The position numbers were made by a program, and so were the translations under genes. Shown piece by piece: positions 1 to 64,000 of a stretch of DNA of 64,000 nucleotides. The first letter of the stretch is position 1. The number at the start of each line of letters is the position of its first letter. The stretch lies in contig CAVQFR010000014.1 of the NCBI GenBank assembly GCA_963711845.1, forward strand, positions 73,644 through 137,643, given 5' to 3'. The DNA comes from an uncultured delta proteobacterium. GTDB lineage: Bacteria > Desulfobacterota > BSN033 > UBA1163. The notes beneath the pieces are model-generated. The model was not told where the DNA came from. It saw nothing but the letters and a program-made list of their open reading frames with translations, and searched no databases.

Positions 1-185
1 TCCAGGAAGTTTTCATTCGCCATCGTCTTCAGGCCCGATTGGATCAGGTACGAAGCCCTGTTGAGAGCTTCTCGGGAAATATCGACTAAGGAAACCTGAA
101 ACCCTCCTTGGGCGAAAATCTGTGCCATGCCGTAACCCATGACGCCAGCCCCAACAACAACAACCTTTTGGTTTTTCTCCTTCAT
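1..185 (-). CDS. 3-hydroxyacyl-CoA dehydrogenase, N-terminal part (gene continues past window start)
   Basis: Manual minus-strand translation from ATG at 185-183 gives MKEKNQKVVVVGAGVMGYGMAQIFAQGGFQVSLVDI..., a GxGxxG Rossmann N-terminus typical of 3-hydroxybutyryl/acyl-CoA dehydrogenases; absent from ORF track because truncated by the window edge. Confidence 0.7.
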   Translation of the reverse strand, partial: MKEKNQKVVVVGAGVMGYGMAQIFAQGGFQVSLVDISREALNRASYLIQSGLKTMANENFL

Positions 186-207
186 CGGTCTATCCCCTAG
201 TCATCAT

Positions 208-549
208 TTAGTCTAGTTTGACGATGATGACTAACATTGTCGCCGGCTCCGTTCCAACCGTCTCGATACTTCGCTCTTCTCCAGGGGGAATATAGAGCAC
301 ATCGCCGGGGCCAAGCAGGTATTCGTCTTTGTTCTTGCCTCTTACCAACAAAGCGCCCGATATGCCGCAATAGACCCGTTCCGTGGGAGAAGCGTACATT
401 TCAGCTCCGCCCCCGGGGAGGAAATGGGAAACGCTTACATGAAGTCGCCGGCTACCATCTTCTTGACTAACTTTTGTAATCCCGCTCTGGCCAAAGTGCT
501 GTTTAGCCTGTTTCGGCGGTTGGCCTTGATCTTTTTTAATCAGCTTCAT
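208..549 (-). CDS. cupin-domain protein
   Basis: 113-aa ORF with small beta-barrel cupin-like sequence (GDVLYIPPGEE...HVSVSHFLPGGG); same strand and tight spacing with flanking catabolic genes. Confidence 0.55.
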   Translation of the reverse strand: MKLIKKDQGQPPKQAKQHFGQSGITKVSQEDGSRRLHVSVSHFLPGGGAEMYASPTERVYCGISGALLVRGKNKDEYLLGPGDVLYIPPGEERSIETVGTEPATMLVIIVKLD

Positions 550-590
550 TTCGTCACCTCACTTCAAATTCTTTCTCTTCGCTGTAGGTT

Positions 591-1361
591 CTAACCAATC
601 GCTGTCATCCCGCCGTCGAGGTAGATGATCTGGCCCGTGATAAAATCTGAAGCCGGGCAAGCGAGAAAAACAAAAGTGCCCGCGACCTCTTTCGGGTCGG
701 CAACCCGTTTCAGTGGCACGTTACCGAGGTATCTTTGAATCTGCTCTGGAGAGCGTGTCGCGAAAACTTCTGGTTTGGCAACCAAAGAAGGAGCGACAGC
801 ATTCACTTTAATATTATACTGAGCCCATTCCGAAGCCAGTGCCCGCGTCATCATGTCCAGGGCTCCTTTCGAAGCGCAGTAGCCCAGGTTTCCTCCCCAG
901 AGAGTGGCTCGAGAGCCCCTGACGGAAGACAGGTTGATGATTTTTCCCTTCTTGTTTTTTATCATGATTTTGCCAAACTCCCGGCAACAGAACATGACGC
1001 CTTTTACGTTGAGATCAAACAGAGAATCCCAGACATCCGCGGGGAACTCGTCGGCCGGCCTCTTTGTGGCCGACCCGTAGGCATTGACCAGTATATCTAC
1101 GGTGCCAAAGGCCGAGACAACTTCCCTCGCCAGATTAATGATACTCTCTTCATTGTTGGCATCCCCCTGAAGACAAGCGACCTTCACTCCAGTGTCTGCT
1201 TCGATTTTTTTGGCCGCATCCTGTAATTTCTGCATACCTCGACTGGCGATCACGACCTTCGCGCCCTGCTCTGCCATTCCAGCAGCTATCGCGCCGCCGA
1301 TAGCTCCTCCCCCGCCGATAATCACGGCTACTTTGCCGTCCAATCTGAACAGATCACCCAT
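591..1361 (-). CDS. short-chain dehydrogenase/reductase (SDR) family oxidoreductase
   Basis: 256-aa ORF; N-terminal glycine-rich NAD(P)-binding motif (VAVIIGGGGAIGGAIA), NAYG and catalytic Y-x3-K (YCASK). Confidence 0.85.
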   Translation of the reverse strand: MGDLFRLDGKVAVIIGGGGAIGGAIAAGMAEQGAKVVIASRGMQKLQDAAKKIEADTGVKVACLQGDANNEESIINLAREVVSAFGTVDILVNAYGSATKRPADEFPADVWDSLFDLNVKGVMFCCREFGKIMIKNKKGKIINLSSVRGSRATLWGGNLGYCASKGALDMMTRALASEWAQYNIKVNAVAPSLVAKPEVFATRSPEQIQRYLGNVPLKRVADPKEVAGTFVFLACPASDFITGQIIYLDGGMTAIG

Positions 1362-1399
1362 GATTTCTTTCTCCTCCTTTCGCGTATAAGCCTCTGGGT

Positions 1400-2278
1400 T
1401 CAGGCTTTGAGAAGCTTGAGCCCCAGTATCCTGCGTGTCTCATCCGGTGTTGCCGGTTGCTTGCCTAACTCCTGTGCGAATCTGACTGCCCGGGCCACTA
1501 ACTGAGCATTACTCTCAGCAGGTTCTCCCTTTCTGTAAAAAAGGCTGTCTTCAAATCCTACCCGGATAGCCCCACCTAAAATCATCCCGATTGTTGTAAT
1601 GGGAAATTGAGCCTTGCCGGTTGCCAACACACTCCACAGGGTATCCTGGGGCTCCGGAAGATCATCGATAAACCACGTCAGGTGCTTCGGGGTAGCGTCT
1701 ATCCCCCCATGGTACTTATGGCCAAGCACAAATTCCACATAGTAAGGCTTGTCCAAGAACCCTTTTTCAATCAAGTTTCTCACCTCACGAAGGTTTCCGG
1801 GGTTAAACACCTCCATGGATGGTTTAACCCCCGCCTCCTTCATTTTCCCGGCCCAATCTTCAAGAGTGTCACCATATCGAATTGTATACGTGCCTTTATA
1901 GGGGCCGGAGTTTCGTACCATGGTGCCCATGTCCAGTGATGCCATCTCGGGTTTCGGGTCAGCCTGCAAGCAGAGAATCCTATCCTCGACGGGAACCTGG
2001 GGACCAGTGCCTGTCGTGTCTTGAATGATGATATCGCAACCCAGTTCTCTTATCTTGCTGTGTATCTCACTATAGACCTTCGGATCCCCGGTCGGAATTC
2101 CATTCTTATCACGGGCATGGATATGCAGGATGGATGCCCCTTCTTTCCAGCACTCACAGGCTGCTCTTGCGATCTCATCCGGTTGTTCCGGAACATTTGT
2201 ATTCCGTTCTTTCGTGCGAGCCACTCCACCAGTCGTGGCCACCGTAATGATGACTTTATCTTCAGGTAATATCGCCAT
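1400..2278 (-). CDS. beta-keto acid cleavage enzyme (BKACE / 3-keto-5-aminohexanoate cleavage enzyme family, DUF849)
   Basis: ORF 1400..2335; sequence KVIITVATTGG...ILHIHARD...VEFVLG resembles BKACE TIM-barrel family; likely true start at internal Met (MAILPEDKVIIT) at 2278. Confidence 0.75.
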   Translation of the reverse strand: MAILPEDKVIITVATTGGVARTKERNTNVPEQPDEIARAACECWKEGASILHIHARDKNGIPTGDPKVYSEIHSKIRELGCDIIIQDTTGTGPQVPVEDRILCLQADPKPEMASLDMGTMVRNSGPYKGTYTIRYGDTLEDWAGKMKEAGVKPSMEVFNPGNLREVRNLIEKGFLDKPYYVEFVLGHKYHGGIDATPKHLTWFIDDLPEPQDTLWSVLATGKAQFPITTIGMILGGAIRVGFEDSLFYRKGEPAESNAQLVARAVRFAQELGKQPATPDETRRILGLKLLKA

Positions 2279-2386
2279 TTGACTATTCCTCCAGGATCGC
2301 CACGAGCCGAACCATAGACCCGTCCCCTCCCTCAACCCGGAGGGAAAAAGCCGCGATTGTGTATCGAATTCCAGTCACCTCTAACA

Positions 2387-3094
2387 TCAGGGTCTTGTCA
2401 GTTCAATCTTGAATTTGTAAAGGTCAGGGCGGCAATAGCTAATACTCATGAAGACAGGAGTCCGGTTCCTGGCATAGTATTGTCGCTCAATGACGTAAAC
2501 GGGGGCCCTTTTCTCAATGGAAAGATATTTCGAAATTCTTGCATCTGCTAATGCAACAGTCATGCTTTGGAAGGCATGGTGAACCTTGGTTTTAGATTTC
2601 TCTTCGACAAGAAGAATAATTTCGGTAGTTTCTTTAATTTCACTCCGAGAAATCATTTTCCCTAAATGAGGGGGTAAATAAAGGACCGAGTAGCGGGTCG
2701 CACCTTTTGAAGATGAGAAGACTACCTCCATCTGGAAAACCATCTGCCTCGTCCCTGTTTGGAGGAATTTTGCCACAAAGGGAGGGGGGATTGCTTCCTT
2801 ATATTCCAAAACTTTTATTCTTCCTTCCCGAGCCGACGCGATGAGGTTTTCAATTGTTCCCTTATATCTCAAATGTCTCAGTCCCACTTCCTCGCTTACA
2901 AACGTCCCCTTTCCGCGAATTCGGTATATCAACCCCTCATTGATAAGCTCCAATAGTGCCTGACGAACTGTACCCCGACTGACATGATATTCTTGAGATA
3001 GGTCGATTTCTGATGGGACAAGATCCCCTGCCTTGAGTTCATTAGAGAGAATCCTAGCCCTGAGGATGCTTTTTATTTGGAAGTAAAAAGGCAT
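2387..3094 (-). CDS. GntR/HutC-family transcriptional regulator (wHTH plus UTRA effector domain)
   Basis: N-terminal GntR HTH signature (LPSEIDLSQEYHVSRGTVRQALLELINEGLIYRIRGKGTFV) followed by UTRA-like C-terminal domain; heads the co-directional catabolic cluster; start probably internal Met at 3094. Confidence 0.8.
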   Translation of the reverse strand: MPFYFQIKSILRARILSNELKAGDLVPSEIDLSQEYHVSRGTVRQALLELINEGLIYRIRGKGTFVSEEVGLRHLRYKGTIENLIASAREGRIKVLEYKEAIPPPFVAKFLQTGTRQMVFQMEVVFSSSKGATRYSVLYLPPHLGKMISRSEIKETTEIILLVEEKSKTKVHHAFQSMTVALADARISKYLSIEKRAPVYVIERQYYARNRTPVFMSISYCRPDLYKFKIELTRP

Positions 3095-3239
3095 TGGGCC
3101 GTCTTCAAGTATCACGTTTCTCTCTCCTGAAAATGACTTTTGGCTCTACAAAGGTGTGCCCATTTGAACGTCACGAACCCCTGAAAATTGAGACGTGACT
3201 GATTGACTAGATGTCCATACATTACTACACCTGAAAAAA

Positions 3240-3625
3240 ATGTCAAGAAAAAAATTTATTGGAGTGCTTAAATCTTCTTCGGCTTATCGGTATGTGTTTC
3301 ATCGAAACCAGGAACCCATAAAAGATTTTCGTTGGGCATGGGATATCCGCTGCCGGCAAGCGGGCTTGAAAGGGAGCCTATTCCATGACTTCAGAAGAAC
3401 TACGGTAAGGAATATGGTCGGAGCAGGAGTCCCAAAGGAGTGGCAATGAACATCTCGGACCATAACACGCGGAGCGTGTCCGATCGCTGTAACATCGTTA
3501 ATGATCGGGACCTAATAGAAGCAGCTTTGAAGAAACAGGCTTACCATGAGAAGCAGAACGCATTAGTTGGAAGTGATCAGAAGCGGGGAGAGGTTATCCC
3601 TTTCAAACAGGCACAAAATGAGTAG
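3240..3625 (+). pseudogene. tyrosine recombinase/integrase C-terminal remnant (truncated and frameshifted)
   Basis: Two short ORFs in different frames (3240..3449, 3440..3625) together spell an integrase C-terminus: ...LFHDFRRTTVRNMVGAGVPKEW / ...ISDHNTRSVSDRCNIV...; no N-terminal/catalytic core upstream; lies immediately 3' of tRNA-Leu. Confidence 0.55.
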
Positions 3626-3726
3626 TCAAATAAATTTTAACCTTCGTGAGCACAATTTGGCACGGTCACCACAAAATTGAACAAAAAAAGGATTAGCTTC
3701 GGTCTTGCTAACCCCTTGGATATACA

Positions 3727-3815
3727 TGGTGCCTAGGGCCGGACTTGAACCGGCACGGTGGGGGGCCACCGAGGGATTTTAAGTCCCTTGCGTCTACCAA
3801 TTCCGCCACCCAGGC
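3727..3815 (-). tRNA. tRNA-Leu (anticodon UAA), long variable arm, CCA encoded
   Basis: Reverse complement reads GCCTGGGTGGCGGAATTGGTAGACGCAAGGGACTTAAAATCCCTCGG...GGTTCAAGTCCGGCCCTAGGCACCA; 7-bp acceptor stem pairs, anticodon loop CTTAAAA, T-loop GGTTCAAGTCC; closely resembles E. coli leuZ. Confidence 0.9.
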
Positions 3816-3903
3816 AGTCCTATGGGTTAATCGTCACTTCTTGGGATTCTTACTAAGGAATCCATCATTGCCCAGACCATTATCTTCAGAAAATCTCCCC
3901 TAA

Positions 3904-3949
3904 CCCCTCTTTGCCTGTCTAAAGACAGGAAAAGGATACCAAAGAGGGG
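3904..3949. other. nested palindrome (outer CCCCTCTTTG/CAAAGAGGGG enclosing CCTGTCTAAAGACAGG)
   Basis: Read directly; lies between the LVIVD gene 3' end and the tRNA-Leu 5' side. Confidence 0.4.
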
Positions 3950-4100
3950 GATTCCTCTGTCTAACCAATTATGGACTGACTAATAACCAAATTCTCGTTT
4001 AATAGAATTTATAATTCTTAGAAGATTATGTCAATAAAAAATGAAGCTTTATTGAGCAGGTTGATCATTGAAGAGTAAAGGGGACAAGAACGGAAAACTC

Positions 4101-5334
4101 TTACTTCTTATGCCTAAGAATGAAGAGCCCGTGATTCTTGTCCGTGATGTAAATATATCCCCGATTATCGACGATCACGTCTTCTGTCTGGGTGGCCAAT
4201 TCTTTGGGAAGCAGTCCCCTCTTCTTCTTGGGTGAAGCCGGGATGAAATAGGCAATAGGCCTGGGCACGCCCGGGGCAGCTGATGTCGTAAAGCCATAGG
4301 CCTCCACTCTCGTAACAGATATGGATGATGTTATCGACATCCGCAAGACAAGGTTGATGGTGGGGCATGTGGATGTTATGCGGCCCGAACTTTCCTCCGA
4401 GTTCCTGGAAATCTCGAACTCCTAATTCCTCCGGAGGAACCGGGATAGGGAAATTTGCAATTGGTTTGGGTTTCTCCTCATTTGTCATATCCACAACCAA
4501 TGCAAGGTTAAGCGGGTCCCGCTCTTCTTCGAGGATGGCCTCCGTTGTGGCGATCGCCAGTTTCCTCGACGGGATGGGCAAATAGGTGTGAGCTCCCACA
4601 ATGCTTCCAAAATCTCCGATGTCGATGCGGCCGAGTTGGCGAGGATGGGAAAGATCGGAGATGTCCAGGGTGATAAAACCGGCCCGACCATAGGGGAGAT
4701 AAGCTCTCTCTCCTATCACATACGGCGGACCATGGAGTTGATAGAAGCGATCCGCCTTTTCGCCTCCCTCTTCCCATTGTCCTTTAAACCACCACCGTGA
4801 AACCTCTTTGGGGTGGGTCGGATCGCTTATATCCACAGCAACAAAGATGTTTCCTTTATAACCCTTCATGTTGGCCGCAAGATACGCATATTTTCCACCT
4901 GAATAAAAGTTACGGTGGGTTCCAAAGCCTCCGGTTTCAAAAGAGCCCAGTCGCTTGGGATCCGTCGGATTCTTAACATCCCAGATCAGGATGCCTTCAC
5001 CGAAAGGCAGAGAGGGATCGTGTCCCCAGATATCGTTCCGACCCAGGATCCCATCCCCGATTCTCTCCAGAGCGGTGACCATCTTCCCCTGGGCCACCTG
5101 AACTTGTAATGTCCATGTATTGGCCGGACCGGGGATGAATTTGAGAAGCTCGGGTCGAGAGGGACGGGTGATATCCATGATGGTCCAGCCGCGGTGCCAG
5201 AAATGGCCGATATACAAGTACCAGCGGCCCTCCACTTCCTGAATCGCCATCTTGAATCCAGGCCTTTCGTCGAGGTCATGGTATGCGACCGTCTCCATGT
5301 TCTTGCTGATAAAACCCGGACTCTCACTCATCAC
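4101..5334 (-). CDS. LVIVD-repeat beta-propeller protein (apparent frameshift near 3' end)
   Basis: 389-aa ORF with about six repeats of hydrophobic-D-hydrophobic-SDP-x-x-P pattern (ILIWDVKNPTDP, FVAVDISDPTHP, FITLDISDLSHP, LALVVDMTNEEKP, LWLYDIS); final repeat continues in another frame in ORF 4101..4346 (...DVIVDNRGYIYITDKNHGLFIL). Confidence 0.6.
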
Positions 5335-5525
5335 TCACACTCCCACTAAGACTAATTCCCCCACTAGCAGGTTGTTGAAAAAGAGACTATTTCTCAGGCT
5401 GCTCAAAAATGCCCAGATGCAAGGCTCCCGAAATCCTGAGGAATGAGGCGTACTTGGAGGTACGCCGCAATGACGAAGGATGAGGGAAACGAAGCAGATG
5501 GGCGTTTTTCAGCAGCCTGCTAGAT

Positions 5526-6695
5526 TCAAGGGAGTCTCTGTCTAACTCCTCTGATGATATCGACCACATTATTCTGCATCTTTCCATCTTTGATATCTGC
5601 CACACAGATATAAAGGTCGGCGATCACTTGCCCTCGCTCGTCAAAGCGGATCGGTCCCCGCGGGCTGTTCAGGGAGACCTTGGAAATGGCCGCCAGGAAT
5701 TTGTCTTTATCGGAGAGATTCCCTTTAACGCTGGTAGCGGCTGCCAGGATGACCTTGGCGGCATCATAAGCATTCACACTGGGCAACGACGGGTCGGTAT
5801 TAAATTTGGCTCGAAAAGCGGCCACGAACTTCTTATTTTCGGGAAGATCGATGGTCGGTGTGTACGGAGTGACCACCGTATTCCCTTTGATAAAATCCTT
5901 GATCGAATCCATGATCGTTTCTTCATTGATGCCGATCCAGCCGGTCAGGGGTATCTTATCCTTGAGACCGAAGTCCACGTATTGGGAATCAAATTTCACT
6001 GCATCCGCGCCCGCATACCAGGCATATACCGCATCGATATCCCTTCTCATCTGCGAAAGGTAAGGCCCGAAATCAGGCGTATTCATCGGCGTGTAGACCT
6101 CCTGAAGAATCTGCCCTCCCATCTGCTCAAAGCCTTTTTTGAAAGCAGCCACCGAATCACGGCCTGCCGGAAAATCAATGCCAAACCCAACCATTTTACG
6201 ATATCCTTTTTTCTTATAAAGCCACTCCGCAAAGGGGAAATTCGCCTGGCTCGGTATCACCTGGAGGCGAAACGTATACTTGTTGGCCAGGGGCGGAAGC
6301 GTCAGATTCTCCGGCATGGCCAGGGGTACAATCCAGGGAACCTTCTGTTGGACAACGTAGTCCCTCATGGCCACGGCAGCAGCAGCGTTGACAGGCCCCA
6401 TCAGGACATCGATATGGTCCTTCTCCACCAGTTTCTGGGTCTTGGTCAGTGCAATGGCCGGTGACATGACCTCGTCTTCTATGATAACCTTGATGGTCTT
6501 GCCGGCGACACGGTTGGACACTTCATCAAGAGCCAGGGTAAATCCTCTGATGATGTGCGTGCCCTGGAATGTCATTGGACCTGTCTGGGACGCCAGAAGA
6601 CCGATCGTGATCGATTCTTCCGCGCTGAAGGCTGCCAGAGGGAATACGAAGAGGACGATAAAAAGGATGAGTAGCGTGTGCCGGGTCTTTTTCAT
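5526..6695 (-). CDS. ABC transporter substrate-binding protein, branched-chain amino acid (LivK/Leu-Ile-Val-binding) family
   Basis: 389-aa ORF with N-terminal signal peptide (MKKTRHTLLILFIVLFVFPLAAFSA) and type-I periplasmic binding protein fold sequence; divergent from permease/ATPase genes. Confidence 0.85.
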   Translation of the reverse strand: MKKTRHTLLILFIVLFVFPLAAFSAEESITIGLLASQTGPMTFQGTHIIRGFTLALDEVSNRVAGKTIKVIIEDEVMSPAIALTKTQKLVEKDHIDVLMGPVNAAAAVAMRDYVVQQKVPWIVPLAMPENLTLPPLANKYTFRLQVIPSQANFPFAEWLYKKKGYRKMVGFGIDFPAGRDSVAAFKKGFEQMGGQILQEVYTPMNTPDFGPYLSQMRRDIDAVYAWYAGADAVKFDSQYVDFGLKDKIPLTGWIGINEETIMDSIKDFIKGNTVVTPYTPTIDLPENKKFVAAFRAKFNTDPSLPSVNAYDAAKVILAAATSVKGNLSDKDKFLAAISKVSLNSPRGPIRFDERGQVIADLYICVADIKDGKMQNNVVDIIRGVRQRLP

Positions 6696-6846
6696 ACTGA
6701 CTCCTTTCTCTATTTTGTGATCATCTGAATTCGGTATACCCCTTTCCTCTCCGTGGTGAAATGAGAAGAAGGATTTACAATGAACTAAAATTATATTAAA
6801 CCCATGTCTGTGTCAAGATGTCCGCACCAGATAATCCATAATCGTC

Positions 6847-6867
6847 ATCCTGAACTTGTTTCAGGAT
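6847..6867. promoter_or_regulatory. candidate operator palindrome ATCCTGAA-N5-TTCAGGAT
   Basis: Perfect 8-5-8 inverted repeat in the divergent promoter region between the binding-protein gene and permease gene. Confidence 0.4.
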
Positions 6868-6890
6868 CTATGGGTTATCGAAAATGAGAG

Positions 6891-6911
6891 ATGCTGAAAA
6901 AATTTCAGCAT
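6891..6911. promoter_or_regulatory. candidate operator palindrome ATGCTGAAA-AAA-TTTCAGCAT
   Basis: Perfect 9-3-9 inverted repeat, shares CTGAA/TTCAG half-sites with the palindrome at 6847..6867. Confidence 0.4.
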
Positions 6912-7030
6912 GACAGGGATATCGTTAAGGTTTTGAAATTCGATTACGGATTATGTCCGGATGAAATCTTCTTGATTTTAACTCTCCCTCGATATACCAT
7001 GCATCTAATTCTGGAACAACCCCTTAAGTC

Positions 7031-8926
7031 ATGATCTCCTACTGGCTCACGCATATCGTTAACGGACTCTCCTTCGGCATGCTCCTTTTTGTCCTGGCCG
7101 CAGGGCTATCGCTCATTTTCGGGTTATGCCGGATCGTCAACCTGTCCCATGGTTCTTTCTACCTGTTGGGAGGGTATATTGGATTCTCAACGGTTCGCTT
7201 GACCGGAAATTTTCCCCTTGCCGTCCTCCTCGCCATGCTCTCCATGGCCGTTCTGGGAATACTGACGGAACGCATTCTCCTTCGCCGGTTCCGGGTCAAG
7301 CCCCTGGCCCAGGTGTTGTTGACCTTCGGTCTTATCTTCGTTTTTCAGGACGCGGCCATATGGATATGGGGAGGAACGCCTGTCCTGTTGAAGAAACTTC
7401 CTATCCTCACCGGCGCGACGAACCTCTTCGGTTTTTACTATCCGACCTACAGACTTCTCATCCTGTTGATCGGGTTGGTCATCCTTTTCTTTCTCTGGTG
7501 GCTCCTGATACGCACCCGGCTGGGCATCTTCATCCGGGCGGCGGTTGACGACGGAGAAATGGCGAATGGGGTCGGGATTCGCATGAATCTTCTCATGACC
7601 ATGGCCTTCGGTTTTGGCACCCTGTTGACAGGACTGGCCGGGAGTATCGGGGCGCCCTTTCTGGGGGTCTATCCCGGTCTGGATATCGAGGTGCTGCTCT
7701 ATGCGATGGCCGTGGTCATCGTCGGCGGTCTGGGCAGCTTGAAGGGCTCTTTCCTGGGCGCCCTCATGGTTGGCTTAGTCGACTCGATGGCCAAGGCCCT
7801 CTGGCCGGAGACGGGCATGTTTTCGATGTTTGCCCTGATGGCCATCGTATTGATTCTGAAACCTACCGGTCTTTTCGGCCTTCCCATTGCACCCATCAGC
7901 CAGGCATCGGTGTCGGAGGAGATCTTTCTTGAAGCGATTCCTTCAGGCGCCGGACATCCGTTGGGGTGGAGACGGAGGGCGTTGATCCATCCCTCATTCA
8001 TCTGGATCATGACGGCCTGTCTGGTGGCTGCAGGCCTGCTCTGTCCGATCATTCTTTCTACATACTACGTCAGACTGTTTACCCTGGCCTTGATTTGGGC
8101 GATCTTTGCCATGAGCCTCGATCTCATTCTCGGCCTGGGAGGAATCATCTCTCTCGGCCATGCGGTATTTTTCGGAATCTCTGCCTACACGATCGGATTG
8201 GCAGCTCGGTTCTTAACGCCCAATCTTTTCCTCCAGATCGGCCTAGCTCTGTTCGTCTCTGCCTTCGCTGCCCTGGTGTTGGGATGGCTTCTGCTCAGGA
8301 GTCGCGGGGTCTATTTCATGATGTTGACCATCGCCTTTTCCCAGGTCTTTCGGGCGATTGCCCATTCCTGGCGTTCCGTGACAGGCGGAGGGGATGGCCT
8401 CTCCGGTTTTGTACGGCCCATGTGGATGACTTCTGTCGAAACCTTCTACTACTTCGCCCTCTTCGTATTCATCGCCGTCTTTCTCTTCCTCCGATTTTTC
8501 GTCAAATCGCGGGTCGGAATCTCCCTGATCGGGATCCGCGAAAGTGAAAAACGCATGACGAGCCTTGGCTATCACGTAGACCACATCAAGCTTCTCTCCT
8601 TCGTCGTGTCGGGCGGCCTCGGCGGGATCGCCGGCCTCCTGAACGTCTATTTCAACGGGTACGTCAGCCCTGATTATTTTTCTGTGGATACATCCGCACA
8701 GGCCATCATCATGATCATTCTTGGCGGTGCAGGAACATTGATCGGACCCATCCTCGGATCGTTCTTCGTCATCTTCATGCAGAACATCTTGAGCGCCGTG
8801 ATGGAGCGATGGACCCTGGTCCTCGGCGTTCTCTTCATCCTGGTGGTGATCGGCGCCCCGGCAGGAATGGTGGGACTTTGGAGAAAACAATGGCACAAAT
8901 TCAGCCGGAGACAATCCCCGTCCTGA
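7031..8926 (+). CDS. branched-chain amino acid ABC transporter permease, fused LivH-LivM
   Basis: 631-aa polytopic membrane ORF; N-half LivH-like (…VNLSHGSFYLLGGYIGF…), C-half LivM-like (…LDLILGLGGIISLGHAVFFGISAYT…). Confidence 0.9.
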   Translation: MISYWLTHIVNGLSFGMLLFVLAAGLSLIFGLCRIVNLSHGSFYLLGGYIGFSTVRLTGNFPLAVLLAMLSMAVLGILTERILLRRFRVKPLAQVLLTFGLIFVFQDAAIWIWGGTPVLLKKLPILTGATNLFGFYYPTYRLLILLIGLVILFFLWWLLIRTRLGIFIRAAVDDGEMANGVGIRMNLLMTMAFGFGTLLTGLAGSIGAPFLGVYPGLDIEVLLYAMAVVIVGGLGSLKGSFLGALMVGLVDSMAKALWPETGMFSMFALMAIVLILKPTGLFGLPIAPISQASVSEEIFLEAIPSGAGHPLGWRRRALIHPSFIWIMTACLVAAGLLCPIILSTYYVRLFTLALIWAIFAMSLDLILGLGGIISLGHAVFFGISAYTIGLAARFLTPNLFLQIGLALFVSAFAALVLGWLLLRSRGVYFMMLTIAFSQVFRAIAHSWRSVTGGGDGLSGFVRPMWMTSVETFYYFALFVFIAVFLFLRFFVKSRVGISLIGIRESEKRMTSLGYHVDHIKLLSFVVSGGLGGIAGLLNVYFNGYVSPDYFSVDTSAQAIIMIILGGAGTLIGPILGSFFVIFMQNILSAVMERWTLVLGVLFILVVIGAPAGMVGLWRKQWHKFSRRQSPS

Positions 8927-9666
8927 AAATAACGGACCTCTTCAAAAGCTACGGCGGGCTGGAAGTTCTGGCGGACATCCGTTTAGAGATCCATCGCAGC
9001 GAATTACACGCCTTGATCGGGTCGAACGGCGCCGGAAAAACGACGCTCTTCGACATCATCTGCGGGTTTATCAAGCCCTCCCGGGGGAGTATTCAATTTC
9101 TGGGGAAGGAGATCACCTCCCTCCCTCCCTTCAGGCACGCCCATCTGGGAATAGGCCGGACGTTCCAGATCACAACGCTTTTCCGTTCCATCAGCGTCCT
9201 CGATAATCTGCGGCTCACCCTCGAGGCCCTCCCCGCCACCCGCGTCCCCTTCTTGAAGTCAAACAGATTCTCCGAGAAGAACCTGGATCCCGTGAAGGGC
9301 CTGCTCAACACATGGGGGTTGTGGGAAACGAGGAACATCCCCGTAGCCGCGCTGCCGTATGGCGTCCAGAGGCAATTGGAAATCATCATGGCCCTTCTCC
9401 AAAAGCCAAGACTGCTGATGCTCGACGAGCCCATGGCAGGACTTGAGGCGGGAAGCCGAGAATCGATGATGCGCCTGATCAAGGAATCCGGTAAGGAAAC
9501 GACCATCTTTTTTATCGAGCACGATATGAACGTGGCATTGCAACTGGCAGATCGCGTGACCGTTTTGCACCAGGGGAAAATCGTTGCTCAAGGGAGTCCT
9601 GTGCAGGTTCAAAACAACAGAGAGGTTCAACGACTCTATTTCGGGTATGAAGACAAAACGGCATAG
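8890..9666 (+). CDS. branched-chain amino acid ABC transporter ATP-binding protein (LivG-like)
   Basis: Walker A GSNGAGKTT, ABC signature region, Walker B LLMLDEPMAGL; start taken at ATG 8890 (MAQIQPETIPVLKITDLFKSYGG), overlapping permease 3' end. Confidence 0.9.
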   Translation: MAQIQPETIPVLKITDLFKSYGGLEVLADIRLEIHRSELHALIGSNGAGKTTLFDIICGFIKPSRGSIQFLGKEITSLPPFRHAHLGIGRTFQITTLFRSISVLDNLRLTLEALPATRVPFLKSNRFSEKNLDPVKGLLNTWGLWETRNIPVAALPYGVQRQLEIIMALLQKPRLLMLDEPMAGLEAGSRESMMRLIKESGKETTIFFIEHDMNVALQLADRVTVLHQGKIVAQGSPVQVQNNREVQRLYFGYEDKTA

Positions 9667-9768
9667 AGCGTAGAGCATAGAACATAGCGCATGGCGTAAC
9701 TGAGGAAGGCAAGAATGGGTCGAGCCTGCCCGCTGCAGGCAAGGTGCCCTCCAGGCATAGGGTATTAG

Positions 9769-10518
9769 ATGGAAAGTAGACCAATCCTAATAGTGGAAGA
9801 GATTCATACCTATTACGGCCAGAGCCATATTCTCCAGGGGGTCACCCTCTCCCTGGAGCAGGGGGCCATCGTTGCTGTGCTCGGCCGTAACGGCGTGGGG
9901 AAGACGACGCTCATAAGATCTCTCATCGGATTCAACATCCCCAGAGAAGGGAAGATTTATTTTAAAGGTGAGGAGATTACCCGGATGGAGCCCTACGGGA
10001 GGGTCGATGTTGGGTTGGCCCTGGTTCCTCAAGGACGCCGGATCTTTGGCTCATTGACTGTGGAAGAGAACTTGCTTTCCTCGGCAAAGAGGAGAGAAAA
10101 AAGAAAGATCTGGGATCAAAACGGAATTTTTGACCTCTTCCCTCAGCTCAAAGAGAGAAAAAAAGTCAGGGCTTCCCATCTGAGCGGAGGAGAACAGCAG
10201 ATGTTGGCCATTGGCCGGGCCCTTGTCAGCAATCCCGACCTTCTCCTCCTGGATGAACCCACGGAAGGACTTTCTCCTTCTGTGATCCGGGAATTGATCA
10301 AGATTCTTTCTCAACTGGCAAAAGAGGGACAATCCGTCCTCCTTGTCGAACAGAATCTGCAATTTGCCCTGAGTCTTGCAAGTTACCTGTTCATCCTGAG
10401 CAGAGGAAAGATGGTTTATGAGTCAACGCCCTCGGAGCTCTCCCAAAAACCTGAGGTCCAGCTCGCCTATCTCGGGGTTGGCCAGTCCGAGACGAAAGAG
10501 ATGAAACCATCCGAATAA
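9769..10518 (+). CDS. branched-chain amino acid ABC transporter ATP-binding protein (LivF-like)
   Basis: Walker A GRNGVGKTT, signature LSGGEQQML, Walker B LLLLDEPTEGL. Confidence 0.9.
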   Translation: MESRPILIVEEIHTYYGQSHILQGVTLSLEQGAIVAVLGRNGVGKTTLIRSLIGFNIPREGKIYFKGEEITRMEPYGRVDVGLALVPQGRRIFGSLTVEENLLSSAKRREKRKIWDQNGIFDLFPQLKERKKVRASHLSGGEQQMLAIGRALVSNPDLLLLDEPTEGLSPSVIRELIKILSQLAKEGQSVLLVEQNLQFALSLASYLFILSRGKMVYESTPSELSQKPEVQLAYLGVGQSETKEMKPSE

Positions 10519-10702
10519 ATTCTGAGAAAAAGTCCTTAAGGCGAGAAGACGTTGTTTCACTCACCATAGCCATCCCTTCAATCGAAAATTGGCGGAATTT
10601 GCCTCTGCCACTCCCTTGTTTCAAAAAGAAACTTGTGTTAGAGACAAATGAATACAATCTAGTGTAGCATATCTAACACCTCTTTACACCGATCCCGAAG
10701 CC

Positions 10703-10767
10703 GTCATTCCCGCGAAAGCGGGAATCCAGATTAGATACACTGGATTCCGGGTCAAGCCCGGAATGAC
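10703..10767. repeat. nested-palindrome element with GTCATTCC...GGAATGAC termini (family member 1)
   Basis: gtcattcccgcgaaagcgggaatcc...ctggattccgggtcaagcccggaatgac: two adjacent hairpins with similar stems plus terminal inverted repeat; second copy with same architecture at 40246..40359. Confidence 0.5.
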
Positions 10768-10921
10768 AAATACAGGAGAGGAACTTTTAATTCACTACAC
10801 TGGCAAAGCCATATTTCGTTCAAATCTCCCTCTCACCTTCCAGCGGGGGAGGTAGATCGTGGAGAATGTTAGAAAAACCTTTTAGACCTAGATACATCAA
10901 AATCCAAAGAAGGAGAATGCG

Positions 10922-12580
10922 ATGCGATCCGATGCGATGAAAAAAGGACTCGAAAGGGCGCCCCATCGTTCCCTCTTCAAGGCCCTGGGGCTTACGGATG
11001 AAGAGATTGAACGACCCATGATTGGAATTGCAAACTCAGCCAATGAAGTCATTCCAGGCCACCTCCATCTGCACCAGATCTCTGACGCCGTGAAGGCAGG
11101 AATCCGAATGGCAGGCGGGACACCTCTCGAGTTCTTTACGATCGGCGTCTGTGATGGGATCGTCATGGGCCATGAAGGAATGAAATACTCCCTCAGCTCA
11201 AGAGAATTGATTGCAGATTCCGTTGAATCCATGGCCATGGCCTACCCTTTCGATGGTCTCGTTCTCATTCCCAATTGCGACAAGATTGTGCCCGGAATGA
11301 TGATGGCGGCGGCCCGGCTCAATATTCCCAGCATTGTCATCAGCGGCGGTCCCATGCTGACGGGCGATTTCCAGGGAAAGGAGTACGACGTTATTTCCGT
11401 ATTTGAATGCGTCGGAAGAGTGAAGGTTGGGAAAATGACGCTCGACGACCTCAAAGAGGTTGAAGGCTGCGCCTGCCCGGGTGTGGGATCCTGTGCAGGG
11501 ATGTTTACAGCTAACTCGATGAACTGCCTTTCGGAAGTCCTTGGCCTTGCCCTTCCCTATAATGGTACGATCCCTGCCGTCTTCGCTGAACGGATCCGTC
11601 TGGCAAAGAAGAGCGGCATGCAGATCATGGACCTCGTCAAGCGGGATTTGAAACCCTCCAGGATCCTGACGAAGAAGGCCTTTGAGAATGCCATCACTGT
11701 TGACATGGCCTTCGGAGGATCGACGAACACTTCCCTTCACCTCCCAGCCATTGCGAAGGAAGCGGGAATCGAACTATCCCTCGCTGCCTTTAATGAGATC
11801 AGCGAAAAGACCCCCCATCTCTGCAACATGTCTCCGGGGGGTCCTCATCATTTACAGGAACTTCACCAGGCAGGAGGGATCCCTGCGCTAATGCTCGAAT
11901 TGAGCTGTGGAAATCTGATTCACCGGGATGCATTGACCGTTACGGGAAAAAAAGTTGGGGAGAACCTCAAGGGAAAGAAGACCCATAACCCGGAGGTCAT
12001 CCGCTCCCTAAAAAGACCCTACCATCAAACCGGAGGGCTTGCCGTCCTTTTCGGGAATTTGGCGCCCCAGGGAGCAGTCGTAAAACGCTCTGCGGTTGAT
12101 GACGCCATGCTGAAGCACCGGGGACCGGCCAGGGTCTTTGATACCGAAGAAGAAGCCCTGAAGATGGTCCTGAATGGAAAGATCTTGAAGGGGGATGTCG
12201 TGGTGATCCGGTATGAAGGACCGAAGGGCGGACCGGGCATGAGGGAGATGCTGGCCCCGACCTCTGCGATTGCAGGTGTAGGAAGAGATCGCGATGTGGC
12301 CCTCATCACGGACGGCCGGTTCTCAGGAGGAAGCCGCGGAGCAGCCATCGGCCATGTCTCTCCCGAAGCTGCCGAGGGAGGCCCCATTGCTGCGGTTCAG
12401 AACGGGGATCTGATTGAGATCGATATTCCGAATAAGAAACTGAGTCTCCTCATCTCTGAAGAGGAATTGAAGAAGAGATTGTCCCAGTGGAAGCCACCTC
12501 AGAAAAAACTCAAAGGATATCTCAAAAGGTATGCAAAGCTGGTACAATCGGCCAACACCGGAGCCACCTTCGAAGACTAA
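10922..12580 (+). CDS. ilvD: dihydroxy-acid dehydratase
   Basis: 552-aa ORF with IlvD/EDD family hallmarks ([27 protein letters not shown], Fe-S ligand region [16 protein letters not shown]); SD AAGGAGA 6 nt upstream of ATG. Confidence 0.95.
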
Positions 12581-12627
12581 TTCACGTTTCACTTAAGGGT
12601 CAATGACACGAATCACCGACACTGTCA

Positions 12628-14077
12628 CTATCTTTTAAGTACGGGCACGGAATATGGCCCTTCTCGAATGAAGGCCACAGTCGGTTCAATCCCTTTTTCT
12701 CGATAACGGTAAACAGCAAATTGGACAGCCTTCTGTACCATCTCCTGGGCCTTCTCAACGGCAGGCTTTATCCTTTTTCCCTTCATAAAATCGAGGCCAC
12801 AGACTCCCGGAAGGATGCAGTAATTTTCTCTCTCAATTTCCAGGGAACAATAAATCAGCCCGTCCTCTCCGATTTTTCTCAGGACCTTCCCCCAGACCTC
12901 GGGTTCCCATTGATCCTTTGTAAACTTCCAGCCGGAAGTTTTCAGTAAATCGAGATAGCCGTCCGGTCCCTGCAATTTTAGCAGGTGAATCAGACTTCTG
13001 TATTCCGGAGACCCGATGGGGTTGATGAAATCCCGGTTATTCGCTGCGATGATGATGACACCCCCTTCTTTCACCGCCGGGATAGCGCCCACCCCTGCCT
13101 TGGCCGTCTGGTAATGATCTCTTCCCACATATCCGCTGTGAGTCAGTACGATATCGAACTCCTCATCAAGAGGGATCTCCGCATAGCCCTTGATCATTTC
13201 AAAGGCCTTCATATTTCCCTCCACCATATCCCCTGTAAATACTCTCACGAGGCGCAAATCTTTATCCAGGTTGACGTTGATAACAAAATCAACTCCGACC
13301 GTCTGGGCAACTTCCAAAGCCTCCTCGTGACATGGATTCCCTTCGAGGACGAGGTTCGTTGCCCGGGGGTCTTCAAGATAAGGCAGGCCCGTGAAATCTT
13401 TGAATGGTCTTGACGTCCACCAATCCCGGACAAACGGATTTTCTCCCACCGGAGATCCCTGTGAAAAAATGACTCTCGACGAGTCCTGTCGCAATCTTCA
13501 GGTCCGCAAAATAGAAGTCCCGATTGACATAGACATGGGTCCCTCTTTTTGTCTTTCCGATACTCTCCAAAAGATCGTTATTCTCACAATCGTGGTCCAG
13601 GATCGTGTACTGTTTAACCACTTCCTCCCCGTACATCTCCACCTTCTCATCCGGGGTGCTTGCTCGATGCATTCCTGTCGCTACAATAATCTTGATATTT
13701 TCTTTCTTAATCCCTGAAGACTCCAGGCGTCCAAGCAGCGGGGGGAGGATGCCGCCTTCTCCTTTATAAGGAACGGGCCTTGTAATATCGGAAACAGCAA
13801 TGGCCACAGACATCTGTTCGGGAGGTTTCCCTTTTTTCCGGATGATCTCTTCCAAAGGGGGACTGCTGATGGGGGCTAGAAAAGCCTGCTCAAAGGCCTT
13901 TTGGGGATCCGGTAATACGGCAACCTCCTTCATGGTGAGTTCAACACTGTTTGGAGGCACCCAAACCTCTATCGCGTTTCTTCCAAACTCTACTGAGATT
14001 TTCTTCCAATCCTTCATATCAATTTTTTTAATAGCCTTTTTAAGGTCGCTTCGCATCGTGGTTCTCCTGACGATCAT
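12628..14077 (-). CDS. LarA-family (nickel-dependent lactate racemase-like, DUF2088) protein, interrupted by apparent -1 frameshift
   Basis: Two overlapping ORFs (13373..14077 N-part with VAIAVSDITRP, IVATGMHR, FFTGISGGRKSVCPG; 12628..13494 C-part with LEGNPCHEE) together match one LarA-like protein; frame change near 13380-13400 at a G/C run. Confidence 0.7.
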
Positions 14078-14438
14078 TTGGGGTTATGAAGTCTTGAGCT
14101 CGGCGTTCGCTCCCTCCGCGGTCGCCCTATTCTGAAACTTCTTTCTCCGAACCCATTAAGTTTAGTATAACCTGCGCCACCTCACATTACTATGTAACTT
14201 CAAATCCTGTCAAGATCAGCACCCGATCGAGCTTTTCGCCAGCTTGCGGGTGATTCTGCTTGATAATATAGAGCGCGATAGATCCACTTTAATCCAGGAG
14301 GATCGCTCGAAAAGCCTGAAGGTCGTACTTATGCCCCTAGGTATTCGGAGTGGAGATGAGGGTTTACATCGAAAGGTTGAATGGATTAATCCCTTGGAGC
14401 AAATCAGAGGCGAAAGGAAACAATTGGAGTATCGTAAT

Positions 14439-14702
14439 CTATGAAGAAGCCATCGGCTTAGGATACAAACGCAGATAAATCCCAAATACGTCATCTGCCA
14501 TTTTTTCGGTTGTCTCTTTAATCTCATGTAAACTTGATATGAAAGAGTGCAGCGATTCGTCAAGTTTCGTTATGTTCTCACAGTTCCTTTTTGAATTTTC
14601 TAATAGTTTTTTCTCCCGCTCACGAGATTCTTCAATAAGATCTCTTAACTTTTCTCTCTCTTCTTCAGTCCACTCTGACACAAGCTCATCGACTGTCTTC
14701 AT
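14439..14702 (-). CDS. hypothetical small charged coiled-coil protein
   Basis: 87-aa ORF rich in E/K/R; weak SD upstream; no recognisable family. Confidence 0.3.
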   Translation of the reverse strand: MKTVDELVSEWTEEEREKLRDLIEESREREKKLLENSKRNCENITKLDESLHSFISSLHEIKETTEKMADDVFGIYLRLYPKPMASS

Positions 14703-15030
14703 GACCTATCCTTTCTTGCGGGAGATAGGAAATATAAAAGCAAAATATATACCGGCTTCATGGGTCATCCAGGAAACCATAAAATAACTCACCTCTTCGA
14801 GGAGTTAGACAATCATAAGAAAACCCGGCGAAAACTGACCCTTCAAAAAAAGAGAAACGCTTTACTCTTTTTAGAAAAATCGTTTCCCTTTTTGGGAAGA
14901 TTGAATGGATTCGATCTGTCGAAAAAATTCGGAGGGAGGTTATTGAATCAGCAAGAGAGATCGATTTCACTTCTTATGCTGCCACTATCTCGAGCGGGCT
15001 CTCCATCTCAAAGGCGAACTGAATGCAGGA

Positions 15031-15079
15031 CCCCTCACCCTTCCCCTCTCCCCAGCGGGAGAGGGTGGGAGTGAGGGGG
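15031..15079. repeat. GC-rich palindromic repeat, copy 1 (CCCCTCACCCTTCCCCTCTCCCC / GGGAGAGGGTGGGAGTGAGGGGG)
   Basis: Read directly; immediately 3' of the peroxidase gene; related copies at 28669, 36175, 46536, 56160. Confidence 0.6.
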
Positions 15080-15083
15080 TCAT

Positions 15084-16484
15084 CTAAAGTTGGCGCATAA
15101 AAGCCACAAGATCCCTCTTCTCCTGCTCGCTCAGTTTGAGCTCAAGAATCAAATTGAAAAACTCCACCGTATCTTCCAACGTCAGGAGCCTTCCATCATG
15201 CAAGTAAGGAGGGGAATCTTTAATCCCTCGCAAAGGAAAGGTCTTGATGGGGCCATCTGCAGAGGCATATCTCCCATTAATCATCCGCGGTTTAAAGAAA
15301 CGTTCACCCTTCAAGTTGTGCATCAGATTATCGGTATAGTAGGGAGCTGGATGACAGCTTCCGCAAGCAGCTTTGCCGAAGAAGAGTACCTGCCCCCGCA
15401 TTTCCGGTTGGGTTGCCTTTTTCGGATCAAGCTTTCCGTCGATCCCAAGCTTAGGAGCCGGCGGAAAGTCCAGCAACGCCTGGAACTCCGCCATAAAATG
15501 GACCTGGCTCCCCCGCTCCAGGATGTTGACCCCTTTTTTCGTAGCAATCACCGGGTCGCCGTCAAAATATGCAGCCCTTTGTTCAAATTCGGTGAAGTCT
15601 TCGACCGACTTCAAAGCTCGCTGCGACCCAAACAGCCGCTGGATGTTCACACCCCGTAAACTAGGGGTATCCAGACGATGCCGGAATTCCTGGGGCCGGA
15701 TATCCCCAACAAGGTGTGTCGAGGCATTGGTATGTCCGTTTGCATGGCAGTCAAAACAGACGACCCCACGGCTTGGACGCTCGGACCGCCGGTCCTCGGT
15801 TTGGTTGAACTGCTGTTGCGGGAACGGGGTGACCAGTAGCCTCAGGCCTTCAATCTGCTTGGGGTTTAGAACTCCATTGAACAGCGCATAGTAGTTATCA
15901 AGAGTGACCAGTTTCCCCTGCGAAACATCTCCTAGGTCAGATCTCGTGGTCAGATAGATCGGTGCTGGGAACTCAGGAATCAAGTGATCCGGTAAGTCAT
16001 AATCCAGGTCAAAGCGCGTGAGGTCCCGACCTTCTTGCTTCTTGATCTCATCAATATGGAACTTGGGAAAGAGCATGCCCCCTTCAGGATGATTAGGATG
16101 CGGGAGCGGGAAAAAACCCGCCGGGAATACGCCCTTCTCGCGAATCTCCTCCGGACTCATTCCGGCCAATCTCTCCCAAGTCATCCCCCCTGGAAGTTTC
16201 GCACGAACGCCCTCCTGAACAGCCTTGCCGCGAGACATCGTCACCCCTGCGGCCGGACGGTTACTCAGGTCATAGCGCTCACTAAGCAAATCCATCTGAC
16301 GCTTCATCACCCCTGGCTTTGCAGCTTTCATCCGGGTCATGATCGCTTCAAAACTCTCTTTGATCACCACGGGAGAGTAACTCGACTCTCCTCTTGAAGG
16401 AGATTGGGCAAAAGTAGAAATCGAAACAATAATCAATGAGAGAGTCACACTTGCCAATCCAATGTATTTTATCGCCTTTGACAT
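15084..16484 (-). CDS. di-heme cytochrome c peroxidase family protein with long N-terminal extension
   Basis: 466-aa ORF, signal peptide, two CxxCH heme motifs (CFDCH, CGSCH) and CCP-like C-terminal motif SPPYLHDGRLLTLEDTVEFF; roughly 240 aa precede the first heme site. Confidence 0.75.
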   Translation of the reverse strand: MSKAIKYIGLASVTLSLIIVSISTFAQSPSRGESSYSPVVIKESFEAIMTRMKAAKPGVMKRQMDLLSERYDLSNRPAAGVTMSRGKAVQEGVRAKLPGGMTWERLAGMSPEEIREKGVFPAGFFPLPHPNHPEGGMLFPKFHIDEIKKQEGRDLTRFDLDYDLPDHLIPEFPAPIYLTTRSDLGDVSQGKLVTLDNYYALFNGVLNPKQIEGLRLLVTPFPQQQFNQTEDRRSERPSRGVVCFDCHANGHTNASTHLVGDIRPQEFRHRLDTPSLRGVNIQRLFGSQRALKSVEDFTEFEQRAAYFDGDPVIATKKGVNILERGSQVHFMAEFQALLDFPPAPKLGIDGKLDPKKATQPEMRGQVLFFGKAACGSCHPAPYYTDNLMHNLKGERFFKPRMINGRYASADGPIKTFPLRGIKDSPPYLHDGRLLTLEDTVEFFNLILELKLSEQEKRDLVAFMRQL

Positions 16485-16923
16485 TTTTCTTAACCTCCCT
16501 TTTATGGAATTTTTCAGGAACTGAGATTCACCTTCTTCTTCTCATGATCCCACTGCCAGCCATCTGATCCTATGAAAATACCTGCACACACCAAATAGAT
16601 TAGTATCTACGGCATTCCCGGGTGAATAGGGCAAACACTGTATTTTTCTTGAAGAAGGACAGTATTTTGAGACTAATGGGAATAAAACGATTTTGTGGAA
16701 TATCCGAGGGGATCCAATTTTCAAGAAACATTCCTCGCCCTTGACGGCGAACGATCGTACCGGGTGATGATTACCCCGAGCATCATCTTGTTTGATTTTC
16801 TAAATGATTTTTTCTCGACGTCGTTTTTCCTTGGGTTTAAGAATTCCCCCTCTTTGCTTCCATCTCTGTTTTTCCTTCATCTCCATCTCTCGATTCATCA
16901 CACCCGCCCTTTCAGGAGAATTT

Positions 16924-17136
16924 TCATCTTGAGGATTTTCGAGGTTTCATCTTGGAAACGATTCCATAAGTGCTTTTATAGATATCTATCCATTGATCCC
17001 TGAATTTTTCATAATTTAATGTTTCATTTTTTTCTGACTTAAGCAGCTCAAGAACAAGGTAACAAGAAGCAAGATTTGAAGAAATAACAACACTTCTCAG
17101 TTCATTGAGTTCCGGTGACAAGGGTTTTAAATCCAT
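16924..17136 (-). CDS. hypothetical small protein
   Basis: 70-aa ORF with canonical SD AAGGAGG 6 nt upstream of ATG; located in AT-rich islet. Confidence 0.4.
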   Translation of the reverse strand: MDLKPLSPELNELRSVVISSNLASCYLVLELLKSEKNETLNYEKFRDQWIDIYKSTYGIVSKMKPRKSSR

Positions 17137-17367
17137 ACTGAACCTCCTTTACTTATTAGATTATTTTTTTCTTTCCCTTCATCCCTTGATCCACTATTCT
17201 CCCCTTTTTCGAAAAACTCCTCCTTCGTGAATATCCCTTACTCACCAACTAACCCAGCATGGGCTTCCGGGCGGACGACCAGAAGCATGGGAAGTTCTTC
17301 AAAGGAAACGGCTTGGGGGTGTTAGGAGGCATTCCCACGGCGAGCCTCCACAGAATCGATGTGAAAA

Positions 17368-17700
17368 TTATCCTTTATCACAGCCAAAATATTTAAATAG
17401 GCCGCTCACATAGTTCCCCCATGTTGGAATCAATCTATCAATTTCGTATGACAGCAGAGTTATCTCTCCGCTATGAATCTTATTGTGTACCTCCTCCAGC
17501 TTCTCATATCTCAAAGGCCATGTCATTTTTCCGGATTGATTAACCACATAGAAAGTTTTTTGCCTCTCGTCAATTCCGACGATTCGCAATTGGTTAAGGC
17601 CATCTGCAGCCCAGAATTTTATATCCTGATCCTTCATTTCCTTTAATTTTTCCCAACTAAACAAGCACTTCGGAATAATCTCTATGATTTTCATCATCAT
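17368..17700 (-). CDS. hypothetical protein
   Basis: 110-aa ORF, AGGAG upstream of start; AT-rich context; no recognisable family. Confidence 0.4.
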   Translation of the reverse strand: MMMKIIEIIPKCLFSWEKLKEMKDQDIKFWAADGLNQLRIVGIDERQKTFYVVNQSGKMTWPLRYEKLEEVHNKIHSGEITLLSYEIDRLIPTWGNYVSGLFKYFGCDKG

Positions 17701-17726
17701 CCCCTTTTATTCTCCTAGGCCTTCCT

Positions 17727-17845
17727 GTGGAGCCCCACGGGCAAAGCCCGTGGCACCTGACTAACGCCCGAGAGGGGCGACATCCCGGCCAAAAGTTGGC
17801 GCATTCATCCACGGCCAAAGGCCGTGGCTTTCTGCTGCCGGGGTA
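17727..17845. repeat. dispersed ~120-bp hairpin-rich repeat, copy A
   Basis: gtggagccccacgggcaaagcccgtgg...ggcgcattcatccacggccaaaggccgtgg...ccggggta; about 85-90% identical by eye to 51967..52086. Confidence 0.65.
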
Positions 17846-18174
17846 GACCGTCTACCTCGCAAAGAGCGAAGCCGATTTCCTATCATCGATGATCAACAGA
17901 TTCCCCGGGTTATTCTCCTCAGCAGCCTTTTTCTCCGAATCGTCACAGCGACACCAACCGTCCTGGTTCTTTTCTGCACTCTCGCAACGTTCTGCGTTTC
18001 CTTCCAGTCTAATAGCTTAGGGGAGGCAGAGGGCTTCAGCCTTAATGGAAGTGTATTAGAGCAAGAACACTGCGTCAATAAGAATTGGAAGAATGGAAGG
18101 GTGGCTACCTCCAAATTCCATGACCTTACATCGCGTGGCTGGGCAGGCGAAGACCTGTACTCCTTTGAAATTAT

Positions 18175-18249
18175 TGGAGGCGGCAATCGGATTTGAACCG
18201 ATGAATAACGGTTTTGCAGACCGTCGCCTTACCACTTGGCTATGCCGCC
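18175..18249 (-). tRNA. tRNA-Cys (anticodon GCA)
   Basis: Reverse complement GGCGGCATAGCCAAGTGGTAAGGCGACGGTCTGCAAAACCGT...ATCGGTTCAAATCCGATTGCCGCCTCCA; acceptor stem pairs perfectly, discriminator U, CCA encoded. Confidence 0.9.
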
Positions 18250-18251
18250 CT

Positions 18252-18326
<75 letters not shown>

Positions 18327-18348
18327 ATCTTGTCTTTTCAATGGTTAA

Positions 18349-18377
18349 AAATTACAAGATTTGCCCCTCGATGTCAA
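18349..18377 (-). promoter_or_regulatory. candidate sigma70-type promoter for tRNA-Gly/Cys (TTGACA-N17-TAATTT on minus strand)
   Basis: Minus-strand sequence ttgacatcgaggggcaaatcttgtaattt about 22 nt upstream of tRNA-Gly 5' end. Confidence 0.4.
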
Positions 18378-18418
18378 TAGGGAAAAGAAAAGATGGGGAG
18401 ATGAAAAGATGTAAGAAT

Positions 18419-18955
18419 TCAGGCAATGATGGACTTCAGATATTTCCGGAAATAGTCAGCCCCGGATATAACGGCAACGACCAAAGCAACCCATAGAAAA
18501 ACCATCCCAATCGGATGGAAATCAACGGAAAAATACCTCCCATTGAGGATAAGAAAGAAGATGGACGTCATTTCGAAAACCGTTTTATATTTTCCCAAAT
18601 TACTCGCAGAAATAACAATATTTTGAGTGACGGCAATCCCTCTTAAACCGGTAATGGCGATCTCCCTTCCGACAATGACAATGACCATCCAGTCAGGAAT
18701 CTCTCTCGCTGGAATGAGTGCGATCAGAGCCGTCACGATCAGAAGCTTGTCCGCAAGGGGATCAAGAAATTTCCCCAAGGTCGTTTCCATGCCACGCCGT
18801 CGTGCGAGATATCCATCGAAGGTATCCGTAACAGCGGCTCCAAGAAAGAGCAGCGCCGTGAAGAATTGATACCCCCTGCCCGTATAAGAAAGGAGAACAA
18901 GGATAAGAGGAATGGCCAAGATCCTGAGGATGGTTACCCCATTGGGTAGACTCAT
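18419..18955 (-). CDS. pgsA: CDP-diacylglycerol--glycerol-3-phosphate 3-phosphatidyltransferase
   Basis: CDP-alcohol phosphatidyltransferase motif DTFDGYLARRRGMETTLGKFLDPLADK; membrane protein; followed by tRNA-Gly/tRNA-Cys as in the E. coli pgsA-glyW-cysT arrangement; start probably internal Met (MSLPNGVTILR). Confidence 0.85.
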   Translation of the reverse strand: MSLPNGVTILRILAIPLILVLLSYTGRGYQFFTALLFLGAAVTDTFDGYLARRRGMETTLGKFLDPLADKLLIVTALIALIPAREIPDWMVIVIVGREIAITGLRGIAVTQNIVISASNLGKYKTVFEMTSIFFLILNGRYFSVDFHPIGMVFLWVALVVAVISGADYFRKYLKSIIA

Positions 18956-19028
18956 GATCTGCCGGTAATTGAGTTTTTCCACAGAGGGATTATACTACCT
19001 GATTGATTTCTCGGCAAGCTTTTAAAAA

Positions 19029-19652
19029 TTAAGGTCGATAGGATTGATAATAGCTTAACACTTTTTTGACGTAATCCACGGTTTCCCGATACGGAGGGAT
19101 CGAACGTACCTCGGCAACGATATTCTCACCGGCATTATAGGCGGCTATGGAGAGCCGAAGATCATCATTAAAAAGGGAAAGGAGATACTTAAAATATCTT
19201 ACTCCCCCTTCAATATTTTCTCTGGGATTGAAACTGTTCGAAACATTGAGCCGCGAAGCGGTCTCCGGCATCAGTTGCATCAACCCCTTTGCTCCTTTTC
19301 TTGAGACCGCAGCGGGGTTGAATCCTGACTCTGCCCGGATGATTGCCTTGATCAACGCAAAATCCACCTGGTATTTCTTAGAAAACTCCGAAATGAGTGA
19401 GTCGTATTGATTCGAATCTCTTATGTACGAAAAGGAGGAGTTTCCACCTCCAACATCTTCTTTGCTCTCCCGGATGTAGAGCTTAAATTTGGGGTCTCTC
19501 GGGCAGTTGGTGAAATGAATGACCCCATTTTCATCTTCGTAACGATAAATCCCCGCTGACGAGGGCAGGGGCAGGAAAAATATGCAAAATAAAATCAATA
19601 GAGTGACAATGTAATTCATTAAATTTCGATTCCCAATGTCAATATTGGCCAA
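19029..19652 (-). CDS. lytic transglycosylase (SLT domain) with N-terminal membrane/signal segment
   Basis: SLT catalytic motif ESGFNPAAVSRKGAKGLMQLMPETA and AYNAG. Confidence 0.8.
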   Translation of the reverse strand: MANIDIGNRNLMNYIVTLLILFCIFFLPLPSSAGIYRYEDENGVIHFTNCPRDPKFKLYIRESKEDVGGGNSSFSYIRDSNQYDSLISEFSKKYQVDFALIKAIIRAESGFNPAAVSRKGAKGLMQLMPETASRLNVSNSFNPRENIEGGVRYFKYLLSLFNDDLRLSIAAYNAGENIVAEVRSIPPYRETVDYVKKVLSYYQSYRP

Positions 19653-19963
19653 AAACTACCATAACTTGTCACTTCTGTCAACGAAATTCTAGTCTCAAGG
19701 TATTTAGAAATTTTCTCAACCTAATGAAATCAAAGGATATTTGTGAATTTTTCTGAAATATACCTTGATAGAATAGTGCAATCTCTATGCCCATTGGCCG
19801 GCAAGCGCCCCATCTTGCCAAAGTGGGATAGGCAGGGTCCCTGCCTACCGACCCCGGTCCCAATCGAGGGCAGGGAAGACAGAATTCTCGCTTTTTCCTG
19901 AAGATTGTCGAGCGGGGTATATAGGTATAGGCAGCAGGACAAACAAAGAGGGTACGGCGTTCT

Positions 19964-22900
19964 TTAAGCCCCCTTTTTAATCGTCCACCGGCGTCGGATC
20001 CAGCCACCGAAATCGTCGAGAACCGAATACATCACCGGTACAATGAGAAGTGTCAAAAAGGTGGATGTGATCAACCCGCCGACCACTGCACGAGCCATAG
20101 GTGCCCGCATCTCCGCTCCCGCGCCGAGCGCCAAGGCCAGGGGAAGCATTCCGAAGATCATGGCCAGGGTGGTCATCAGGATGGGACGAAGTCTCGTTCG
20201 GCCTGCGGTAATGATTGCCTCCGTGCGATCCATGCCCCGGGAGCGCAGCACCTTGGCAAAGTCGACGAGCAGGATGGCATTCTTTGTCACGAGACCCATC
20301 AGCATCATGAGGCCGATGAGGGACATCATGCTGATCGTATCGCCTGTGAGCCAGAGCATCGTTGCCATCCCGATCAGAGAAAGGGGCAATGAGAGCATGA
20401 TCGAGAGGGGGTCGATAAACGATTCAAACTGGGCTGCCAAAATAAGATAAACGAGGATGATGGCCAGGATGAGAGCCTCTGCCATGTATCCCAATGATTC
20501 TGTCATTTGCTCGGCTTCTCCAGAAAAAAATACCCGGTATCCAGGAGGCATCCTGATGAGGGAGGCAGCCTGGCCTACCTTTTCTATGGCCGTCCCCAGA
20601 GGGAGATTGTCGAGGTTTGCAGAAACCACAACCTGACGAGTCAGGTCCTGCCGGTCGATCTCCGAAGGAGTGGGCTTGATGGAGTAGGTGACCAGTTCGC
20701 CCAGTGGAATGAGTGTGGGTCCATTCCCCGGTTTTTGAACGGCCAGTCTGAGTTTTTCAACATGGGATAGATCTTGCCTGAGAGTGTCCGGGAGTCTGAC
20801 GCGAACGTTCACCGCGTCGCCGTCCTCATCTTCATAGGTGGTGACCGCTTGCCCGCCCACCAATGCGCCCACCGTCCGCACGATGTGGCCCGTCGTGATT
20901 CCCACGTCAAAAGCCCGCTCCCGGTCGACCGTCAAACGGTACTCTGGGATGTCCTGCTCCAGGGTAACCTCGATGTCGACGATGCCCGGAATCTGGTACA
21001 TCTTCTCCTTTAAAGCCGCAGCATATTTCTTGAGAAGGGAAATATCATCCCCCCGGATATTGACGAGAAGGGGTTTCCGGGTATCCATCCTCCCCGCCTC
21101 CGTGATGAAGGGCAGGATGCCGGGAATCTTCTGGAGAAGGCGACGGGTCTCCTCTTGGATCGCTTTCTGTGAACGCCTTCTCTCGTTGCGGTCCGCCAGC
21201 TTGACATAAACTTTCGCATCGCGGACGGTTCCCTGGTCGCCTGCTCCAATCGTGGCATAGGTATGTTGAACCTCGGGGATCTCTTTCAGCGAAGTCAAAA
21301 CAGCATGGACTCTTCCCCGGGTCTCATCCACGGAGGCATCCGGGGCGGTCGTGAAGTTGACTTCGAATTCTCCCTGGTCGTACCCGGGCACGAACTCGCT
21401 CTGGAGAAAAAACTTGAAGACCACCAGACCGCCTACAAGCGAGAGGACTGCGATCAGGAGGACTGTCCTGCGGTGTTTCAGAGTCCAGGCGATAACGATG
21501 CGGTATTGATCCGCGGTTCGATCAAACCAGTTGTTGAATCGGTCAAGAACCCGAGCGACCAGGTGTCTCTTTCCCTTCCGCTCAATATCCGGGTCGACCC
21601 ATCGGGAAGAGAGCATGGGGTCGAGGGTAAATGAAACAAACAAGGAGACGAGAACCGCAAAGGTCACGGTCATCCCGAACTGAAAGAAAAACCGTCCGAT
21701 GATCCCCTTCATAAACGCCACCGGGACGAAAACAGCCACAATGGAGAAAGTCGTCGCTAAAACGGCCAACCCTATTTCACTCGTCCCCTCTCGAGCCGCT
21801 TCGAAGTGATCCTGTCCGCTCTCGAGGTGGCGGACGATGTTCTCCCGGACGACGATGGCATCATCGATGAGGAGTCCTATGGCGAGGGAGAGCGCCATCA
21901 GGGTCAACACATTCAGTGTCATTCCCAGGAAGTTCATGACGATAAACGATGAGATAACCGAGATGGGAAGTGTCAGGCCCGTAATCACCGTCGAACGCCA
22001 GGAATTGAGGAAAAGGAAAACGATGAAAATGGTCAAAATCCCACCGAGGATGAGCGTGTCCTGAACGTCGCGGACAGAATCACGGATCATGATCGATCCG
22101 TCACGTACAATCTCAATCTTTGTCCCCGGAGGAAGTTCCGACTGAAGTTTAGAAATTTCCTTCTTCACCAGATCCACCGTCCCCACGACGTTTGCTCCGG
22201 ACTGCTTGAGGATGTCAAGGGAGACGGCCTGGACCCCGTTCACAAAAGCCAAGGACCGCTGCTCCTCAATCCCATCCTTAATCTCTGCCACCTCTGAAAG
22301 CATGATGGGACGGCCGTTGCGCTCGCCGATGACCATTGTCTTGAATCGATCCACCGCCTCGGGCTTTCCGGAGACCCGTAAAGGGTATTCGGAGCTGTTC
22401 CGATTGAGCCTGCCGAGAGGGGTGTTGACGTTTTCCGACTGAAGCCCTGCCATCACTTCGTCCACACCCATTCCGAGCGCTTCCAGTCGGAAACGATTAA
22501 TGTTGATGTTCACCTCTCGCTTCGATTGGCCTACCAGGTCGACTTTCCCCACGCCGGAGAGGTTTTCGAAGCGGCGCTGGACCTTCTTCTCGACCAGAGT
22601 CGTCAGGTCTTTGGGAGAGAGAACATCCGAACGTACGGCGAGAGAGACGATGGGTATCGAAGAGAAATCAAGCTTCTGAATGATCGGTTCTTCTATCCCT
22701 TGGGGCAGATCCCCTCGGATGGCGTTGACCTTCGCCCGTGCCTCTTGGGAGGCCTCGTTGATTTTGACCTCTAAGTTGAACTCGACGACTACCAGAGAGA
22801 CACTTTCACGAGAGGTGGAAGTGACATGTTTGACCCCCGAGATCGGATTCACCGCCTCTTCGATCCGCTTCGATACCTCCCTCTCCACCGTCTCGGGTGA

Positions 22901-23062
22901 GGCGCCGGGGTATTTCGTGACGATGGAAAGGATTGGGATCTCCACATCGGGAAACATGTCGATGGCTAAGCGACGATAGGAGAAGATTCCCAGAGTGACC
23001 AATGCCAGCATCATCACGGAGGCGAAGATGGGTCGCTTAATCGACAGATTGGAAAGAAACAT
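19964..23062 (-). CDS. RND efflux transporter permease (AcrB/CzcA superfamily)
   Basis: 1032-aa 12-TM-type ORF with typical RND N-terminus [43 protein letters not shown]. Confidence 0.9.
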
Positions 23063-23066
23063 CTTC

Positions 23067-24230
23067 TCAGCCTCTATTCACCTGGGTGACATTTACCCGA
23101 TCGCCGTCTTTCAGGTTGAACCCACCACGGACAACCACTTGTTCATCGGTTACAAGTCCCGATATAATTTCTACAAAATCCCCCATGATTGCCCCTGTCT
23201 GAACGGTTCGTCGGTTCGCAATCTCTCCCTTCACCACGAAGAGATCTCCTTTCTTTCCAGCCACATCCCAGGAGAGAAGAGCCCCTCGAGGCACCCTAAG
23301 AATGCCCGTCCGTTTTCCTGTGCCAATTCGGCCCTTCACATAGAGGCCCCCCTTCAACTGCTCTGAAACGTTTTTGACCTCGGCCGTTACCTTCACCGAC
23401 CGATCTGATTCATTCACCACAGGGTTGATAAACATCACCTTTCCCGTAAACGTTTCTCCGGGAATAGCATCGGTCGAAAAGGTGAGCGGAAGCCCCACAC
23501 GGACCATACCCATTTCGACCGACGGAACCGTCACCGTTAGATCCAAGATGTGGGTATCAATGATTTTAAACATGATCTTTTGCGAACCCGCCTCTCCGAC
23601 AAGGTCCCCGATATTTACACCTCGGGATGAAACCACACCCTCTATTGGCGAAAGGATGGTCGTCTTGGAAAGCCGGGTCTGGGTGTGACGAAGATCCTCC
23701 TCGGCTGCCCTTAGCTGGGCCCTGGCAGCCTCGATCCGAGCAGCGGATGCCTCTTTTTCAGTCAGCCCGTCATCGAGGGCTTGCTGTGTCACAACCCCGA
23801 GCTCTTTGAGCTTCACCAGGCGACCGTACTCCCGGTTCGCCCGATTTCCCGCCACCTCCGCCTGTAAAAGGGTTGCCTTGGCCATTTCCACAGCAGCACT
23901 GGCCTTCTGTAACAGAATCTCTATTTCTCGTGAATCAATTTTCGCAAGGGGAGTTCCTTTCTTGACCCTGACCCATTCGGTAACATGAACCTCCGTTACG
24001 ATTCCAGCGTATTCAGACCTCACATCTGCCGCGAATTTAGGAGCAAGGGATCCCACCACGTCGATGCCTTCGCTGTGATCCGCCACTTCCACTTTGGCAA
24101 CTTCCACGGCGACAGGGGGACGCCCCCCCTTCTTTTCGTCCGGATTTTTACCTTCCTCCCTGCCGGAACAGCTCGAGAACCCTATGGAGAGAGCAAGCAA
24201 CATGGTTCCAAGCACAAATCTCTGTATCAT
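23067..24230 (-). CDS. RND efflux periplasmic adaptor (membrane fusion protein, HlyD/AcrA family)
   Basis: 387-aa ORF with lipoprotein-like N-terminus (SIGFSSCSG), coiled-coil region and beta-barrel/lipoyl-like segments. Confidence 0.85.
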   Translation of the reverse strand: MIQRFVLGTMLLALSIGFSSCSGREEGKNPDEKKGGRPPVAVEVAKVEVADHSEGIDVVGSLAPKFAADVRSEYAGIVTEVHVTEWVRVKKGTPLAKIDSREIEILLQKASAAVEMAKATLLQAEVAGNRANREYGRLVKLKELGVVTQQALDDGLTEKEASAARIEAARAQLRAAEEDLRHTQTRLSKTTILSPIEGVVSSRGVNIGDLVGEAGSQKIMFKIIDTHILDLTVTVPSVEMGMVRVGLPLTFSTDAIPGETFTGKVMFINPVVNESDRSVKVTAEVKNVSEQLKGGLYVKGRIGTGKRTGILRVPRGALLSWDVAGKKGDLFVVKGEIANRRTVQTGAIMGDFVEIISGLVTDEQVVVRGGFNLKDGDRVNVTQVNRG

Positions 24231-24323
24231 TTCGTTTCCCCATTCATTTCACTTCGCTAGAAAACACCTGCCCAAAAACGAGAGCCAACATGCGATTAAA
24301 CCCTTTTCAAATTTGAAATTTCT

Positions 24324-25640
24324 TTATGGGTACATCCTGCCCATGCCTCGCTCCAATTGGGCCTTGGCGATGTTGAAATCACTCAAAGCGCCGTAATAGT
24401 TCACTCTGGCTTGAGCCAGCAATGTGACCGCGTCAAGAACATCGGTTTGCGTGGCCACCTGATATTTGTACCTCTCCTCATTCATCCTTAGATTCTCTTC
24501 AGCCTGCTCGATCGCCTTTTCTGTCACGTTGATATTTTTTTCCGCAGTCAACATGTTGAGATAGTCATTTTTTACTTCCAGAGTAACGGACTCAATCAGT
24601 TGAGTCTTCGAATCTTCAGCCTGAATCACCTTGACCTTGTTCTCTCCAACCTTGAATGCTGTATTCCCCCAATTCCACAGAGTAAACGTGGCTAAGGCCT
24701 GAATCGTCCACCGATCACTGAATTTGACTCCGCCACTCATGTCGAAATCGTCGGAGAAACGATTGTAGTTGCCCGCGAGACTGATCGTCGGGAAATATCC
24801 GCTTCTGGCAATCTTCACACCCTCCTTTGCCTGGTCGATATTCAATTGAGCGGTCTTTACCTCTGGCCTCAGCCGGAGTGCCTCTTCAAGAGACTGTTCA
24901 TACGAGAGTGCAAAGGCTTGGTAAGCAAGAATATCGACCACCTCAAAGAGAGTATTGATTTCCCTCCTGAGCAATATATTGAACGAAGCCTTGGCCGTTG
25001 CTAAATCATTCGCCGCCTTGACCAGCTGTTGCCTGGCATTGGCCAGCCGCACCTCTGCCTGAAGGACATCATTTTTAGCAACAATTCCAACATCGAAAAA
25101 GGCTTTTGTCACTTCGAGCTGAGCCTCGAATTGTTTAACCTGCTGTTCGGCCACTGCCAGGAATTTCTCTGCTCTTAAGATAGTGAAGTATCCCACCCTC
25201 ACCTGCAGGACCAAATCCCGCTTTGCCGTCTCCAAACTCTCTTTTGAGAGATCCACCCCTATCTTTGCTGAACGATAATTGGCTAAGTTTAACCCTCCTG
25301 TAAAAAGGGGTTGATTGAGGGTCGTACCAAAATTGAAAATATCCCTATCGCTTACTCCACTCGGGACGGCAGCCTGCGCCACTCCGATGGTAACGGGTGT
25401 GTTATATCGAGTATAGCCATATTGTCCCGTCCACCAGGGGAGGAAATTTGTGATCGCTTCCTTCCGTCTATATTCGGAACCTACAATTCCCACCGTGGCA
25501 GAATTAAGTGTCAAGCTTCTCTCCATGGCGATCTTGATGCTTTCCTCCAGAGTGAGAGGTGCCTGAGATCCTTGCGCCCAGACAACACTTGTCGAAACAA
25601 TTGTCCATACCATGAATCCGACGAGCCATCTCATTTTCAT
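24324..25640 (-). CDS. TolC-family outer membrane efflux protein
   Basis: 438-aa ORF with signal peptide and two repeated halves rich in coiled-coil residues typical of OEP family. Confidence 0.8.
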   Translation of the reverse strand: MKMRWLVGFMVWTIVSTSVVWAQGSQAPLTLEESIKIAMERSLTLNSATVGIVGSEYRRKEAITNFLPWWTGQYGYTRYNTPVTIGVAQAAVPSGVSDRDIFNFGTTLNQPLFTGGLNLANYRSAKIGVDLSKESLETAKRDLVLQVRVGYFTILRAEKFLAVAEQQVKQFEAQLEVTKAFFDVGIVAKNDVLQAEVRLANARQQLVKAANDLATAKASFNILLRREINTLFEVVDILAYQAFALSYEQSLEEALRLRPEVKTAQLNIDQAKEGVKIARSGYFPTISLAGNYNRFSDDFDMSGGVKFSDRWTIQALATFTLWNWGNTAFKVGENKVKVIQAEDSKTQLIESVTLEVKNDYLNMLTAEKNINVTEKAIEQAEENLRMNEERYKYQVATQTDVLDAVTLLAQARVNYYGALSDFNIAKAQLERGMGRMYP

Positions 25641-25644
25641 TGAT

Positions 25645-26280
25645 CTACATCCTCCTTTCCATTTGTTGCACCCCGCCCAAAAAAATTTCCAAAACCGTGT
25701 CCAACTTCGAAATGAGTGGATAGGATTCTCGACTCATCATCCACTCGAAGATAAAGGAATTGACAACTCCCACTAAAGCATGAGCCAAATCCATGGGGTT
25801 GAGGGGTCTGAACTCTCCTTCTTCGATCCCCTGCCTCATCACTTCAGCAAGGATGTTGATATAGGCGATCATCTTCTCGTGGAGGCCCTTCCCCAACTCA
25901 TCTTTGACCGTCCACTCGAAGCGACTCCGCTCTGAAGTATAGATCCTAAAAAAATCCCGGTTTCGTTCGAAGAACTCGAACTGGAGGCCCAACACCTTTT
26001 TGATCCTCTCGACAGCCGAGGTGTTCTGCGAGAGTTCTGCTTTGACTAAACGATTGATCTCTTCCACCTTTTCATCGATGAGGGTGAAATAAAGTTCCTC
26101 TTTCGATTTGAAATACTTATAGAGGGTCCCTGTCCCGAACTCCGCCTCTCGTGCAATATCACTCATCGTGGTAGGGAAAAATCCTTTTGCAGCAAAAACC
26201 TTTTCCGCCGCCGAAAGAATTTCCTCGCGATGCGTCAAATATTCTCTTTCTTTTCTGCTAATCTTCTCGGTCTGAATCAT
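25645..26280 (-). CDS. TetR/AcrR-family transcriptional regulator
   Basis: N-terminal TetR HTH (LSAAEKVFAAKGFFPTTMSDIAREAEFGTGTLYKYFKSKEELY); first gene of the efflux operon. Confidence 0.85.
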   Translation of the reverse strand: MIQTEKISRKEREYLTHREEILSAAEKVFAAKGFFPTTMSDIAREAEFGTGTLYKYFKSKEELYFTLIDEKVEEINRLVKAELSQNTSAVERIKKVLGLQFEFFERNRDFFRIYTSERSRFEWTVKDELGKGLHEKMIAYINILAEVMRQGIEEGEFRPLNPMDLAHALVGVVNSFIFEWMMSRESYPLISKLDTVLEIFLGGVQQMERRM

Positions 26281-26313
26281 TGCTTATACCTTTAGACGGG
26301 AATTGAGAACATT

Positions 26314-26330
26314 TATTCACTTTGTGAATA
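26314..26330. promoter_or_regulatory. candidate TetR operator: perfect palindrome TATTCAC-TTT-GTGAATA
   Basis: 7-3-7 inverted repeat about 35-50 bp upstream of the TetR start codon. Confidence 0.5.
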
Positions 26331-26551
26331 GGAGTTCATTTTTACATCAAAAAAAGAGTGCTGTCAAGTGACATTTTTGAGGAAACCTCTCACATCCTCT
26401 TCGGGTTCAAATGATTCGATCACGCCTTGAAGCAATTCTTCCATCTCCCCCATTCCCTCCTCCTGAACAAAATTCAATCCGTCTCCCTGGGTGTGGATAT
26501 ACCGCCCCCCTTCCCTGTGCTGCCGAGGCTTACCGCCGGAAAACCAATGAC

Positions 26552-27166
26552 TCAGGGTTTGGGTGAAAGACAGGCAATCTTTCCACTTACCGACAGAATA
26601 TGGACCATGACCCCTTTTAAGGATTCGATCATACCCAGATAAATGGGTGAATGTTTGGGCACACAAATCCCATTAATCAATCTCTCTTCGTGCACTTCGG
26701 AATAGCCGTCCGCAGTTTTGAAAATGGTCCTTCCCTCTTCCCCGATCTGTCGGGCGAGGGATTTGCTCTCCGTAGTCAAGAGATTCGGAAGGTTTTCTAA
26801 AAGTCTTACGGTTTCTTGGAAGACGCCGTTCACTTCCTTGACGGCCTGATCACTGAAGAGAATATGGTTTTCAGACTTGCCTCTTACCCGATCCAAAACT
26901 CCTTCAATATTGTAAGCCATGCGATCCAGACCGGTGGCGATCGAGAGATAATGCTTGACCCGCTCCTTCTCCTTCTCGCTCGACGAACTCTTGGAAATAA
27001 TGAACCCGGTCAACTCCGACAAATACTGATAAATCTTATCTTCGAACTCTTCCGCTTCCTTGAAAGATTCTTCGTTGGGCCTCCGAAACCCGTCAAAAGC
27101 CAATTCCAGCATCCTCATCAAGCTCTGACAAACCAGGATCATCTTCTCCCTTATTTCTATGTCCAT
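26552..27166 (-). CDS. PhoU-domain protein (DUF47-like)
   Basis: About 205-aa helical protein with PhoU-like repeats (…SIATGLDRMAYNIEGVLDRV…); start may be 27181 or 27166. Confidence 0.55.
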   Translation of the reverse strand: MDIEIREKMILVCQSLMRMLELAFDGFRRPNEESFKEAEEFEDKIYQYLSELTGFIISKSSSSEKEKERVKHYLSIATGLDRMAYNIEGVLDRVRGKSENHILFSDQAVKEVNGVFQETVRLLENLPNLLTTESKSLARQIGEEGRTIFKTADGYSEVHEERLINGICVPKHSPIYLGMIESLKGVMVHILSVSGKIACLSPKP

Positions 27167-27402
27167 CTTCCCTCTCCCCAATGAATTGGCACTTTTGTCT
27201 CTCTAAGGATGACCGGCCCTCTGCTTCAGCAATATTTCTTAACACCGGGCGTCTTCGTGCGTCCTCACATGATTAAACGTGACTTGGATGGGAAACCCAC
27301 AACCTCCTGCCATGACCATGAAAAGGATCCGAGTTGAGGTTTACGTTCGCTTCGCTCACAGGCTAAGCTTAAGATTTAGGCTTCGGGACTATTCACCTTA
27401 AC

Positions 27403-28653
27403 CTAAAATAATTTTAGTTGCTCTTTTACCTCCTCCCCTCCCTTTCTCTCAGGGAAGAGATTGATTTTCCCATAAACGCCGTCATGGCCCGGAATAATTG
27501 AAACCTTTCCCTGCCTCATTCGGACAATCCCATCCAGGACATGGGGCGGAACAAAGGAAGCCAATTCATCGGGAGTGGCGTCGAGTAGAATTCTAAATTC
27601 TGATCCTCCCCTCTCGATCAACCTTTCATATTCAGCCTCCACCGCCTTCGTTCCAACTCGAACATCCAGTGCCTCGGCAATAATCTCTTCCAAAGGGATG
27701 AGATGGATGGAGGGAATGGCATTCTTCGGAATAAAACCCTCTCGGCGGTCAGCGAGCTCTTCCACGCGATGCATCACCCCGATGGTCAACTTCTTACCAC
27801 AATTCGGGCAGAGAGACTGGTTTGCCCTGGTCTGAGACGGAGAGAAGATCACTCCACACTGCCGATGACCGTCATAATGATACTTTCCCTCCTCCGGAAA
27901 GAATTCAATGGTGAAGAGAAGTCTCTTCCGGTCCTTCTTTCGAATCGTTTCAGTGATCTCTCGATAATCCAATGCGCACTCGAAGACGTTCGCCTCCCTT
28001 CCCAATCGGTTTGGGGAGTGGGCATCTGAATTAGAGAGGAGGGTCATGGAATCGAGGGCGGACAATCTCCAATTCATTTCAGGATCTGATGAGAGACCTG
28101 TTTCAACCGCATGGATATGAGGAGACACTTCTCCAAAACATTCCTCGATGGAGTCGAACCCCGAGTTCGCCCCAAAAATCGAAAACCAGGGTGTCCAGAC
28201 ATGGGCGGGGACGATCAGGCAATCCATAGAGATATCCAAGATCATCTTCGCCAATTCTTTTGCACTAAAACCAAAAATGGGTCTTCCATCCGACGAGAGT
28301 TTTCCAAGGTTCCCCAACTTAGAACGAATGGCCTCTGCCACCTCGAAGCCGGGGGCGAAAATGAGATTGTGGATCCGCCTTCCCTTCCCATTCTGAGTAT
28401 AAATATTGCACACCTCTGTCGTTAAAATATACTGGACTCCCTGTTCTCCCTTCTTCAGCTTGAAAAGGCCATTTCCCGAGGGTTCTAATTTTGATCGCAG
28501 CTCTGCAAAATAGGTGGGATGGGTGAAGTCTCCCGTCGTGAGAAGAGCAATTCCTTTTTTCTTTGCCCATCGCGCAAGGGTTTCCACCTCCATCTCCTTA
28601 CTGGTGGCTCGACTGAATTTGGAATGAATATGAAAATCAGCAATGAATCGCAT
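27403..28653 (-). CDS. PHP-domain protein with C-terminal zinc ribbon (EndoQ-like / TIGR00375-type)
   Basis: PHP motifs DFHIHSKFS and LSNSDAHSP, CPNCGKK zinc-ribbon; start taken at MRFIADFHIHS since upstream ORF extension is encoded by a GC-rich repeat. Confidence 0.6.
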   Translation of the reverse strand: MRFIADFHIHSKFSRATSKEMEVETLARWAKKKGIALLTTGDFTHPTYFAELRSKLEPSGNGLFKLKKGEQGVQYILTTEVCNIYTQNGKGRRIHNLIFAPGFEVAEAIRSKLGNLGKLSSDGRPIFGFSAKELAKMILDISMDCLIVPAHVWTPWFSIFGANSGFDSIEECFGEVSPHIHAVETGLSSDPEMNWRLSALDSMTLLSNSDAHSPNRLGREANVFECALDYREITETIRKKDRKRLLFTIEFFPEEGKYHYDGHRQCGVIFSPSQTRANQSLCPNCGKKLTIGVMHRVEELADRREGFIPKNAIPSIHLIPLEEIIAEALDVRVGTKAVEAEYERLIERGGSEFRILLDATPDELASFVPPHVLDGIVRMRQGKVSIIPGHDGVYGKINLFPERKGGEEVKEQLKLF

Positions 28654-28668
28654 CGTCAACGAAAGACC

Positions 28669-28718
28669 ACCCCTCGCCCCTCCCTCTCCCCTGAGGGGAG
28701 AGGGGAAGGGTGAGGGGG
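28669..28718. repeat. GC-rich palindromic repeat, copy 2
   Basis: cccctcgcccctccctctcccctgaggggagaggggaagggtgaggggg. Confidence 0.6.
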
Positions 28719-28730
28719 AATTGTGAAATT

Positions 28731-29831
28731 TCAATCTGCACTCTGCAATTTCCGATCTGAAATCTCATTAAAATGGCCTAACCGCTTGATAGCCTCCACC
28801 TTTTCTCGATCCCCTACCTTGGCTTTATCAATCGCACCTCTTAATACCTCAATCGTCTGATCATAGACCTTTCGGTCTACGGGATAAGGATGGCCATCTT
28901 TTCCACCATGGGCAAAACTGAATCGCGTTGGGTCTTTGAAGCTGGGTGAGATCCCATGGATCAGCTCTGAAATCAGGCTCAACGCCCGCAGACTTTTCGG
29001 GCCCACCCCCCGCATTCCAAGTAGTTCCTCAAAATTCGTCGGTGAGTGTTCATGGATTTGAATAAATATCTTCTCCAGCTTCTCCAGGCGAATTTGTTCC
29101 ATGGGAACAGGATGTTCTTTGGGGAGGTAAAGTTCATTGACTCTCTTCCCTTCAGAGATCAGAAACTCAGGTTTCTCTTGGGAAAGCTCAGCGATGGATT
29201 GTCTGGTCTTTTCACTCTCATGAGCCACGAGATTCAAACCCTCTTTGGTTTGATCACAGCACACCGCCCAGTGGGGTTCACAGACAAAGTCTTTTACTCC
29301 CGGGCTAAACCAATGATATCTTCGGGCATATCGGCTCGCTTCATTCATGCCCTGTTGAACCACTGCCCACCGCCCTGACTGAGTAAAAAAGAAACTATGA
29401 TGATAGATTTGGTAACCATCCTGAACGGCTGCGCTATCGACCTTTGCAGACATTCGACTTGCATAAATCAAAGGCCCCCCGTCCATGCCCCTTCGTTCGC
29501 AAATCTCCTCGATCTCTACGGGGGTCTTTCTGGAGGTCTTTCCTTTCCCCCCCGCAATGAAAAACCCCACTTCGTTTTCGATTCCCTTGATCCCCTCCTT
29601 CAGGGCACCACAGACGGTCGTGGTCACGCCACTTGAATGCCAATCGAACCCCAGCGCGCACCCGAAGGCCTGGAACCAGAAAGGGTCAGAGAGCCGGGAA
29701 AGCATTTCTTCCGTTCCATAAACGTCGATGATGGAAAGGGTGATCTCTTTCGCCAGGCTTTTCATCCTTTGGAAAAGCCATGACGGCGCTTTCCCATAAT
29801 GGAGTGGAAGATGAGCCACGCCTGTCTTCAT
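28731..29831 (-). CDS. conserved hypothetical protein (possibly DUF763 family)
   Basis: 366-aa ORF, full-length coding periodicity, no motif I can assign with certainty. Confidence 0.5.
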   Translation of the reverse strand: MKTGVAHLPLHYGKAPSWLFQRMKSLAKEITLSIIDVYGTEEMLSRLSDPFWFQAFGCALGFDWHSSGVTTTVCGALKEGIKGIENEVGFFIAGGKGKTSRKTPVEIEEICERRGMDGGPLIYASRMSAKVDSAAVQDGYQIYHHSFFFTQSGRWAVVQQGMNEASRYARRYHWFSPGVKDFVCEPHWAVCCDQTKEGLNLVAHESEKTRQSIAELSQEKPEFLISEGKRVNELYLPKEHPVPMEQIRLEKLEKIFIQIHEHSPTNFEELLGMRGVGPKSLRALSLISELIHGISPSFKDPTRFSFAHGGKDGHPYPVDRKVYDQTIEVLRGAIDKAKVGDREKVEAIKRLGHFNEISDRKLQSAD

Positions 29832-29991
29832 CCGACCGGATTCCTTCCCAAACTCAATTGTTACCCGGAGCGCCTGACCGTTTGCGTTCCGACAGAAATG
29901 TCGTTGCGGGCGAAGATCGATACCTATTCAAGAGCCCCCTGTTCACCCCGTTAGAAAACTTCGCAACATCCCATCCCCTTACTAACGAGGT

Positions 29992-30249
29992 TCACCCCGC
30001 GACTTTGTAGACGACGTCGTGTTCTCTCACTCGGTCCTTTATCTTAATCCCGATATCCGCACCCGGGCCTGCTTCCTGGACACTCTTGTTCTCAATCTGC
30101 ATGGAGTCGATGGTTTGAGTCACATCAGTCGTATGGCCGACGATGTGGATGGACTCCCCGACCTTCAACGATCCCTCTGATAACCGTATCGCGGCAACGC
30201 CAACCTTTCCGAAATATTTGATCACTTCCCCTATTTTCCTCTCCTCCAT
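29992..30249 (-). CDS. small beta-barrel protein (EF-Tu domain-2-like)
   Basis: 85-aa ORF MEERKIGEVIKYFGKVGVAAIRLSEGSLKVGESIHIVG…. Confidence 0.4.
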   Translation of the reverse strand: MEERKIGEVIKYFGKVGVAAIRLSEGSLKVGESIHIVGHTTDVTQTIDSMQIENKSVQEAGPGADIGIKIKDRVREHDVVYKVAG

Positions 30250-30264
30250 TTTCCCCCTCCTTTC

Positions 30265-31311
30265 TCAGTTTTTCAATTCAATACCTATTTTCTCCAAGCC
30301 TTCTAAAACCTCGCCCACTTCAATCGCTCTTAAACATTCAAGATCATTACATTGAATGAATCTTTCTTGAGGACATGGAGAGCAAGGGACTCCCCTGCAA
30401 ACCACAAATGCCTTTTTTCCCTTCGGCGACCAAACCTTTTGGTCTGTGGGCCCAAAGATGACCAGCGTAGGAAGTCCTAAGGCAGCGGCCATATGAGAAA
30501 TACCGGAGTCATTTCCAATAAAGAACCCACATCCTTCCATCACAGAGGCCAGCTGGAGAAGGGTAAGTCCCTTTGCCAGAATGGGGGCCTTGGGTCCCAT
30601 TCCCTCGAAGGCCCTCCGCACTTCTGGCCCTTCGGCTGGACCAAGAACGATGAGGATTTTTGAGCGGAGACGGTCTTGAAGTGTACGAACGAGATTTAAA
30701 AATCGATCAAGGGGCCAAACCTTTTTCTTGCTCCCACTCCCGGGATGGAGGATGATCACTTTCGATCGCTCTACCCGTGGCACCCCTTTGCTTTTCCAGA
30801 AATCCCTCGCCCACTCCCGATCCGACTCTTTCAAATAGAGTTTCGGATTTGGCTTGGATCTGGGAAACCCGTATCGGGTGAATTGTTTGAGAAGATGCTC
30901 GGTGATATGAACCTTCTCATCCCAGGGTGGAAAAGAATTGATGGGAAGGATTCGCCCCTGACAAACCCTCCTTAGATTCCCGATGACCGTTCCTTCTGCG
31001 TCTTTTCCAAAGACAGCGATGAGATCGAATGTTTTGAAAAATTCAGAGAGCGTAAAATCCAGATTCCCTTCTCGATTGAAGAAAGAGGCCATCCCCCTTT
31101 GATCGATGGAGAAGATCTCATCGGCATAAAATCGCCTTTCCACCAACTCCAAAATCCTTGGATATCCCATGATCACTGATTTCGCATGTGGAAAGGCCTT
31201 TCGAAGGGTTTCGAGGGCAGGCAAGGCGAGAATGAAATCACCCAGAGCGCCCTGATGAATGACCAGGATGGATTGAAACTCAGGCGTTTTTTGCAAGACA
31301 GAAGAGTCCAA
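30265..31311 (-). CDS. glycosyltransferase family 9 (heptosyltransferase-like)
   Basis: GT9 hallmark FIGNDSGISHMAAALGLPTLVIFGPTD and KVIILHPGSGSKKKVWP. Confidence 0.85.
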   Translation of the reverse strand: MDSSVLQKTPEFQSILVIHQGALGDFILALPALETLRKAFPHAKSVIMGYPRILELVERRFYADEIFSIDQRGMASFFNREGNLDFTLSEFFKTFDLIAVFGKDAEGTVIGNLRRVCQGRILPINSFPPWDEKVHITEHLLKQFTRYGFPRSKPNPKLYLKESDREWARDFWKSKGVPRVERSKVIILHPGSGSKKKVWPLDRFLNLVRTLQDRLRSKILIVLGPAEGPEVRRAFEGMGPKAPILAKGLTLLQLASVMEGCGFFIGNDSGISHMAAALGLPTLVIFGPTDQKVWSPKGKKAFVVCRGVPCSPCPQERFIQCNDLECLRAIEVGEVLEGLEKIGIELKN

Positions 31312-31329
31312 CGATTGACCTCCTCTCGG

Positions 31330-32361
31330 TCAGGAGATTCTTTCCAGACGCTTCCGAATGTGTTCATCATCGGGTGTGATCTGAAGGATCTTTCGATATT
31401 CCCTTCTTGCCTCTTTCCATCTTTCCTGATCCTCGTAGAGTACACCCAAATTGATTCTTGCAAAGAGATAGTCGGGGTTGATACGAAGGGCCTTCTTCAA
31501 TTCAATGGCGGCTTCCTCATATCGTCTCCGATCGCTATAAAGAAGGGCTAAATTATAATGGAGATCTGCGTGCTGAGGGCTCATACGAACCGCCTTTTTC
31601 ATACACCGAAGGGCTTCACGGGTACGGCACATCAAACCATAGACATAACTGAGGTTCGCATATCCCATGCCATAGCAGGGATCGATCTTCAAAGCTTTCT
31701 GAAATTCCTGAATCGCCCTGAGGTAGGCTCCTTGATAGGTATGGACCGTTCCAAGGTTTGCATGAAAAATAAATTCATCAGGTTTCAGCCTTGCGGCCTT
31801 TCGAAGCTCATGGATCGCCTGGGTGGATTTCCCTTTTTTGGCCAGATAGAGACCGATGAAGTTCTGGAACTGGGCGTAGTGGTGGTTCAAATGAATCTTT
31901 CTTAAAACCCTTTCTGCTTTCTTATTAAGTTGGACTACGCCTCTCTGCCATACTCCTTTCTTTCTGTAATAGTCTCGATAATAGGCGTGGTACTGGATGG
32001 CTTTATGAATTTGAGCCGCGGCTTCCTTCTGCTTTCCGGCGCGAAGATACAAAATCCCCAAGACATGATGAATAAAACCATCCTTCGGATATTGTTTTGC
32101 TTCGGGGAGAAAAATCTCTTCGGCCTCCTTCCATCGCCTCATTTCAAGATATAAGAAACCTAAATTAAGAATGGCCTCTCGATACTTCGGGTTCACACGG
32201 AGGGCCTCTAAAAAATGATTCCTCGCCTTTTCCATCTCTCCCTTGACCATCAAAAGAAGAGCGAACTGATTTTGGAGATCCGCATAGTTGGGATGGAGCT
32301 GAACCTCTTTTTCAACCTCCCCCAGGATTCGCTTATAAATTAGATTCCGGCTTGTTCTCAT
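31330..32361 (-). CDS. tetratricopeptide repeat (TPR) protein
   Basis: Multiple TPR-like 34-residue repeats (…AIQEFQKALKIDPCYGMGYANLSYVY…). Confidence 0.8.
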   Translation of the reverse strand: MRTSRNLIYKRILGEVEKEVQLHPNYADLQNQFALLLMVKGEMEKARNHFLEALRVNPKYREAILNLGFLYLEMRRWKEAEEIFLPEAKQYPKDGFIHHVLGILYLRAGKQKEAAAQIHKAIQYHAYYRDYYRKKGVWQRGVVQLNKKAERVLRKIHLNHHYAQFQNFIGLYLAKKGKSTQAIHELRKAARLKPDEFIFHANLGTVHTYQGAYLRAIQEFQKALKIDPCYGMGYANLSYVYGLMCRTREALRCMKKAVRMSPQHADLHYNLALLYSDRRRYEEAAIELKKALRINPDYLFARINLGVLYEDQERWKEARREYRKILQITPDDEHIRKRLERIS

Positions 32362-32674
32362 CCTCTCCTTCCTCTTCCCTTACATCCACTGGTACCCAAT
32401 GACCCCTTTCCTTTCTCCAGTTGAAAAATTGAAAATTAACGTCGACCACACCGGGAATGCTCTTAACCTTCTTTTCTAAGGAATAGAGAGCGTGGATCGT
32501 TAAGTGCGCCGTCTTCGCTTCATCCCCATCGGCAGGAGGATTGGAAATTTGAAAAATGCCTCTGATGTAGACCACTCCCTTCACTGTCCCGAAATCTATT
32601 CTAGAACAATCGATGGAGGTACGGATCAACATTCGCCGAATATTGGATTGAATTACAAAATCTTCTTTTAACAT
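32333..32674 (-). CDS. hypothetical protein
   Basis: 113-aa ORF between the response-regulator and TPR genes, same strand. Confidence 0.35.
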   Translation of the reverse strand: MLKEDFVIQSNIRRMLIRTSIDCSRIDFGTVKGVVYIRGIFQISNPPADGDEAKTAHLTIHALYSLEKKVKSIPGVVDVNFQFFNWRKERGHWVPVDVREEEGEDENKPESNL

Positions 32675-32701
32675 CTTGTCTCAAATTAACCCTAACTCAT
32701 C

Positions 32702-33091
32702 TCACGGTTGATCAGGTTCTTTCTTCAATGCTCGGCTCACTGCATCTAATAGCTCCTCAGGGTCATAAGGTTTCTTAACGTAAAAACGAGCCCCCAGTGC
32801 CATGGCCTTTTCCTCTGAGTTCTTCTCTGGACTCCCCGTCAAGAAGATCACGGGAATGGCAAGGGTATTCACGGATTCCTTCAATTTCTCGGCAACGCTA
32901 AACCCGTTCCCCGCCGGCATTCGGATATCGAGGATGATGAGATCCGGGTTTTCTTTGTGGGCCGTAAAAATACCTTGGGCCCCATCAAAGGCGGTAACGA
33001 CCTCATATCCGGCTCCTCGAAGCCGGATCGTCAATGCCTTGATAATATCCCGTTCATCATCCACAATGAGAATCTTTTTTTTCTGCTCCAT
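32702..33091 (-). CDS. single-domain response regulator (CheY-like receiver)
   Basis: KILIVDDERDI…DLIILDIRMP…IPVIFLTG with conserved Asp pocket. Confidence 0.85.
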   Translation of the reverse strand: MEQKKKILIVDDERDIIKALTIRLRGAGYEVVTAFDGAQGIFTAHKENPDLIILDIRMPAGNGFSVAEKLKESVNTLAIPVIFLTGSPEKNSEEKAMALGARFYVKKPYDPEELLDAVSRALKKEPDQP

Positions 33092-33098
33092 ATTCCCC

Positions 33099-34418
33099 TC
33101 ATTCTACCCGTCCATCTTTTTTATTTTCTCCCTCTTCTACTCTCTTCCAACCAGGTGAATCCCCTTGAAGCCAACCCGACATCTCGTCCCTTGTTTGGTG
33201 GAAAGTCTCCATTTCTCCTTTTTCGATGGGAAGGCCCGTAGGAAAGATTTCTCTCAGCGGGTTCCGGAATTGTCCGTCTTTGGCCAGCCGATAGTCCAAA
33301 TGAGGCCCGGTGGAAAGACCGGTCGATCCCACATATCCGATGGTCTGTTTCTGATTCACCCTTGCTCCTTTTCTGACCCCAGAGCCAAAACCGGAAAGGT
33401 GACCATAATAGGTGATGTACCCATTACTATGGCGGAGGATCACCTGATTCCCGAATCCGCCGCTCCATCCGCAAGAGGCAACGGTTCCGTCTGCCACAGC
33501 CCATATCGGTGTGCCGGGCGGAGCCGCATAATCCACGCCATAATGAGGCCGCACTCCTCCCAGGATCGGGTGTTTTCTGGCCCGGCTGAATTTCGAACTG
33601 ATCCGGTTAAACCTTAAAGGGACTTTTAAAAAAGCTCTCCTCAGAGAAATCCCTTTTTCATTATAATATCCCTCTTTATACCGGATCCCTTGAATGATCC
33701 TTTCTCCCCTCTGATACTCCACGGCACGGATCGGTCCATATTGGATAAACTGATCTCCTTTATAAACCTTCTCCACCACCATTTTAAATCGATCTCCTTC
33801 CCGCACGTCTTTATAAAAATCGATCTCCCAAGCCAGGATTTCCGCAAAAGCAACGGTCAAAGGATCTTGTTCTCCCGCCGCCTCCATCGCTTCAAAGAGA
33901 GAGGAATGAATTTCTCCAACGACCTTCACCAGACGGCTTTCGAGGGGAACTTTCTTTCTTTGAGCCACATATTCTTCGGAATCTTTCTCAATTTCATAAA
34001 TCTCCGTAGGACTCGCTTCGTAAACAAACTTCACCAGCTCCCCCTTCCCATCGGTGGTGAACCGGTAAGTTCCTCCTTTCATCTTCTTGAAATTCACATA
34101 GGGTTTCAATTTCGAGATTATCAGATCGATCCACCGAAGAGGAATGCGCTTCTCCGATAAGGATTGGAAAAGGGTGCTTCGTTCTTTCACATCCCCTTCA
34201 ATGGTATGGAGAGAGGGATCCTGGGGAGTCACTGGAGTGGAGACAGGAGGGGCATCGGAAAGCGGTGGAGGGGTGGGAGGGAGTACAAAAAAGTAGGTCA
34301 GGAGCAAAAGTCCAACCAGAAGAAACCCTGAAAGAAGAACCCGCTTCCTTCTCCTCCTGTTCGCCTCAAAAGGCCTCCCTTCAAACCGACCCAATTTTTT
34401 AAAATCTAAAGGCTCCAT
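33099..34418 (-). CDS. M23-family metallopeptidase with N-terminal membrane anchor
   Basis: M23 motifs HYGVDYAAPPGTPIWAVADG and GYVGSTGLSTGPHLDY. Confidence 0.85.
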   Translation of the reverse strand: MEPLDFKKLGRFEGRPFEANRRRRKRVLLSGFLLVGLLLLTYFFVLPPTPPPLSDAPPVSTPVTPQDPSLHTIEGDVKERSTLFQSLSEKRIPLRWIDLIISKLKPYVNFKKMKGGTYRFTTDGKGELVKFVYEASPTEIYEIEKDSEEYVAQRKKVPLESRLVKVVGEIHSSLFEAMEAAGEQDPLTVAFAEILAWEIDFYKDVREGDRFKMVVEKVYKGDQFIQYGPIRAVEYQRGERIIQGIRYKEGYYNEKGISLRRAFLKVPLRFNRISSKFSRARKHPILGGVRPHYGVDYAAPPGTPIWAVADGTVASCGWSGGFGNQVILRHSNGYITYYGHLSGFGSGVRKGARVNQKQTIGYVGSTGLSTGPHLDYRLAKDGQFRNPLREIFPTGLPIEKGEMETFHQTRDEMSGWLQGDSPGWKRVEEGENKKDGRVE

Positions 34419-34435
34419 TCTGAACTCCCCATCCC

Positions 34436-35422
34436 TTAGATCATCCCTCTTAAGAAATTCGCGGCATCTTCAGGGGGAGTGGGGTTGACAAAAAAACCTG
34501 TCCCCCATTCGAACCCTTCCCGCAGTCCGATTCGTAATCGGGTTTCCATGTGCCAGTGGTATTCTGGCCGGTGGAATCGAATCTGAACAGGAGAAGTATG
34601 CAACGTAAGACTATACGGCGGATCAGCAAGGAGTTTAAGAAAACAATGGAACAGTGACTGGATCCCGACGGAAAGATCTCCCACCTCTGCTTCGGTGATG
34701 TTGTGAAAATCAGGGCAGTGGACCTTCGGGACGATCCAGGTTTCAAACGGGTAGCGTGAGGCGAATGGGGCGAAGATTAAAAAATGGACGGTTTCCAGAA
34801 TCACCCTTTTTTTCATAGAGATTTCTTCTTTGAGGATGTCACAGAAAATACAGCGTTCCTTGCGTTGATAGTAATCCAAGGTCCCCCAGATCTCTTCGTC
34901 AATTCGCTTCGGGATGACCGGCATCGCCATGATATGAGAATGGGGATGGCGGTTAAAGATGCCCGGGTAATTCTTGAGAATCAGGAACTGCTGGAATCGC
35001 TGATCCTTTTCCAAATCGATCAGCCTCCCCTTATAAGCCAACAGGATTTTTTCAATCTGCTTGGGTTCCATGGTAGCCAGGTTCTGATGATGTTCAGGGG
35101 CCTCCACAACAATCTCATGGGCGCCGATGGCCTCCATGACATCATACATCCCCTCCGGTCTTCGGTCGAAGTTCCCTTCGATACGGAAGAAAGGGAATTT
35201 ATTCGGGATCACCCGGACAGACCATCCTCCTCCCTCCCGGCTCAGTGAAAAAGTTTCTTGCGGGGTCATCCCTTCATTCCCCGGGCAGAAAGGACAGGGA
35301 CCCTCCGCCTCCCGGCGGCCATAGGGGGGTTTGAAGGAAAGGTAATCCGATGGACTTTTGGGATCGTCGTTGGTCACGACCACCCACATTCCCGTAACAG
35401 GCTCTCTTCTCAGTTCTGCCAT
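34436..35422 (-). CDS. galactose-1-phosphate uridylyltransferase-like (GalT / HIT superfamily)
   Basis: Zinc-site CPFCPGNE and active-site HPHSH (H-x-H) motifs; start taken at MAELRREPVTGMWVVV. Confidence 0.7.
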   Translation of the reverse strand: MAELRREPVTGMWVVVTNDDPKSPSDYLSFKPPYGRREAEGPCPFCPGNEGMTPQETFSLSREGGGWSVRVIPNKFPFFRIEGNFDRRPEGMYDVMEAIGAHEIVVEAPEHHQNLATMEPKQIEKILLAYKGRLIDLEKDQRFQQFLILKNYPGIFNRHPHSHIMAMPVIPKRIDEEIWGTLDYYQRKERCIFCDILKEEISMKKRVILETVHFLIFAPFASRYPFETWIVPKVHCPDFHNITEAEVGDLSVGIQSLFHCFLKLLADPPYSLTLHTSPVQIRFHRPEYHWHMETRLRIGLREGFEWGTGFFVNPTPPEDAANFLRGMI

Positions 35423-35432
35423 CGCACTCTTC

Positions 35433-36020
35433 TCAGGAAAGGAGCGATTGGTAAATATATTGCCTTCCCCGATGGGAATCTTCCTTTCCCATCGTCGCCC
35501 GCTCCACTCGCACGACAAGACGCTTCTTGTAAAGATTGAGAAGCCGCGTGCCGCTCGTGTTCATCCCAATCCCTTCCTCCTCGGATAATTCCCTCAGCGT
35601 CAACTGCCTTCTCTTCATCACCCGGGTGAGGGTGTGGATCAGATAATTATTCAGAGAACCGACGAGTTGCCATCCTTCCGTCCCGGTGGTCAGTACGGCC
35701 AACTTTTTTCTTTCCAGGGCCACGCCGATGTTCTCCGCCTGGGAAGGACTGAGGCTCTTCAGGACGAGAAATTTCTCTCCATACTCACCGCTCCACAACC
35801 GGGAGATCATCTTGGCCACGACTTCGTCGGCCCAGGAAAAATCGACAGAACCCATCCCTGAGAAATCGAGGACCAAGCAAATGGATCCTTTTTCCTCCCC
35901 TAAAATTCTTTCAAGGCCCTCCCGAATCCGGATGCCTCGAGAGCGGCCGGTCATCTCCCTCGATCCGTTCTTCAAAAGGGTCTGGGTCAGCTTCTTTAAA
36001 GAGAGCGTCCGCTTTTCCAT
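35433..36020 (-). CDS. hypothetical protein (STAS-like/DUF4325-like N-terminus, possible C-terminal wHTH)
   Basis: 195-aa ORF; tentative domain guess only. Confidence 0.4.
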   Translation of the reverse strand: MEKRTLSLKKLTQTLLKNGSREMTGRSRGIRIREGLERILGEEKGSICLVLDFSGMGSVDFSWADEVVAKMISRLWSGEYGEKFLVLKSLSPSQAENIGVALERKKLAVLTTGTEGWQLVGSLNNYLIHTLTRVMKRRQLTLRELSEEEGIGMNTSGTRLLNLYKKRLVVRVERATMGKEDSHRGRQYIYQSLLS

Positions 36021-36174
36021 TCTTCTTCTTCAATTGATTCAGTTGAACCAATTAATCATAAAGTTTATCTTTTGTCAAGTGATTTTTGAGAGAACTCTGA
36101 AATGCAATCTCTCTGGGTTACACAGATTTCAGTAAATGAATAAACAAATTCCCCTTCTTCTCGATGCATTTCTA

Positions 36175-36270
36175 CCAGGAATCTCCCCCCCCTTTGTGGG
36201 GGAGGGTGGGGGCGGGTTGGAGAAGTTTGGCTCCCCTCCCTCCTTCCTCCTCTCCCACCGGGGGAGAGGA
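36175..36270. repeat. GC-rich repeat, divergent copy 3 (…cctcctctcccaccgggggagagg…)
   Basis: Shares CCTCTCCC/GGGAGAGG core with the other copies. Confidence 0.45.
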
Positions 36271-36480
36271 ATATTTTTTAGATATTCTAAGTAGGGCGGG
36301 ATCGCCGATCACGCCGATCAGACGGTGCGTTCGGGGAACGCACCCTACAGGAAAGATAAAATTATTTATTGCGTTTGCATTGGACTTTTTCCGAAATCTC
36401 TTTGAGAGATCTTATATCTTCAAGGCAGGATTGGGCAGGGCCCGTCGGGTTTCATGAGGAAGAACCGCCGGAGGGCGGTG

Positions 36481-36792
36481 TCAATGGAGAAGCGAGTCCG
36501 GATCTGTTCGGATTTGAAAAGGACCTTCCCAAGGGTGCTGAATCTCACCCACAAACCGATCTCGGCAACTCTTACACATGATCAAAGTGATCTCTTCGTA
36601 GACATCTTTCTCCAACTCCTTGGGATCCAAATGTTGGACCTCTTCAAGCAGACCCTTCAATTGTCGATCAATTCCTTCCGCTGGTTCTGAAAGGATGCCG
36701 TCAAAACCCGAAACAACCCTGATATAGACCACATAGAATGAGCTACCCGGCTGGAGTCTCTTCCCACATCTAAAGCAATTTTTCTCTTTCAT
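36481..36792 (-). CDS. hypothetical zinc-ribbon protein
   Basis: 103-aa ORF with paired CxxC motifs (CFRCGK…CKSCRD). Confidence 0.4.
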   Translation of the reverse strand: MKEKNCFRCGKRLQPGSSFYVVYIRVVSGFDGILSEPAEGIDRQLKGLLEEVQHLDPKELEKDVYEEITLIMCKSCRDRFVGEIQHPWEGPFQIRTDPDSLLH

Positions 36793-36824
36793 CGGTTCCT
36801 CTCTATGATTGGGTTTTCCTCTTT

Positions 36825-38132
36825 CTATCCTTCACATTTCCTCTTCCACTCTTCCATGTCTTTCAAAGCCCGCCTCGCCATCAGAAGCCGTCTCCCCCTG
36901 CCTCTGTTCTTCTCTGGTAAAGGAGGAAACAGACCAAAGTTGATGTTCATGGGCTGAAAGGGAACAGCGCTCGAATGGGTGATGTAATCGACCAACGCAC
37001 CCATAGCCGTCGTAGGCGGGGGGACAATGGCCGGCATCCCATTCGCATATCGATGGGCATTGATCCCGGAGAGTAGCCCGATCGCAGTCGATTCCATGTA
37101 CCCCTCTACCCCTGTGATCTGCCCGGCGAAGAAGAGGCTCGGTTGAGTCTTCAGTTGGAGGGATTCCCTCAGCAATCGAGGGGAATCAATAAAGGTATTG
37201 AGATGCATGGAACCCAGTCGAACAAATTCTGCTTTTTCCAACCCCGGAATCATCCGGAATACCCTCTTCTGTTCTTCATGCTTCAACCGAGTTTGAAACC
37301 CCACCAGATTGAAAAGCGTCTCAAACCGGTCCTCCTGCCTCAGCTGGACGACGGCAAAGGGCTGTCTTCCTGTCTTCGGATCAGTGAGGCCAACCGGCTT
37401 GAGAGGCCCAAAAGCAAGCGTCCCCCTTCCCCGTTCCGCCATCTCTTCAACGGGAAGACATCCTTCAAAGAAATATCTTTTTTCAAACGGGTGCACCAGC
37501 GCTTTTTCCGCCTGATTCAACGCCTCCACAAACCGGCCATAGGCTTCTTCATCCATTGGACAATTGACATAGTCGTCTCCCCCTTTTCCATACCGGGACG
37601 ACTTGAAGGCATACTGATAATCGATCGAATCAGCGGCCACGATGGGTGAGATGGCATCGTAGAAAAAAAGGTGCCGGGATCCTGTCACCTTCTGAATCTC
37701 CTTGCTCAACATTTCTGACGTCAGGGGACCTGTCGCAATAATCGTGATCCCGTCCTGGGGAATACAAGAGATTTCCTTCCGGATCACCTCCACATTTTCC
37801 AAGTTTTCTAAGGTTTGAGTGATCTGTCTCGAAAAAACTGTTCGGTCCACGGCCAGGGAGTCTCCCGCCGGAACTCTTGCCTCTTTCGCAACTTTTAAGA
37901 TGAAGGATCCTAAGAGTCCCATCTCCTCCTTCAGAACCCCCGAAGCGTTCTCAATGGATTCTGATTTAAGAGAATTGCTGCAGACCAATTCTGCAAAGAA
38001 AGGAGAGCGGTGGGCCGGAGAATAGGCCTCCGGCTTCATCTCATAGAGGATGACCTTCCCTCCTCTCTTAGCAATCTGCCAGGCCGCTTCGCACCCCGCC
38101 AGCCCTGCGCCGATAACGACAATCGGTTCCAT
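36825..38132 (-). CDS. trmFO: methylenetetrahydrofolate--tRNA-(uracil54-C5)-methyltransferase
   Basis: FAD-binding N-terminus MEPIVVIGAGLAGCEAAWQIAKRG and TrmFO/Gid-family body. Confidence 0.9.
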   Translation of the reverse strand: MEPIVVIGAGLAGCEAAWQIAKRGGKVILYEMKPEAYSPAHRSPFFAELVCSNSLKSESIENASGVLKEEMGLLGSFILKVAKEARVPAGDSLAVDRTVFSRQITQTLENLENVEVIRKEISCIPQDGITIIATGPLTSEMLSKEIQKVTGSRHLFFYDAISPIVAADSIDYQYAFKSSRYGKGGDDYVNCPMDEEAYGRFVEALNQAEKALVHPFEKRYFFEGCLPVEEMAERGRGTLAFGPLKPVGLTDPKTGRQPFAVVQLRQEDRFETLFNLVGFQTRLKHEEQKRVFRMIPGLEKAEFVRLGSMHLNTFIDSPRLLRESLQLKTQPSLFFAGQITGVEGYMESTAIGLLSGINAHRYANGMPAIVPPPTTAMGALVDYITHSSAVPFQPMNINFGLFPPLPEKNRGRGRRLLMARRALKDMEEWKRKCEG

Positions 38133-38352
38133 CGTTCTTTATTCTATTTGGTCTCTCATAGATTTGCAAAGTAAAATTCCAACATCTTATTGGCCCCTTG
38201 GGGTCCATCAAAAATGGACCTTCCCTCTTCCTCATTAAAACTCCCTTTCCCACGAAGTGGAGCCAAATGGAAATTGCCATAAAATCAAATTCTTGGTATA
38301 AATAGGTCAACTTCTGGGGGTGATTGACAATTTCACTATGATGAGAATTTGA

Positions 38353-38910
38353 GTGAAGTGGCGATATATTGGTTTTTGTAGGAGGGACGGAATTCAGAAC
38401 GATCGAAAAGTGAGGGGGATGAGATTTCTGGAAGACAAAATAAGTGCAAGAGTTCAACAACGTCCCGCAGACCCAAAATCGCCTATCATCACACACGCTT
38501 TTGCTGTAGATAAGGGTTCTTATGGATATATTTGGAAAATTTATATCGAAGCAGAGGGTCCAGACGGGGATATGGATAGAATTGCCGTAGTTGTGGACCA
38601 GACAGGTTACGGTTATTACTCAACGGATTGGATCATCCTAAAGCCCCAATGTCGAGAGCATATTATAGGATACCTTCAATGGAATACTTTCAGTTCAAAA
38701 GGTTCGTATTTACCGGAGTGGACACAGATTTCCGCGAAGGTTTCCATTTTTGACAAATCTGGGAATGAAAGCAACGAAGTGATTTTCCCATTTACATTCG
38801 AGTCTGGGGTAAAAAACCAATATGAAAACCAGCTCCCTGCTCCGTTCGATAAAAGGAATATCCCACGGTTAGGGCATATTATGATTGATCTTTATTATGA
38901 AAGTAGGTGA
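38353..38910 (+). CDS. hypothetical protein
   Basis: 185-aa ORF (GTG start; alternative ATG at internal MRFLEDK); no recognisable motif. Confidence 0.35.
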   Translation: MKWRYIGFCRRDGIQNDRKVRGMRFLEDKISARVQQRPADPKSPIITHAFAVDKGSYGYIWKIYIEAEGPDGDMDRIAVVVDQTGYGYYSTDWIILKPQCREHIIGYLQWNTFSSKGSYLPEWTQISAKVSIFDKSGNESNEVIFPFTFESGVKNQYENQLPAPFDKRNIPRLGHIMIDLYYESR

Positions 38911-39036
38911 AACCGATTAGATCTACCGATGCCTCGTTGGAAGACCTTTTTGGATCAACCCTACGCAATACACTTTAGCATTTTTGGGCTACAGCTTCCG
39001 TGGCGCGCATGATCTCCATTCCCATCCTTCACTTCC

Positions 39037-39285
39037 TCAGACCTTGAATGCTCCTTCTCTGCCGATATATCTCTTCCTCAGTTTTGTCTTCTCGATCTTG
39101 CCGGTTGGGTTCGATGGAACCTCGCCCAAAAAGACCTTCCGGCGCCGCTTGAATTTCGGCAGTTTCTCACAGTATCGAAGAATCTCCTCTTTGGTGAGGG
39201 ATTTGCCCAAGGTTTCCTCTCGGCGTTCACAAGTGAAGAGGGTCGTGATTCCCCATGAGGCAATAAACATGGATGATGGCTCCAT
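39037..39285 (-). pseudogene. acyl-CoA synthetase (AMP-binding) C-terminal fragment
   Basis: …WGITT…EEILRYCEKLPKFKRRRKVFLGEVPSNPTGKIEKTKLRKRY matches the last ~70 aa of AMP-binding enzymes; no upstream body. Confidence 0.5.
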
Positions 39286-39308
39286 AACGATGATGGGCGG
39301 ATTCAGGG

Positions 39309-39530
39309 TTATTTTCGAAACAGTGTAAACAATAATGTCAGGATGATACTGATGAGAATGGAGGTGGTGAGGGGAAAGTAGAAAGTAAAGTTCTTTTTTC
39401 TAATGAGGATATCCCCGGGAAGTTTTCCGATCCATGGAATTTTCTCGCCAAACAACAGAAGCAACCCGATGAGAATAACAAAAACACCCAGCAGGATGAG
39501 CAGTTTTCCTAAAGCACCAAAGCCAAGCAT
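39309..39530 (-). CDS. DUF2905-family small membrane protein
   Basis: 73-aa ORF with GKLPGDI…FYFPLTTSILISIILTLL pattern. Confidence 0.6.
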   Translation of the reverse strand: MLGFGALGKLLILLGVFVILIGLLLLFGEKIPWIGKLPGDILIRKKNFTFYFPLTTSILISIILTLLFTLFRK

Positions 39531-39650
39531 CCGGCCTCCCCCAAAAACGTGACTCGTGCCCGTGTCTTGTGTCCGTATCCTAAGTGCCTAAAGTTAAAAG
39601 TACCTAAATTGACTAAAGTCATCTCCTGGCATTTAAGTCACTTTAGTCAC

Positions 39651-40199
39651 TTAAGGCACCTTATTGTGGGCTTTGCCCATGTATCGTTCTTTCTCGCTGT
39701 AGATGCAGCCACAATATTGCTGGCGGTACAGTCCCAGGGACTTGGATACCTCCAGTCCCCTTCTCCATCCTTGCCGAAAATCTTCGTAATAAAATGGAAT
39801 CCCTATCTCTTGAGCGATGCGCTCCCCGGTTTCCTTGATCTGAGCATGATTTTGATGGGAGCTTTGGAGAAGGGTGCTTGAAAATCTATCAAAACCCTGA
39901 TCCCTCGCCTCGCGAGCTGTGGCTTCAAGACGGATTGAATAACAAAACTGACATCTTTCCTTAACTCGATGGGAGACATTTCTTAGGAACTCTTCCAGGA
40001 GATATTCATCCCGATAGATCACCTTCAACCCAACTTTTTGGGAGTATTGTTTCAACGCGTCGAGTCTTTTTTGGTATTCCTGGTAAGGGTGAATGTTGGG
40101 GTTGAAAAAATATCCGATGGCCTCCTCCCCTTTTTCATCGATTCGCTCAAGGGGATAGATAGCACAGTTGGCACAACAAATATGGAGGAGAATTTTCAT
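39651..40199 (-). CDS. queH: epoxyqueuosine reductase QueH (DUF208)
   Basis: MKILLHICCANCAIYP N-terminus and C-terminal YCGCIYS cysteine cluster. Confidence 0.85.
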   Translation of the reverse strand: MKILLHICCANCAIYPLERIDEKGEEAIGYFFNPNIHPYQEYQKRLDALKQYSQKVGLKVIYRDEYLLEEFLRNVSHRVKERCQFCYSIRLEATAREARDQGFDRFSSTLLQSSHQNHAQIKETGERIAQEIGIPFYYEDFRQGWRRGLEVSKSLGLYRQQYCGCIYSEKERYMGKAHNKVP

Positions 40200-40245
40200 T
40201 CTACTCAAACTTCACAAAACCACACTTAAGGCTTCCTCTAAAAAT

Positions 40246-40359
40246 GTCATTCCTGCCCCGATTTTCATCGGGATAGACTCCAGCAGGAATCCATAAGCTC
40301 TTGACATAACTGGACTCCCGCCGGAGTTTACCCCGTACTGGATACGGGGCGGGAGTGAC
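40246..40359. repeat. nested-palindrome element with GTCATTCC...GGAGTGAC termini (family member 2)
   Basis: gtcattcctgc…gcaggaatcc…actggactcccgcc…ggcgggagtgac; same two-hairpin architecture as 10703..10767. Confidence 0.5.
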
Positions 40360-40430
40360 GAATTGAAAATTATTATGGGGTCCCCTAACGCTCTGGGGAT
40401 TCGAATTCAGGGTTAGTTAGCAGCAAGGGT

Positions 40431-42896
40431 TCACTTTGCAGAATCTTTCCTCCGGGGAATTCCCAGCTCCTTCTCGACCTGTAAGATTCTATCGGTCGTC
40501 TTGATGACGGTATCAGGGTTGAGGGAGATGCTGTCGATGCCACACCGGACCAGAAACTCGGCGAATTCCGGATAATCGCTGGGAGCCTGGCCGCAGATGC
40601 CAATCTTCCTTCCATTCTTCTTGGCGCTTTCAATCAATGATTGAACCATTTTTTTCACCGCCGGATCCCGCTCATCGAAGATATGAGAAACTTTCTCTGA
40701 ATCACGATCCAATCCCAATACCAACTGGGTCAGATCATTCGATCCGATGGAGAATCCGTCAAAAACCTCGGCAAATTCATCAGCCATGATCACATTGCTG
40801 GGGATCTCACACATCACATAGATCTCAAGGCCATTTTGCCCCTGGATCAGACCGTGCTTTCTCATCTCCGCAATGACCAACCTCCCCTCCTCCACCGTCC
40901 TGCAGAAGGGAATCATCAATTTTACATTGGTCAAACCCATCTCATTCCGAACCTTTTTCATCGCCTTGCATTCAAGAGAAAACCCTTCCTGATAAGACTC
41001 ATCATAATACCGGGAGGCTCCCCGGAAACCAATCATGGGGTTGTCTTCAACAGGTTCAAATTCGCTTCCACCGATGAGATTGGCGTACTCATTGCTCTTA
41101 AAATCGCTCATTCTCACGATGACATCTTTAGGATAAAAGGCAGCAGCGATCTTGGCCACCCCTTGAGCCAGCCGATCGACGAAGAAGACCTCCTTATCTT
41201 CATACCCGATGGTCAACTGTTCAATCTCCTTTTTAATATGACTATCGCTGATTGAATCAAATCGGACAAGCGCCATGGGGTGGATTCGTATAAAATTATT
41301 GATAATGAATTCCAGTCTGGCCAGACCCACCCCGTCATTGGGAATAAAGGAAAGGTGGAAAGCATTGTCCGGGTTTCCCACATTCATCATGATTTTTGTT
41401 TGAGGCTTCTCCAGATGTGCCATATCGAAGTGCCTCACTTCATAATCGAGGATCCCTTCGAAAACCAATCCCGTCTCCCCTTGCGCACAACAAACGGTGG
41501 CACTTCGATAGTCTTTCAAAAGCTCGCTTCCATCCCTTGTTCCCACCACACAGGGAACGCCCAGCTCCCGGCTGATGATGGCCGCATGACATGTCCTTCC
41601 CCCGCGGTCGGTCACAATGCCCGAGGCAATTTTCATGATGGGTTCCCAGTCCGGGTCCGTCATCTGGGTGACCAATATCTCGCCCTTCTTAAACTTCTCT
41701 ATCTCTCTTGGACTGGTGATGACATTGATGGGGCCAGCGCCAATCTTTTCACCGACGCTCTTCCCCTGGACCAAAACATTCCCCTTCTCCTTTAAGTAGT
41801 AGGTCTCCAGAACATTCATCGCTCGCTGGGATTTTACCGTCTCGGGCCGTGCTTGAAGAATAAAGAGTTCCTGGGTAATACCATCCTTGGCCCACTCAAT
41901 ATCCATGGGCATGTAGACCCCTGCTTTTTTCGAATAGTGCTCTTCGATCCTCACCCCCCATTGGGCAAGGAGGATAATCTCTTCGTCGCTCAGGATGAAA
42001 TCCGCCCTTTCTTGTGCGGAGACAGGAACATTCTTGGTTGACCCCTCTCCCTCCAGGGTGTAAATCATTTTGATCTCTTTACTTCCGAGGGTTTTCTGAA
42101 TGATGGGTTTATAATTTCCTTTAATGCAGGGTTTAAATACATAGAATTCATCGGGATTGATAACTCCCTGAACAATATTCTCCCCTAATCCATAAGCACC
42201 TGTGATGTACACCACGTCAGGAAAGCCGGATTCTGTATCGATCGTGAACATCACCCCAGAACAGGCCTTATCGGAGCGCACCATCTTCTGAACTCCGATA
42301 GAAAGAGCGACCGAAAAGTGGTCAAACCCCCTATGGGTTCTGTAGGAGATGGCGCGGTTGGTAAAAAGGGAGGCAAAACATCGTTTGCAGGCTTGAACGA
42401 GGGCGTATTCCCCGCGGATGTTGAGATAAGTCTCCTGCTGACCGGCAAAACTCGCACCAGGAAGGTCTTCGGCTGTTGCGCTGCTACGGACCGCCACATC
42501 CGTATCCTCCCCATACTCCTTGCACAACTTCCGATAGGCTTTAACAACCTCCTCAACGATCTCCCTGGGAAACTCCAAACTGTGGATAAGCCTCCGGACC
42601 CGGCTTCCCCTCTCTGAAAGGTTTTCCACATTTTCGACATCGAGATCAGAAAAGATCTCTCGAATATTTTCTTTGATCTTTGGTTTACTCTTACCATCAT
42701 GCCAGTCTTGGACAATCCCTTCGTCCAAAAGGGCATGGTAGGCATTCACGGTTACAGCAAATCCATTAGGGACACTCACCCCTTGTTTCGTCAGTTCCTT
42801 TCGCATCTCTCCCAAGGAGGCATTCTTTCCTCCAACTGTGGGAAGATCGTCGAGTCCAATTTCGTCAAACCAAAGAATGTAAGGTTTTTCCCCCAT
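40431..42896 (-). CDS. ppsA: phosphoenolpyruvate synthase (pyruvate, water dikinase)
   Basis: 821-aa ORF with PEP-utilising enzyme mobile domain (phosphohistidine region GGRTCHAAIISRELGVPCVVG) and PEP/pyruvate-binding TIM-barrel. Confidence 0.95.
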   Translation of the reverse strand: MGEKPYILWFDEIGLDDLPTVGGKNASLGEMRKELTKQGVSVPNGFAVTVNAYHALLDEGIVQDWHDGKSKPKIKENIREIFSDLDVENVENLSERGSRVRRLIHSLEFPREIVEEVVKAYRKLCKEYGEDTDVAVRSSATAEDLPGASFAGQQETYLNIRGEYALVQACKRCFASLFTNRAISYRTHRGFDHFSVALSIGVQKMVRSDKACSGVMFTIDTESGFPDVVYITGAYGLGENIVQGVINPDEFYVFKPCIKGNYKPIIQKTLGSKEIKMIYTLEGEGSTKNVPVSAQERADFILSDEEIILLAQWGVRIEEHYSKKAGVYMPMDIEWAKDGITQELFILQARPETVKSQRAMNVLETYYLKEKGNVLVQGKSVGEKIGAGPINVITSPREIEKFKKGEILVTQMTDPDWEPIMKIASGIVTDRGGRTCHAAIISRELGVPCVVGTRDGSELLKDYRSATVCCAQGETGLVFEGILDYEVRHFDMAHLEKPQTKIMMNVGNPDNAFHLSFIPNDGVGLARLEFIINNFIRIHPMALVRFDSISDSHIKKEIEQLTIGYEDKEVFFVDRLAQGVAKIAAAFYPKDVIVRMSDFKSNEYANLIGGSEFEPVEDNPMIGFRGASRYYDESYQEGFSLECKAMKKVRNEMGLTNVKLMIPFCRTVEEGRLVIAEMRKHGLIQGQNGLEIYVMCEIPSNVIMADEFAEVFDGFSIGSNDLTQLVLGLDRDSEKVSHIFDERDPAVKKMVQSLIESAKKNGRKIGICGQAPSDYPEFAEFLVRCGIDSISLNPDTVIKTTDRILQVEKELGIPRRKDSAK

Positions 42897-43115
42897 AATT
42901 CCCTCCCCGGGAGCCTATGTTATTTTATTGCTTTTTTTGTAGAAGCCTTCCGACGTATTACTATGTAAATTTATCCGAACCGAACTGCCTTGTCAACCCC
43001 GTTAGATAAGTAACATAACGGATTTCCCTTTTTTCTGAAATCCTTGCATTAACATTTACACGCTTAAACCATTAAGACCTATCTAACGGGGTCAAGGACG
43101 GGTCTCATCGATTTG

Positions 43116-43136
43116 ATTTGCAAATGATTTGCAAAT
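43116..43136. promoter_or_regulatory. tandem perfect palindromes ATTTGCAAAT-G-ATTTGCAAAT upstream of ppdK
   Basis: Two identical 10-bp palindromes 1 nt apart, about 70 bp upstream of the ppdK start in the ppsA/ppdK divergent region. Confidence 0.45.
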
Positions 43137-43202
43137 GAGAATTGATTTTTGAATGAATTATTATTAATATAAGATGTTATCCTAGAGAAGGAAGTGAAAT
43201 TC

Positions 43203-46031
43203 ATGAAAAGTTCGAAATATGTCTACCTTTTTGAAGAAGCCGATGGGACCGATAAGAAACTCCTTGGCGGGAAAGGAGCGGGTTTGGCCGAAATGACCCG
43301 TATGGGTCTCCCTGTTCCGCCTGGATTTATCGTCACCACCGAGGCTTGTCTTCATTTTTATGAGAACAAAAAGAGACTTCCTAAAGGCCTCCTGGAAGAG
43401 GTGGAAGTCAATCTGAAAATGGTGGAGGAAAAAACAGGCAAAAAACTTGGAAGCGCTCAAAATCCCCTCTTCTTCTCTGTCCGGTCGGGCGCGGCGATGT
43501 CCATGCCTGGAATGATGGACACCATTCTCAATTTGGGCTTAAACGAGAAGACTCTTGAGGGTTTGATCCAGATCACGTCGGATGGAAGATTTGCCTATGA
43601 TGCTTACCGAAGATTTATTCAACTTTTCGGAAAGATCGCCTTGGGGTTGGAAGAAAAGGAATTTGACCAAATCCTTAACCAGACAAAAGAAAGAGTGGGG
43701 GCCAAAGAGGATATTGATCTCAATGCTGATTATCTCAAGGACATTTGTAAACAATATCTGGGATTAATCAAAAAAAGGACGGGAACCCCTTTTCCTCAAG
43801 ACCCGATGGTTCAACTCAGACTCGCCATTGAAGCGGTTTTCAAATCCTGGATGGGCAAGAGGGCGGTGGATTATCGAAAGGAATTCAACATCACCCGTGA
43901 CATGGCGAACGGAACCGCCGTCAATGTCTGCACCATGGTTTTTGGGAACATGGGTTTTGACTCGGCAACGGGGGTTGCGTTTACACGAGACCCGGGCACA
44001 GGAGAGAACATTCTCTATGGGGAATATCTTGTGAATGCCCAGGGTGAAGATGTCGTGGCCGGGATCCGGACACCCAAACCCATCCAAGAGATGAAGAAGG
44101 AAATGCCGAAAACCTACCGAGAGATGGAGCGGATCAGAAAAATCTTGGAAGAGCATTTTCATGAAGTTCAGGACTTCGAGTTCACCGTGGAGAAGGGGAC
44201 CCTCTATATCCTTCAAACTCGAAATGGGAAGATGAACGCTCAGGCGATCGTTCGAACTTCTAAAGACATGGTCTCTGAAAAACTAATTAATAAGGAAAAA
44301 GCTGTCCTGAGATTGAAACCTCAAGAGCTGGAACAACTCCTCCATAAGCGGATCGATCCAAATTTCAAGGGGAAACCAGTCTGCGTCGGCCTCGCAGCTT
44401 CCCCGGGAGCAGCCTCCGGAAAAGCAGTGTTCGATGCGGATGAAGCAGAAAGGTTGGGAAAACTTGGGCAAAAACTCATATTGGTGCGAGAGGAAACGAA
44501 ACCCGAGGATATTCATGGCTTCTTTGCTGCCCAGGGGATCTTGACGAGCCGGGGAGGAAAGACCTCCCATGCCGCAGTGGTCGCAAGGGGTATGGGCAAA
44601 CCCTGTGTATCTGGATGCGAAGAGTTGCACATCGATCCACAGAAGAGAGAGACCACCGTAGGGAATATTCACATCAAAGAAGGAGATTTCATCACCATCG
44701 ATGGCTCCAGAGGCGAGGTCTATCTGGGAGAGGTCCCTACCGTAGACCCTGAAATCAGCAAAGACCTCCTTACGCTCCTGGGTTGGGGGGATGGGATAAG
44801 AACGTTGGGCGTTCGGGCCAATGCCGATACCCCTGAGGCCGCGATCAAAGCAAGGCAGCTGGGTGCAGAAGGGATCGGTCTCTGCCGAACAGAGAGAATG
44901 TTCAACGCCGCGGATCGGCTCCCCATTGTTCGGGAGATGATCTTGGCGGGGTCGAAAGAGAAGAGGGCAGAAGCGATTGCAAAGCTTCTTCCCATGCAGC
45001 GCAGCGACTTTAAGGAGATCTTCAGGGCCATGGAAGGACTGCCGGTGACCATCCGTCTCCTCGACCCACCGCTTCATGAATTTCTCCCATCCGCCGAAGA
45101 ACTGGCCGAAGAATTGAGAAAGCTGAAGGAGATTGATACCGCCTTTTCCACCATGGAAAACATCTCTGATGCGATGAAGTTTCTGGATCCCTCTTTCCGC
45201 GAATCACTGGGACTCCTCGACCACGTGGTGACGGATATCGTCGAGATTAAAGAGAAGAGGCTCGATAAGAAGCTCATCCGAAAAGAGCAGGAAACTCTCA
45301 GGAAGGTGAAAGAGATGATGGAGGTCAACCCCATGCTGGGTCATCGAGGGGTCAGGTTGGGGATTACCTATCCAGAGATCTATAAGATGCAGATTCAGGC
45401 GATTCTGGAGGCCGCCGCCGAGTTGATCAAAGAAGGTCTTGATATTCAACCTGAAATTATGGTCCCCCAAGTCTGCACCGCCCAAGAATTGAAATGGGTT
45501 TCTCAACTCGTCTTAAAGGTCCAAAAGGAAGTGGAGAAACAATTTAGAATCCGGATCCCCTTCAAATTCGGGACGATGATCGAAGTGGTGAGAGCCTGTA
45601 TGAGGGCCGGGAGATTGGCGGAGGTGGCAGACTTCTTCTCCTTCGGGACCAACGACCTCACTCAGGCCACCTTCTCTTTCTCCAGAGAAGATGCGGAAAA
45701 CAAATTCCTGCCCCTTTACAATCAGCGGAAGATTCTCCAGGACAATCCCTTTGAAGTATTGGATGTGAAAGGCGTGGGAAGGTTAATGATGATCGCGATC
45801 GAGTGGGGAAGGAGGACAAAACCGGATCTGAAGATTGGGATCTGTGGTGAACATGGTGGGCATCCGGAATCGGTCGAATTCAGTCACAGCATCGGACTTT
45901 CCTATGTCAGTTGCTCTGCTCCACGCCTCCCGATTGCGCGTCTGGCAGCCGCCCATGCCAAATTGAAAGAGAAGGAGAAAAAACCTTCGGAAAAATACGA
46001 CCCCGATGTTTTTGGCATACCCTCTGTTTAA
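43203..46031 (+). CDS. ppdK: pyruvate, phosphate dikinase
   Basis: About 940-aa ORF with PPDK N-terminus (KYVYLFEEADG…GGKGAGLAEM), phosphohistidine domain (GGKTSHAAVVARGMGKPCVSG) and C-terminal PEP-binding barrel; ATG 43203 preferred (SD AGAAGGAAG). Confidence 0.95.
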   Translation: MKSSKYVYLFEEADGTDKKLLGGKGAGLAEMTRMGLPVPPGFIVTTEACLHFYENKKRLPKGLLEEVEVNLKMVEEKTGKKLGSAQNPLFFSVRSGAAMSMPGMMDTILNLGLNEKTLEGLIQITSDGRFAYDAYRRFIQLFGKIALGLEEKEFDQILNQTKERVGAKEDIDLNADYLKDICKQYLGLIKKRTGTPFPQDPMVQLRLAIEAVFKSWMGKRAVDYRKEFNITRDMANGTAVNVCTMVFGNMGFDSATGVAFTRDPGTGENILYGEYLVNAQGEDVVAGIRTPKPIQEMKKEMPKTYREMERIRKILEEHFHEVQDFEFTVEKGTLYILQTRNGKMNAQAIVRTSKDMVSEKLINKEKAVLRLKPQELEQLLHKRIDPNFKGKPVCVGLAASPGAASGKAVFDADEAERLGKLGQKLILVREETKPEDIHGFFAAQGILTSRGGKTSHAAVVARGMGKPCVSGCEELHIDPQKRETTVGNIHIKEGDFITIDGSRGEVYLGEVPTVDPEISKDLLTLLGWGDGIRTLGVRANADTPEAAIKARQLGAEGIGLCRTERMFNAADRLPIVREMILAGSKEKRAEAIAKLLPMQRSDFKEIFRAMEGLPVTIRLLDPPLHEFLPSAEELAEELRKLKEIDTAFSTMENISDAMKFLDPSFRESLGLLDHVVTDIVEIKEKRLDKKLIRKEQETLRKVKEMMEVNPMLGHRGVRLGITYPEIYKMQIQAILEAAAELIKEGLDIQPEIMVPQVCTAQELKWVSQLVLKVQKEVEKQFRIRIPFKFGTMIEVVRACMRAGRLAEVADFFSFGTNDLTQATFSFSREDAENKFLPLYNQRKILQDNPFEVLDVKGVGRLMMIAIEWGRRTKPDLKIGICGEHGGHPESVEFSHSIGLSYVSCSAPRLPIARLAAAHAKLKEKEKKPSEKYDPDVFGIPSV

Positions 46032-46113
46032 ACGTCTAGACCAAGAGCTTTCTCTGCCTCCGAAGACTTACTTGGATACAACCAAAGCCAAACTCTAAAA
46101 AGTTTGTTCTATT

Positions 46114-46389
46114 CTATTGCCGACGCCGGAGCCTCTCAATGGCAAGGCGCAAGCTATCCTGCATGCGTAAGATCGCTTCGGCCAAGTTCCCTATTTCATC
46201 CCTGGATTTAATCTTTATTTCGGCGCCCATGTCCCCGACGCTGATCCTTTCAGCGACCTCAGTCAACTTTTTGATCGGTGTACCAATCTCCCGGCCTAAG
46301 AACCAGGCAATAAGGATCACCCCTAGGGTGGTTATTCCCAGAAGAACGTAGGTAAAAACCTCCGCATCCCTTAGGATCTTATTGGCCCA
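46114..46389 (-). pseudogene. orphan transmembrane-helix + HAMP-domain fragment of a sensor protein
   Basis: Open frame back to stop at 46390 encodes …FTYVLLGITTLGVILIAWFLGREIGTPIKKLTEVAERISVGDMGAEIKIKSRDEIGNLAEAILRMQDSLR…; no sensor or kinase domains follow. Confidence 0.45.
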
Positions 46390-46468
46390 TCACTTCAATT
46401 CCGGCCCGCCTTTTCCTCTTCCAAAGATCCCGCGAAAAATATATTTTCTCCTCTCAGCCATGAACAGA

Positions 46469-46533
46469 AAATCCTCCGGTACAATCCCTTTGAAGTATTG
46501 GATGTGAAGTGCGTGGGAAGACTAATGAGGATC
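46469..46533. repeat. ~65-bp duplicate of an internal ppdK segment (source 45730..45795)
   Basis: acaatccctttgaagtattggatgtgaag.gcgtgggaag..taatga matches ppdK coding sequence about 700 bp upstream at roughly 85-90% identity. Confidence 0.7.
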
Positions 46534-46535
46534 TG

Positions 46536-46574
46536 TCCCCCTCTCCCCTCAGGGAGAGGGGAAGGGTGAGGGGG
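46536..46574. repeat. GC-rich palindromic repeat, copy 4 (partial)
   Basis: ccccctctcccctcagggagaggggaagggtgaggggg. Confidence 0.6.
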
Positions 46575-46593
46575 AAATTTCAGATATCTTTGG

Positions 46594-46936
46594 TCAGATT
46601 TCAACGGGAAGGATTTTTCTTTCCTTTACATTGACGTAGCCTTGGTGGGTAATTCTCAGGTGAGGGAAGGCAGGTGTTCCAAGAGTATCGACGGTGAAGA
46701 CTGGCTTATCCCATTTTACACCATTCTCTCTCAGAGACTCATCGAGCTTTCTAACCTCTTCTCTCACGATCTCCATGGGTTTTCTCGTCTTGGGCAGGAT
46801 CATGATCAGGACCGACATAGGCAATCATTCCATCCTTGATCCAGATGGACTGCTTCTTAATAAACTCTCCTGTGAAAACGTTGAAGAGGACACCGTTGGT
46901 GATGAACGTATCAGGGGGAATATTCCCTAAAGCCAC
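46594..46936 (-). pseudogene. decayed N-terminal fragment of an amidohydrolase-family gene
   Basis: ORF 46751..46936 encodes FITNGVLFNVFTGEFIKKQSIWIKDGMIAYVGP (amidohydrolase N-terminal beta-sandwich pattern), then frame breaks; no catalytic domain. Confidence 0.3.
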
Positions 46937-46937
46937 T

Positions 46938-47741
46938 TTACTGAGGATATTTCTCTTCTCTGTCTCGCTCAGGGTGGTTCACCTTTTTCCATCCTGTTCT
47001 CGCGCGGCATAATTCCCTGCCCTCCCCTTCCCTGGAAACACGATGAAGAAAAACGGGGGGAGATTCCTGAAGAGTCTCTGTCTGGATCGATATGGCATCC
47101 TCATAGGAAGATTCGGCAAGGAAATTGATCTCGAAGGTATGAATTTGATGGGTCCGGTTGATCTCAAATGGAGCGCTGTCCAGAATCCATTCAATGTATT
47201 TGATATTGTTCACATGATGGTGGATATCGATATCGCTGTAACGGACCTCATAAGACTTCGTCGATTTAGGCTGGACAGGGGCAGGAAGCTTTTCAGGCTC
47301 CTCGGCAGGACGAAGTGGATCGAACAAATGACGAAGATGTCTGAATAAAGGCTCAATCTTTTGAGGCTTCCGGTTCTTCAGATCGAGGACCAACCAGGCA
47401 CTCCTGGCGGTCCCCAGAATCTTCCCCGCTAGATCAGAGATCGAGAATTGACGAAGGGCAAAGAGACGGCCTGTCCCTGTCAGCCAGGTTTTTACTCTGA
47501 TCCGGTCTCCCCAACAGGGATATTTCTCCATCTGAACAGACAAACGGGATAACACCCAAAAATATTGGTGCCCCATCAGGTCGGAATAACCCACCCGCAG
47601 ATGATCGGCATGATGCCAGGCGGTCTCCTGCATGAAACTCCAAAGGACCGGCAGGAACACCTCGTTCTTCGCATCCACCTCATAAAAGGAGATCGAATAT
47701 TCATCTTCCCAGCTCGTTTTCATCGGATCACTTTCAGGCAT
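46938..47741 (-). CDS. acyl-ACP thioesterase
   Basis: 267-aa ORF with double hot-dog thioesterase pattern (…YFWVLSRLSVQMEKYPCWGDRIRVKTWL…ARSAWLVLDLKNRKP…). Confidence 0.7.
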   Translation of the reverse strand: MPESDPMKTSWEDEYSISFYEVDAKNEVFLPVLWSFMQETAWHHADHLRVGYSDLMGHQYFWVLSRLSVQMEKYPCWGDRIRVKTWLTGTGRLFALRQFSISDLAGKILGTARSAWLVLDLKNRKPQKIEPLFRHLRHLFDPLRPAEEPEKLPAPVQPKSTKSYEVRYSDIDIHHHVNNIKYIEWILDSAPFEINRTHQIHTFEINFLAESSYEDAISIQTETLQESPPVFLHRVSREGEGRELCRARTGWKKVNHPERDREEKYPQ

Positions 47742-47756
47742 CCTCTGATCCTGCGG

Positions 47757-49301
47757 CTATCTTTCGCGGCGGTTTGAATTTGTAAACTGTCTTACCACGT
47801 CGTCCTTTATAATCTTGCCCATTCTGTTTCTCGGGAGCTCTTTCAAAAAGACGATCTCTTTCGGGCATTTCCAGTCTAAGAGGCGTTCTTTACAGAATTG
47901 TTTTATTTTATCAATGGCGGGTTTCACACCAGGTTTTAAAACGACCCCAGCCACCACTTTCTCACCCCACTTTTCATCAGGGACCCCTACGACACAGGAC
48001 TCGGATATCTCCGGGTGGCGGTCGAGGACGGATTCCACCTCCTTGGGTGAAATATTTTCTCCTCCGGAGATAATAATGTGCTTCAAACGGTCTGTGATAT
48101 AGTAGTATCCCTCATCGTCCTTCTTACCCAAATCGCCGGTACGAAACCATCCGTTCACAAAGGCAGCTTCCGTCTCCCGGGGCTTCCCCCAATAACCCGG
48201 TGTGACGTTGGGCCCCCTTAACCAGATCTCTCCCACCTCGCCTGTGCCTAAGTCTTTGAAGCTTTCCGGATCTACGATTCTGACTTCCACACAGGGAAGC
48301 GGAAGGCCGATGGAACCGGGCTTCTTCTTACCCCGAAGAGGATTAGAGAAATTCATTCCTGTCTCGGACATTCCTTCTCTCTCTAAAGGCTCCTTCCCGA
48401 AAACTTCCTTAATCCTCTCAAATTCTCTCGGAGGCAGTGGAGCTGACCCCGAAGCCAACAGTCGAATGTGGTTGAAATTCCCGATTTCCTTTTCTAATCT
48501 GTCCATCATCTTCACATACATGGTCGGAACACCCATGAACATCGTGCAAGCCAGTTCTCCTTCCTGATGGGACAGAATATCATTGACAGGCTCGCTGGAA
48601 AACTCATCCAGCATCACGATCTTTGAGCCCGCGATGAGCGACGTATGAAGGGCAAAGCATAAGCCGTGGATATGAAAGAGCGGGAGGGCGTGGCAGAGAG
48701 TGTCTCTCTCGGAGATCTCCCAAATTTGGATCACATTCCGGGCATCCTGGATCAGGTTCTGCTGGGTGAGGATCGTTCCCTTGGGTTGACCGGTCGTTCC
48801 CGAGGTATAAATGAGGATGGCAGGATCGTGGAGGTTTCCACGGGGAGAGGATGTCCGAGAGGGAGAGGATGGAAATAGTTTCTCTTCCGAAAAAGGGGAT
48901 TCTGTATCAACAGACAAGATCCGTCTTTTGGAATCAAGGGACCGGATAAAGTCTTCCTCTTTCTTCCCCACAACGATGATCTTTGCATCCGTATCCTTTA
49001 AGAAATAAACGACCTCATCTCGTTTAAATCCCGGGTTAAGGATCACCGAGATTCCTCCGGATTTTTGGATCCCCAGGTGTATCACCACTGCCTCGACGCT
49101 CTTCGGCATATCGAGAATGACCCGATCCCCCTTCTCCAGCCCCATTTCCTTCAGGCCGCTCGCGACCCGGTCAGAAACCTTCTTCAGGGAAAAGTAGGTC
49201 ACCCGGCTCTCGATTCTTCCCTTTTTCAGAAAAAGGATCGCTTCCTTTTGGCCTAACCGGAGTGCGGTTTGATCAAAAAGGGAGCTTAGCGTCTCAATCA
49301 C
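47757..49301 (-). CDS. acyl-CoA synthetase (AMP-dependent synthetase/ligase)
   Basis: AMP-binding motif ILIYTSGTTGQPKG, C-terminal …LPRNRMGKIIK. Confidence 0.85.
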   Translation of the reverse strand: MIETLSSLFDQTALRLGQKEAILFLKKGRIESRVTYFSLKKVSDRVASGLKEMGLEKGDRVILDMPKSVEAVVIHLGIQKSGGISVILNPGFKRDEVVYFLKDTDAKIIVVGKKEEDFIRSLDSKRRILSVDTESPFSEEKLFPSSPSRTSSPRGNLHDPAILIYTSGTTGQPKGTILTQQNLIQDARNVIQIWEISERDTLCHALPLFHIHGLCFALHTSLIAGSKIVMLDEFSSEPVNDILSHQEGELACTMFMGVPTMYVKMMDRLEKEIGNFNHIRLLASGSAPLPPREFERIKEVFGKEPLEREGMSETGMNFSNPLRGKKKPGSIGLPLPCVEVRIVDPESFKDLGTGEVGEIWLRGPNVTPGYWGKPRETEAAFVNGWFRTGDLGKKDDEGYYYITDRLKHIIISGGENISPKEVESVLDRHPEISESCVVGVPDEKWGEKVVAGVVLKPGVKPAIDKIKQFCKERLLDWKCPKEIVFLKELPRNRMGKIIKDDVVRQFTNSNRRER

Positions 49302-49402
49302 TTTCTATCTCTCCATCTTGCCCATGTAGATTTTCTTAACAAAATTCAAAGCTTGGTGTCAAATATTTAGGACATCGTCAATAATGTATTACTAACTTAG
49401 TC

Positions 49403-49431
49403 TTGACTTACTTTATTTTATATGATATACA
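49403..49431 (+). promoter_or_regulatory. candidate sigma70-type promoter (TTGACT-N17-TATACA) for the AbrB/PIN pair
   Basis: Spacing-correct -35/-10 hexamers about 30 bp upstream of the antitoxin start; GGAG SD before ATG 49460. Confidence 0.4.
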
Positions 49432-49459
49432 TTTGTAAAAAGTTTTACTGGAGACTTAA

Positions 49460-49720
49460 ATGGAAACATCAGCAACTATCAAAGGACAGGTGGTCATCCC
49501 GGCAAAGATCAGGCATCGTCTGCGAATTAAGAAGGGCACCAAATTCTATGTCGAAGAGCGAAAAGGGGAAATAATCCTTCGTCCCCTAAACAAGGAATAT
49601 TTTCAAAAGATGAGTGGTGTTCTTAAGGGAGGAGGACTTATCAAGGCATTAGAAGAAACCAGGGCCGACGATCTTAGGCGAGAGGAGGAGAAAATTGGCC
49701 GCCGCAAAGGTTCTCGATAG
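49460..49720 (+). CDS. AbrB/MazE/SpoVT-family antitoxin
   Basis: N-terminal swapped-hairpin motif TIKGQVVIPAKIRHRLRIKKGTKF…GEIILRP. Confidence 0.7.
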   Translation: METSATIKGQVVIPAKIRHRLRIKKGTKFYVEERKGEIILRPLNKEYFQKMSGVLKGGGLIKALEETRADDLRREEEKIGRRKGSR

Positions 49721-50096
49721 TTGGGCCCTTCTCTGCTACCTTGAGCAAGAACCCGGTTATGAGAAGATAATCGACCTCTTCGACAAAGCTGTTGAGTCCT
49801 CCAAGCCTCTCTTAATGTGCATCGTGAACTGGGGAGAGGTTTATTACCAGGTGATGAGGCGGTTTGGAGATCAAAAAGCACAAGAGATTGAGCAGCTCAT
49901 TCAGACCCTACCGATCACACTGATTGAAGCCAATAAAGAAATTACGCGGGAGGCGGCGCGCATAAAAGCCACAAAACGGATGGCCTATGCGGATTGTTTT
50001 GCCGTCGCCCTCGCCCGCCTAAAAAAAGCAGAACTTTATACAGGGGATAATGAGTTCAAAGCCGTGGAGAAAGAAACAAAGATTGTTTGGCTTTAG
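49695..50096 (+). CDS. PIN-domain toxin (VapC-like)
   Basis: PIN acidic residues in VLDSWALL…, AYADCFAVALA, TGDNEF; TTG start overlapping antitoxin 3' end. Confidence 0.7.
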   Translation: MAAAKVLDSWALLCYLEQEPGYEKIIDLFDKAVESSKPLLMCIVNWGEVYYQVMRRFGDQKAQEIEQLIQTLPITLIEANKEITREAARIKATKRMAYADCFAVALARLKKAELYTGDNEFKAVEKETKIVWL

Positions 50097-50404
50097 CGGT
50101 TAAAGTTAGTGTTTGACCTTATAGACACTATAACATTTAGCGTTGATTTCTTCCTGAACTCTTCAAATCCGTACGGACCATATTCATCCAATGTTTCAGG
50201 TGCAAATCACTAAGGCCGTGACCGAACTTCTGATCTCGAATTTCTGATAGGGGAAAATCGGCAATAATCGGTAATAAATGTGACATTTTCCCCTTGACTC
50301 TCATTTCGATTAAGAGTACTTTCAAGTCGTCGTTTCCTGCTGGCCCTTGATTAGACTCAAAACGTCACCCATGACCATTTTGATTGAGGGAAGGAGTTAT
50401 ATAA

Positions 50405-50623
50405 ATGGGCTATGGCAATGAGGTTGACAAAGAAAGAAACTGGATGGCATTAGAGCGGATAGGATTTCATCTGGATGAGGCTATGCGGTTTTGTAAGCAA
50501 CTGGACCTTTCCGGACTCGGCCCGTTAGAGCAAAGAGAATGGGAAACCAGAATGAAGGCCTGCAAAGATGCTATTGAATTTACCAACGAATCAGCCCGGC
50601 AATTGGTTAAGATTCTTGTGTAA
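50405..50623 (+). CDS. hypothetical small protein
   Basis: 72-aa ORF with strong SD (GGAAGGAG) 9 nt upstream of ATG. Confidence 0.45.
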   Translation: MGYGNEVDKERNWMALERIGFHLDEAMRFCKQLDLSGLGPLEQREWETRMKACKDAIEFTNESARQLVKILV

Positions 50624-50778
50624 TTTCTATTTCCCCTAAGCCCCCTTGCCTGTTTTAGACTTCTCCATTCCTTCCTGAAACATTCTCTTCCCCAATTTGT
50701 GAAATGGGTGTATATTACAACTGCACATAGTGGGCGCTATCGATCTCAACGATAACAGAGACACTGCCATTCAGTTAT

Positions 50779-51384
50779 TTGCGCTCGTCAATTCAATTGA
50801 TGTCGGATAAGATGGGAACGAGTCCGGGTATGAGTGAGTCACAAAGCAAGCTGCCTGAGGACGTCGGTATTAGCGTCGAAAGAATGATTCGCTTCTGTTA
50901 CCTTGCGGAGATGCAGTTCGAATATGCCTCCGGCGACACAAAGACCCTGCCCCTTCACTTGACCCGATTTGGCACATTGCTGCTTGAGACTGCCAGCTTT
51001 CTGTACTCCCTCTTCGAAGAGAGACGCGACTCGATCAACTTATTGGATGTCTGGCGGGGCTTTGACCATCCTTTTAGCGAGGAACTTCATGACTGTGTGA
51101 GGAAATTGGATCCATTCAAAAAAGAGCTGCGGCAAGTACGAAATCGCATCGGTTTCCATGGAAGCCTCAATCGAAATCGTGAACGCTCCGGACTCGGCAT
51201 ATTTGATGTTGATAGTTTACGGGTGCATGACTTTGCCCGCCTCATCGGGGAAATGCGGGAACTGTTTCTGCATATGATCGAATGGTATATAAAGAGAATG
51301 GACGAGTCCGCGCGGCCCGATGAGATGTGGAAGGAGTTCGTTGCTGAGCTGAAGGGCCGCTCACGAATCCGGAAGTCATCATGA
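50779..51384 (+). CDS. hypothetical protein (predicted all-helical)
   Basis: About 195-201-aa ORF; start ambiguous (TTG 50779, ATG 50800 or 50812); no recognisable motif. Confidence 0.45.
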   Translation: MRSSIQLMSDKMGTSPGMSESQSKLPEDVGISVERMIRFCYLAEMQFEYASGDTKTLPLHLTRFGTLLLETASFLYSLFEERRDSINLLDVWRGFDHPFSEELHDCVRKLDPFKKELRQVRNRIGFHGSLNRNRERSGLGIFDVDSLRVHDFARLIGEMRELFLHMIEWYIKRMDESARPDEMWKEFVAELKGRSRIRKSS

Positions 51385-51450
51385 CGCTGCCCAATAACGC
51401 GTCTTACCCAACATCCGCGTCAACCGGATCGCCCAAACCGGATAAGATAA

Positions 51451-51708
51451 ATGACCATTCTCTTAGTGTTCTATGTAATCGGTGGCGTAATTGGGGTTTT
51501 GATCAATCTACGCTTTTTCTTGCCAGTGGCATATTTTGATGTGAGGAATGCCTTTGGATTGATTGGGACATTGCAAACCATTGGCTATCAGTTGATACGA
51601 GTCTTAATATTGAGCTGTGTTGCTTTCTTTCTTTCGTGGATTTCTGTTGGCTATTTAGTCATTCACTACGAAAACTTCAAACGTGACCTCGAAAGAATGA
51701 AATTGTAA
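51451..51708 (+). CDS. hypothetical small membrane protein (two predicted TM helices)
   Basis: 85-aa ORF MTILLVFYVIGGVIGVLINL…LIRVLILSCVAFFLSWISVGYLVI; lower GC than core genes. Confidence 0.45.
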   Translation: MTILLVFYVIGGVIGVLINLRFFLPVAYFDVRNAFGLIGTLQTIGYQLIRVLILSCVAFFLSWISVGYLVIHYENFKRDLERMKL

Positions 51709-51966
51709 TCTCTTTCTAACGGAAATCATCAGTCGTTAATGCAGATCGATCCTCGCTCTTTGTAGGTGAAGCGGTTGTCCTGAAAGTCTTTGTCAATTCA
51801 AGTCTTAAGTTTTATAAAGTAAACCGCGTTAGAAAGGGCAGAGCTTTGACACCGCCCTCAATAAGGAGCTGATACTTTCTATTCCACCATCCCCAGCATA
51901 AATGCTGGGGCTTTCTAACGGGGTAAAGCTCTCTGCCCACAGAGTGGGGCATTCTTCATCATTTTC

Positions 51967-52086
51967 GTGGAGCCCCACGGGCATAGCCCGTGGTACCCTA
52001 CTTCACGCCTCAGCGGGGCGACATCCCGGCCAAACGCTGGCGCATTCATCCACGGGCAAAGCCCGTAGCCTTCTGCTGTCGGGGTA
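51967..52086. repeat. dispersed ~120-bp hairpin-rich repeat, copy B
   Basis: gtggagccccacgggcatagcccgtgg…ggcgcattcatccacgggcaaagcccgtag…tcggggta; partial extra copy of the 3' part immediately upstream (about 51905..51960). Confidence 0.65.
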
Positions 52087-52187
52087 AAAGATCTGGTTCA
52101 AAAAATAGGGAGGCTAAAACCCCCATGCCCTCGGGGGTCAGGTGAAAATGGTTCAGATCAATGACGATATCTCACTAAATTTATTAC

Positions 52188-52595
52188 TCATGTTCTTTTG
52201 CTTTTTGATATCTCCCAAAATTCTCTTGGAGTTATGATTGGGACTGAATGGAACTTCTTCAGCACAAGAAGATCCTTATCTCCAGTAATGATGTAATCGG
52301 GTTTGGCTACTTCAGAAAGACCAAGAATTTTGACATCATCAATATCTCTGCAGGCGTCTTTATCTAACCTTTTATGGTCGCTGAATGTACAAAATTCCTT
52401 CAAATATTCAGTGATCATGAGAACCTTATCCTTAGGCATCTTCATTTTTTTCTGTAAATTCCTTTGAACCTCAGATAGGATGTGTTCGCTGATAATGATT
52501 TCATGCTTTTCCAGGCAGAGTTCAAAAAGGGCGTGGGCCAGCCCTCGCCCTGCAAAGGCCGCTAAAATAACATTTGTATCGAGAATTACTCTCAT
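52188..52595 (-). CDS. PIN-domain toxin (VapC-like)
   Basis: MRVILDTNVILAAF…DIDDVKIL…ITGDKDL; 4-bp overlap with upstream antitoxin. Confidence 0.75.
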   Translation of the reverse strand: MRVILDTNVILAAFAGRGLAHALFELCLEKHEIIISEHILSEVQRNLQKKMKMPKDKVLMITEYLKEFCTFSDHKRLDKDACRDIDDVKILGLSEVAKPDYIITGDKDLLVLKKFHSVPIITPREFWEISKSKRT

Positions 52596-52810
52596 GATAC
52601 TTCTTTATAGACATCCTCGTCTGTAAGGATGCCCTGGGCCTCTGCAAAAGGGAGAACCATATTTCGAAGTCTACGAAACCGGTAGATGGCTATATACCTC
52701 TTCAACGATTCTCTAACGAGATCGCTAATGGGTTTCCCCTCTGCCTTACTGATCTCCTGTAATCCCTCTCTTAAATCATCAGGAATTCTGATGGTCAGGG
52801 TCTGATTCAT
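52592..52810 (-). CDS. ribbon-helix-helix (CopG-like) antitoxin
   Basis: MNQTLTIRIPDDLREGLQEISKAEGKPISDLVRESLKRYI; ORF track extends upstream into glyS 3' end, start taken at internal Met. Confidence 0.65.
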   Translation of the reverse strand: MNQTLTIRIPDDLREGLQEISKAEGKPISDLVRESLKRYIAIYRFRRLRNMVLPFAEAQGILTDEDVYKEVS

Positions 52811-52892
52811 ATTCACCCTCCTTTGTAATACAACGTAACACAGACGACGAGATTTGTCAATTCTATTAAAGTTTTCAGACAAAAGGCGGTAA

Positions 52893-54956
52893 TTAGGTGA
52901 GTTTGGAGAAGTCGGCGATTCTGAGGAAGAGTTTTCCGATCTCATCGAGGAGGGCAAGGCGATTGTTTCGGATCTTCTCGTCTTCAACCATCACCATGAC
53001 CCCATCGAAGAATTCATCAATCGGTTTCTTCATCTGGGTCATTTCGAGGAGTGCAGAGGGATAGTCCCTTTTGTTAAGAAGGGAATCGATTTTTTCTTTC
53101 GCCTTGAGAAAAGATTGATAGAGGTTCTGCTCAGCAGATTCAGCAAAGAGGGACGGGTTGATTTCTCCTTTTGGAGGAGACCCCTTCAAGATATTCATCG
53201 CCCGCTTAAAAGCGATCACAATCGACTCAAAATCCTTCCATTCCCTTGCCTTCCTCAGGGCATCAATTCTGCCCTGAACATCCAGCAGCTCATCAAATGA
53301 AATCGAAAGCACAGCGTCGGTCACATCGAAGGCGTATCCCTTGTCTAACAAAAAGTTTTGATAACGGACTCGGAAGAAATCGAGAACGTCATTTCTTACT
53401 TCCTCTACAGGACGTTCCATCTTCTCCTTCAACTGCCCTTCACTCGCTTCGACCAATCCCCTTAAGGAAAGAGAGTACTTTTTTTCAAGGAGGATCCGGA
53501 TGATTCCCAGGGCTTGGCGCCTCAGCCCAAAAGGATCGGCTGTTCCCGTGGGCACGAGACCCACTCCAAAGCAACCCACAATGGTATCCATTTTGTCAGC
53601 GATGCTGACGATATCTCCAACGGGCCCGGAAGGAAGTCGATCTCCTGCAAAAGCGGGAAGGTAGTGCTCGTAAATTGCCTCCGAAACCTCCGGCCTTTCT
53701 TTGGACAAACGGGCATACTCCCTTCCCACAATTCCCTGAAGTTTCGGAAACTCGCCGACCATTCCGGTCACCAAATCGGCTTTGCATAAGTGCGAGGCTC
53801 TTTCAACCGCTTCCTGCAGCTTGGGATCAATTCTTTCTGCCATCCATAAAGCCAATTGTTTAAAACGCATCATCTTCTCATAAGAAGTGCCCAGTTTGGC
53901 CTGAAAAACAACTTTCTTCAATTGCTCCACCCTGGTGTCGAGAGGAATCTTCAGGTCATCTTCAAAGAAGAAAGCCGCATCCGACAGCCTCGCCCTAAGG
54001 ACTCTTTCGTTTCCCTTCACCACGACTTCTCGACTTCTTGGATGAATATTGCTGATGCAGACAAAATGAGGAAGCAAGTTTCCATGGTCATCCACCACGG
54101 GAAAATATCTTTGATGCTCCTTCATCGAATGGATGAGAATCTCCCGAGGAAGCGAAAGAAATTTGCTGTCAAAGGTTCCGCACAAGGCGACCGGATACTC
54201 CACCAGAAAATTGACCTCATTGAGGAGATCCTCATCTTTAAGGATCCTTCCTGAAACTCTGGCCCCTTCTCGAATCATCTCCTCCTCGATCCTTTTCTTC
54301 CGCTCCACAGGGTCCACAATCGCAAAGGCTTCTCTTGTCTTTTGAAGATAGGATTGAAAATCCATCACGGGAATAGGGCCGGAGTGCATGAACCGATGGC
54401 CGAAGGTCATCTTTCCACTTCGGATATTCCCTACCTCGAAAGGAACCACTTCTCCGCCGAAGAGGGCTAATATCCAGTGAATCGGCCTGGCAAATCGAAT
54501 CGGGACATCTGCCCAGCGCATCGATTTCTGGAACGGGATGGAAAGTATCCATTTGGGAAGGAAGGTGGAGAGGAGCTCAAGGGTCGGTCTTCCCGGCTCC
54601 TTCTTCACAGCACAGACATACTCGCCTTTCCCGGTTTCAACCAGGGTCAGGGATTCGACAGGAACGGATTGCCCTTTGGCAAAACCGATGGCCGCTTTCG
54701 TCGGATTTCCTTGGGCATCAAAGGCGGCCTGTTTCGAAGGACCTATCTTTTTGGTTTCTTCATCTCTCTGTTTTTCAGAGACAGCCTCCATCACCAGAAC
54801 GAGGCGTCTCGGAGTCCCAAAAGTTTTTACCCCTTTGAAATCGATCCGGCTTGCCTCCAGTTCTTTTTGGGCGAAGCTCTCCAACCCAATCAAGGCCTGC
54901 GGAACAAACCCGGCCGGAATTTCCTCTGTCCCGATCTCCAATAGAAGTTCCTTCAT
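52893..54956 (-). CDS. glyS: glycine--tRNA ligase beta subunit
   Basis: 687-aa ORF with GlyS N-terminus MKELLLEIGTEEIPAGF and downstream of glyQ. Confidence 0.95.
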   Translation of the reverse strand: MKELLLEIGTEEIPAGFVPQALIGLESFAQKELEASRIDFKGVKTFGTPRRLVLVMEAVSEKQRDEETKKIGPSKQAAFDAQGNPTKAAIGFAKGQSVPVESLTLVETGKGEYVCAVKKEPGRPTLELLSTFLPKWILSIPFQKSMRWADVPIRFARPIHWILALFGGEVVPFEVGNIRSGKMTFGHRFMHSGPIPVMDFQSYLQKTREAFAIVDPVERKKRIEEEMIREGARVSGRILKDEDLLNEVNFLVEYPVALCGTFDSKFLSLPREILIHSMKEHQRYFPVVDDHGNLLPHFVCISNIHPRSREVVVKGNERVLRARLSDAAFFFEDDLKIPLDTRVEQLKKVVFQAKLGTSYEKMMRFKQLALWMAERIDPKLQEAVERASHLCKADLVTGMVGEFPKLQGIVGREYARLSKERPEVSEAIYEHYLPAFAGDRLPSGPVGDIVSIADKMDTIVGCFGVGLVPTGTADPFGLRRQALGIIRILLEKKYSLSLRGLVEASEGQLKEKMERPVEEVRNDVLDFFRVRYQNFLLDKGYAFDVTDAVLSISFDELLDVQGRIDALRKAREWKDFESIVIAFKRAMNILKGSPPKGEINPSLFAESAEQNLYQSFLKAKEKIDSLLNKRDYPSALLEMTQMKKPIDEFFDGVMVMVEDEKIRNNRLALLDEIGKLFLRIADFSKLT

Positions 54957-55039
54957 GCCTGGTCCTTTGTTAGATTTGTAGCGCCCTCATTTATTGAGGG
55001 CGAAGATTTTCGTCGGCATTAAATGCCGACGCTACATCT

Positions 55040-55912
55040 CTATTTGCGGTTTAAAAGCGGAAATCCCATCTCTTCTCTCTGTTTAAGATACCCTTCCGCG
55101 CAGAGTCTTGCCAGCGTCCTCACCCTCAAGATGTACCCTACCCGCTCGGTCACGCTGATCGCGCCCCGCGCATCGAGAAGGTTGAAGACATGGGAGGTCT
55201 TGAGGCAATAGTCGTAAGCCGGGAGGACCAGCCCTTTTTCAACCAACGTCTTCGACTCTTCTTCAAACATCTCAAAGAGACGGAAGAGCATCCCTACGTT
55301 CGCTTCCTCGAAATTGTATCGTGAAAATTCGACTTCGCCCTGGTGATGGATGTCTCCATATTTTACCCCCTTCAGCCATTCCAGGTCATAAACATTATCC
55401 ACCCCCTGAAGATACATGGCGATTCTTTCAGTCCCGTAGGTGATCTCCACCGGGATGGGACTCAGTTCGATACCGCCCACCTGTTGGAAATAGGTGAATT
55501 GGGTGATCTCCATGCCATCCAGCCAGACCTCCCACCCCAGCCCCCACGCACCCAGCGTTGGGGATTCCCAATCGTCTTCGACGAATCGAATATCATGATC
55601 AAGGGGATCGATTCCGAAGGCCTTTAAGCTATTGAGATAGATCTCCTGAATATCAAGAGGGGACGGTTTCATGATCACCTGATATTGATAATAATGTTGA
55701 AGCCTATTGGGATTTTCGCCGTATCGGCCATCGGTGGGACGGCGGGAAGGCTCGACATAGGCCACTCGCCACGGTTCAGGACCTAAGGACCTGAGAAAGG
55801 TCGCAGGGTGAAAAGTCCCGGCCCCCACTTCGGTATCATAGGGCTGTTGAATTACACACCCCTGATCCGCCCAGAATCGCTCCAGGGCAAAAATCAATTC
55901 CTGAAAATTCAT
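55040..55912 (-). CDS. glyQ: glycine--tRNA ligase alpha subunit
   Basis: [48 protein letters not shown]…; highly conserved GlyQ sequence. Confidence 0.95.
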
Positions 55913-56078
55913 CACGCCCCCGTTATTGGCTGATAGCTAATGGCTAATAGCTTATAGCTTTTGTCCAATTGCCGTCTGTTATTTACCAAGAAGCTATGCT
56001 CTGTGTCATCTTCTCTCTTACGGAGCACGGTGTAGCACTTTTGAGTCTCGGATGTCAACACGGTGGTTAACCGTAAAT

Positions 56079-56106
56079 CCGAAATTCGAATATCGAAACT
56101 CGAAAC
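56079..56106. repeat. four tandem heptamers (cCGAAat tCGAAta tCGAAac tCGAAac) upstream of glyQ
   Basis: Read directly in the glyQ 5' intergenic region. Confidence 0.5.
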
Positions 56107-56159
56107 AAATTGTACATGACGGGTTCGTCACCCCCAGACCATGAAAATCTATCTCATTA

Positions 56160-56250
56160 TCCTCCCCCTTGACGGGGGAGGACTAAGGTGGGGGTGGACA
56201 GGATGTGCTCCCCCTCACCCCCACCCTCTCCCGCAAGGGGAGAGGGAGAT
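56160..56250. repeat. GC-rich palindromic repeat, copy 5 (with adjacent CCTCCCCCTTGACGGGGGAGG hairpin)
   Basis: cccctcacccccaccctctcccgcaaggggagaggg. Confidence 0.55.
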
Positions 56251-56396
56251 GACGGACTATTTTCCATGTAATCCAAATTTCGAATTCCAAAATCCCAAAC
56301 TATTTCTATCTGTTTGGGTCATTTGTATTTTCAAAATTGGTGCTTGTTTCGGATTGATCCCTGCGGGATGCTTCGCCCGCGCTTCGTATTTCGATA

Positions 56397-57161
56397 TTAT
56401 CCCTTAATTTCCCTCAATGTCTTCAGCGACTTCAATTCCTTTCCTAATTGATAACTGATAAATCTGGGGAGAATCTCTCGACTTTCGGACAAGGACTGTT
56501 GGGTGAATTTCAACCGTTGAATCTTGGGCCATTCCATCTGGGAGATTTTCTCTATTAATCTGGCCGTTCCTAAGGAAAAAGGGATGAGGTTATTCCACAT
56601 CTTCGAGCACTTTTCACAAACCAAAGCCCCTTTTTCAAGTGAGAAAAAAACTCCCGGAATCTCTTTCAAATCCTCCCAATCCTTTTTACATAGATTGCAT
56701 CTCCCCATATTGGGCCGGTAGCCGAAGAGGGAGAGCATCCGGATCTCGAAAAGTCTCAATTGTTCCTCCTGTGGCTCTATTCCTTCAAGATCCGATAAGA
56801 AGGACAAAAGAAGTTCGAAGACCTCTCGATTCCCTTCCCGCTCTCCAGCCATCTCGTTCGCTAATTCAAGATAATAGGTTCCATAAAGAATCTTTTTGAG
56901 GTCTTCCCTGATTTTTGGAAAAGAGTGAAGGATATCACAACCCTCCGCCCTCACCAACCCCATCCCTTCTTTATCGAAAAAGATGAGGCGAAGATGAGAA
57001 AAAAGGCCAAGGGCATTCTGAAATCGCTTCCTGCTTCTCCTCGCCCCTTTGGCAATTCCCTTCAGCTTTCCAAAATCCTTGGTGAAGAAGGTAACGATCT
57101 TGTCGGACTCACCGTAGTTTGAGGATCGAATGACAATGGCGTTTGTCTTGAAGAGAGGCAT
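56397..57161 (-). CDS. recO: DNA repair protein RecO
   Basis: 254-aa ORF with RecO N-terminal OB-fold sequence and zinc-binding CNLC…CEKC. Confidence 0.85.
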   Translation of the reverse strand: MPLFKTNAIVIRSSNYGESDKIVTFFTKDFGKLKGIAKGARRSRKRFQNALGLFSHLRLIFFDKEGMGLVRAEGCDILHSFPKIREDLKKILYGTYYLELANEMAGEREGNREVFELLLSFLSDLEGIEPQEEQLRLFEIRMLSLFGYRPNMGRCNLCKKDWEDLKEIPGVFFSLEKGALVCEKCSKMWNNLIPFSLGTARLIEKISQMEWPKIQRLKFTQQSLSESREILPRFISYQLGKELKSLKTLREIKG

Positions 57162-57250
57162 TAAGAAATCGTTCCTATCGTTTGGATCGCTCCGGTCGTT
57201 GGTATCGCTAAAAACCTTCCATTCACTTTGCGAACATAACGAACCAAACG

Positions 57251-57979
57251 CTATTTTGACGGATCCCCTTTCTTGCCTGATGGAGTCGCTGGTCCCTGCA
57301 TCTTGATGATCTCTGTCCCGGGCGGAATGGCAAATTGGAAGAAGGAATGGGAGATTCCCACGTTCGTCTTGATATTGATGAAACGGGTTCGAGTCAAATT
57401 TCCCAACCCGTCGAAGACATCGGCCTGAAGGACAGTATACGTCTTCTTATCCACCGTCAAAACCAATTTCGACAGAGTGCCAACGGGGTCTTTAGGAGCC
57501 AACTCGATGACATAGTTGTCCTCCTTCTGAGAAACAGACTCATTCAGATTGAGGAAGTTGAAATCCCGGCTGAGATTTCCCTCCCCGGCCAAGAAAGCCA
57601 AAGGTGTTCTTTCTTTGAGGATGCTTGAGACATCGGAAACGAGAACCTGCTTTTCTTCGGGCTGATAATACCAAAAGTTGTGACCATCCGAAATAAGCTT
57701 CTGGCTTGGAGCCGTATAGTCCCACCGCATCATCCCCTTCTTCTTGAAATAGACCTTTCCTTCTCCCCGGTTCGACTGTTTCATCCCCTTGCCGATATAT
57801 TCCTGAATGAAACTGGCTTCAAAGTCGTTTGTCTTTTCATACCGGTTCTGGATTTCGCTCAATACCTCCTGACCGGTTGTGCAAAAAGCCACTGGATGGA
57901 AGACCAATGGAAATAGCATGAACGCGCAAAAGTTCAGTAGAAATATTTTTCTCATCTTCATCAACCCCTTGCTTTCCAC
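57251..57979 (-). CDS. LolA-family outer-membrane lipoprotein carrier-like protein
   Basis: Signal peptide then LolA-like beta-barrel sequence; conserved position immediately downstream of ftsK. Confidence 0.65.
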   Translation of the reverse strand: MESKGLMKMRKIFLLNFCAFMLFPLVFHPVAFCTTGQEVLSEIQNRYEKTNDFEASFIQEYIGKGMKQSNRGEGKVYFKKKGMMRWDYTAPSQKLISDGHNFWYYQPEEKQVLVSDVSSILKERTPLAFLAGEGNLSRDFNFLNLNESVSQKEDNYVIELAPKDPVGTLSKLVLTVDKKTYTVLQADVFDGLGNLTRTRFINIKTNVGISHSFFQFAIPPGTEIIKMQGPATPSGKKGDPSK

Positions 57980-58025
57980 ATTATAACGATGAACGATAAA
58001 CCGTGAACAACGAACTGTTCATCGT

Positions 58026-60263
58026 TCACGGTTCAATCTTTTTGACCAGAACCTCTCTGGGCTTAACCCCATCGGAAGGCCCCACCACTCCTTCCTCTTC
58101 CATCTTCTCGACGATGCGGGCCGCCCGATTATAACCGATTCGAAATCGCCTTTGAACGAGGGAGATGGAGGCCTGTCCAACCTCGGCGACAAAGGCCACT
58201 GCCTCATCGTACTTTTCGTCGTATTCCGCCTCTTCTCCTCCTGCGGCCTCTTTTTCCTTTTTCACTTCGGCGAGAACCGAAGGATCTAAATAGGAAGGCT
58301 TCCCTTGCTTTTTCCAGAATTCGACAATCCGTTTGATCTCTGCGCCTGAGACAAAGGCCCCATGAAGACGTGTCAGTTTCGAGCTGCCGGGTGGAAGGAA
58401 GAGCATATCCCCGGCTCCCAGGAGGTGCTCTGCACCAATGGCGTCCAGAATGGTTCGAGAGTCTACTCTCGAGGTCACCTGAAATGAAATCCGTGCAGGG
58501 AAGTTTGCTTTAATAATTCCAGTGAGCACATCCACCGAAGGCCGCTGGGTGGCCAGCAAAAGATGGATGCCCACCGCCCGTGCCATCTGCGCGAGCCGAG
58601 TGATCGATTCCTCCACATCCTTCGAAGAGATCATCATCAGGTCTGCCAGCTCATCGATCACCACCACAATATAAGCGAGCCTCTCCATCGGCTCCGTTAC
58701 CTTCTCCTCGTTTCCCTCTAAGACATCCCCCTTCCGTTTATAAACTTTCCCTTTCTCTTTCAGTTCCTTCTCCATTCTCTGATGGTAATGTTCAATATTC
58801 CTCACTCCTTTTTCAGCGAGAACCGTGTACCGCCGTTCCATCTCTTCCACCAGCCACCGGAGGGCAGCCGCCGCCTTTTTCGGATGGGTCACCACAGGCA
58901 GAAGCAAATGCGGGACGCCTTCATAATCGGAGAGTTCTAACATCTTTGGGTCGATCATGAGGAATCGAACCTCGTCCGGAGTCGCCTTAAAGAGAATGCT
59001 GCAGATCATGGCATTGATGGAAACGCTTTTCCCGGAACCTGTTGATCCGGCGACCAGGAGATGCGGCATTCTTGCGAGATCAACGACAAAAGACTCTCCT
59101 GAAATGTCCTTTCCCAGCCCAAAAGACAGTTTCGATTTAAAAGTTCGGAAAGGGTCGGAATCGATGATTTCTTTGAGATAGACTGTCTCCCTGTTTTTGT
59201 TAGGAACCTCAACGCCCACGACGGCTTTGCCGGGGATGGGGGCGACGATACGAATCGACAGAGCGCTCAAGGCCAACGCCAGGTCATCGGCTAAGTTGAC
59301 AATCCGGGAGACTTTCACGCCGGGGGCCGGCTCGAATTCATAGACCGTGATCACGGGACCGGGCCTCACCTCGACCACCTTCCCTTCCACCCCATAATCC
59401 AGAAGTTTCTTCTCCAAGATACGGGAATTCATGATCAAACTCTCCCGGTCGATCTTCTGTCTTTTCTCTACATCGGCTTCGAGCAAAGAAATGGGAGGGA
59501 GTTGGAAGGTTTTCGAGGATTCAAGAAATTCGAACGTCTCTTGTTTCATCTCCTCCTCTCTTTTCGAAGGAAGGGATGGTTTTTCTATGACGACCGTTGG
59601 GGGAATCTCTTTCGCTTCCTTTTTCTCCTGCTTTTGCTTCACCAACTTCCTTTCCCTCTCCGCCCCCTCTCTTCTGACCATTTTGAACGTCCCAATCTTT
59701 CCGATCAGTTTTTGAAGAGACTCTCCCAGATGCTTGACGAGAGAGATGAAGGAGATCCCCGTCCCCAGAACGAATGAAAGGATCAAGATCATCAATAAAA
59801 GGACGGTCGCCCCTGGACGATTAAAATACCGGACAAGATTTCTCGAAAAAATCTCTCCGATAAACCCTCCCATTAAGAGGTCCTGACTGTAGATACGGAT
59901 GGGGCTCAACCATAAACCAAAGAAGGAAGAAATGCTGATGAGGAGCACCGCCCAACCGGCAATTTTCAAAGACAAGTATTTCCACTCCCACCTGAAAATA
60001 AAACTGAAGGCGAAGAAGACCAGAACGAAGGAAATCAAAAAAGAAGGAAAGCCGAAGCTTTGAAAAAGGAGGCCGGAGAGATAGGCCCCGACAATCCCCA
60101 TCCAATTATGAATCCCCTTGACCTTTGCCGAGGTGTAGGAGAAGAAAGAGGGATCCATGGGATGGTAAGAAATCAGACTCAGGAAGAGAAAGACTCCCAA
60201 GGCAATCAGCAAGATCCCCACAATCTCATGTCTCAGCTTTTCTTTGATAGAATCCTCCATCAC
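58026..60263 (-). CDS. ftsK: DNA translocase FtsK
   Basis: N-terminal membrane domain, linker, C-terminal motor with Walker A GSTGSGKS and FtsK gamma-type C-terminus. Confidence 0.95.
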   Translation of the reverse strand: MMEDSIKEKLRHEIVGILLIALGVFLFLSLISYHPMDPSFFSYTSAKVKGIHNWMGIVGAYLSGLLFQSFGFPSFLISFVLVFFAFSFIFRWEWKYLSLKIAGWAVLLISISSFFGLWLSPIRIYSQDLLMGGFIGEIFSRNLVRYFNRPGATVLLLMILILSFVLGTGISFISLVKHLGESLQKLIGKIGTFKMVRREGAERERKLVKQKQEKKEAKEIPPTVVIEKPSLPSKREEEMKQETFEFLESSKTFQLPPISLLEADVEKRQKIDRESLIMNSRILEKKLLDYGVEGKVVEVRPGPVITVYEFEPAPGVKVSRIVNLADDLALALSALSIRIVAPIPGKAVVGVEVPNKNRETVYLKEIIDSDPFRTFKSKLSFGLGKDISGESFVVDLARMPHLLVAGSTGSGKSVSINAMICSILFKATPDEVRFLMIDPKMLELSDYEGVPHLLLPVVTHPKKAAAALRWLVEEMERRYTVLAEKGVRNIEHYHQRMEKELKEKGKVYKRKGDVLEGNEEKVTEPMERLAYIVVVIDELADLMMISSKDVEESITRLAQMARAVGIHLLLATQRPSVDVLTGIIKANFPARISFQVTSRVDSRTILDAIGAEHLLGAGDMLFLPPGSSKLTRLHGAFVSGAEIKRIVEFWKKQGKPSYLDPSVLAEVKKEKEAAGGEEAEYDEKYDEAVAFVAEVGQASISLVQRRFRIGYNRAARIVEKMEEEGVVGPSDGVKPREVLVKKIEP

Positions 60264-60991
60264 TGTTTTTCCCCGCTCTCTTCCTGAGAGATCAACTTAA
60301 AGTTCTCGGAGATCGTATCTCTCACCTTCTTCATCAAGGACTCCCTATCCTTTAAAGAATAACGTTGGATCTCGATGGGGTGCCCCACGAACATTCGAAT
60401 CCCTCCGGGGCGAGCAGTCAAACTATCCTTCGGCATGATGTCCCGGCTTCCACTGATCGCAACCGGAACGATAGGAACCTTGGACTTAATCGCCAAGGTG
60501 AACCCTCCTTTTTTAAAAGGCAGAATCGAGCCATCCGGACTTCTTGACCCCTCAGGAAAGATGACCACGGACATTCCATCTCGAATCTTCTGAGCTGCCT
60601 CGTTCATAGCCTCCACGGTGTCCCGAGTTCCCCCCCGATCGATACTGATATATCCTACGGCGGCCATCGTCCAACCTAAGAATGGAACGGAAAAGAGCTC
60701 CTTCTTAGCCAACCATTTAAACTGATAGGGAAGATGGCCCAGCAAGGTAAAGATATCATAGAAACCCTGATGGTTTGACATAAAGATGTAGGGACCTGCC
60801 GCATTCAGATGCTCCATCCCTTCTACCCTGACCTTCACCCGGTTGGCCAGCAGAGCAATTTTTCCCCAGAGTTTTGCACAATAATGACCCGCTCTTCCCT
60901 TTCGGTCAAAGGGATAGGTCATGAAAGTAAACACTCCCAGGACCAGTGTGGCGACGACAATGCAAGACCAAACAAAGATTGTGCGAATCAT
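60260..60991 (-). CDS. 1-acyl-sn-glycerol-3-phosphate acyltransferase (PlsC family)
   Basis: Acyltransferase motifs NHQGFYD (H-x4-D) and FPEGSRS; start taken at MIRTIFVW because upstream ORF extension is encoded by tandem repeats. Confidence 0.75.
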   Translation of the reverse strand: MIRTIFVWSCIVVATLVLGVFTFMTYPFDRKGRAGHYCAKLWGKIALLANRVKVRVEGMEHLNAAGPYIFMSNHQGFYDIFTLLGHLPYQFKWLAKKELFSVPFLGWTMAAVGYISIDRGGTRDTVEAMNEAAQKIRDGMSVVIFPEGSRSPDGSILPFKKGGFTLAIKSKVPIVPVAISGSRDIMPKDSLTARPGGIRMFVGHPIEIQRYSLKDRESLMKKVRDTISENFKLISQEESGEKQ

Positions 60992-61013
60992 CAGCTTCGC
61001 TTCGCTCAGAAGA

Positions 61014-61045
61014 GGAATATTGGAATACTGGAATATTGGAATATT
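61014..61045. repeat. four tandem octamers GGAATATT/GGAATACT
   Basis: ggaatattggaatactggaatattggaatatt read directly, about 25 bp upstream of the preferred plsC start. Confidence 0.6.
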
Positions 61046-61085
61046 GCACGATAGAACAAAAGGTCTTCTCTGTTCAATTCCATAC

Positions 61086-61142
61086 CCATTATTCCATTCT
61101 TCCATTCTTCCATATTCCATTACTCCATCATTTCATCATTCC
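61086..61142. repeat. tandem CCATT(C/A)TT-type octamer repeats
   Basis: ccattattccattcttccattcttccatattccattactccatcatttcatcattcc. Confidence 0.55.
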
Positions 61143-61147
61143 TGCTG

Positions 61148-61921
61148 TTAGATTCTCTTCTCCAATTCCTTGAGGATGGCACTCACTTCTTCCTTAATTT
61201 TTTCGTCAATGTCGTACGGAGATTTCCCTTCCCTATCCGATTGAAGAACCTTAGGATTAAAACTCATGTGGCCTAAAACCGGAAAATCGGAAAGGTTTTC
61301 CTCAATAATCCTTCTGTCTTCTTCTGAAGTCACTTTGTTTCCAACGATCATTATTTTCTTAATATGTAGATCTTCTCCCAGTTTCTTGATCTGCCTGGCT
61401 GTGTTGATGGCCCTCTGCCCTGGTTCCACGACGATGACGAGAGCATCCACATATCCTGTGCTTCCTCTTCCGAGGTGTTCCAAACCTGCCTCCATATCAA
61501 TGATCAGGACTTCCTCCCTCTGAACGAGAAGGTGACGAACCAGATTCTTCAGGAGGACATTCTCCGGGCAGAAGCAGCCCCCTCCTCCCTGGGGGATACA
61601 ACCCAAGAGAAGGAGTTTAACCCCTTGATAAACGACTCCCATGTCATCAGGAATATCATCCACTTTGGGATTAAGTTTGAACATCGTCCCATAGCTCCCT
61701 TTTTTGGCACCCGTTCGCTCTTCAATCATGGAAGTCATCGAGGCAATGGGCGAGAGTTTGGCGAGAGCTTCTTTGGGAAGGCCGATGGCCGAAGCTAGGT
61801 TTGAATCGGGGTCAGCATCAATGGCGAGGACCTTTCGGCCTTGATGCGCCAAAATCCTAGCCAGGACTCCCGCTAGCGTCGTCTTCCCAACTCCTCCCTT
61901 CCCCGAAATCGCGATTTTCAT
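61148..61921 (-). CDS. CooC/AcsF-type nickel-insertion ATPase (MinD/ParA superfamily)
   Basis: Deviant Walker A ISGKGGVGKTT and the CooC-characteristic CxC motif (GGGCFCPE). Confidence 0.7.
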   Translation of the reverse strand: MKIAISGKGGVGKTTLAGVLARILAHQGRKVLAIDADPDSNLASAIGLPKEALAKLSPIASMTSMIEERTGAKKGSYGTMFKLNPKVDDIPDDMGVVYQGVKLLLLGCIPQGGGGCFCPENVLLKNLVRHLLVQREEVLIIDMEAGLEHLGRGSTGYVDALVIVVEPGQRAINTARQIKKLGEDLHIKKIMIVGNKVTSEEDRRIIEENLSDFPVLGHMSFNPKVLQSDREGKSPYDIDEKIKEEVSAILKELEKRI

Positions 61922-62065
61922 TTTCTCCTCCGGTACTTATCATAATCAATAAATGATCAAATGTCTATTCTGGCGGAGGTTTCCCCCTTGCACCGCCTCC
62001 ATCTAAATACGATTTGACAAAGATAGGCTGATCATCAATAATGATACTTCTTAAAAAGAAAAACC

Positions 62066-63238
62066 ATGAAGCCCAATAAAAAGGCGTTGGCCATTCTCAG
62101 CGCTGCCCACCTGGTCACAGATATCAATCAAGGGGCTCTCCCTGCTCTTCTCCCTTTTTTCAAAGAGGCTTTGAACCTTTCCTACACGATGTCAGGGGTT
62201 ATTCTTCTGGCCGCGAATCTAACCTCTTCGATCATTCAGCCTGCATTTGGACATCTCTCGGACAGACGCCCCTTCGGATGGTTTCTCCCCTTGGCTCCTT
62301 TCATCGCCTGTCTTGGATTGGCGCTTACGGGTCTCGTTTCTAATTACTCTCTCCTCCTAGGTTGTGTCATTGTCACTGGCATCGGGGTTGCCAGTTTCCA
62401 TCCTGAAGGGTTCAAGACAGCGTATTTTTTCACTGGCGACAAAAAGGCAACAGGTATGTCATTTTTTGCAGTGGGCGGGAACTTTGGGATTGCCATCGGT
62501 CCAATTTTGGCACTTACGCTTGTGACCTCCTATGGTCCCAAGGGAACGTTAAGCTTGATCCTACCGGGAATTCTCATCGCCATCATCTTGTTCTTCAACA
62601 TGTCCACTCTCACCGCCCCTGTTCAAGCCGCTCACAGAGAGGCGAAGAAGGAGATCAAAGCGCCCCTCTCCAGAAATCAACTGACTTCATTCTCTCTTCT
62701 CGTCACCGTCGCCACGATTAGAGCATGGATCTCAGCCGGACTCGTCGCCTTCATCCCTTTCTATTACATCAATTATCTTAAAGGAAATCCTCTCTATGCC
62801 GGGAAACTCGTGACAACCTTCCTCATGGCAGGCGTTCTGGGGGCACTCCTCGGAGCTCCGCTGGCGGATCGATGGGGTCATAAAACATTCCTCTTAATCA
62901 CCTTGATCGTGTCATTCCCTCTCCTTCTTCTTTTCTATTATAGCAGTGGTCTCCTGGCTTTTATCTTTTTAGGGATGGCAGGGATGGTGTTGATCTCTTC
63001 ATTCGCCCTCACGACCGTGATGGGCCAGGCCCTCCTCCCTCAATATCTTGGAATGGCCTCGGGCATGATGGTCGGGTTCACCATCAGCGCAGGAGGAGTC
63101 GGGGTTACGCTCCTCGGAGCCATCGCAGATACGTGGGGGGTGCCGATGGCAATAAAAGCAGTCTTTGTGTTGCCTCTCATTGCAGCGGCTCTTACTTTGC
63201 TGGTAAAGTATCCTCTTGAGAAAAAAATAGGTGAGTGA
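62066..63238 (+). CDS. MFS transporter
   Basis: 390-aa 12-TM-type ORF with MFS-like loop motif (GHLSDRRPFG). Confidence 0.8.
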   Translation: MKPNKKALAILSAAHLVTDINQGALPALLPFFKEALNLSYTMSGVILLAANLTSSIIQPAFGHLSDRRPFGWFLPLAPFIACLGLALTGLVSNYSLLLGCVIVTGIGVASFHPEGFKTAYFFTGDKKATGMSFFAVGGNFGIAIGPILALTLVTSYGPKGTLSLILPGILIAIILFFNMSTLTAPVQAAHREAKKEIKAPLSRNQLTSFSLLVTVATIRAWISAGLVAFIPFYYINYLKGNPLYAGKLVTTFLMAGVLGALLGAPLADRWGHKTFLLITLIVSFPLLLLFYYSSGLLAFIFLGMAGMVLISSFALTTVMGQALLPQYLGMASGMMVGFTISAGGVGVTLLGAIADTWGVPMAIKAVFVLPLIAAALTLLVKYPLEKKIGE

Positions 63239-64000
63239 TGAGCACAATTCTCGTGACGGGTGGGGCAGGATTCATTGGCTCCCATCTTTGTGAACGTCTC
63301 CTAAGCGACCGGGTCAACGTGATTTGCCTCGACAACTTTGACAGCTTTTATGATCCCAATATAAAGATCAAAAACGTGGAGAGCGTGAAGAAGAAGTTTC
63401 CAGAGCTGTTTGAGCTGGTCACAGGAGATATTCGAAACCCTGATCACCTCAAGGGGGTTCTTCAAAAAAACCAAATTGACACCGTTGTTCACCTGGCTGC
63501 CAGGGCTGGGGTGAGGCCTTCCATCTCTGATCCCCTTCTTTACCAGGATGTAAATATCCGCGGGACGATCGTTCTTCTGGAAGCCTGTAAAGCGCATGGA
63601 ATCAAAAACTTCATCTTTGCTTCCTCCTCCTCGGTTTATGGAGAAAACCAAAGAGTTCCCTTTACGGAAGAGGATCTTGATATCCAACCCATCTCCCCTT
63701 ATGGAGCCACCAAACGGGCCGGAGAACTTCTCTGCTATTCTTATCATCATCTTTATGCGATGAATATCGCCTGTCTGAGAATCTTCACAGCCTATGGTCC
63801 AAGACAGAGGCCTGAGATGGCGATTCATAAATTCACCCGTCTGGTTGACCAAGGCGAGAAAATCCCGATTTATGGAGACGGCTCTTCCCGGAGGGATTAT
63901 ACCTATATCGATGATCTCGTTGACGGGATCCTTGCCGTTATCCATCACCATAAAGGGTTTGAGATTTATAATCTCGGGGAATCCCAGACCACCTCCTTAA
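63238..64000 (+). CDS. NAD-dependent epimerase/dehydratase (UDP-sugar epimerase family), 3'-truncated by window end
   Basis: ILVTGGAGFIGSHL Rossmann motif, catalytic YGATK (Y-x3-K); ATG at 63238 overlaps MFS stop. Confidence 0.85.
   Translation, partial: MSTILVTGGAGFIGSHLCERLLSDRVNVICLDNFDSFYDPNIKIKNVESVKKKFPELFELVTGDIRNPDHLKGVLQKNQIDTVVHLAARAGVRPSISDPLLYQDVNIRGTIVLLEACKAHGIKNFIFASSSSVYGENQRVPFTEEDLDIQPISPYGATKRAGELLCYSYHHLYAMNIACLRIFTAYGPRQRPEMAIHKFTRLVDQGEKIPIYGDGSSRRDYTYIDDLVDGILAVIHHHKGFEIYNLGESQTTSL

Follow-up and report, generated by a model that had tools for sequence, protein, structure and literature searches.

The gene analysed here lies in a stretch of 64,000 nt of DNA (the window) and appears to be an ordinary orthologue of the Snr1/Hsc family, a deep and very widespread branch of the bCCP/MauG fold that is already named and barely studied. 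Its product is a diheme c-type cytochrome of ca. 50 kDa predicted to be exported by the Sec route to the periplasm, and on balance it is probably an enzyme of the peroxide-stress response. The gene is itself unremarkable; its family is a conspicuous blind spot of bacterial heme enzymology. The positions of the features described below are collected in Table 1.

Table 1 Features of the Snr1/Hsc-type gene and its flanks (window coordinates)
Feature	Position	Strand	Basis or remark
Complete CDS, Snr1/Hsc-type diheme cytochrome	15084..16484	(-)	466 aa + stop; full-length 466-aa homologues
Shine-Dalgarno GGGAGG	16494..16499	(-)	9 nt 5' of ATG; sequence reading
Predicted Sec-type signal peptide, residues 1-26	16407..16484	(-)	read from sequence by eye
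Family-specific N-terminal domain, ~residues 40-200	15885..16367	(-)	model pLDDT 84-95; conservation
First (N-terminal) cytochrome c domain of bCCP-like core, ~residues 205-335	15480..15872	(-)	
Heme-binding motif 1, C243-F-D-C246-H247	15744..15758	(-)	followed by invariant N249-G250-H251
Second (C-terminal) cytochrome c domain, ~residues 350-466	15087..15437	(-)	phmmer, hmmsearch and hhalign against PDB bCCPs
Heme-binding motif 2, C374-G-S-C377-H378	15351..15365	(-)	sequence and alignment
His389, candidate distal ligand of heme 2	15318..15320	(-)	99% conserved; ligand role inferred
Phe443, invariant	15156..15158	(-)	phmmer, hhalign, family alignment
GC-rich hairpin immediately 3' of the stop codon	15029..15081	(-)	dG -47 kcal/mol, z -3.4
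Upstream direct repeat ATAGGATCA-N12-GTGGGATCA	16545..16573	(-)	61-90 nt 5' of ATG; alignment with L001-L003

A homologue search returned full-length proteins of 466 aa at 86-94% identity. The computed mass of the window protein is 52.4 kDa for the precursor and ca. 50.9 kDa for the mature form with two hemes. The predicted signal peptide has n-region lysines, a hydrophobic core and a cleavage motif between TFA and QS, and no lipobox Cys was found when its sequence was read. Covalent attachment of c-type heme requires prior export. In an upstream alignment, the Shine-Dalgarno sequence was kept as AGGAGG in the four relatives L001-L004. Only the unusual length of the protein would speak for its long N-terminus being an artefact of annotation, whether through a misplaced start codon or the fusion of two ORFs, and we regard the probability of this as negligible. 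A strong ribosome-binding site precedes the ATG, the signal peptide is at the extreme N-terminus, more than 100 homologues are exactly 466 aa and can be aligned from residue 1, and relatives as distant as about 43-45% identity still conserve the N-terminal region, which is also modelled with confidence. The artefact is thus ruled out by the ribosome-binding site, the signal peptide, the conservation and the confident model.

The overall diheme peroxidase fold of the bCCP/MauG structural superfamily is present in the window protein. The sequence-only reading had described a di-heme CCP-like fold with a long N-terminal extension, and this was confirmed, the first heme motif being located at C243-H247. 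The two CxxCH motifs lie in two cytochrome c-like domains and account for both covalent hemes expected of the superfamily; among 86 homologues, C243, C246, H247, C377 and H378 were invariant, and C374 was conserved at 99%. Sequence searches of the PDB, one using the protein by itself and one a profile of 86 sequences, showed that the C-terminal heme domain is the only part recognisable from sequence as bCCP/MauG-like. When hhalign was run against three bCCPs, this domain alone was aligned and heme domain 1 could not be aligned, and the equivalents of Trp94, Gln104, Glu114 and His71 given below for heme domain 1 are motif-level guesses.

The window protein was compared with the canonical bCCPs of P. 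aeruginosa (1eb7), S. oneidensis (3o5c), N. europaea (1iqc) and G. sulfurreducens (CcpA/MacA). It carries ca. 170 extra N-terminal residues and does not match PF03150, and in contrast to the canonical enzymes it has Phe443 in place of Met275 and lacks Trp94. Phe443 stands where P. aeruginosa CCP has its Met275 ligand and where MbnH has its Tyr ligand. No conserved Trp was found anywhere in the alignment of 86 homologues; the sole Trp of the window protein, W103, is in the N-terminal domain, in a column where the majority residue is Phe (58%). Residues G286/S287 would take the position of the bridging Trp94. The counterpart of the loop that carries the distal His71 in canonical bCCPs appears not to be conserved in the family: His257 and His269, which lie in the corresponding loop of the window protein, are not. 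The conserved acidic residues E299, E301, D308 and D310 are sequence-level candidates for the role of Gln104/Glu114 at the peroxidatic heme. As for the Ca2+ site, T256 and P258 correspond to S424 and P426 in the hhalign alignment, both conserved, and N79 corresponds to D272 by motif inspection only. His389 aligns with a His of hydrazine synthase gamma and of MbnH. AlphaFold2 places no heme, and the ligands named here are candidates. Since the Met ligand and inter-heme Trp of canonical bCCPs are missing, and apparently their distal-His loop as well, canonical peroxidase chemistry is not to be assumed.

The N-terminal region is integral to the family and occurs in every full-length relative down to the identity given above. 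Its conservation equals that of the heme core and includes invariant His, Met and acidic residues: R70, M83, G86, K87, P121, P126, H129 and M137 are invariant or nearly so, as are R157, D159, D163, P165, P170, E171, P173, D186, G190 and N197. An AlphaFold model built from 12 sequences had a pLDDT of 52 and was set aside. In the model used, the domain begins with a long helix (residues 45-70), and the remainder combines alpha/beta structure with loops. Neither the 86-sequence profile search nor structure comparison of the model found a PDB match to the domain, and nothing scored above the Pfam or NCBIfam cut-off in the window protein or in five or six distant relatives. The description of this region as having no obvious motif therefore held at the level of domain models and PDB structures. 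A region that is conserved like the heme core, and in which His, Met and acidic residues are invariant, could be a cap integral to the heme domains no less than the substrate-recognition domain, a separable module, that the sequence-only reading suggested.

Relatives were found in at least 598 species of more than 10 phyla, and clustering at 50% left 494 representatives at E<1e-30. The best 80 loci are 73-91% identical and are spread over Thermodesulfobacteriota, Planctomycetota (including Brocadia), Nitrospirota, Acidobacteriota, Myxococcota, Pseudomonadota, Verrucomicrobiota and others. The family comprises thousands of sequence clusters, with about 75% identity between phyla, and its hosts include P. 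aeruginosa, Legionella, rhizobial symbiosis plasmids, Geobacter, Nitrospira and anammox bacteria. The window protein did not match Pfam CCP_MauG (PF03150) even at E<=1, precomputed Pfam annotation was empty for nearly all relatives, and no Pfam or NCBIfam model for the family was found; nor does the family have a structure. Its members are named 'cytochrome c Snr1', 'cytochrome c Hsc', 'cytochrome b6' or 'cytochrome c peroxidase' in the source databases, the last being the JGI label and 'cytochrome b6/B6', a misleading name, often the RefSeq one. We take 'cytochrome c Snr1' to be P. aeruginosa PA3032 and 'cytochrome c Hsc' to be the high-spin cytochrome c of Desulfomonile tiedjei. The suggestion that the window protein could belong to a distinct subfamily was borne out, as the family is a distinct and deep branch of the bCCP/MauG fold, but this branch is not new: it is spread over hundreds of species and its members already bear names. 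A known fused domain in an already characterised subfamily would have refuted the sequence-only reading, and only half of this applies, as the subfamily is named but its function and the structure of its N-terminal domain are uncharacterised.

The putative link to PA3032 and Hsc is indirect, through names transferred by annotation pipelines and a 79%-identical homologue in a D. tiedjei MAG (L016); P. aeruginosa was not among the best 120 matches in the homologue search with a proteobacterial profile, in which the name 'cytochrome c Hsc' did come up. Members of the Snr1/Hsc family share the size class, the two CxxCH motifs and the exported N-terminus of the window protein. The masses of Snr-1 and of the high-spin Desulfomonile cytochrome, reportedly 52.5 and 50 kDa, match the precursor and mature masses computed here. 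The missing Met/Tyr ligand and the state of the distal-His loop are compatible with a high-spin, low-potential heme, the property from which Hsc takes its name. In this comparison, made via named relatives, no difference was detected in the window protein except that the window copy has no stress-gene neighbours.

All-versus-all ORF clustering of 81 loci revealed no universal neighbour or conserved operon partner. In a set of 282 ORFs that lie nearest or second-nearest to the gene, the Pfam families seen most often included Rubrerythrin (8), FUR (5), LysR (4), Catalase (3), Fe/Mn-SOD (3), Ferritin (2) and AhpC (2). A Fur-family gene was located within 6 kb in 11 of the 80 loci, on the same strand in all but one of these, and the five Fur-family neighbours examined all matched PerR models best; for one LysR neighbour the best match was OxyR. 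Operon-like orders were seen in four loci, namely Fur>gene>rubrerythrin (L018), SOD>gene (L007), Rbr-like>gene>SOD in Brocadia pituitae (L052) and gene>SOD>ferritin (L051). In P. aeruginosa, snr1/PA3032 was bound by OxyR in ChIP-chip and is counted by the authors among the OxyR targets with in vitro binding confirmed (PMC3378865), and its expression was down 2.8 log2 in an oxyR mutant (PMC12475218). This control of snr1 by OxyR agrees with the oxidative-stress neighbours of the relatives. Two features of the gene context weigh against a role in peroxide stress: the stress-gene context was seen in a minority of loci only, and no oxidative-stress genes were found beside the window copy within the 64-kb window, where the surrounding genes are LarA-like, small ORFs, tRNAs, pgsA-like, SLT and RND efflux.

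On the peroxide-stress reading, the protein would be exported via Sec to the periplasm with its family-specific domain of ca. 170 aa built onto the two-heme core. Heme 1 (C243/C246/H247), which appears to have no conserved distal-His loop, is proposed to be an open, high-spin reactive site that would bind H2O2 or a related small oxidant, and heme 2 (C374/C377/H378), where the Met/Tyr ligand is replaced by Phe443, is proposed to be bis-His coordinated via His389. Heme 2 may pass in electrons from periplasmic donors. Capping or completing either the heme pockets or a donor-docking surface is the probable task of the N-terminal domain. What the analysis shows directly is the ORF with its export signal and heme motifs, the fold, the size and conservation of the family, the lack of Met, Tyr and Trp, and the stress-gene neighbourhoods; we infer the substrate, the ligands, which way the electrons flow and what the N-terminal domain does. 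To our knowledge, no family member has a demonstrated enzymatic activity.

A variant of this reading, to which we give a minority chance, is that these periplasmic diheme enzymes are a class with a mechanism of its own, in which the N-terminal domain lends residues to the heme pocket and the job is something other than plain H2O2 reduction. All characterised relatives have a Met or Tyr ligand and a bridging Trp, whereas the Snr1/Hsc family lacks these; invariant His129, Met83 or Met137 might, for example, contribute to the pocket. Such an enzyme could act on organic hydroperoxides, superoxide-derived species or NO, or oxidise a periplasmic target, within the OxyR/PerR response. It is unlikely that the protein is a MauG/BthA/MbnH-like enzyme, which H2O2 would bring to a high-valent diheme state for the oxidation or cross-linking of one particular periplasmic protein or metabolite docked on the N-terminal domain. 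MauG and MbnH are encoded together with their substrates or partners, whereas no partner gene was conserved alongside the window family in 80 loci, which argues against a partner-specific role of the MauG type, and no mau genes were found in the window or these loci. The Tyr ligand with which MauG and BthA stabilise bis-Fe(IV) is replaced by an invariant Phe, and the genes that recur nearby encode scavenging enzymes and peroxide sensors. The NCBIfam MauG, MbnH and MauG-like models matched residues 357-465 far under cut-off, with 36 bits against 444 for MauG (TIGR03791) and 30 bits against 363 for MbnH (TIGR04039).

The only functional labels in the family are 25 years old, and they are at odds with its fold and genomic company. 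Family members have reportedly been tied to nitrate reduction (snr-1) and reductive dechlorination (D. tiedjei), Snr-1 being said in the original reports to be needed by P. aeruginosa to reduce nitrate and Hsc to be co-induced with dechlorination. The snr-1 gene immediately precedes the Moco genes mobA, moaB2 and moeA2, and the nitrate phenotype of the insertion mutant may therefore be polar. A dedicated role in electron transfer, as a cytochrome of anaerobic respiration, would suit the names 'Snr1' and 'Hsc' of its relatives, the homologues in three Desulfomonile MAGs (L016, L026 and L032) and a Methylocystis plasmid copy near nirB, nrtA and an ANTAR regulator, and a review repeats that Snr-1 is a source of reducing power for nitrate reductase (PMC12491237). 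This role is nevertheless quite improbable: nitrate reductase, molybdopterin and reductive dehalogenase genes were absent from the commonest neighbour families of the 80 loci, the hosts respire in very different ways and include aerobes (Reyranella, Mitsuaria, Legionella and rhizobia), and the fold is that of a peroxidase or oxidase enzyme rather than of a small carrier. A nitrogen-oxide enzyme acting on NO, hydroxylamine or nitrite, with chemistry akin to that of hydrazine synthase gamma, is very improbable. The resemblance to hydrazine synthase gamma is no greater than that to peroxidases (11-21 bits with the hydrazine_gamma model against a cut-off of 625), the neighbours are ROS-defence and not N-cycle genes, and the family is common in hosts without special N-oxide metabolism. 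Hydrazine synthase gamma (5c2v_C) occurs with HZS alpha/beta partners, whereas the window protein is encoded by a stand-alone gene and has the extra N-terminal domain. The rubber oxygenase RoxA (4b2n), a bCCP-fold protein with a late first heme motif, resembles the window protein in that large additional segments accompany its diheme, bCCP-like core. For the family as a whole, a concrete and testable hypothesis is that its members are bCCP-fold enzymes in the peroxide regulon of OxyR/PerR, with heme ligands that differ from the canonical ones and an additional conserved domain; this view also argues for re-annotation.

Similarity to L001-L003 at the DNA level was limited to the gene and ca. 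130 nt upstream, and the direct repeat conserved in this upstream stretch is a candidate regulator site. A promoter/terminator consensus scan gave no excess over the shuffled expectation, and an Rfam scan of the window returned only three tRNAs, with no regulatory RNA found near the gene. The hairpin 3' of the stop codon is likely a terminator or a REP-like element, and its core was found four times within the 64-kb window.

At its N-terminus, the product of the cytochrome gene carries a typical Sec signal peptide of 26 residues (MSKAIKYIGLASVTLSLIIVSISTFA/QS, read from the sequence). The computed mass is 52.4 kDa for the precursor and ca. 50.9 kDa for the mature form loaded with two hemes. 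The sequence has exactly two CxxCH motifs, namely CFDCH (residues 243–247) and CGSCH (374–378). Because C243, C246, H247, C377, and H378 were invariant and C374 was 99% conserved in 86 homologues (44–94% identity), both motifs are functional heme c sites, not chance occurrences. A Pfam scan of the cytochrome gave no significant match, and CCP_MauG (PF03150) was absent from the list even at E ≤ 1. The NCBIfam MauG, MbnH, and MauG-like models matched residues 357–465 at 30–36 bits (cut-offs, 340–444), and only residues ca. 315–466 aligned with the C-terminal heme domain of solved bacterial diheme cytochrome c peroxidases (bCCPs) by phmmer, a family profile, and hhalign. The C-terminal third is the sole part that sequence methods recognise. 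With 12 sequences as input, AlphaFold gave a poor model (pLDDT 52); the model obtained with 86 diverse relatives reached a pLDDT of 79.3 (84–95 in N-terminal residues 40–230) and a pTM of 0.80. In fold comparison, this model matched Shewanella oneidensis bCCP 3o5c (14.0), YhjA (14.0), MbnH (13.8), the hydrazine synthase gamma subunit (HZS-gamma, 13.7), MauG (12.4), BthA (11.3), and RoxA (6.5). Because of these matches, the di-heme peroxidase fold proposed in the sequence-only reading is confirmed.

That reading had also described a ca. 240-aa N-terminal extension. About 240 residues precede the first motif; 26 of them are the signal peptide and residues ca. 205–242 form the usual pre-CxxCH helix and loop, and the family-specific addition is therefore ca. 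170 aa. The N-terminal region had no Pfam match, and structural comparison against the PDB gave no counterpart for residues ca. 27–200. Per-position conservation was about equal in the N-terminal region (0.6–0.8) and the heme core (0.7–0.9), and R70, M83, H129, M137, R157, D159, D163, E171, D186, and an LPEFPxPxxLTT..LGDV motif were invariant or near-invariant. Full-length relatives down to ca. 43–47% identity (proteins P0138, P0139, and P0127) aligned from residue ca. 30 or 58 to the C-terminus. Judged from these alignments, the N-terminal region is an integral component of a large family.

The heme surroundings were compared by profile-profile alignment with Pseudomonas aeruginosa CCP (sequence 100% identical to PDB 1eb7) and two other bCCPs. 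Met275, the ligand of the electron-transfer heme in bCCP, aligns with Phe443, a residue invariant across the family; MbnH has Tyr at this position. The sole Trp, W103, lies in the N-terminal domain at a column where Phe is the family majority (58%). The Trp that lies between the hemes in bCCP and MauG therefore cannot be present, and its place is taken by G286/S287 according to motif spacing. This arrangement recalls BthA, in which Ser occupies the Trp position (PMC6405878). The Ca-site/propionate motif of bCCP may be kept, as S424, P426, and H429 align with T256, P258, and H261. The bCCP His71 distal loop appears to be without a conserved counterpart in the family because H257 and H269 vary. 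His389, 11 residues past the second proximal His, is near-invariant and aligns with a His in HZS-gamma and MbnH. In HZS-gamma, the C-terminal heme has bis-His ligation, and we therefore propose, by inference, that heme 2 is ligated by His378/His389.

A search of the 90%-cluster database yielded at least 8,000 matches, the best 120 of which were all ca. 466 aa and 86–94% identical. Two further searches seeded from distant clades also gave at least 8,000 matches each, and an exhaustive search of 50% representatives gave 494 proteins at E < 1e-30. When one genome per species was scanned, at least 598 species proved to have a relative. Identity to the window protein was 73–91% among the 80 best, whose sources were Thermodesulfobacteriota, Geobacter, Desulfomonile, Planctomycetota (including Ca. 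Brocadia pituitae), Nitrospirota, Acidobacteriota, Myxococcus, Reyranella, Mitsuaria, Legionella, Verrucomicrobiota, Binatia, Armatimonadota, Bacteroidota, and Sumerlaeota. Plasmid copies (58–76% identity) were found in Legionella, Methylocystis, Mesorhizobium, Rhizobium, and Sinorhizobium. The nearest relatives, in Thermodesulfobacteriota MAGs, shared 91% protein identity; likeness at the DNA level (83–86%) was limited to the gene and ca. 130 nt upstream, with no synteny of the flanks.

No relative tested passed any model in Pfam and NCBIfam scans. Relatives are named "cytochrome c peroxidase" by JGI and "cytochrome b6/B6" by RefSeq, members of a Nitrospirales cluster "cytochrome C Snr1", and one from Legionella adelaidensis "cytochrome c Hsc". 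Snr1 (P. aeruginosa PA3032) is reportedly a 52.5-kDa cytochrome c highly similar to a Desulfomonile tiedjei cytochrome (Kerschen et al. 2001). The latter has been described as unique, a high-spin, diheme cytochrome c of 50 kDa whose induction accompanies that of dechlorination (Louie et al. 1997). The computed masses and the homologue in a D. tiedjei MAG (79% identity to the window protein) fit this identification, which was drawn from the annotated names and the reported descriptions. The window protein appears to be an ordinary member, by orthology, of the Snr1/Hsc ("cytochrome b6") family. The sequence-only observation was correct, and its interpretation was right in part: the subfamily is distinct, and its N-terminal domain found no match. 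It is already named and thus not new. The family is strikingly under-characterised and probably mis-annotated.

Clustering of ORFs from 80 related loci and the window revealed no universal neighbour. Among 282 nearest and second-nearest ORFs, the commonest Pfams included Rubrerythrin (8), FUR (5), LysR (4), Catalase (3), and Fe/Mn-SOD (3), followed by Ferritin, AhpC-TSA, and DUF2383 (2 each); ABC_tran, HD, and alpha/beta-hydrolase had counts similar to the stress families. Of all bacterial genes, stress-defence families (rubrerythrin, SOD, catalase, and others) represent a few tenths of a percent. Because they account for roughly 10% of the neighbours here, they are strongly enriched relative to this general-knowledge share, though in a minority of loci. 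Compact same-strand orders were Fur>gene>rubrerythrin (L018), SOD>gene (L007), rubrerythrin-like>gene>SOD (L052, Ca. Brocadia pituitae), and gene>SOD>ferritin/Dps (L051). A Fur-family gene lay within 6 kb in 11 of the 80 loci, on the same strand in 10, and all five tested best matched PerR models; one LysR neighbour best matched OxyR, all with scores below equivalog cut-offs. Independently of these gene contexts, ChIP-chip in P. aeruginosa identified snr1/PA3032 as a target of OxyR, and the authors list it among those with binding confirmed in vitro (PMC3378865). The gene decreases by 2.8 log2 in an oxyR mutant (PMC12475218) and belongs to an H2O2-related LysR regulon (PMC3557286).

On alphaproteobacterial plasmids, the cytochrome gene is followed by DUF4142, with DUF892 near; both are ferritin-like stress proteins. 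The Mesorhizobium homologue also lies near a low-affinity iron permease gene, and these plasmid surroundings may represent a small stress or iron module. The placement of the homologue on the Sinorhizobium americanum symbiosis plasmid is a hint that it may help to protect or support nitrogen fixation under microoxic conditions. In Ca. Brocadia pituitae, the SOD ORF is extended in frame at its N-terminus, and the extension carries a twin-arginine-like signal (MLDRREFLTITGAGGAALLFG...LHA). If the extended start is real, this suggests that the SOD is exported, like the cytochrome with which it is paired.

Both the fold and the assignment to the family are secure, and the substrate and heme-ligand assignments are inferred. 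The reading with the best support, towards which we lean slightly, is a heme enzyme that acts in the periplasm as part of the peroxide-stress response and combines the bCCP fold with a non-canonical set of heme ligands and an additional conserved domain. In such an enzyme, heme 1 would be open and high-spin as the reactive site, bis-His heme 2 would be the electron entry point, and the N-terminal domain would be a cap or docking surface. The historical role, a respiratory electron carrier in nitrate reduction or dechlorination, fits poorly with the fold, taxonomic spread, and neighbourhoods; the snr-1 phenotype may reflect polarity on adjacent Moco genes. An oxidant-activating enzyme with a specific target, resembling MauG or BthA, is made less likely by the missing Tyr ligand and the absence of any conserved partner gene, and N-oxide chemistry resembling that of HZS-gamma gained no support from gene context. 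An annotation artefact is refuted.

Features in the window and in related loci
Feature	Position	Strand	Remarks
Cytochrome ORF	15084–16484	minus	466 codons, ATG start; sequence read
Shine-Dalgarno GGGAGG	9 nt upstream of cytochrome ATG	minus	sequence read
Very stable hairpin	15029–15081		directly 3' of cytochrome TAG stop; dG −47 kcal/mol; z −3.4 vs shuffles
Palindrome core copies	15044–15065, 28682–28704, 46539–46560, 56224–56246		CCCTCTCCC-N(3-6)-GGGAGAGGG
Direct repeat	16545–16573	minus	ATAGGATCA-N12-GTGGGATCA; 61–90 nt 5' of cytochrome start codon
Split LarA-type (lactate racemase-like) gene	12628–14077	minus	two overlapping ORFs
Small flanking ORFs	14439–14702, 17368–17700	both minus	87 aa, 110 aa
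tRNA-Cys(GCA), tRNA-Gly(GCC)	18175–18326	minus	tandem, 2 nt apart; upstream of region
tRNA-Leu(TAA)	3727–3815
Paralogous PEP-utilising enzymes	40431–42896, 43194–46031	minus, plus	adjoining, divergent; both with PPDK or PEP synthase domain architecture
DUF4142 gene, Mesorhizobium and Methylocystis plasmids	L081 7337–7939, L083 7443–7946		after 'cytochrome b6' homologue, same strand
Homologue, S. americanum plasmid B	L082 5833–7248		between nodA region and nifHDKE
Fe/Mn SOD ORF, Ca. Brocadia pituitae	L052 7513–8205	plus	directly downstream of family gene
Response regulator with HD-GYP-type HD domain	L001–L003 ca. 4160–5510	minus	upstream of cytochrome, divergent

In the window, the intergenic spaces are long and the cytochrome gene is monocistronic; its neighbours are unrelated housekeeping genes: ilvD, the split LarA-like gene, two small ORFs, the tRNA-Cys and tRNA-Gly genes, genes for a CDP-alcohol phosphatidyltransferase, SLT, and an RND efflux system, PPDK-like genes, glyS, and ftsK. 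The small ORFs had no Pfam match. The 880 bp between the cytochrome gene and the 110-aa ORF gave no Rfam match and, on the strand of the cytochrome gene, contained no ORF of at least 80 aa. The HD-GYP-type response regulator of L001–L003, the three closest relatives, is absent from the window. In the split LarA-type gene, ORF 13373–14077 matched Lar_N (E 5e-55) and ORF 12628–13494 matched LarA_C weakly, which suggests a frameshift, pseudogene, or assembly error. The GC-rich palindrome core occurs four times (0 expected in shuffles), one copy making the hairpin just after the cytochrome stop codon, and the copies resemble a family of REP-like or terminator repeats. The direct repeat, a candidate site that a regulator may bind, is kept in L001–L003, whose flanks are otherwise not syntenic; a AAAAATAC...AAAAATAC block farther upstream is also conserved.

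Follow-up and report, generated by a model that had tools for sequence, protein, structure and literature searches.

An AT-rich cluster of small genes beside a tRNA-Gly/Cys pair is probably resident, and not recent cargo, in uncultured Syntrophales-like Thermodesulfobacteriota

Among described systems, tRNA-associated islands are the first that the AT-rich patch reported here calls to mind: like them, the patch lies downstream of the 3' end of a tRNA gene (tRNA-Cys), is low in GC, carries orphan genes and is absent in one distant relative. It differs from them, however, in having no integrase, att repeat or mobile-element genes, in being in place and diverging together with its flanks, and in a GC deficit that is constant across whole gene families. 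A second comparison is offered by type IV restriction loci of the GmrSD/BrxU type (DUF262-DUF1524). Distant members of the family of p110, one of the two small proteins encoded in the patch, adjoin a GmrSD_N protein (in one case HEC-05/BrxU-like) or an HNH_2 nuclease, whereas the p110 of the window, by which we mean the whole 64-kb stretch of DNA that was analysed, has no nuclease neighbour, and neither do about 40 loci of its branch. None of the published defence systems is known to include the p110 domain, PADLOC gave no match, and a restriction role is a candidate role even for the distant branch. The third group are the Sm-like/WYL and winged-helix domains (Hfq, BrxR, CapW, PafBC, FtsK-gamma, AbiEi), which are the best but weak structural neighbours of the p110 model; these are small regulators, some of them of defence systems, and the p110 domain also forms the output part of a response regulator.

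The patch, at positions 16485-17700 of the window, had been described in an earlier note as an islet markedly richer in AT than the surrounding genes. This description holds, since its GC is 0.403 compared with a mean of 0.490 for the 64 kb, which makes it the lowest among all the 1216-bp windows tested (0.016% are as low). When GC and codon usage were profiled against a reference set of 43 long ORFs (mean GC 0.495 ± 0.032, GC3 0.564 ± 0.058), both small genes were found to be atypical: the p110 coding sequence has a GC of 0.381 and a GC3 of 0.450, and that of p70 a GC of 0.333 and a GC3 of 0.282. The features of the patch and its surroundings, by position in the window, are the following.

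14439-14702, minus strand: p87, one more small orphan gene rich in AT (GC 0.383), adjacent to LarA and co-conserved with p110 and p70 in relatives.
15084-16484, minus strand: gene of a 466-aa secreted protein of dihaem type with two CxxCH motifs (GC 0.52), between p70 and p87.
16485-16923, no strand: AT-rich non-coding spacer from p70 to the 466-aa gene (GC 0.417), indel-rich and poorly conserved.
16924-17136, minus strand: p70, a basic protein of 70 aa from an undescribed family (from ORF, homologues, alignment, AF2 model and dN/dS).
17143-17149, minus strand: Shine-Dalgarno motif AAGGAGG of p70, 6 nt before the ATG (from the sequence).
17148-17318, minus strand: psi-p46, a decayed copy of a family of 41-46-aa ORFs, consensus MSQVVQQEALTRLLVEKGIFTKEEFLEMVRVVDREMKRK (E 8e-31 by nhmmer with a profile built from the remaining copies).
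17368-17700, minus strand: p110, a cytoplasmic protein of 108-110 aa from an undescribed domain family (from ORF, homologues, dN/dS and AF2 model).
17701-17716, minus strand: translation-initiation region of p110, with AAGGGG at 17706-17701 and AGGAG at 17716-17712 (from the sequence; conserved in five orthologous loci).
17728-17854, no strand: GC-rich repeat of 127 nt with three hairpins, second copy at about 51967-52086, no Rfam match.
17855-18114, minus strand: non-coding region upstream of p110, 73-84% conserved in relatives.
18175-18249, minus strand: tRNA-Cys(GCA), its 3' end facing the patch.
18252-18326, minus strand: tRNA-Gly(GCC).

The two minus-strand ORFs do carry the ribosome-binding sites that the earlier note had seen, AAGGAGG for p70 and AGGAG for p110. 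p110 has three ATGs in tandem; its AGGAG lies 11 nt ahead of the first and AAGGGG abuts them; the upstream block AGGAGAA-AA-AGG is kept in five orthologous loci, and most p110 homologues start one or two residues later than the window ORF. Homologues of p110 form 187 clusters of 70-92% identity, nearly all of 108-110 aa, and those of p70 form 150 clusters of 73-100% identity, in both cases from Thermodesulfobacteriota metagenomes. A lack of coding-type conservation had been named in the note as refuting its reading; both ORFs proved to be under purifying selection, with a pairwise dN/dS to relatives of 0.06-0.12 (p110) and 0.10-0.15 (p70), and the flanking pgsA, SLT, larA and 466-aa genes share this range (0.06-0.15). 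With these homologue clusters, a dN/dS of about 0.1 and AF2 models that fold, p110 and p70 are real genes under purifying selection and are predicted to be translated. That both are instead chance ORFs in an AT-rich intergenic spacer might be proposed from the non-coding share of the patch (670 of 1216 nt, 55%), from the AT-richness of non-coding DNA in the window overall (GC 0.449) and from the poor conservation of the spacer at 16485-16923; it has to contend with hundreds of homologues of constant length, with a dN/dS near 0.1 at saturating dS, with conserved Shine-Dalgarno motifs and with the confident AF2 fold of p110. The homologue clusters and the dN/dS refute it, and we give it practically no chance.

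Neither ORF had been placed in a recognised family, and none was found. Searches of p110, p70 and p87 against Pfam, NCBIfam, PADLOC and PHROG returned noise only, with no meaningful E-values, and no function could be assigned by homology to p110, p70 or p46. The p110 family is small, 1.84 billion proteins yielding 63 representatives at 50% identity, and patchy; its genomic contexts are many, a genome can contain as many as three copies, and in one clade the gene keeps a stable position after a PilZ gene and an operon for an Mla-type transporter. Elsewhere in the window, no further copy of p110, p70 or p46 was found.

The low GC of the two genes recurs wherever their families were compared. In 39 of 39 loci above 4 kb in length the p110 gene has a lower GC than its flanks, with a deficit of 2-14 points (mean -9), and so does the p70 gene in 8 of 8 loci, with a deficit of 10-16 points (mean -13). 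Flank or host GC spans 0.40-0.54 across the compared loci and the GC of the p110 gene follows it, and the GC3 of p70 is persistently low (0.28-0.41). As the deficit is present in every locus whatever the GC of the host, AT-richness is a stable property of the p110 and p70 families and probably no mark of a recent donor; its constancy over hosts of 0.40-0.54 GC argues for an intrinsic cause of the atypical composition.

The contigs closest to the window come from 'delta proteobacterium', Syntrophaceae and Thermodesulfobacteriota MAGs obtained from soil and peat. The earlier note had proposed a synteny comparison, to see whether the patch is variably present in relatives. In L002/L003, L016, L047, L048 and L050 the patch is in place, within the gene order SLT, pgsA, tRNA-Gly, tRNA-Cys, p110, p70, 466-aa gene, p87, LarA. 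The dN and dS of the patch genes to close relatives are comparable to those of the flanking housekeeping genes (dS to L002 and L016 is 0.37-0.72 for patch genes versus 0.34-1.5 for the flanks), and p110 and p70 have diverged in step with their flanks. The region is rearranged in L013/L014, where the order is TctABC, p110, p70, p87, LarA; the tRNAs and pgsA are missing there, as is the 466-aa gene that separates p70 from p87 in the window, L002 and L016, and L013 lacks 14943-16923 altogether. From this arrangement, p110, p70, p87 and LarA stay together as their surroundings change. Only in the more distant L042 (73% nucleotide identity in ilvD-larA) is the patch absent: LarA lies there less than 80 nt from tRNA-Cys, and a p110 paralogue, 56% identical, is found elsewhere, near tRNA-Leu. 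Because L042 has LarA beside tRNA-Cys, the 4.1 kb at 14049-18173 is an old indel at a tRNA-flanked junction.

These comparisons bear directly on the claim of the earlier note that the patch is horizontally acquired cargo, that is, that a mobile element integrated at the 3' end of tRNA-Cys and that the low GC comes from a foreign donor. Part of the evidence agrees with it: the patch is the lowest-GC stretch of the window and directly follows the tRNA-Cys 3' end, the segment 14049-18173 is missing at the same junction in L042, p110 is a multi-copy gene of many contexts, and its distant branch is found in integrase-flanked defence islands. However, no integrase-like ORF was found in 14000-18400 (the integrase present in L002 lies outside the patch, beyond SLT/pgsA), and a search of 13900-18400 for an att-like direct repeat of the tRNA-Cys 3' end gave nothing but the similarity of tRNA-Cys to tRNA-Gly and short matches due to chance, with no element boundaries. 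No relatives of p110 were found in phages or plasmids by tblastn, nor in IMG/VR by a scan with the family alignment. Furthermore, the GC deficit in the 39 loci tracks the GC of the host, unlike that of un-ameliorated foreign DNA, the patch is in place in congeners with a divergence equal to that of the flanks, and L013 keeps p110-p70-p87-LarA without any tRNAs. What stands of the claim is the atypical composition, the indel at the tRNA site in L042 and the patchy, multi-copy distribution of p110; a recent transfer is largely refuted, and we regard integrated foreign cargo as an unlikely explanation. As far as sequence comparison can tell, the patch is resident and vertically inherited in the genus of the window, and acquisition would be at most a possible ancient event; an older horizontal spread within the phylum may have taken place, given the absence in L042 and the patchy, multi-copy families.

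Concerning the immediate surroundings, the patch adjoins the tRNA-Gly/Cys pair as had been noted, with tRNA-Cys 474 nt from p110, upstream on the same strand, and an Rfam scan of 14000-20000 (E ≤ 1) returned the two tRNAs only. Its placement between a repeat element and these tRNA genes needs to be amended, in that the sole repeat found near the patch sits between p110 and the tRNAs and the far side is occupied by the 466-aa gene. This 127-nt repeat has its insertion point about 10 nt upstream of the conserved p110 AGGAG. It is present in two copies in the 64 kb, where zero are expected, which are about 85% identical and show a compensatory change in hairpin 3, and L002, L003 and L016 lack it at the orthologous site. 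In its copies, its structure and its presence or absence between relatives, it behaves like an insertion of the MITE/REP type. Beyond the repeat, the conserved region at 17855-18114 is probably the promoter or 5' region of p110; positions 17944-18093 are conserved in L013, where the tRNA genes are absent. The spacer at 16485-16923 aligns in patches only among relatives and contains a terminator-like hairpin at 16734-16751 on the minus strand, and it must hold the upstream region of the 466-aa gene. A scan for promoters and terminators gave no enrichment over shuffled sequences.

Within the 231-nt gap between p110 and p70 lies a further, decayed small gene, psi-p46, so that the minus-strand order is p110, decayed p46, p70. 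The decayed copy has its ATG at 17288-17286, is stopped in frame by a TAA at 17240-17238 and carries an extra nucleotide near 17211; since identical lesions are shared with L001, an independent short-read assembly, they are real. The orthologue is intact in L002 and reduced to a remnant of 53-57 nt in L016, L047, L048 and L050, and p46 is thus being lost in the genus of the window. Sequence from the gap matches at several places in distant loci, and the p46 ORF was defined from an alignment of 24 distinct copies. Its entropy by codon position is 0.52/0.40/0.88, the third position being about twice as variable as the first two, which shows that p46 is selected as a protein. The roughly 25 nt before its ATG are nearly invariant and lack a Shine-Dalgarno motif. 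For the conserved 145-nt stretch between p110 and p70 a cis-regulatory RNA had been considered, and was rejected because translations and codon-position variability show a small ORF.

In 16 of the 42 distinct loci with p110, a p46 element begins about 20-60 nt (mostly about 55) past the stop codon of p110, a recurrence that points to p110-p46 as an ancestral unit. Copies or fragments of p46 reach five per 16-kb locus, all on the gene strand, at -11 to +40 nt from downstream genes that encode DnaJ-TM, ABM-like, SprT-like HExxH and small Zn-ribbon proteins, as well as p70. Consequently, p70 is one among many unrelated genes found directly behind p46 copies. Such a distribution, with each copy before a different gene and with 25 nearly invariant upstream nucleotides that lack a Shine-Dalgarno motif, could be expected if the ORF and these nucleotides formed a cassette, a shared leader or regulatory module of a regulon that includes p70, the window copy being dead. 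We find this doubtful: the window copy has a stop and a frameshift and those of most congeners are truncated, yet p70 is under purifying selection, which indicates that p70 is independent of p46, and the variability of the third codon position points to selection on p46 as a protein. With short helical proteins of the pattern L-x2-LL-x-EKG-I-x-T-x-EEF (the N-terminus of NHase alpha), p46 shares the helix-turn-helix-like motif KG-I-x-T-x-EEF. Its copies align to residues 5-39 of the NHase_alpha profile with E-values of 0.006-0.018 and 14.8-16.4 bits (cut-off 27.2), the NHLP/RiPP models of NCBIfam gave no match, no maturation enzymes lie nearby and the downstream genes are heterogeneous. An NHase-alpha/NHLP leader was therefore rejected, the scores being below the cut-off and the maturase context missing, and the similarity was taken as a shared helical motif. 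p46 may also resemble SHOCT-like peptides.

Structure prediction, which had been proposed for both proteins together with homology searches, gave a confident fold for p110 (pLDDT 90) and a model at pLDDT 80 for p70, and neither a family for the two nor a fold match for p110. With a pI of 9.1 and the basic tail KMKPRKSSR, p70 is modelled by AF2 as a hairpin of two helices (residues 8-34 and 39-61), and can be described as a putative basic helical hairpin without further functional clue. A relationship of p70, as a J-domain, to the DnaJ-TM gene found 3' of p110 elsewhere was discarded, there being no HPD motif and no Pfam match.

As two small neighbouring genes on the same strand, without a known family, p110 and p70 might also be taken for a toxin-antitoxin-like or defence module, the more so as the neighbours of distant p110 relatives in defence islands include an RHH antitoxin gene, GmrSD-like nucleases and PDC-S31. 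The two genes are nevertheless 231 nt apart, with the decayed gene between them; more than 30 loci contain p110 but no p70, and L010-L012 and L046 contain p70 but no p110, a separate occurrence that rules out an obligate pair. Neither PADLOC nor the toxin and antitoxin folds and families of Pfam, NCBIfam and PDB gave a match, and we consider such a module very improbable. The reading of p110 and p70 as members of a resident cluster is the one followed below.

The AF2 model of p110 is compact, with one helix followed by three strands and three helices, and would represent a compact alpha/beta domain. No significant fold or sequence match was obtained in PDB or BFVD, including by a sequence-profile search of PDB. 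In the family alignment, Cys11, His71 and Cys106 never vary and His75 hardly does, and other conserved motifs are FWA-DGL, W60-P61 and PTWGN. Distant relatives have CxxC at the position of the first Cys, and the fusion protein P0286 is without the Cys/His residues. The conserved residues suggest a putative metal site, in which Cys11, His71-x3-His75 and Cys106 are predicted to bind a metal.

Clues to the role of the domain come from its fusions and from the neighbours of its distant relatives. Among the representatives we found Response_reg+p110, HisKA+p110, DUF2089 Zn-ribbon/HTH+p110 and p110+AGOG DNA glycosylase, each architecture being a single representative from metagenome gene calls, in which a mis-call is possible. 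It is close relatives of p110 that form the C-terminal domain of the response regulator, and the DUF2089 and AGOG fusions are more distant. For the distant branch, which is 35-45% identical to the window protein, five genomic contexts were looked up. In three of the five the gene lies beside a GmrSD_N (DUF262) protein. One of these neighbours matches the HEC-05 model with an E-value of 4e-194, HEC-05 being a BrxU-type GmrSD-like defence protein (bioRxiv 10.1101/2024.01.29.577857), and another of the three contexts is an island flanked by an integrase and containing PDC-S31 together with a type I methyltransferase. The fourth context holds an HNH_2 nuclease and the fifth gave no informative neighbour. 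When the three GmrSD-like neighbours were searched by tblastn against the window and all 35-40 loci of its branch, no match was found.

Considering (i) the fusions to a receiver, an HTH and a DNA glycosylase domain and (ii) the GmrSD/BrxU-like or HNH neighbours, we propose with moderate confidence that p110 would act through nucleic-acid binding or as an output domain in regulation. In the window p110 stands alone among housekeeping genes, and in this lineage it is most likely a stand-alone small regulator or DNA- or RNA-binding factor, and would be no part of a restriction system. The fold of the protein looks novel, its links to DNA-targeting systems are circumstantial and its mechanism is inferred.

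A bolder proposal, which we advance as a speculation with rather low odds, is that p110 founds a metal-binding fold for nucleic-acid recognition that elsewhere works with nucleases of the GmrSD/BrxU and HNH types, for instance by sensing or regulating modified DNA; that it was domesticated and multiplied as a stand-alone regulator in Syntrophales-like bacteria; and that it was ancestrally paired with p46, whose copies precede unrelated genes of stress type. If a recognition fold and a pairing of this kind were true, the patch would open a view on an undescribed regulatory system of small proteins.

Taken as a whole, the patch is probably a resident, vertically inherited cluster of small genes, restricted to one group of uncultured Syntrophales-like Thermodesulfobacteriota, and not recent cargo. 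Low GC, orphan ORFs and a neighbouring tRNA here mimic an acquired islet and would mark an old, vertically inherited cluster, which calls for caution in composition-based island calling in poorly sampled phyla. That multiple p46 copies recur ahead of many unrelated genes is a regularity worth a dedicated study. As for p110, it is predicted to be well folded and is strongly conserved, without a Pfam entry or a structural neighbour, and its distant links to type IV restriction nucleases and to signalling and DNA-repair domains make it a reasonable target for structural genomics and for the study of defence islands.

The silent sites of p70, the 70-aa orphan gene, have a long-term AT bias: in the window, L002, L010, L013 and L016, its GC3 is 0.28-0.41 where the flanks are at 0.47-0.54, and it is low although synonymous divergence matches that of the flanks. 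The features discussed with it are the following:

12628-14077, minus strand: LarA-like (Lar_N) gene
14439-14702, minus strand: p87, an orphan gene for an 87-aa acidic coiled-coil-type protein, adjoining LarA
15084-16484, minus strand: gene for a secreted 466-aa protein with two CxxCH motifs
17148-17318, minus strand: p46 copy, of a small-ORF family
17728-17854 and about 51967-52086: copies of a GC-rich 127-nt repeat with three hairpins

p87 lies within a second AT-rich patch of the window (GC 0.38-0.39); in relatives it is kept together with p70 and p110, the 110-aa orphan gene, and its dN/dS is ~0.1. Some relatives carry the 466-aa gene in the p70-p87 interval, and it is missing from L013 and L014; a comparison of its product with Pfam returned no family above threshold. 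Directly 3' of this gene is a GC-rich, 22-bp inverted repeat (15031-15078). A frameshift near 13385-13410 divides the LarA-like gene of the window into two overlapping ORFs, while in relatives the protein is one uninterrupted 476-aa chain; the split gene is either a pseudogene or the product of an assembly indel.

The p46 family (41-46 aa; MSQVVQQEALTRLLVEKGIFTKEEFLEMVRVVDREMKRK) is multi-copy, with several copies in each of L004, L020, L036 and L046. The 25 nt 5' of the ORF are conserved and hold no Shine-Dalgarno motif, the genes immediately 3' of the copies are many and mutually unrelated, and several copies, including that of the window, contain stops. The p46 motif was also observed at the C-terminus of a 102-aa protein (L004, 7949-8257).

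The two window copies of the 127-nt repeat (CCACGGGCAAAGCCCGTGG ... GCCCGAGAGGGGC ... CCACGGCCAAAGGCCGTGG) share ~85% identity, and one of the stems carries a compensatory change. Because the repeat is absent from the orthologous site in three relatives, we read it as a strain-specific MITE/REP-like insertion. A PIN (VapC-like) and RHH-like gene pair (52188-52987, minus strand) adjoins the second copy.

The interval from tRNA-Leu(TAA) to ilvD measures ~7 kb in the window (3816-10908) vs 138 nt in the more distant relative L042 (9431-9567), where a p110 paralogue lies ~1 kb from that tRNA-Leu. Junctions flanked by tRNA seem to be indel hot spots in the window lineage. In one clade (L022, L023, L026, L031, L035 and L043), a PilZ-domain gene (motifs RxxxR ... 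SxxG) lies ~75-360 nt directly 5' of p110 on the same strand, and the pair is placed after an Mla-type ABC transporter operon. This PilZ neighbour could tie p110 to c-di-GMP signalling.

Follow-up and report, generated by a model that had tools for sequence, protein, structure and literature searches.

A hairpin-rich repeat of Syntrophaceae-like genomes is probably a gene-less mobile element with IS200/IS605-type ends

We describe a dispersed repeat of about 120 nucleotides (nt) that is probably a non-autonomous member of the IS200/IS605 family, made up of its two ends, left and right, without intervening genes. Two copies lie in a 64,000-nt stretch of DNA from an uncultured delta proteobacterium, referred to here as the window; the top strand of the element is the minus strand of the window. 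The assignment is based on the anatomy of the ends, a flanking TTAC, complementarity and covariation between guide and cleavage motifs, the existence of empty and filled sites, the copy number and the lack of coding capacity. The enzyme, a single-strand circle and activity in present-day cells are inferred. Gene-less elements of this kind, called PATEs (palindrome-associated transposable elements), have been described in Haloquadratum, Geobacillus and other organisms as minimal IS200/IS605 ends that are present in many copies and are presumed to be mobilized in trans (PMC3119063; PMC10055086). The family that we found is real and abundant, probably of this known kind, and apparently undescribed. 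A literature search with strings from the element sequence returned nothing relevant.

A preliminary description of the window reported two repeats of about 120 bp with roughly 85-90% identity, and alignment bore this out. Copies A (17727-17845) and B (51967-52086; plus-strand coordinates) are identical at 104 of 121 positions (86%) over their full length, with a single 1-nt insertion or deletion. The hairpin pattern occurs eight times in the window when both strands are counted, versus a chance expectation of 0.06. A covariance model built from the family detects copy A with 149 bits (E 1e-33) and copy B with 130 bits (E 4e-29), and scanning the 64 kb with this model revealed no further full copies. 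Both copies are intergenic and, because of the 1-nt indel, have no shared reading frame, which rules out a duplicated coding gene as the source of the similarity. What had been taken for a partial copy of the 3′ part just upstream of copy B (51888-51930) is instead the right end of a different inverted-repeat family, which extends from approximately 51820 to 51930.

The surroundings of the two copies differ. Copy A is located between a 110-amino-acid open reading frame (ORF) on the opposite strand, whose start codon is 27 nt away, and the genes for tRNA-Cys and tRNA-Gly; nearby small ORFs have no Pfam match. Two gene sets converge on copy B, and the copy is downstream of an RHH-PIN toxin-antitoxin pair. 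Terminator-like hairpins flank it on both sides, and no promoter-like site was seen at this copy. That both copies border accessory modules, as first proposed, is correct locally and is not a trait of the family, whose neighbors are unrelated ordinary genes. The accessory islet near copy B contains two toxin-antitoxin pairs, a MazE/AbrB-type antitoxin with a PIN toxin (49460-50096, plus strand) and an RHH antitoxin with a PIN toxin (52188-52804, minus strand), together with three ORFs that lack a Pfam match. It is situated between an acyl-CoA synthetase-like gene and glyS.

In copy A, the element proper comprises 116 nt (17727-17842, minus strand), with boundaries taken from a logo of the flanks and from the empty sites discussed below. 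Read on the minus strand, copy A and its flanks are ...GGT-CTAC^CCCGGCAGCAG-AAAG-[CCACGGCCTTTGGCCGTGG]-ATGA-ATGC-[GCCAACTTTTGGC]-...-GGTG-[CCACGGGCTTTGCCCGTGG]-GGCT-CCAC^AGG..., where the brackets enclose, in order, the left subterminal hairpin (IP_L), a second small left-end hairpin and the right subterminal hairpin (IP_R). All parts are on the minus strand. The left cleavage or target motif (C_L, TAM) is CTAC in the flanking DNA (17843-17846), compared to TTAC in the family consensus. The left guide (G_L), AAAG (17828-17831), abuts the IP_L foot on its 5′ side, and 11 nt separate this guide from the left end. IP_L (17809-17827) has an 8-bp stem, a TTT loop on the top strand and compensatory changes in the family. 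The ATGA that follows its foot (17805-17808) contains candidate base-triplet partners of G_L. The second small hairpin reads GCCAA-CTT-TTGGC on the top strand (17788-17800), and a central hairpin, H2, with the conserved core GGGGCGACATCCCGGCCAAA in plus-strand reading, occupies 17765-17793. At the right end, the guide (G_R) is GGTG (17754-17757), directly 5′ of the foot of IP_R (17735-17753), which has the same orientation as IP_L and, like it, an 8-bp stem and a TTT loop on the top strand. The right cleavage motif (C_R, TEM), CCAC (17727-17730), forms the last 4 nt of the element, which ends 8 nt 3′ of the IP_R foot. The paired hairpins of the preliminary description, CCACGGGCAAAGCCCGTGG and CCACGGCCAAAGGCCGTGG, are exact and correspond to IP_R and IP_L, respectively. 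A short palindrome, GTAGAC-G-GTCTAC on the minus strand, is present in the left flank of copy A (17846-17858), and its stem includes the CTAC that adjoins the element.

Copy B is 117 nt long (51967-52083, minus strand) and looks partly decayed. On the same strand, it has a flanking TTAC (52084-52087), a G_L of AAGG (52069-52072), equivalents of IP_L (52050-52068) and IP_R (51975-51993), a G_R of GGTA (51994-51997) and the right cleavage motif CCAC (51967-51970). The signs of decay are a mismatch in IP_L (CTACGGGC...GCCCGTGG) and the GGTA guide that faces CCAC.

The ends of the family are well defined. The plus-strand 5′ edge is sharp and begins GTGGAGCC. At the other edge, the plus-strand bases G, T, A, A and A that follow CCGGG are kept at 97, 87, 87, 99 and 81 of 114 sites, respectively, and the sequence is random beyond. 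In top-strand reading, the conserved flank is TTTAC (81, 99, 87, 87 and 97 of 114 sites), and the end pattern of the family is TTAC^CCCGGCAGCAGAAAG-hairpin ... hairpin-GGCTCCAC^. The flank logo contains no terminal inverted repeats. Target-site duplications, which had been suggested as a check on the flanks, are absent both from the logo and from the alignment of empty and filled sites at the fetched locus L069.

Locus L069 contains a paralogous pair of small ORFs. The empty member reads AAGC-TTAC^ATACATT on the minus strand, and its paralog, as well as the ortholog of that paralog in L122, carries an 87-nt variant at exactly that point, a clean insertion. The two paralogs (minus strand; filled, 3075-3341; empty, 5500-5679) are 2.4 kb apart. 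The 87-nt variant is in frame within the putative small ORF, which encodes 59 amino acids when empty and 88 when filled, reminiscent of the in-frame palindromic elements of Rickettsia. Comparison of an empty site in L083 (...GATTAG) with its filled counterpart in L027 (...GATTAC^) agrees with this insertion point, with TTAG at the position of insertion. Presence and absence were also evident upstream of slt-pgsA, where L010 carries an element between the conserved promoter and the start codon and the window has none.

Since TTAC and CCAC both end in AC, the position of the junctions is ambiguous by 2 nt, and the shared AC also creates an apparent direct repeat, GT...GT (or AT...AT), at the ends. 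We had considered a 2-bp GT target duplication, or a core dinucleotide for recombination of the serine recombinase or IS110 type, either of which accounts for the GT...GT ends. We now prefer a reading modeled on IS608, because there the shared AC also predicts covariation with the guides. The earlier suggestion of a MITE-like element thus holds insofar as the element is mobile and non-autonomous; with neither terminal inverted repeats nor a target-site duplication, it is not a classical MITE.

IS608 is cut at its left end after a flanking TTAC, which precedes the left hairpin by 19 nt, and at its right end after TCAA, 10 nt beyond the right hairpin on the 3′ side (PMC3201880, PMC5934647). Each site is recognized by the tetranucleotide on the 5′ side of a hairpin foot, AAAG for G_L and GAAT for G_R, with which it pairs; T-4 pairs with A+17 and T-3 with A+16, and the A and T next to the left hairpin on its 3′ side join these pairs in triplets (PMC3201880, PMC5934647). 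The sequence 3′ of IP_L is ATAC, and a second left-end hairpin occurs in IS608, ISDra2 and IS605 (PMC5934647). The consensus of our family closely parallels this arrangement. It has the TTAC flank, a left guide of AAAG (AAGG in a second subfamily), ATGA after IP_L, so that AT is directly 3′ of the left hairpin as in IS608, and the second small hairpin. As in IS608, each guide is the tetranucleotide on the 5′ side of a hairpin foot, and cleavage sites are 5′ of the hairpin at the left end and 3′ of the hairpin at the right end. The two subterminal hairpins of the family have one orientation on one strand. Also as in IS608, there are no inverted terminal repeats and no duplication, and target specificity shifts with the guide.

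Other features set the family apart from IS608. There is no tnpA or tnpB between the ends, and the total length is approximately 116 nt. The distances to the cleavage sites are 15 nt on the left (68 of 95 sites) and 8 nt on the right, rather than 19 and 10 nt. The right-end pair is CCAC/GGTG, with complementarity across all four positions, in place of TCAA/GAAT. The stems are perfect, with 8 bp and 3-nt loops, whereas the IS608 hairpins are imperfect palindromes. Finally, both cleavage motifs end in AC, and a central core is complementary to the joined termini.

We assayed covariation between guides and cleavage motifs using the IS608 rule, in which c-4 pairs with g2, c-3 with g1 and c-1 with g4 (PMC5934647), at 116 non-redundant sites with Fisher tests. 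For c-1:g4 at the left end, 56 sites were C:G, seven were T:A and six were mismatched (p = 5e-6). For c-3:g1 at the same end, 58 sites were T:A, seven were C:G and six were mismatched (p = 4e-6). The right-end c-1:g4 pair was C:G at 61 sites, T:A at eight and mismatched at eight (p = 5e-6). As two internal positions are compared at the right end, that covariation could come partly from subfamily descent. At the left end, a subfamily whose G_L is GAGA adjoins TCAT, TCGT, TCCT or TTAT at independent loci. Because the bases of the motif are flanking DNA, this agreement reflects target choice and not shared descent, and this one subfamily has apparently been retargeted from TTAC to TCNT. A third position, the second nucleotide 3′ of IP_L, also covaries: the combination of c-3, g1 and this nucleotide is T,A,T at 48 sites and C,G,G at seven. 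In triplex pairing, these combinations fit T·A*T and C·G*G triplets. Approximately 10% of sites violate the guide rule; both window copies contain exceptions, the CTAC of copy A and the GGTA of copy B, which faces CCAC.

If the element behaves like IS608, a Y1 (HUH) transposase from another locus would bind both subterminal hairpins in single-stranded DNA and would locate each cleavage site through its pairing with the tetranucleotide just 5′ of the respective hairpin foot. The top strand would be excised as a circle, and the circle would re-insert 3′ of a TTAC without duplication. A crude scan for HUH motifs in the window and about 0.6 Mb of fetched loci detected neither a Y1 transposase gene nor a full-length element that has these ends, and looking for split ends and long internal inserts in the same DNA yielded no autonomous parent. 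Some copies have an unrelated hairpin at one end only, which is awkward if a single transposase dimer must bind both ends.

Members of the IS200/IS605 family show a preference of the top strand for the lagging-strand template (PMC5027513). The plus strand of the window is C-rich throughout (skew -0.07), so both window copies (two of two) have their top strand on the G-rich strand, that is, the lagging-strand template. Across 83 short loci, the orientation relative to GC skew was 47 versus 36, which is not significant.

Further copies in related genomes, for which the preliminary description had proposed a search, were found in number. A 20-mer from the center of the element has 15 true copies in six species-representative MAGs of Thermodesulfobacteriota/Syntrophaceae, eight of them in one MAG; two additional matches were due to chance. 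MAGs that carry the family include CAYGWV01, CAVOIK01 and JBEKUZ01. Using a gapped pattern, we recovered at least 120 metagenome loci from wetland, sediment and freshwater samples. These loci gave 114 distinct copies among the matches listed, with a modal length of 119-120 nt. A scan of viral contigs returned no match. A CRISPR repeat was also considered and rejected; one locus, L011, is a chance match to a CRISPR spacer. In related strains, contigs hold copies A and B at the same sites, and contigs break inside or beside the element.

Copies show no consistent relationship to the genes around them. With respect to flanking long ORFs, 31 copies are sense and 25 antisense to co-directional genes, 20 are between divergent genes and nine between convergent genes. 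Distances of 0-30 nt to a start or stop codon are common, and a search for enrichment among neighboring genes identified no recurring protein family. Where related strains have orthologous sites, element and flanks diverge about equally fast, and the changes include some that break stems. Across genomes whose PgsA proteins are only 63% identical, copies are nonetheless about 90% identical. Taken together, orientation, neighbors, structure, drift and the likeness across genomes indicate that the element has spread, rather than being selected copy by copy.

As in PATEs, both ends are kept, genes are absent and copies are many. Our family differs from described PATEs in its host lineage, which is new (Syntrophaceae-like Thermodesulfobacteriota), in the failure to find a parent IS in the roughly 0.6 Mb and in the swapping of hairpin cassettes between copies. 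In some copies, whole hairpins are swapped for unrelated ones. Orthologous copies in the L013/L117/L138 group differ in a mosaic fashion, with different subfamilies and different hairpin cassettes, a pattern suggestive of conversion between copies. In place of part of the left hairpin, four loci (L013, L029, L056 and L117) have a small hairpin, TCCCGCC-nnn-GGCGGGA; two others (L048 and L130) have it in place of part of the right hairpin, and it also occurs alone in flanks (L027 and L083). Long variants of 203-225 nt (L051, 6383-6585; L086, 1643-1845; L131, 3527-3750) contain an extra structured module of 85-105 nt. This module is nested at one internal point, with the second left-end hairpin on one side and the left subterminal hairpin on the other.

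The center of the element has no counterpart or role in the IS608 model. The core, GGGGCGACATCCCGGC on the plus strand (17774-17789 and 52015-52030), is complementary to the joined termini (3′ GCCGGG plus 5′ GTGGAGCCCC), with a tandem G-A mismatch. Because it is complementary to both termini, the core would place the ends side by side in single-stranded form. The search pattern itself fixed GGAGCCCCA, GGGCGACATCCCGG and GCCGGG, so their invariance carries no weight, and the same applies to part of the conservation of the core. Conceivably, although we think it unlikely, the central segment (plus strand GGGGCGACAT-CCCGGC) serves as a splint that joins or masks the termini, or as a minimal TnpB guide-RNA scaffold that acts in trans.

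PATEs have been reported to "often encode omega RNAs" that are used in trans (PMC10055086), and this precedent favors a more specific proposal, in which each copy doubles as a guide-RNA gene. The core and the right end would form a minimal omega-RNA scaffold, the DNA just past CCAC, some 16-20 nt, would be the guide for a TnpB encoded elsewhere and TTAC would act as the TAM. Such a role would also account for the central 45 nt (H2 plus GGGGCGACATCCCGGCC), which are highly conserved yet dispensable in the IS608 transposition model. However, part of that conservation was forced by the search pattern, the top strand is unbiased relative to surrounding transcription (25 versus 31) and no tnpB was seen in the window or the fetched loci. 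There was also no Rfam match to any transposon-associated RNA, and typical omega-RNA scaffolds are longer than this element. We therefore regard a guide-RNA gene as improbable.

The preliminary description offered a small structured RNA gene family as the alternative to a mobile element, and the hairpins are indeed maintained. In a model-fitted alignment of 104 copies, 94% of cells in both hairpins are paired, versus 33-45% when partners are slid, and double-change cells, a sign of compensatory change, number 99 versus 20 in shuffles. One explanation is that conserved junctions and variable stems reflect selection on the fold of an RNA, such as an sRNA or a ribozyme. Unpaired blocks are conserved as well, and copies remain about 90% identical despite the 63% identity of PgsA between genomes. 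RNAalifold also predicts a plus-strand fold with two adjacent long-range helices (P1/P2, "splint") and the tandem G-A motif, in segments that the search pattern fixed. In H1, however, 28 G-T and 35 A-C mismatches are balanced, G-U pairs give no strand-specific signal, and folding is slightly better for the minus strand than for the plus strand. The covariance-model search against RNA families that had been suggested gave no relevant match in Rfam (15) even at E ≤ 10. Lack of a promoter also disfavors an RNA gene: none is present at copy B, which lies between convergent terminators. Moreover, orientation is mixed and unbiased with respect to operons, copies lie 0-30 nt from start and stop codons, stem-breaking changes accumulate at the flank rate in orthologous copies and both filled and empty sites exist. 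An RNA gene would also leave the covariation with element-flanking DNA unexplained, and we consider this origin highly unlikely. In copies that are transcribed, the hairpins probably act on mRNA stability or termination, like other intergenic palindromes. Hammerhead, twister and HDV-like ribozymes were discarded, since their core motifs are absent and Rfam gave no match. A tRNA-like end (GGGGCUCCA, minus strand) was also discarded, as it has only 4 bp of acceptor-like pairing.

Intergenic palindromes of other kinds resemble the element in several respects. Like REP/BIME and REPIN-RAYT sequences, it consists of GC-rich intergenic palindromes in mosaic arrangements and is probably processed by a HUH Y1 enzyme on single-stranded hairpins. 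Like ERIC, BOX, Correia and RUP sequences, it is approximately 100-150 bp long and intergenic, occurs in either orientation and has modular length variants. A repeat of either type would have been spread by a RAYT or a classical transposase, or would be a site for a host DNA-binding protein. The cassette swaps in L013, L117 and L138 and the nested modules would fit such an origin. Host genomes contain several other small palindromic repeat families, and the GTGG at the start of the element is similar to the GT[AG]G tag of REPs (PMC3733652). In REPs, however, the tag is adjacent to a single hairpin of 20-40 nt, often in inverted doublets, with neither left/right asymmetry nor a defined tetranucleotide target. 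In the element, 4-6 nt separate GTGG from the stem, the two hairpins are direct rather than inverted and about 55 nt apart, and distinct left and right ends carry the guide/cleavage pairs that REPs lack. ERIC, BOX, Correia and RUP have terminal inverted repeats and usually a TA duplication; the element lacks both such repeats and any duplication, of TA or otherwise. Nor did we see a Y1 gene in its vicinity. Since RAYTs are themselves Y1 enzymes of the IS200/IS605 type, an origin through RAYT differs from a PATE mainly in the partner gene. Overall, a repeat of the REP/BIME or terminal-inverted-repeat type is very improbable.

Two further candidates were set aside. The copies are not a template/variable repeat pair of a DGR, as their differences show no adenine specificity and a reverse transcriptase is lacking, and they are not integron attC sites or the attL/attR of an island beside the tRNA genes, as R-box motifs are absent and the copies are only 86% identical.

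The window contains other repeats. The inverted-repeat family found upstream of copy B has 12-13-nt inverted repeats (ACCCCGTTAGAWA ... TWTCTAACGGGGT) around a variable interior of about 25-75 nt. Its members are at 29940-29995, 42990-43095 and 51820-51930 of the window and in 12 of 139 fetched loci. The member beside copy B is bounded by TAAACCGCGTTAGAAAG and CTTTCTAACGGGGTAAAG, and the right terminus of this family resembles the CTTTCT..CGGGGTAAA end of the 120-nt element. A third family consists of G/C-rich palindromes (CCCCTCACCC..CCCTCTCCC-loop-GGGAGAGGG..GGGTGAGGGG) that occur in both orientations (15031-15078, 28670-28720, 46538-46590 and 56209-56248) and look REP-like or terminator-like. 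There is also a 128-nt direct repeat with 73% identity (45667-45794 and 46406-46533), the starts of which are 739 nt apart.

Identification of the repeat as a probable PATE accounts for a conspicuous sequence that breaks assemblies of Syntrophaceae-like genomes, and the family opens no new question. It is also a caution that structure alone is insufficient for calling hairpin-rich repeats RNA genes. If the central segment did prove to be a splint or a scaffold, the element would be a PATE with an additional, self-encoded layer of control. For these uncultured anaerobes, the element is a marker of insertion polymorphism. For the IS200/IS605 family, it provides natural support for the rules on guides, targets and base triplets that were derived from IS608, here in an unrelated lineage.

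What the first reader, a model, noticed from the sequence alone, without database searches (positions are those of the whole stretch)
46032..46940. Gene-fragment patch downstream of ppdK: orphan HAMP fragment, duplicated ppdK segment, GC-rich repeat and amidohydrolase remnant
Within about 900 bp there is a TM-helix plus HAMP ORF with no sensor or kinase domain, a ~65-bp copy (46469..46533) of an internal ppdK segment (45730..45795) at about 85-90% identity, a GC-rich palindromic repeat directly abutting that copy, and a frame-broken N-terminal piece of an amidohydrolase-like gene. This looks like the scar of recombination events, possibly mediated by the GC-rich repeat family.
Basis: seen in the sequence. 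Interest (0 to 1): 0.6.

Follow-up and report, generated by a model that had tools for sequence, protein, structure and literature searches.

The report
Gene-remnant patch downstream of ppdK
The 900 bases after the ppdK gene hold the remains of three genes, left by two deletions absent from related contigs plus one much older rearrangement scar; this is ordinary bacterial gene decay, not a new kind of element.

Summary
The window comes from an uncultured Syntrophaceae/Syntrophales-type deltaproteobacterium. Related contigs show the undamaged locus: ppdK -> <- dCache-HAMP sensor (391 aa) <- gene X (167 aa) [ppdK fragment] <- adenine deaminase <- acyl-ACP thioesterase.

- **Sensor operon deletion.** A 1,668-bp deletion (junction 46374|46375) removed gene X, its promoter region and the first ~305 codons of the sensor. 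Only TM2 plus HAMP remains. A contig 99% identical up to the junction still has the intact gene, so this loss is recent.
- **Adenine deaminase deletion.** A 1,346-bp deletion between two GTTT repeats (46779-46782) removed the middle of the gene. Both its N- and C-terminal ends remain, and the start codon is now CTG.
- **ppdK copy.** It is a decayed, non-coding fragment of about 160-195 nt found in every relative with this gene order. It is therefore an old footprint of the event that placed the X-HAMP cassette between ppdK and ade.
- **GC-rich palindrome.** It belongs to a REP-like hairpin family with four copies in the window. It lies at neither deletion junction and is absent or replaced at this site in relatives, so it did not mediate the deletions.

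Interest is low.

The parts
43194..46031 (+). Intact ppdK (pyruvate phosphate dikinase, 945 aa). Its last 7 codons (46008-46028, VFGIPSV) differ from the ancestral ...TSFSIFF ending and mark the left border of the inserted X-HAMP cassette.
   Evidence: Pfam PPDK_N, PEP-utilizers and PEP-utilizers_C. Nucleotide identity to type A and B relatives is uniform at 0.75-0.9 up to 46007, then drops to 0.33-0.46 in the last 24 nt. C-terminal sequences are listed.
46114..46374 (-). 3' remnant (last ~87 codons: TM2 plus HAMP plus stop) of a 391-aa TM1-dCache-TM2-HAMP sensor gene. It has no promoter and lacks its own start codon.
   Evidence: Pfam HAMP E=1e-13. 97-99% identical to L085 and 88-93% to L001 and L095, all of which carry the intact gene. 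The intact protein matches dCache_1 plus HAMP.
46374..46375 (.). Junction of deletion 1. It removed 1,668 bp relative to L095 (L095 4545-6212): sensor codons 1-~305, all of gene X, and about 250 bp of the X upstream region.
   Evidence: Junction alignment of the window against L085 (left side) and L095/L086 (right side). At most 1-2 nt of microhomology.
46378..46533 (+). Decayed, non-coding fragment of ppdK, matching about 45637-45795 (codons ~815-867). G-rich residual similarity may continue into 46552-46566.
   Evidence: It is present in all type C relatives with lineage-specific indels. Identity to the genome's own ppdK is 55% in the 5' part and 83% in the 3' part.
46538..46577 (.). GC-rich REP-like hairpin, a member of a family with copies at 15031-15080, 28668-28720 and 56209-56248. 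It sits 17 nt beyond the ade stop codon.
   Evidence: Predicted hairpin energy is -31 kcal/mol, against -41 to -45 for the full palindromes. No Rfam family matches.
46594..46782 (-). C-terminal remnant of adenine deaminase (ade): the last ~62 codons plus the stop codon.
   Evidence: Pfam Adenine_deam_C E=1.3e-9, profile 113-168/169. 85-91% identical to the 3' end of the intact ade genes of L007, L158 and L095.
46779..46782 (.). Junction of deletion 2. GTTT is a 4-nt microhomology. 1,346 bp of ade (about 449 codons) were removed, leaving a frameshift.
   Evidence: Junction alignment against L158 and L095. The two BLAST segments overlap at 46779-46782.
46783..46972 (-). N-terminal remnant of ade (about 63 codons). 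It overlaps the 3' end of the thioesterase gene. The original ATG start is CTG here (46970-46972).
   Evidence: Weak Urease_alpha/amidohydrolase N-terminal match. tblastn with L095 ade. Start-codon comparison read from the sequences.
46938..47741 (-). Intact acyl-ACP thioesterase gene, the right-hand anchor of the locus.
   Evidence: Pfam Acyl-ACP_TE N- and C-terminal domains. Syntenic in L007, L095 and L158.

Best explanation
The patch is a decaying locus built in layers.

**Layer 1 (old, inferred).** In an ancestor of this clade a two-gene cassette was placed between the convergent genes ppdK and ade. The cassette is gene X plus a dCache-HAMP sensor with its roughly 400-bp upstream region. 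Its left border lies inside the last 7 codons of ppdK. A duplicated piece of ppdK (codons ~815-879) was left on the far side, next to the ade stop codon, and has been decaying as non-coding DNA ever since.

**Layer 2 (shown by comparison).** Small GC-rich palindromic elements have repeatedly entered the short spacer between that fragment and ade. This genome has a member of its own REP-like family there.

**Layer 3 (shown).** Two simple illegitimate-recombination deletions, not seen in any related contig, then occurred. One removed 1,668 bp with almost no microhomology and destroyed the X-sensor operon. The other removed 1,346 bp between GTTT repeats and destroyed ade.

Nothing in the patch is expected to be functional. 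The one possible exception is the hairpin, which might act as a 3' RNA end or stabiliser, but this was not tested. The genome lacks working copies of the sensor module and the adenine deaminase at this locus.
For: - Gene orders in relatives: type A is ppdK-> <-ade (L002, L003, L007, L008, L009). Type C is ppdK-> <-HAMP <-X [fragment] <-ade <-TE (L095, L158).
- L095 aligns collinearly with the window except for two gaps, and the junctions were read base by base.
- L085 is 99% identical to the window up to 46374 and has the intact 391-aa gene.
- The ppdK fragment is present in every type C locus, with different indels and substitutions in each.
- ppdK identity to types A and B collapses only after 46007.
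- The X-HAMP pair, with its conserved upstream AAAATTGTCAC region, occurs in unrelated contexts.
- ade was deleted independently, with different junctions, in L084, L087, L089/L090/L144 and L092/L118.
- The GC repeat is absent or different at this site in relatives.
Against: - No read data are available, so an assembly collapse or a population variant cannot be excluded for either deletion.
- No independent contig carrying the same two junctions was found. Exact-protein look-ups for five window proteins found nothing.
- The mechanism of the old insertion is not resolved. Type B relatives (ppdK-> <-ade <-HAMP <-X) suggest a local rearrangement rather than an insertion from outside.
- The fragment lacks ppdK codons ~880-945, so at least one further deletion must be assumed.
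- The fragment is mosaic, which simple neutral decay does not explain. Its 5' part is 94% identical to the L095 fragment, but its 3' part is only 63% identical to L095 and 83% identical to ppdK.
Confidence: 0.8

Rival explanations
1. The deletions were produced by recombination between copies of the GC-rich repeat family.
For: The repeat is a real dispersed family. It directly abuts the ppdK fragment, and this spacer is a hotspot for palindromic elements in relatives.
Against: Both deletion junctions lie 160-240 nt from the repeat and show only 1-4 nt of microhomology. In L095 and L158 the undeleted segments are not flanked by copies of the repeat. The ppdK fragment also exists in relatives that lack the repeat (L084, L095).
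Confidence: 0.05
2. The patch is an assembly artefact. A metagenome assembler collapsed or chimerically joined strains, and the true genome carries intact X-HAMP and ade genes.
For: All close relatives are MAGs or metagenome contigs, which suggests the window is too. Strains that are 99% identical and carry the intact sensor gene exist (L085). No second contig with the same junctions was found.
Against: - The flanks are collinear with relatives on both sides of each junction.
- Assemblers rarely create two clean internal deletions 400 bp apart without repeats at the joins.
- The ade start codon is independently mutated.
- Several other contigs carry their own, different ade deletions, so decay of this locus is biologically real in the clade.
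Confidence: 0.1
3. The ppdK fragment arose from a tandem duplication of [ppdK 3' part - ade - HAMP - X] in a type B-like ancestor, followed by loss of one copy of each gene (tandem duplication, random loss). On this view no cassette was inserted.
For: Type B relatives have ppdK-> <-ade <-HAMP <-X (L106, L107, L112). In type C the fragment keeps the ancestral convergent orientation next to the ade stop. The ppdK 3' end shows no sign of foreign origin.
Against: It needs at least three further deletions. In type B the sequence upstream of X is not TE-ligase (L106 has 1.5 kb upstream with no match). The ade-TE adjacency is shared by types A and C. X-HAMP also occurs in unrelated contexts, as a portable cassette would.
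Confidence: 0.2
4. The ppdK fragment is retained because it is functional, for example as part of the regulatory region of the X-HAMP operon or as an antisense RNA against ppdK, and it is refreshed by gene conversion from ppdK.
For: It persists in all type C lineages even where ade next to it was deleted. In the window and in L081 the 3' ~70 nt are much closer to ppdK (83-89%) than in sister lineages (39-75%). This disagrees with the relationships shown by the 5' part.
Against: Copies differ by many substitutions and indels, and in L090 and L144 the 3' part is almost unrecognisable. In the window the operon it would regulate has been deleted. No promoter, terminator or Rfam signal was found.
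Confidence: 0.07

Closest known systems
Bacterial pseudogene remnants made by microhomology-mediated (illegitimate) deletion, i.e. the deletional bias of bacterial genomes (established knowledge)
   Same: Internal or terminal gene pieces remain with frameshifts. The junctions carry 1-4 nt of direct repeat. The same gene (ade) is lost independently in sister lineages.
   Different: Nothing essential differs. The only added feature is that an older duplicated gene fragment sits in the same spacer.
REP/BIME-type repetitive extragenic palindromes
   Same: The elements are short (40-55 nt), GC-rich imperfect palindromes. They are dispersed, lie just 3' of genes, form stable hairpins, and differ between strains at a given site.
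   Different: The sequence is unrelated to enterobacterial REP. No RAYT-type transposase was looked for or seen. The copy here has a short left arm. Membership in any described family was not shown, and Rfam has no match.
Af1503-type receptors (transmembrane sensor ending in a HAMP domain with no output domain)
   Same: The intact gene in relatives is TM1 - periplasmic sensor - TM2 - HAMP - stop. Its HAMP domain matches Af1503 and HtrII HAMP structures at E=1e-4 to 1e-3.
   Different: The sensor domain is dCache_1, like PctA/PctC (E=3e-8). The gene is always paired with an upstream 167-aa gene X that has no known family. In the window only the TM2-HAMP tail survives.
Adenine deaminase (ade, TIGR01178; Pfam Amidohydro_1 plus Adenine_deam_C)
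   Same: The intact orthologue in L095 matches TIGR01178 over its full length at E=3e-90. The window remnants match its two ends.
   Different: The score (303 bits) is below the NCBIfam equivalog cut-off (472.5), so the exact substrate is not assured. In the window about 449 central codons, which include the stretch matching the catalytic Amidohydro_1 domain, are missing.

Membership tests
HAMP-domain signalling protein | A HAMP domain immediately after a transmembrane helix | tested here: met
   Pfam PF00672 E=1e-13, residues 30-81 of the 91-residue frame, preceded by FTYVLLGITTLGVILIAWFL.
HAMP-domain signalling protein | A complete gene with start codon, N-terminal TM1 and sensor domain | tested here: not met
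   The frame opens after a stop codon with no ATG before the TM helix. Orthologues in L001, L085 and L095 are 391 aa with dCache_1.
Adenine deaminase (ade) | Adenine_deam_C C-terminal domain | tested here: inconclusive
   Only profile positions 113-168 of 169 are present (E=1.3e-9). The rest of the domain is deleted.
Adenine deaminase (ade) | Amidohydrolase catalytic barrel with metal-binding residues | tested here: not met
   1,346 bp are missing relative to L095 and L158, which removes the stretch that matches Pfam Amidohydro_1 in L095.
Pyruvate phosphate dikinase (the downstream copy) | A full PEP-utilizers_C domain in an open reading frame | tested here: not met
   Only about 52 codons are recognisable. 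There is no Pfam hit (protein 5). Orthologous fragments carry frameshifting indels.
REP-like extragenic palindromes | A dispersed multi-copy imperfect palindrome located outside genes | tested here: met
   Four sites in 64 kb against 0.14 motif matches expected by chance. All lie just 3' of minus-strand ORFs. Hairpin z-scores range from -1.7 to -4.9.
REP-like extragenic palindromes | An associated RAYT/IS200-like transposase (REPtron) | not tested
   No search for such a gene was made in the window or its relatives.

The most novel reading that the evidence does not exclude
The ppdK fragment may not be inert. In at least two lineages (the window and L081) its 3' ~70 nt appear to have been overwritten from the functional ppdK gene, whereas sister lineages let it decay. 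It has also survived every independent ade deletion. If so, it could be a maintained element, either a regulatory or antisense piece linked to the X-dCache-HAMP operon, or a preferred landing site for the GC-rich palindromes.
Probability: 0.06. Interest if true: 0.5.

Novelty: already known. Interest (0 to 1): 0.22.

Why it matters
- **For annotation.** The region contains pseudogene remnants. It should not be called as a short HAMP protein, an "amidohydrolase" and hypothetical ORFs.
- **For biology.** This strain has lost a dCache-HAMP sensor module and adenine deaminase. Adenine deaminase has been deleted independently at least five times in this clade, which points to relaxed or negative selection on adenine salvage by this route.
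- **Beyond that.** It is a clear but ordinary example of deletional gene decay layered on an older rearrangement scar.

Tried and rejected
- **Rfam.** Neither the whole window at gathering threshold nor 46000-47000 at E<=1 gave a credible RNA family for the repeat or the fragment.
- **Exact-protein look-ups.** ppdK, thioesterase, ligase, ppsA and the 76-aa ade ORF were tried in order to find the source genome or an independent contig with the same junctions. Nothing was on record.
- **Foreign ppdK 3' end.** I tested whether the 3' end of ppdK came from another lineage, as homology-facilitated illegitimate recombination from a distant donor would predict. Identity to type A and B genes is uniform up to 46007, so this is not supported.
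- **Closest donor of the fragment.** Its own ppdK and that of L001 are nearest over the last ~70 nt. Over 128 nt the comparison does not discriminate between lineages.
- **Second palindrome.** The palindrome seen in L081 and L158 was searched for in the window and not found.
- **Gene X.** Pfam, NCBIfam and PDB sequence searches gave no family.
- **Repeat as truncated by the breakpoint.** Rejected, because the copy at 56209-56248 has the same short-left-arm form.

Full report
**Observation**

The region was read directly and translated in all relevant frames.

The minus-strand frame 46114..46386 encodes a TM helix followed by a HAMP domain (Pfam PF00672, E=1e-13). It opens right after a stop codon and has no start codon ahead of the helix.

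Window 46467-46533 matches the internal ppdK segment 45728-45794 at 86.6% (blastn E=1e-16). The repeat finder extends the ungapped match to 128 nt at 73%. Translation shows the similarity stays in the ppdK frame back to about 46378: [50 protein letters not shown] against [50 protein letters not shown].

The GC-rich palindrome at 46538-46577 belongs to a family with copies at 15031-15080, 28668-28720 and 56209-56248. The motif gives 5 matches against 0.14 expected.

The "amidohydrolase remnant" is more than an N-terminal piece. One ORF, 46751..46936, is the amidohydrolase-type N-terminus. The overlapping ORF in another frame, 46594..46824, matches the last 56 positions of Pfam Adenine_deam_C (E=1.3e-9). 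It is therefore an adenine deaminase gene with its middle missing.

**Source organism and intact versions of the genes**

A scan of species-representative genomes with the ppdK C-terminal half returned uncultured Syntrophaceae / "Deltaproteobacteria" MAGs as close relatives. L001 is 98% identical at the amino-acid level and 94% at the nucleotide level, and L002-L009 are 85-92% identical at the amino-acid level.

In L002, L003, L007, L008 and L009 a full-length ade gene of about 585-607 codons converges on ppdK (type A). In L003, L007, L008 and L009 the gap between them is only about 10-60 bp. L002 has an extra ~900 bp there. In L007 ade is followed by the thioesterase.

In L001 the gene after ppdK is an intact 391-aa protein whose last 87 codons correspond to the window's HAMP ORF. 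It ends at the same RLRRRQ*. Pfam finds dCache_1 plus HAMP and no output domain. The lack of a kinase domain is therefore native, and what the window lacks is TM1 plus the dCache sensor.

**Reconstruction of the locus**

A metagenome scan seeded with the L001 sensor protein gave 80 loci. blastn and tblastn maps define a type C order, shown here in window orientation: ppdK -> <- dCache-HAMP <- X (167 aa, no known family) [spacer] <- ade <- thioesterase <- AMP-ligase. L095 and L158 have it complete.

L095 is collinear with the window in four blocks:

| Window | L095 | Identity |
|---|---|---|
| 45726-46030 | 6937-6633 | 98% |
| 46112-46381 | 6475-6206 | 93% |
| 46371-46782 | 4548-4156 | 82% |
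| 46779-49415 | 2813-177 | 90% |

The window therefore differs by two deletions.

- **Deletion 1.** The junction is CCCTTAGG|ATCTTATTGG at 46374|46375, with at most 1-2 nt of microhomology. It removes 1,668 bp: sensor codons 1-~305, all of X, and its upstream region.
- **Deletion 2.** It lies between two GTTT repeats at 46779-46782 and removes 1,346 bp of ade, which shifts the frame.

The ade start codon, ATG in L095, L158 and L007, is CTG in the window at 46970-46972.

L085 is 99.0% identical to the window across 806 nt of ppdK and 98.8% across the intergenic spacer. It is 97.4% identical across the HAMP remnant and carries the intact gene. Deletion 1 is therefore recent, at strain level.

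**The ppdK fragment is old**

The same fragment lies between the X upstream region and the ade stop in every type C locus examined: L081, L084, L086, L089, L090, L092, L095, L144 and L158. Each copy has its own substitutions and indels, so it is non-coding and decaying.

All type C ppdK genes end ...KYDPD-VFGIPSV (IFGIPTV in L084), whereas types A and B end ...KYDPD-TSFSIFF or similar. Binned nucleotide identity between the window's ppdK and type A/B genes is uniform up to 46007 and random in the last 24 nt. The left border of the inserted block is therefore 46008.

On the far side the cassette ends about 45 nt beyond a conserved AAAATTGTCAC motif. That motif also accompanies X-HAMP in unrelated genomic contexts (L097, L104, L108).

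My inference is that the X-HAMP cassette was placed between ppdK and ade in an event that duplicated part of ppdK, from codon ~815 onward. The right-hand copy later lost its 3' end.

Type B relatives (L106, L107, L112) have ppdK-> <-ade <-HAMP <-X. A local route by tandem duplication and loss therefore remains possible, and I could not decide between the two.

**An unexplained mosaic**

The window's fragment is 94% identical to the L095 fragment in its 5' 88 nt but only 63% identical in its 3' 71 nt. In that 3' part it is instead 83% identical to ppdK. L081 shows the same bias, at 89%.

This suggests patch replacement or gene conversion from ppdK. The number of differences from ppdK (12 of 71) is high for a recent conversion, however, so I leave this open.

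**The GC-rich repeat**

All four copies lie just 3' of minus-strand ORFs and fold into stable hairpins of -31 to -45 kcal/mol. No Rfam family matches.

The short left arm of this copy is a natural variant, because the copy at 56209-56248 has it too.

At the same site L084 and L095 have no such element. L081 and L158 carry a different palindrome between GAGA(A/G)GG and a GGT[A/G]AGGGGG motif. L089 and L092 also carry other GC-rich palindromes at this spot. The spot is therefore a hotspot for small palindromic insertions.

The repeat is 160-240 nt from either deletion junction, and repeat copies do not flank the deleted segments in relatives. Nothing indicates that it caused the deletions.

**Recurrent loss of ade**

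Several relatives carry their own ade deletions:

- L084 joins window-equivalent 46728 to 46809.
- L087 joins about 46678 to 46805.
- L089, L090 and L144 keep only about the first 17-22 codons.
- L092 and L118 keep only about the last 40 nt.

Counting the window, that makes at least five independent deletion alleles.

**Verdict**

This is ordinary gene decay by illegitimate deletion, layered on an older rearrangement footprint and a REP-like insertion.

Mis-assembly cannot be excluded without reads. It is unlikely, given the collinear flanks and the independent decay seen in relatives.

Novelty is "already known" and interest is low (0.22).

Noticed in passing
L095:4792-6470 (also L001 8225-9786, and L081-L160 generally); remnant at window 46114-46374: A conserved two-gene module: a 167-aa protein X with no Pfam, NCBIfam or PDB match, followed by a TM-dCache_1-TM-HAMP protein that ends right after HAMP with no output domain. 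The pair, with a conserved upstream AAAATTGTCAC region, occurs in many metagenome contigs in different genomic contexts (X 24-100% and HAMP 41-100% identical to the L095 proteins). X may be the signalling partner of an output-less sensor.
   Followed up: partly
L084, L087, L089, L090, L092, L118, L144 (spacer between gene X and the thioesterase gene): Adenine deaminase has been deleted independently at least five times in this clade, each time with different junctions, while the neighbouring thioesterase and X-HAMP genes stay intact.
   Followed up: partly
window 17727-17845 and 51967-52086: A second dispersed repeat of about 120 nt, 88-89% identical between the two copies. It contains short GC hairpins (CCACGGGCAAAGCCCGTGG). 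The first copy lies about 330 nt from two tRNA genes at 18178-18326.
   Followed up: no
window 56160-56260: Another GC-rich palindrome (TCCTCCCCCTTGACGGGGGAGGA) lies directly next to the copy of the GGGAGAGGG...GGTGAGGGG repeat. This suggests clustered or nested palindromic elements, as seen at the ppdK-ade spacer in relatives.
   Followed up: no
window 46552-46566 vs 45804-45822; L095 rc ~4360-4380: The long arm of the GC repeat (GGGAGAGGGGAAGG...) resembles the ppdK sequence GAGTGGGGAAGGAGGAC, which would follow the fragment. L095 has GAGAGGGGGAGGG there without a hairpin. The repeat may have landed on, or partly grown out of, this G-rich ppdK-derived stretch.
   Followed up: partly
window 40431-42896 (-) and 43194-46031 (+): PEP synthase (ppsA) and pyruvate phosphate dikinase (ppdK) are divergently adjacent. 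The pairing is conserved in the relatives whose contigs reach upstream of ppdK.
   Followed up: no
L002:11311-12214: L002, otherwise type A, has a ~900-bp insertion between ppdK and ade. It contains a GGGAGAGGGCGGGGGTGAGGGG motif preceded by GACACAGTCTC. The same left context appears at L001 1818-1839, which may indicate a related but distinct element.
   Followed up: no
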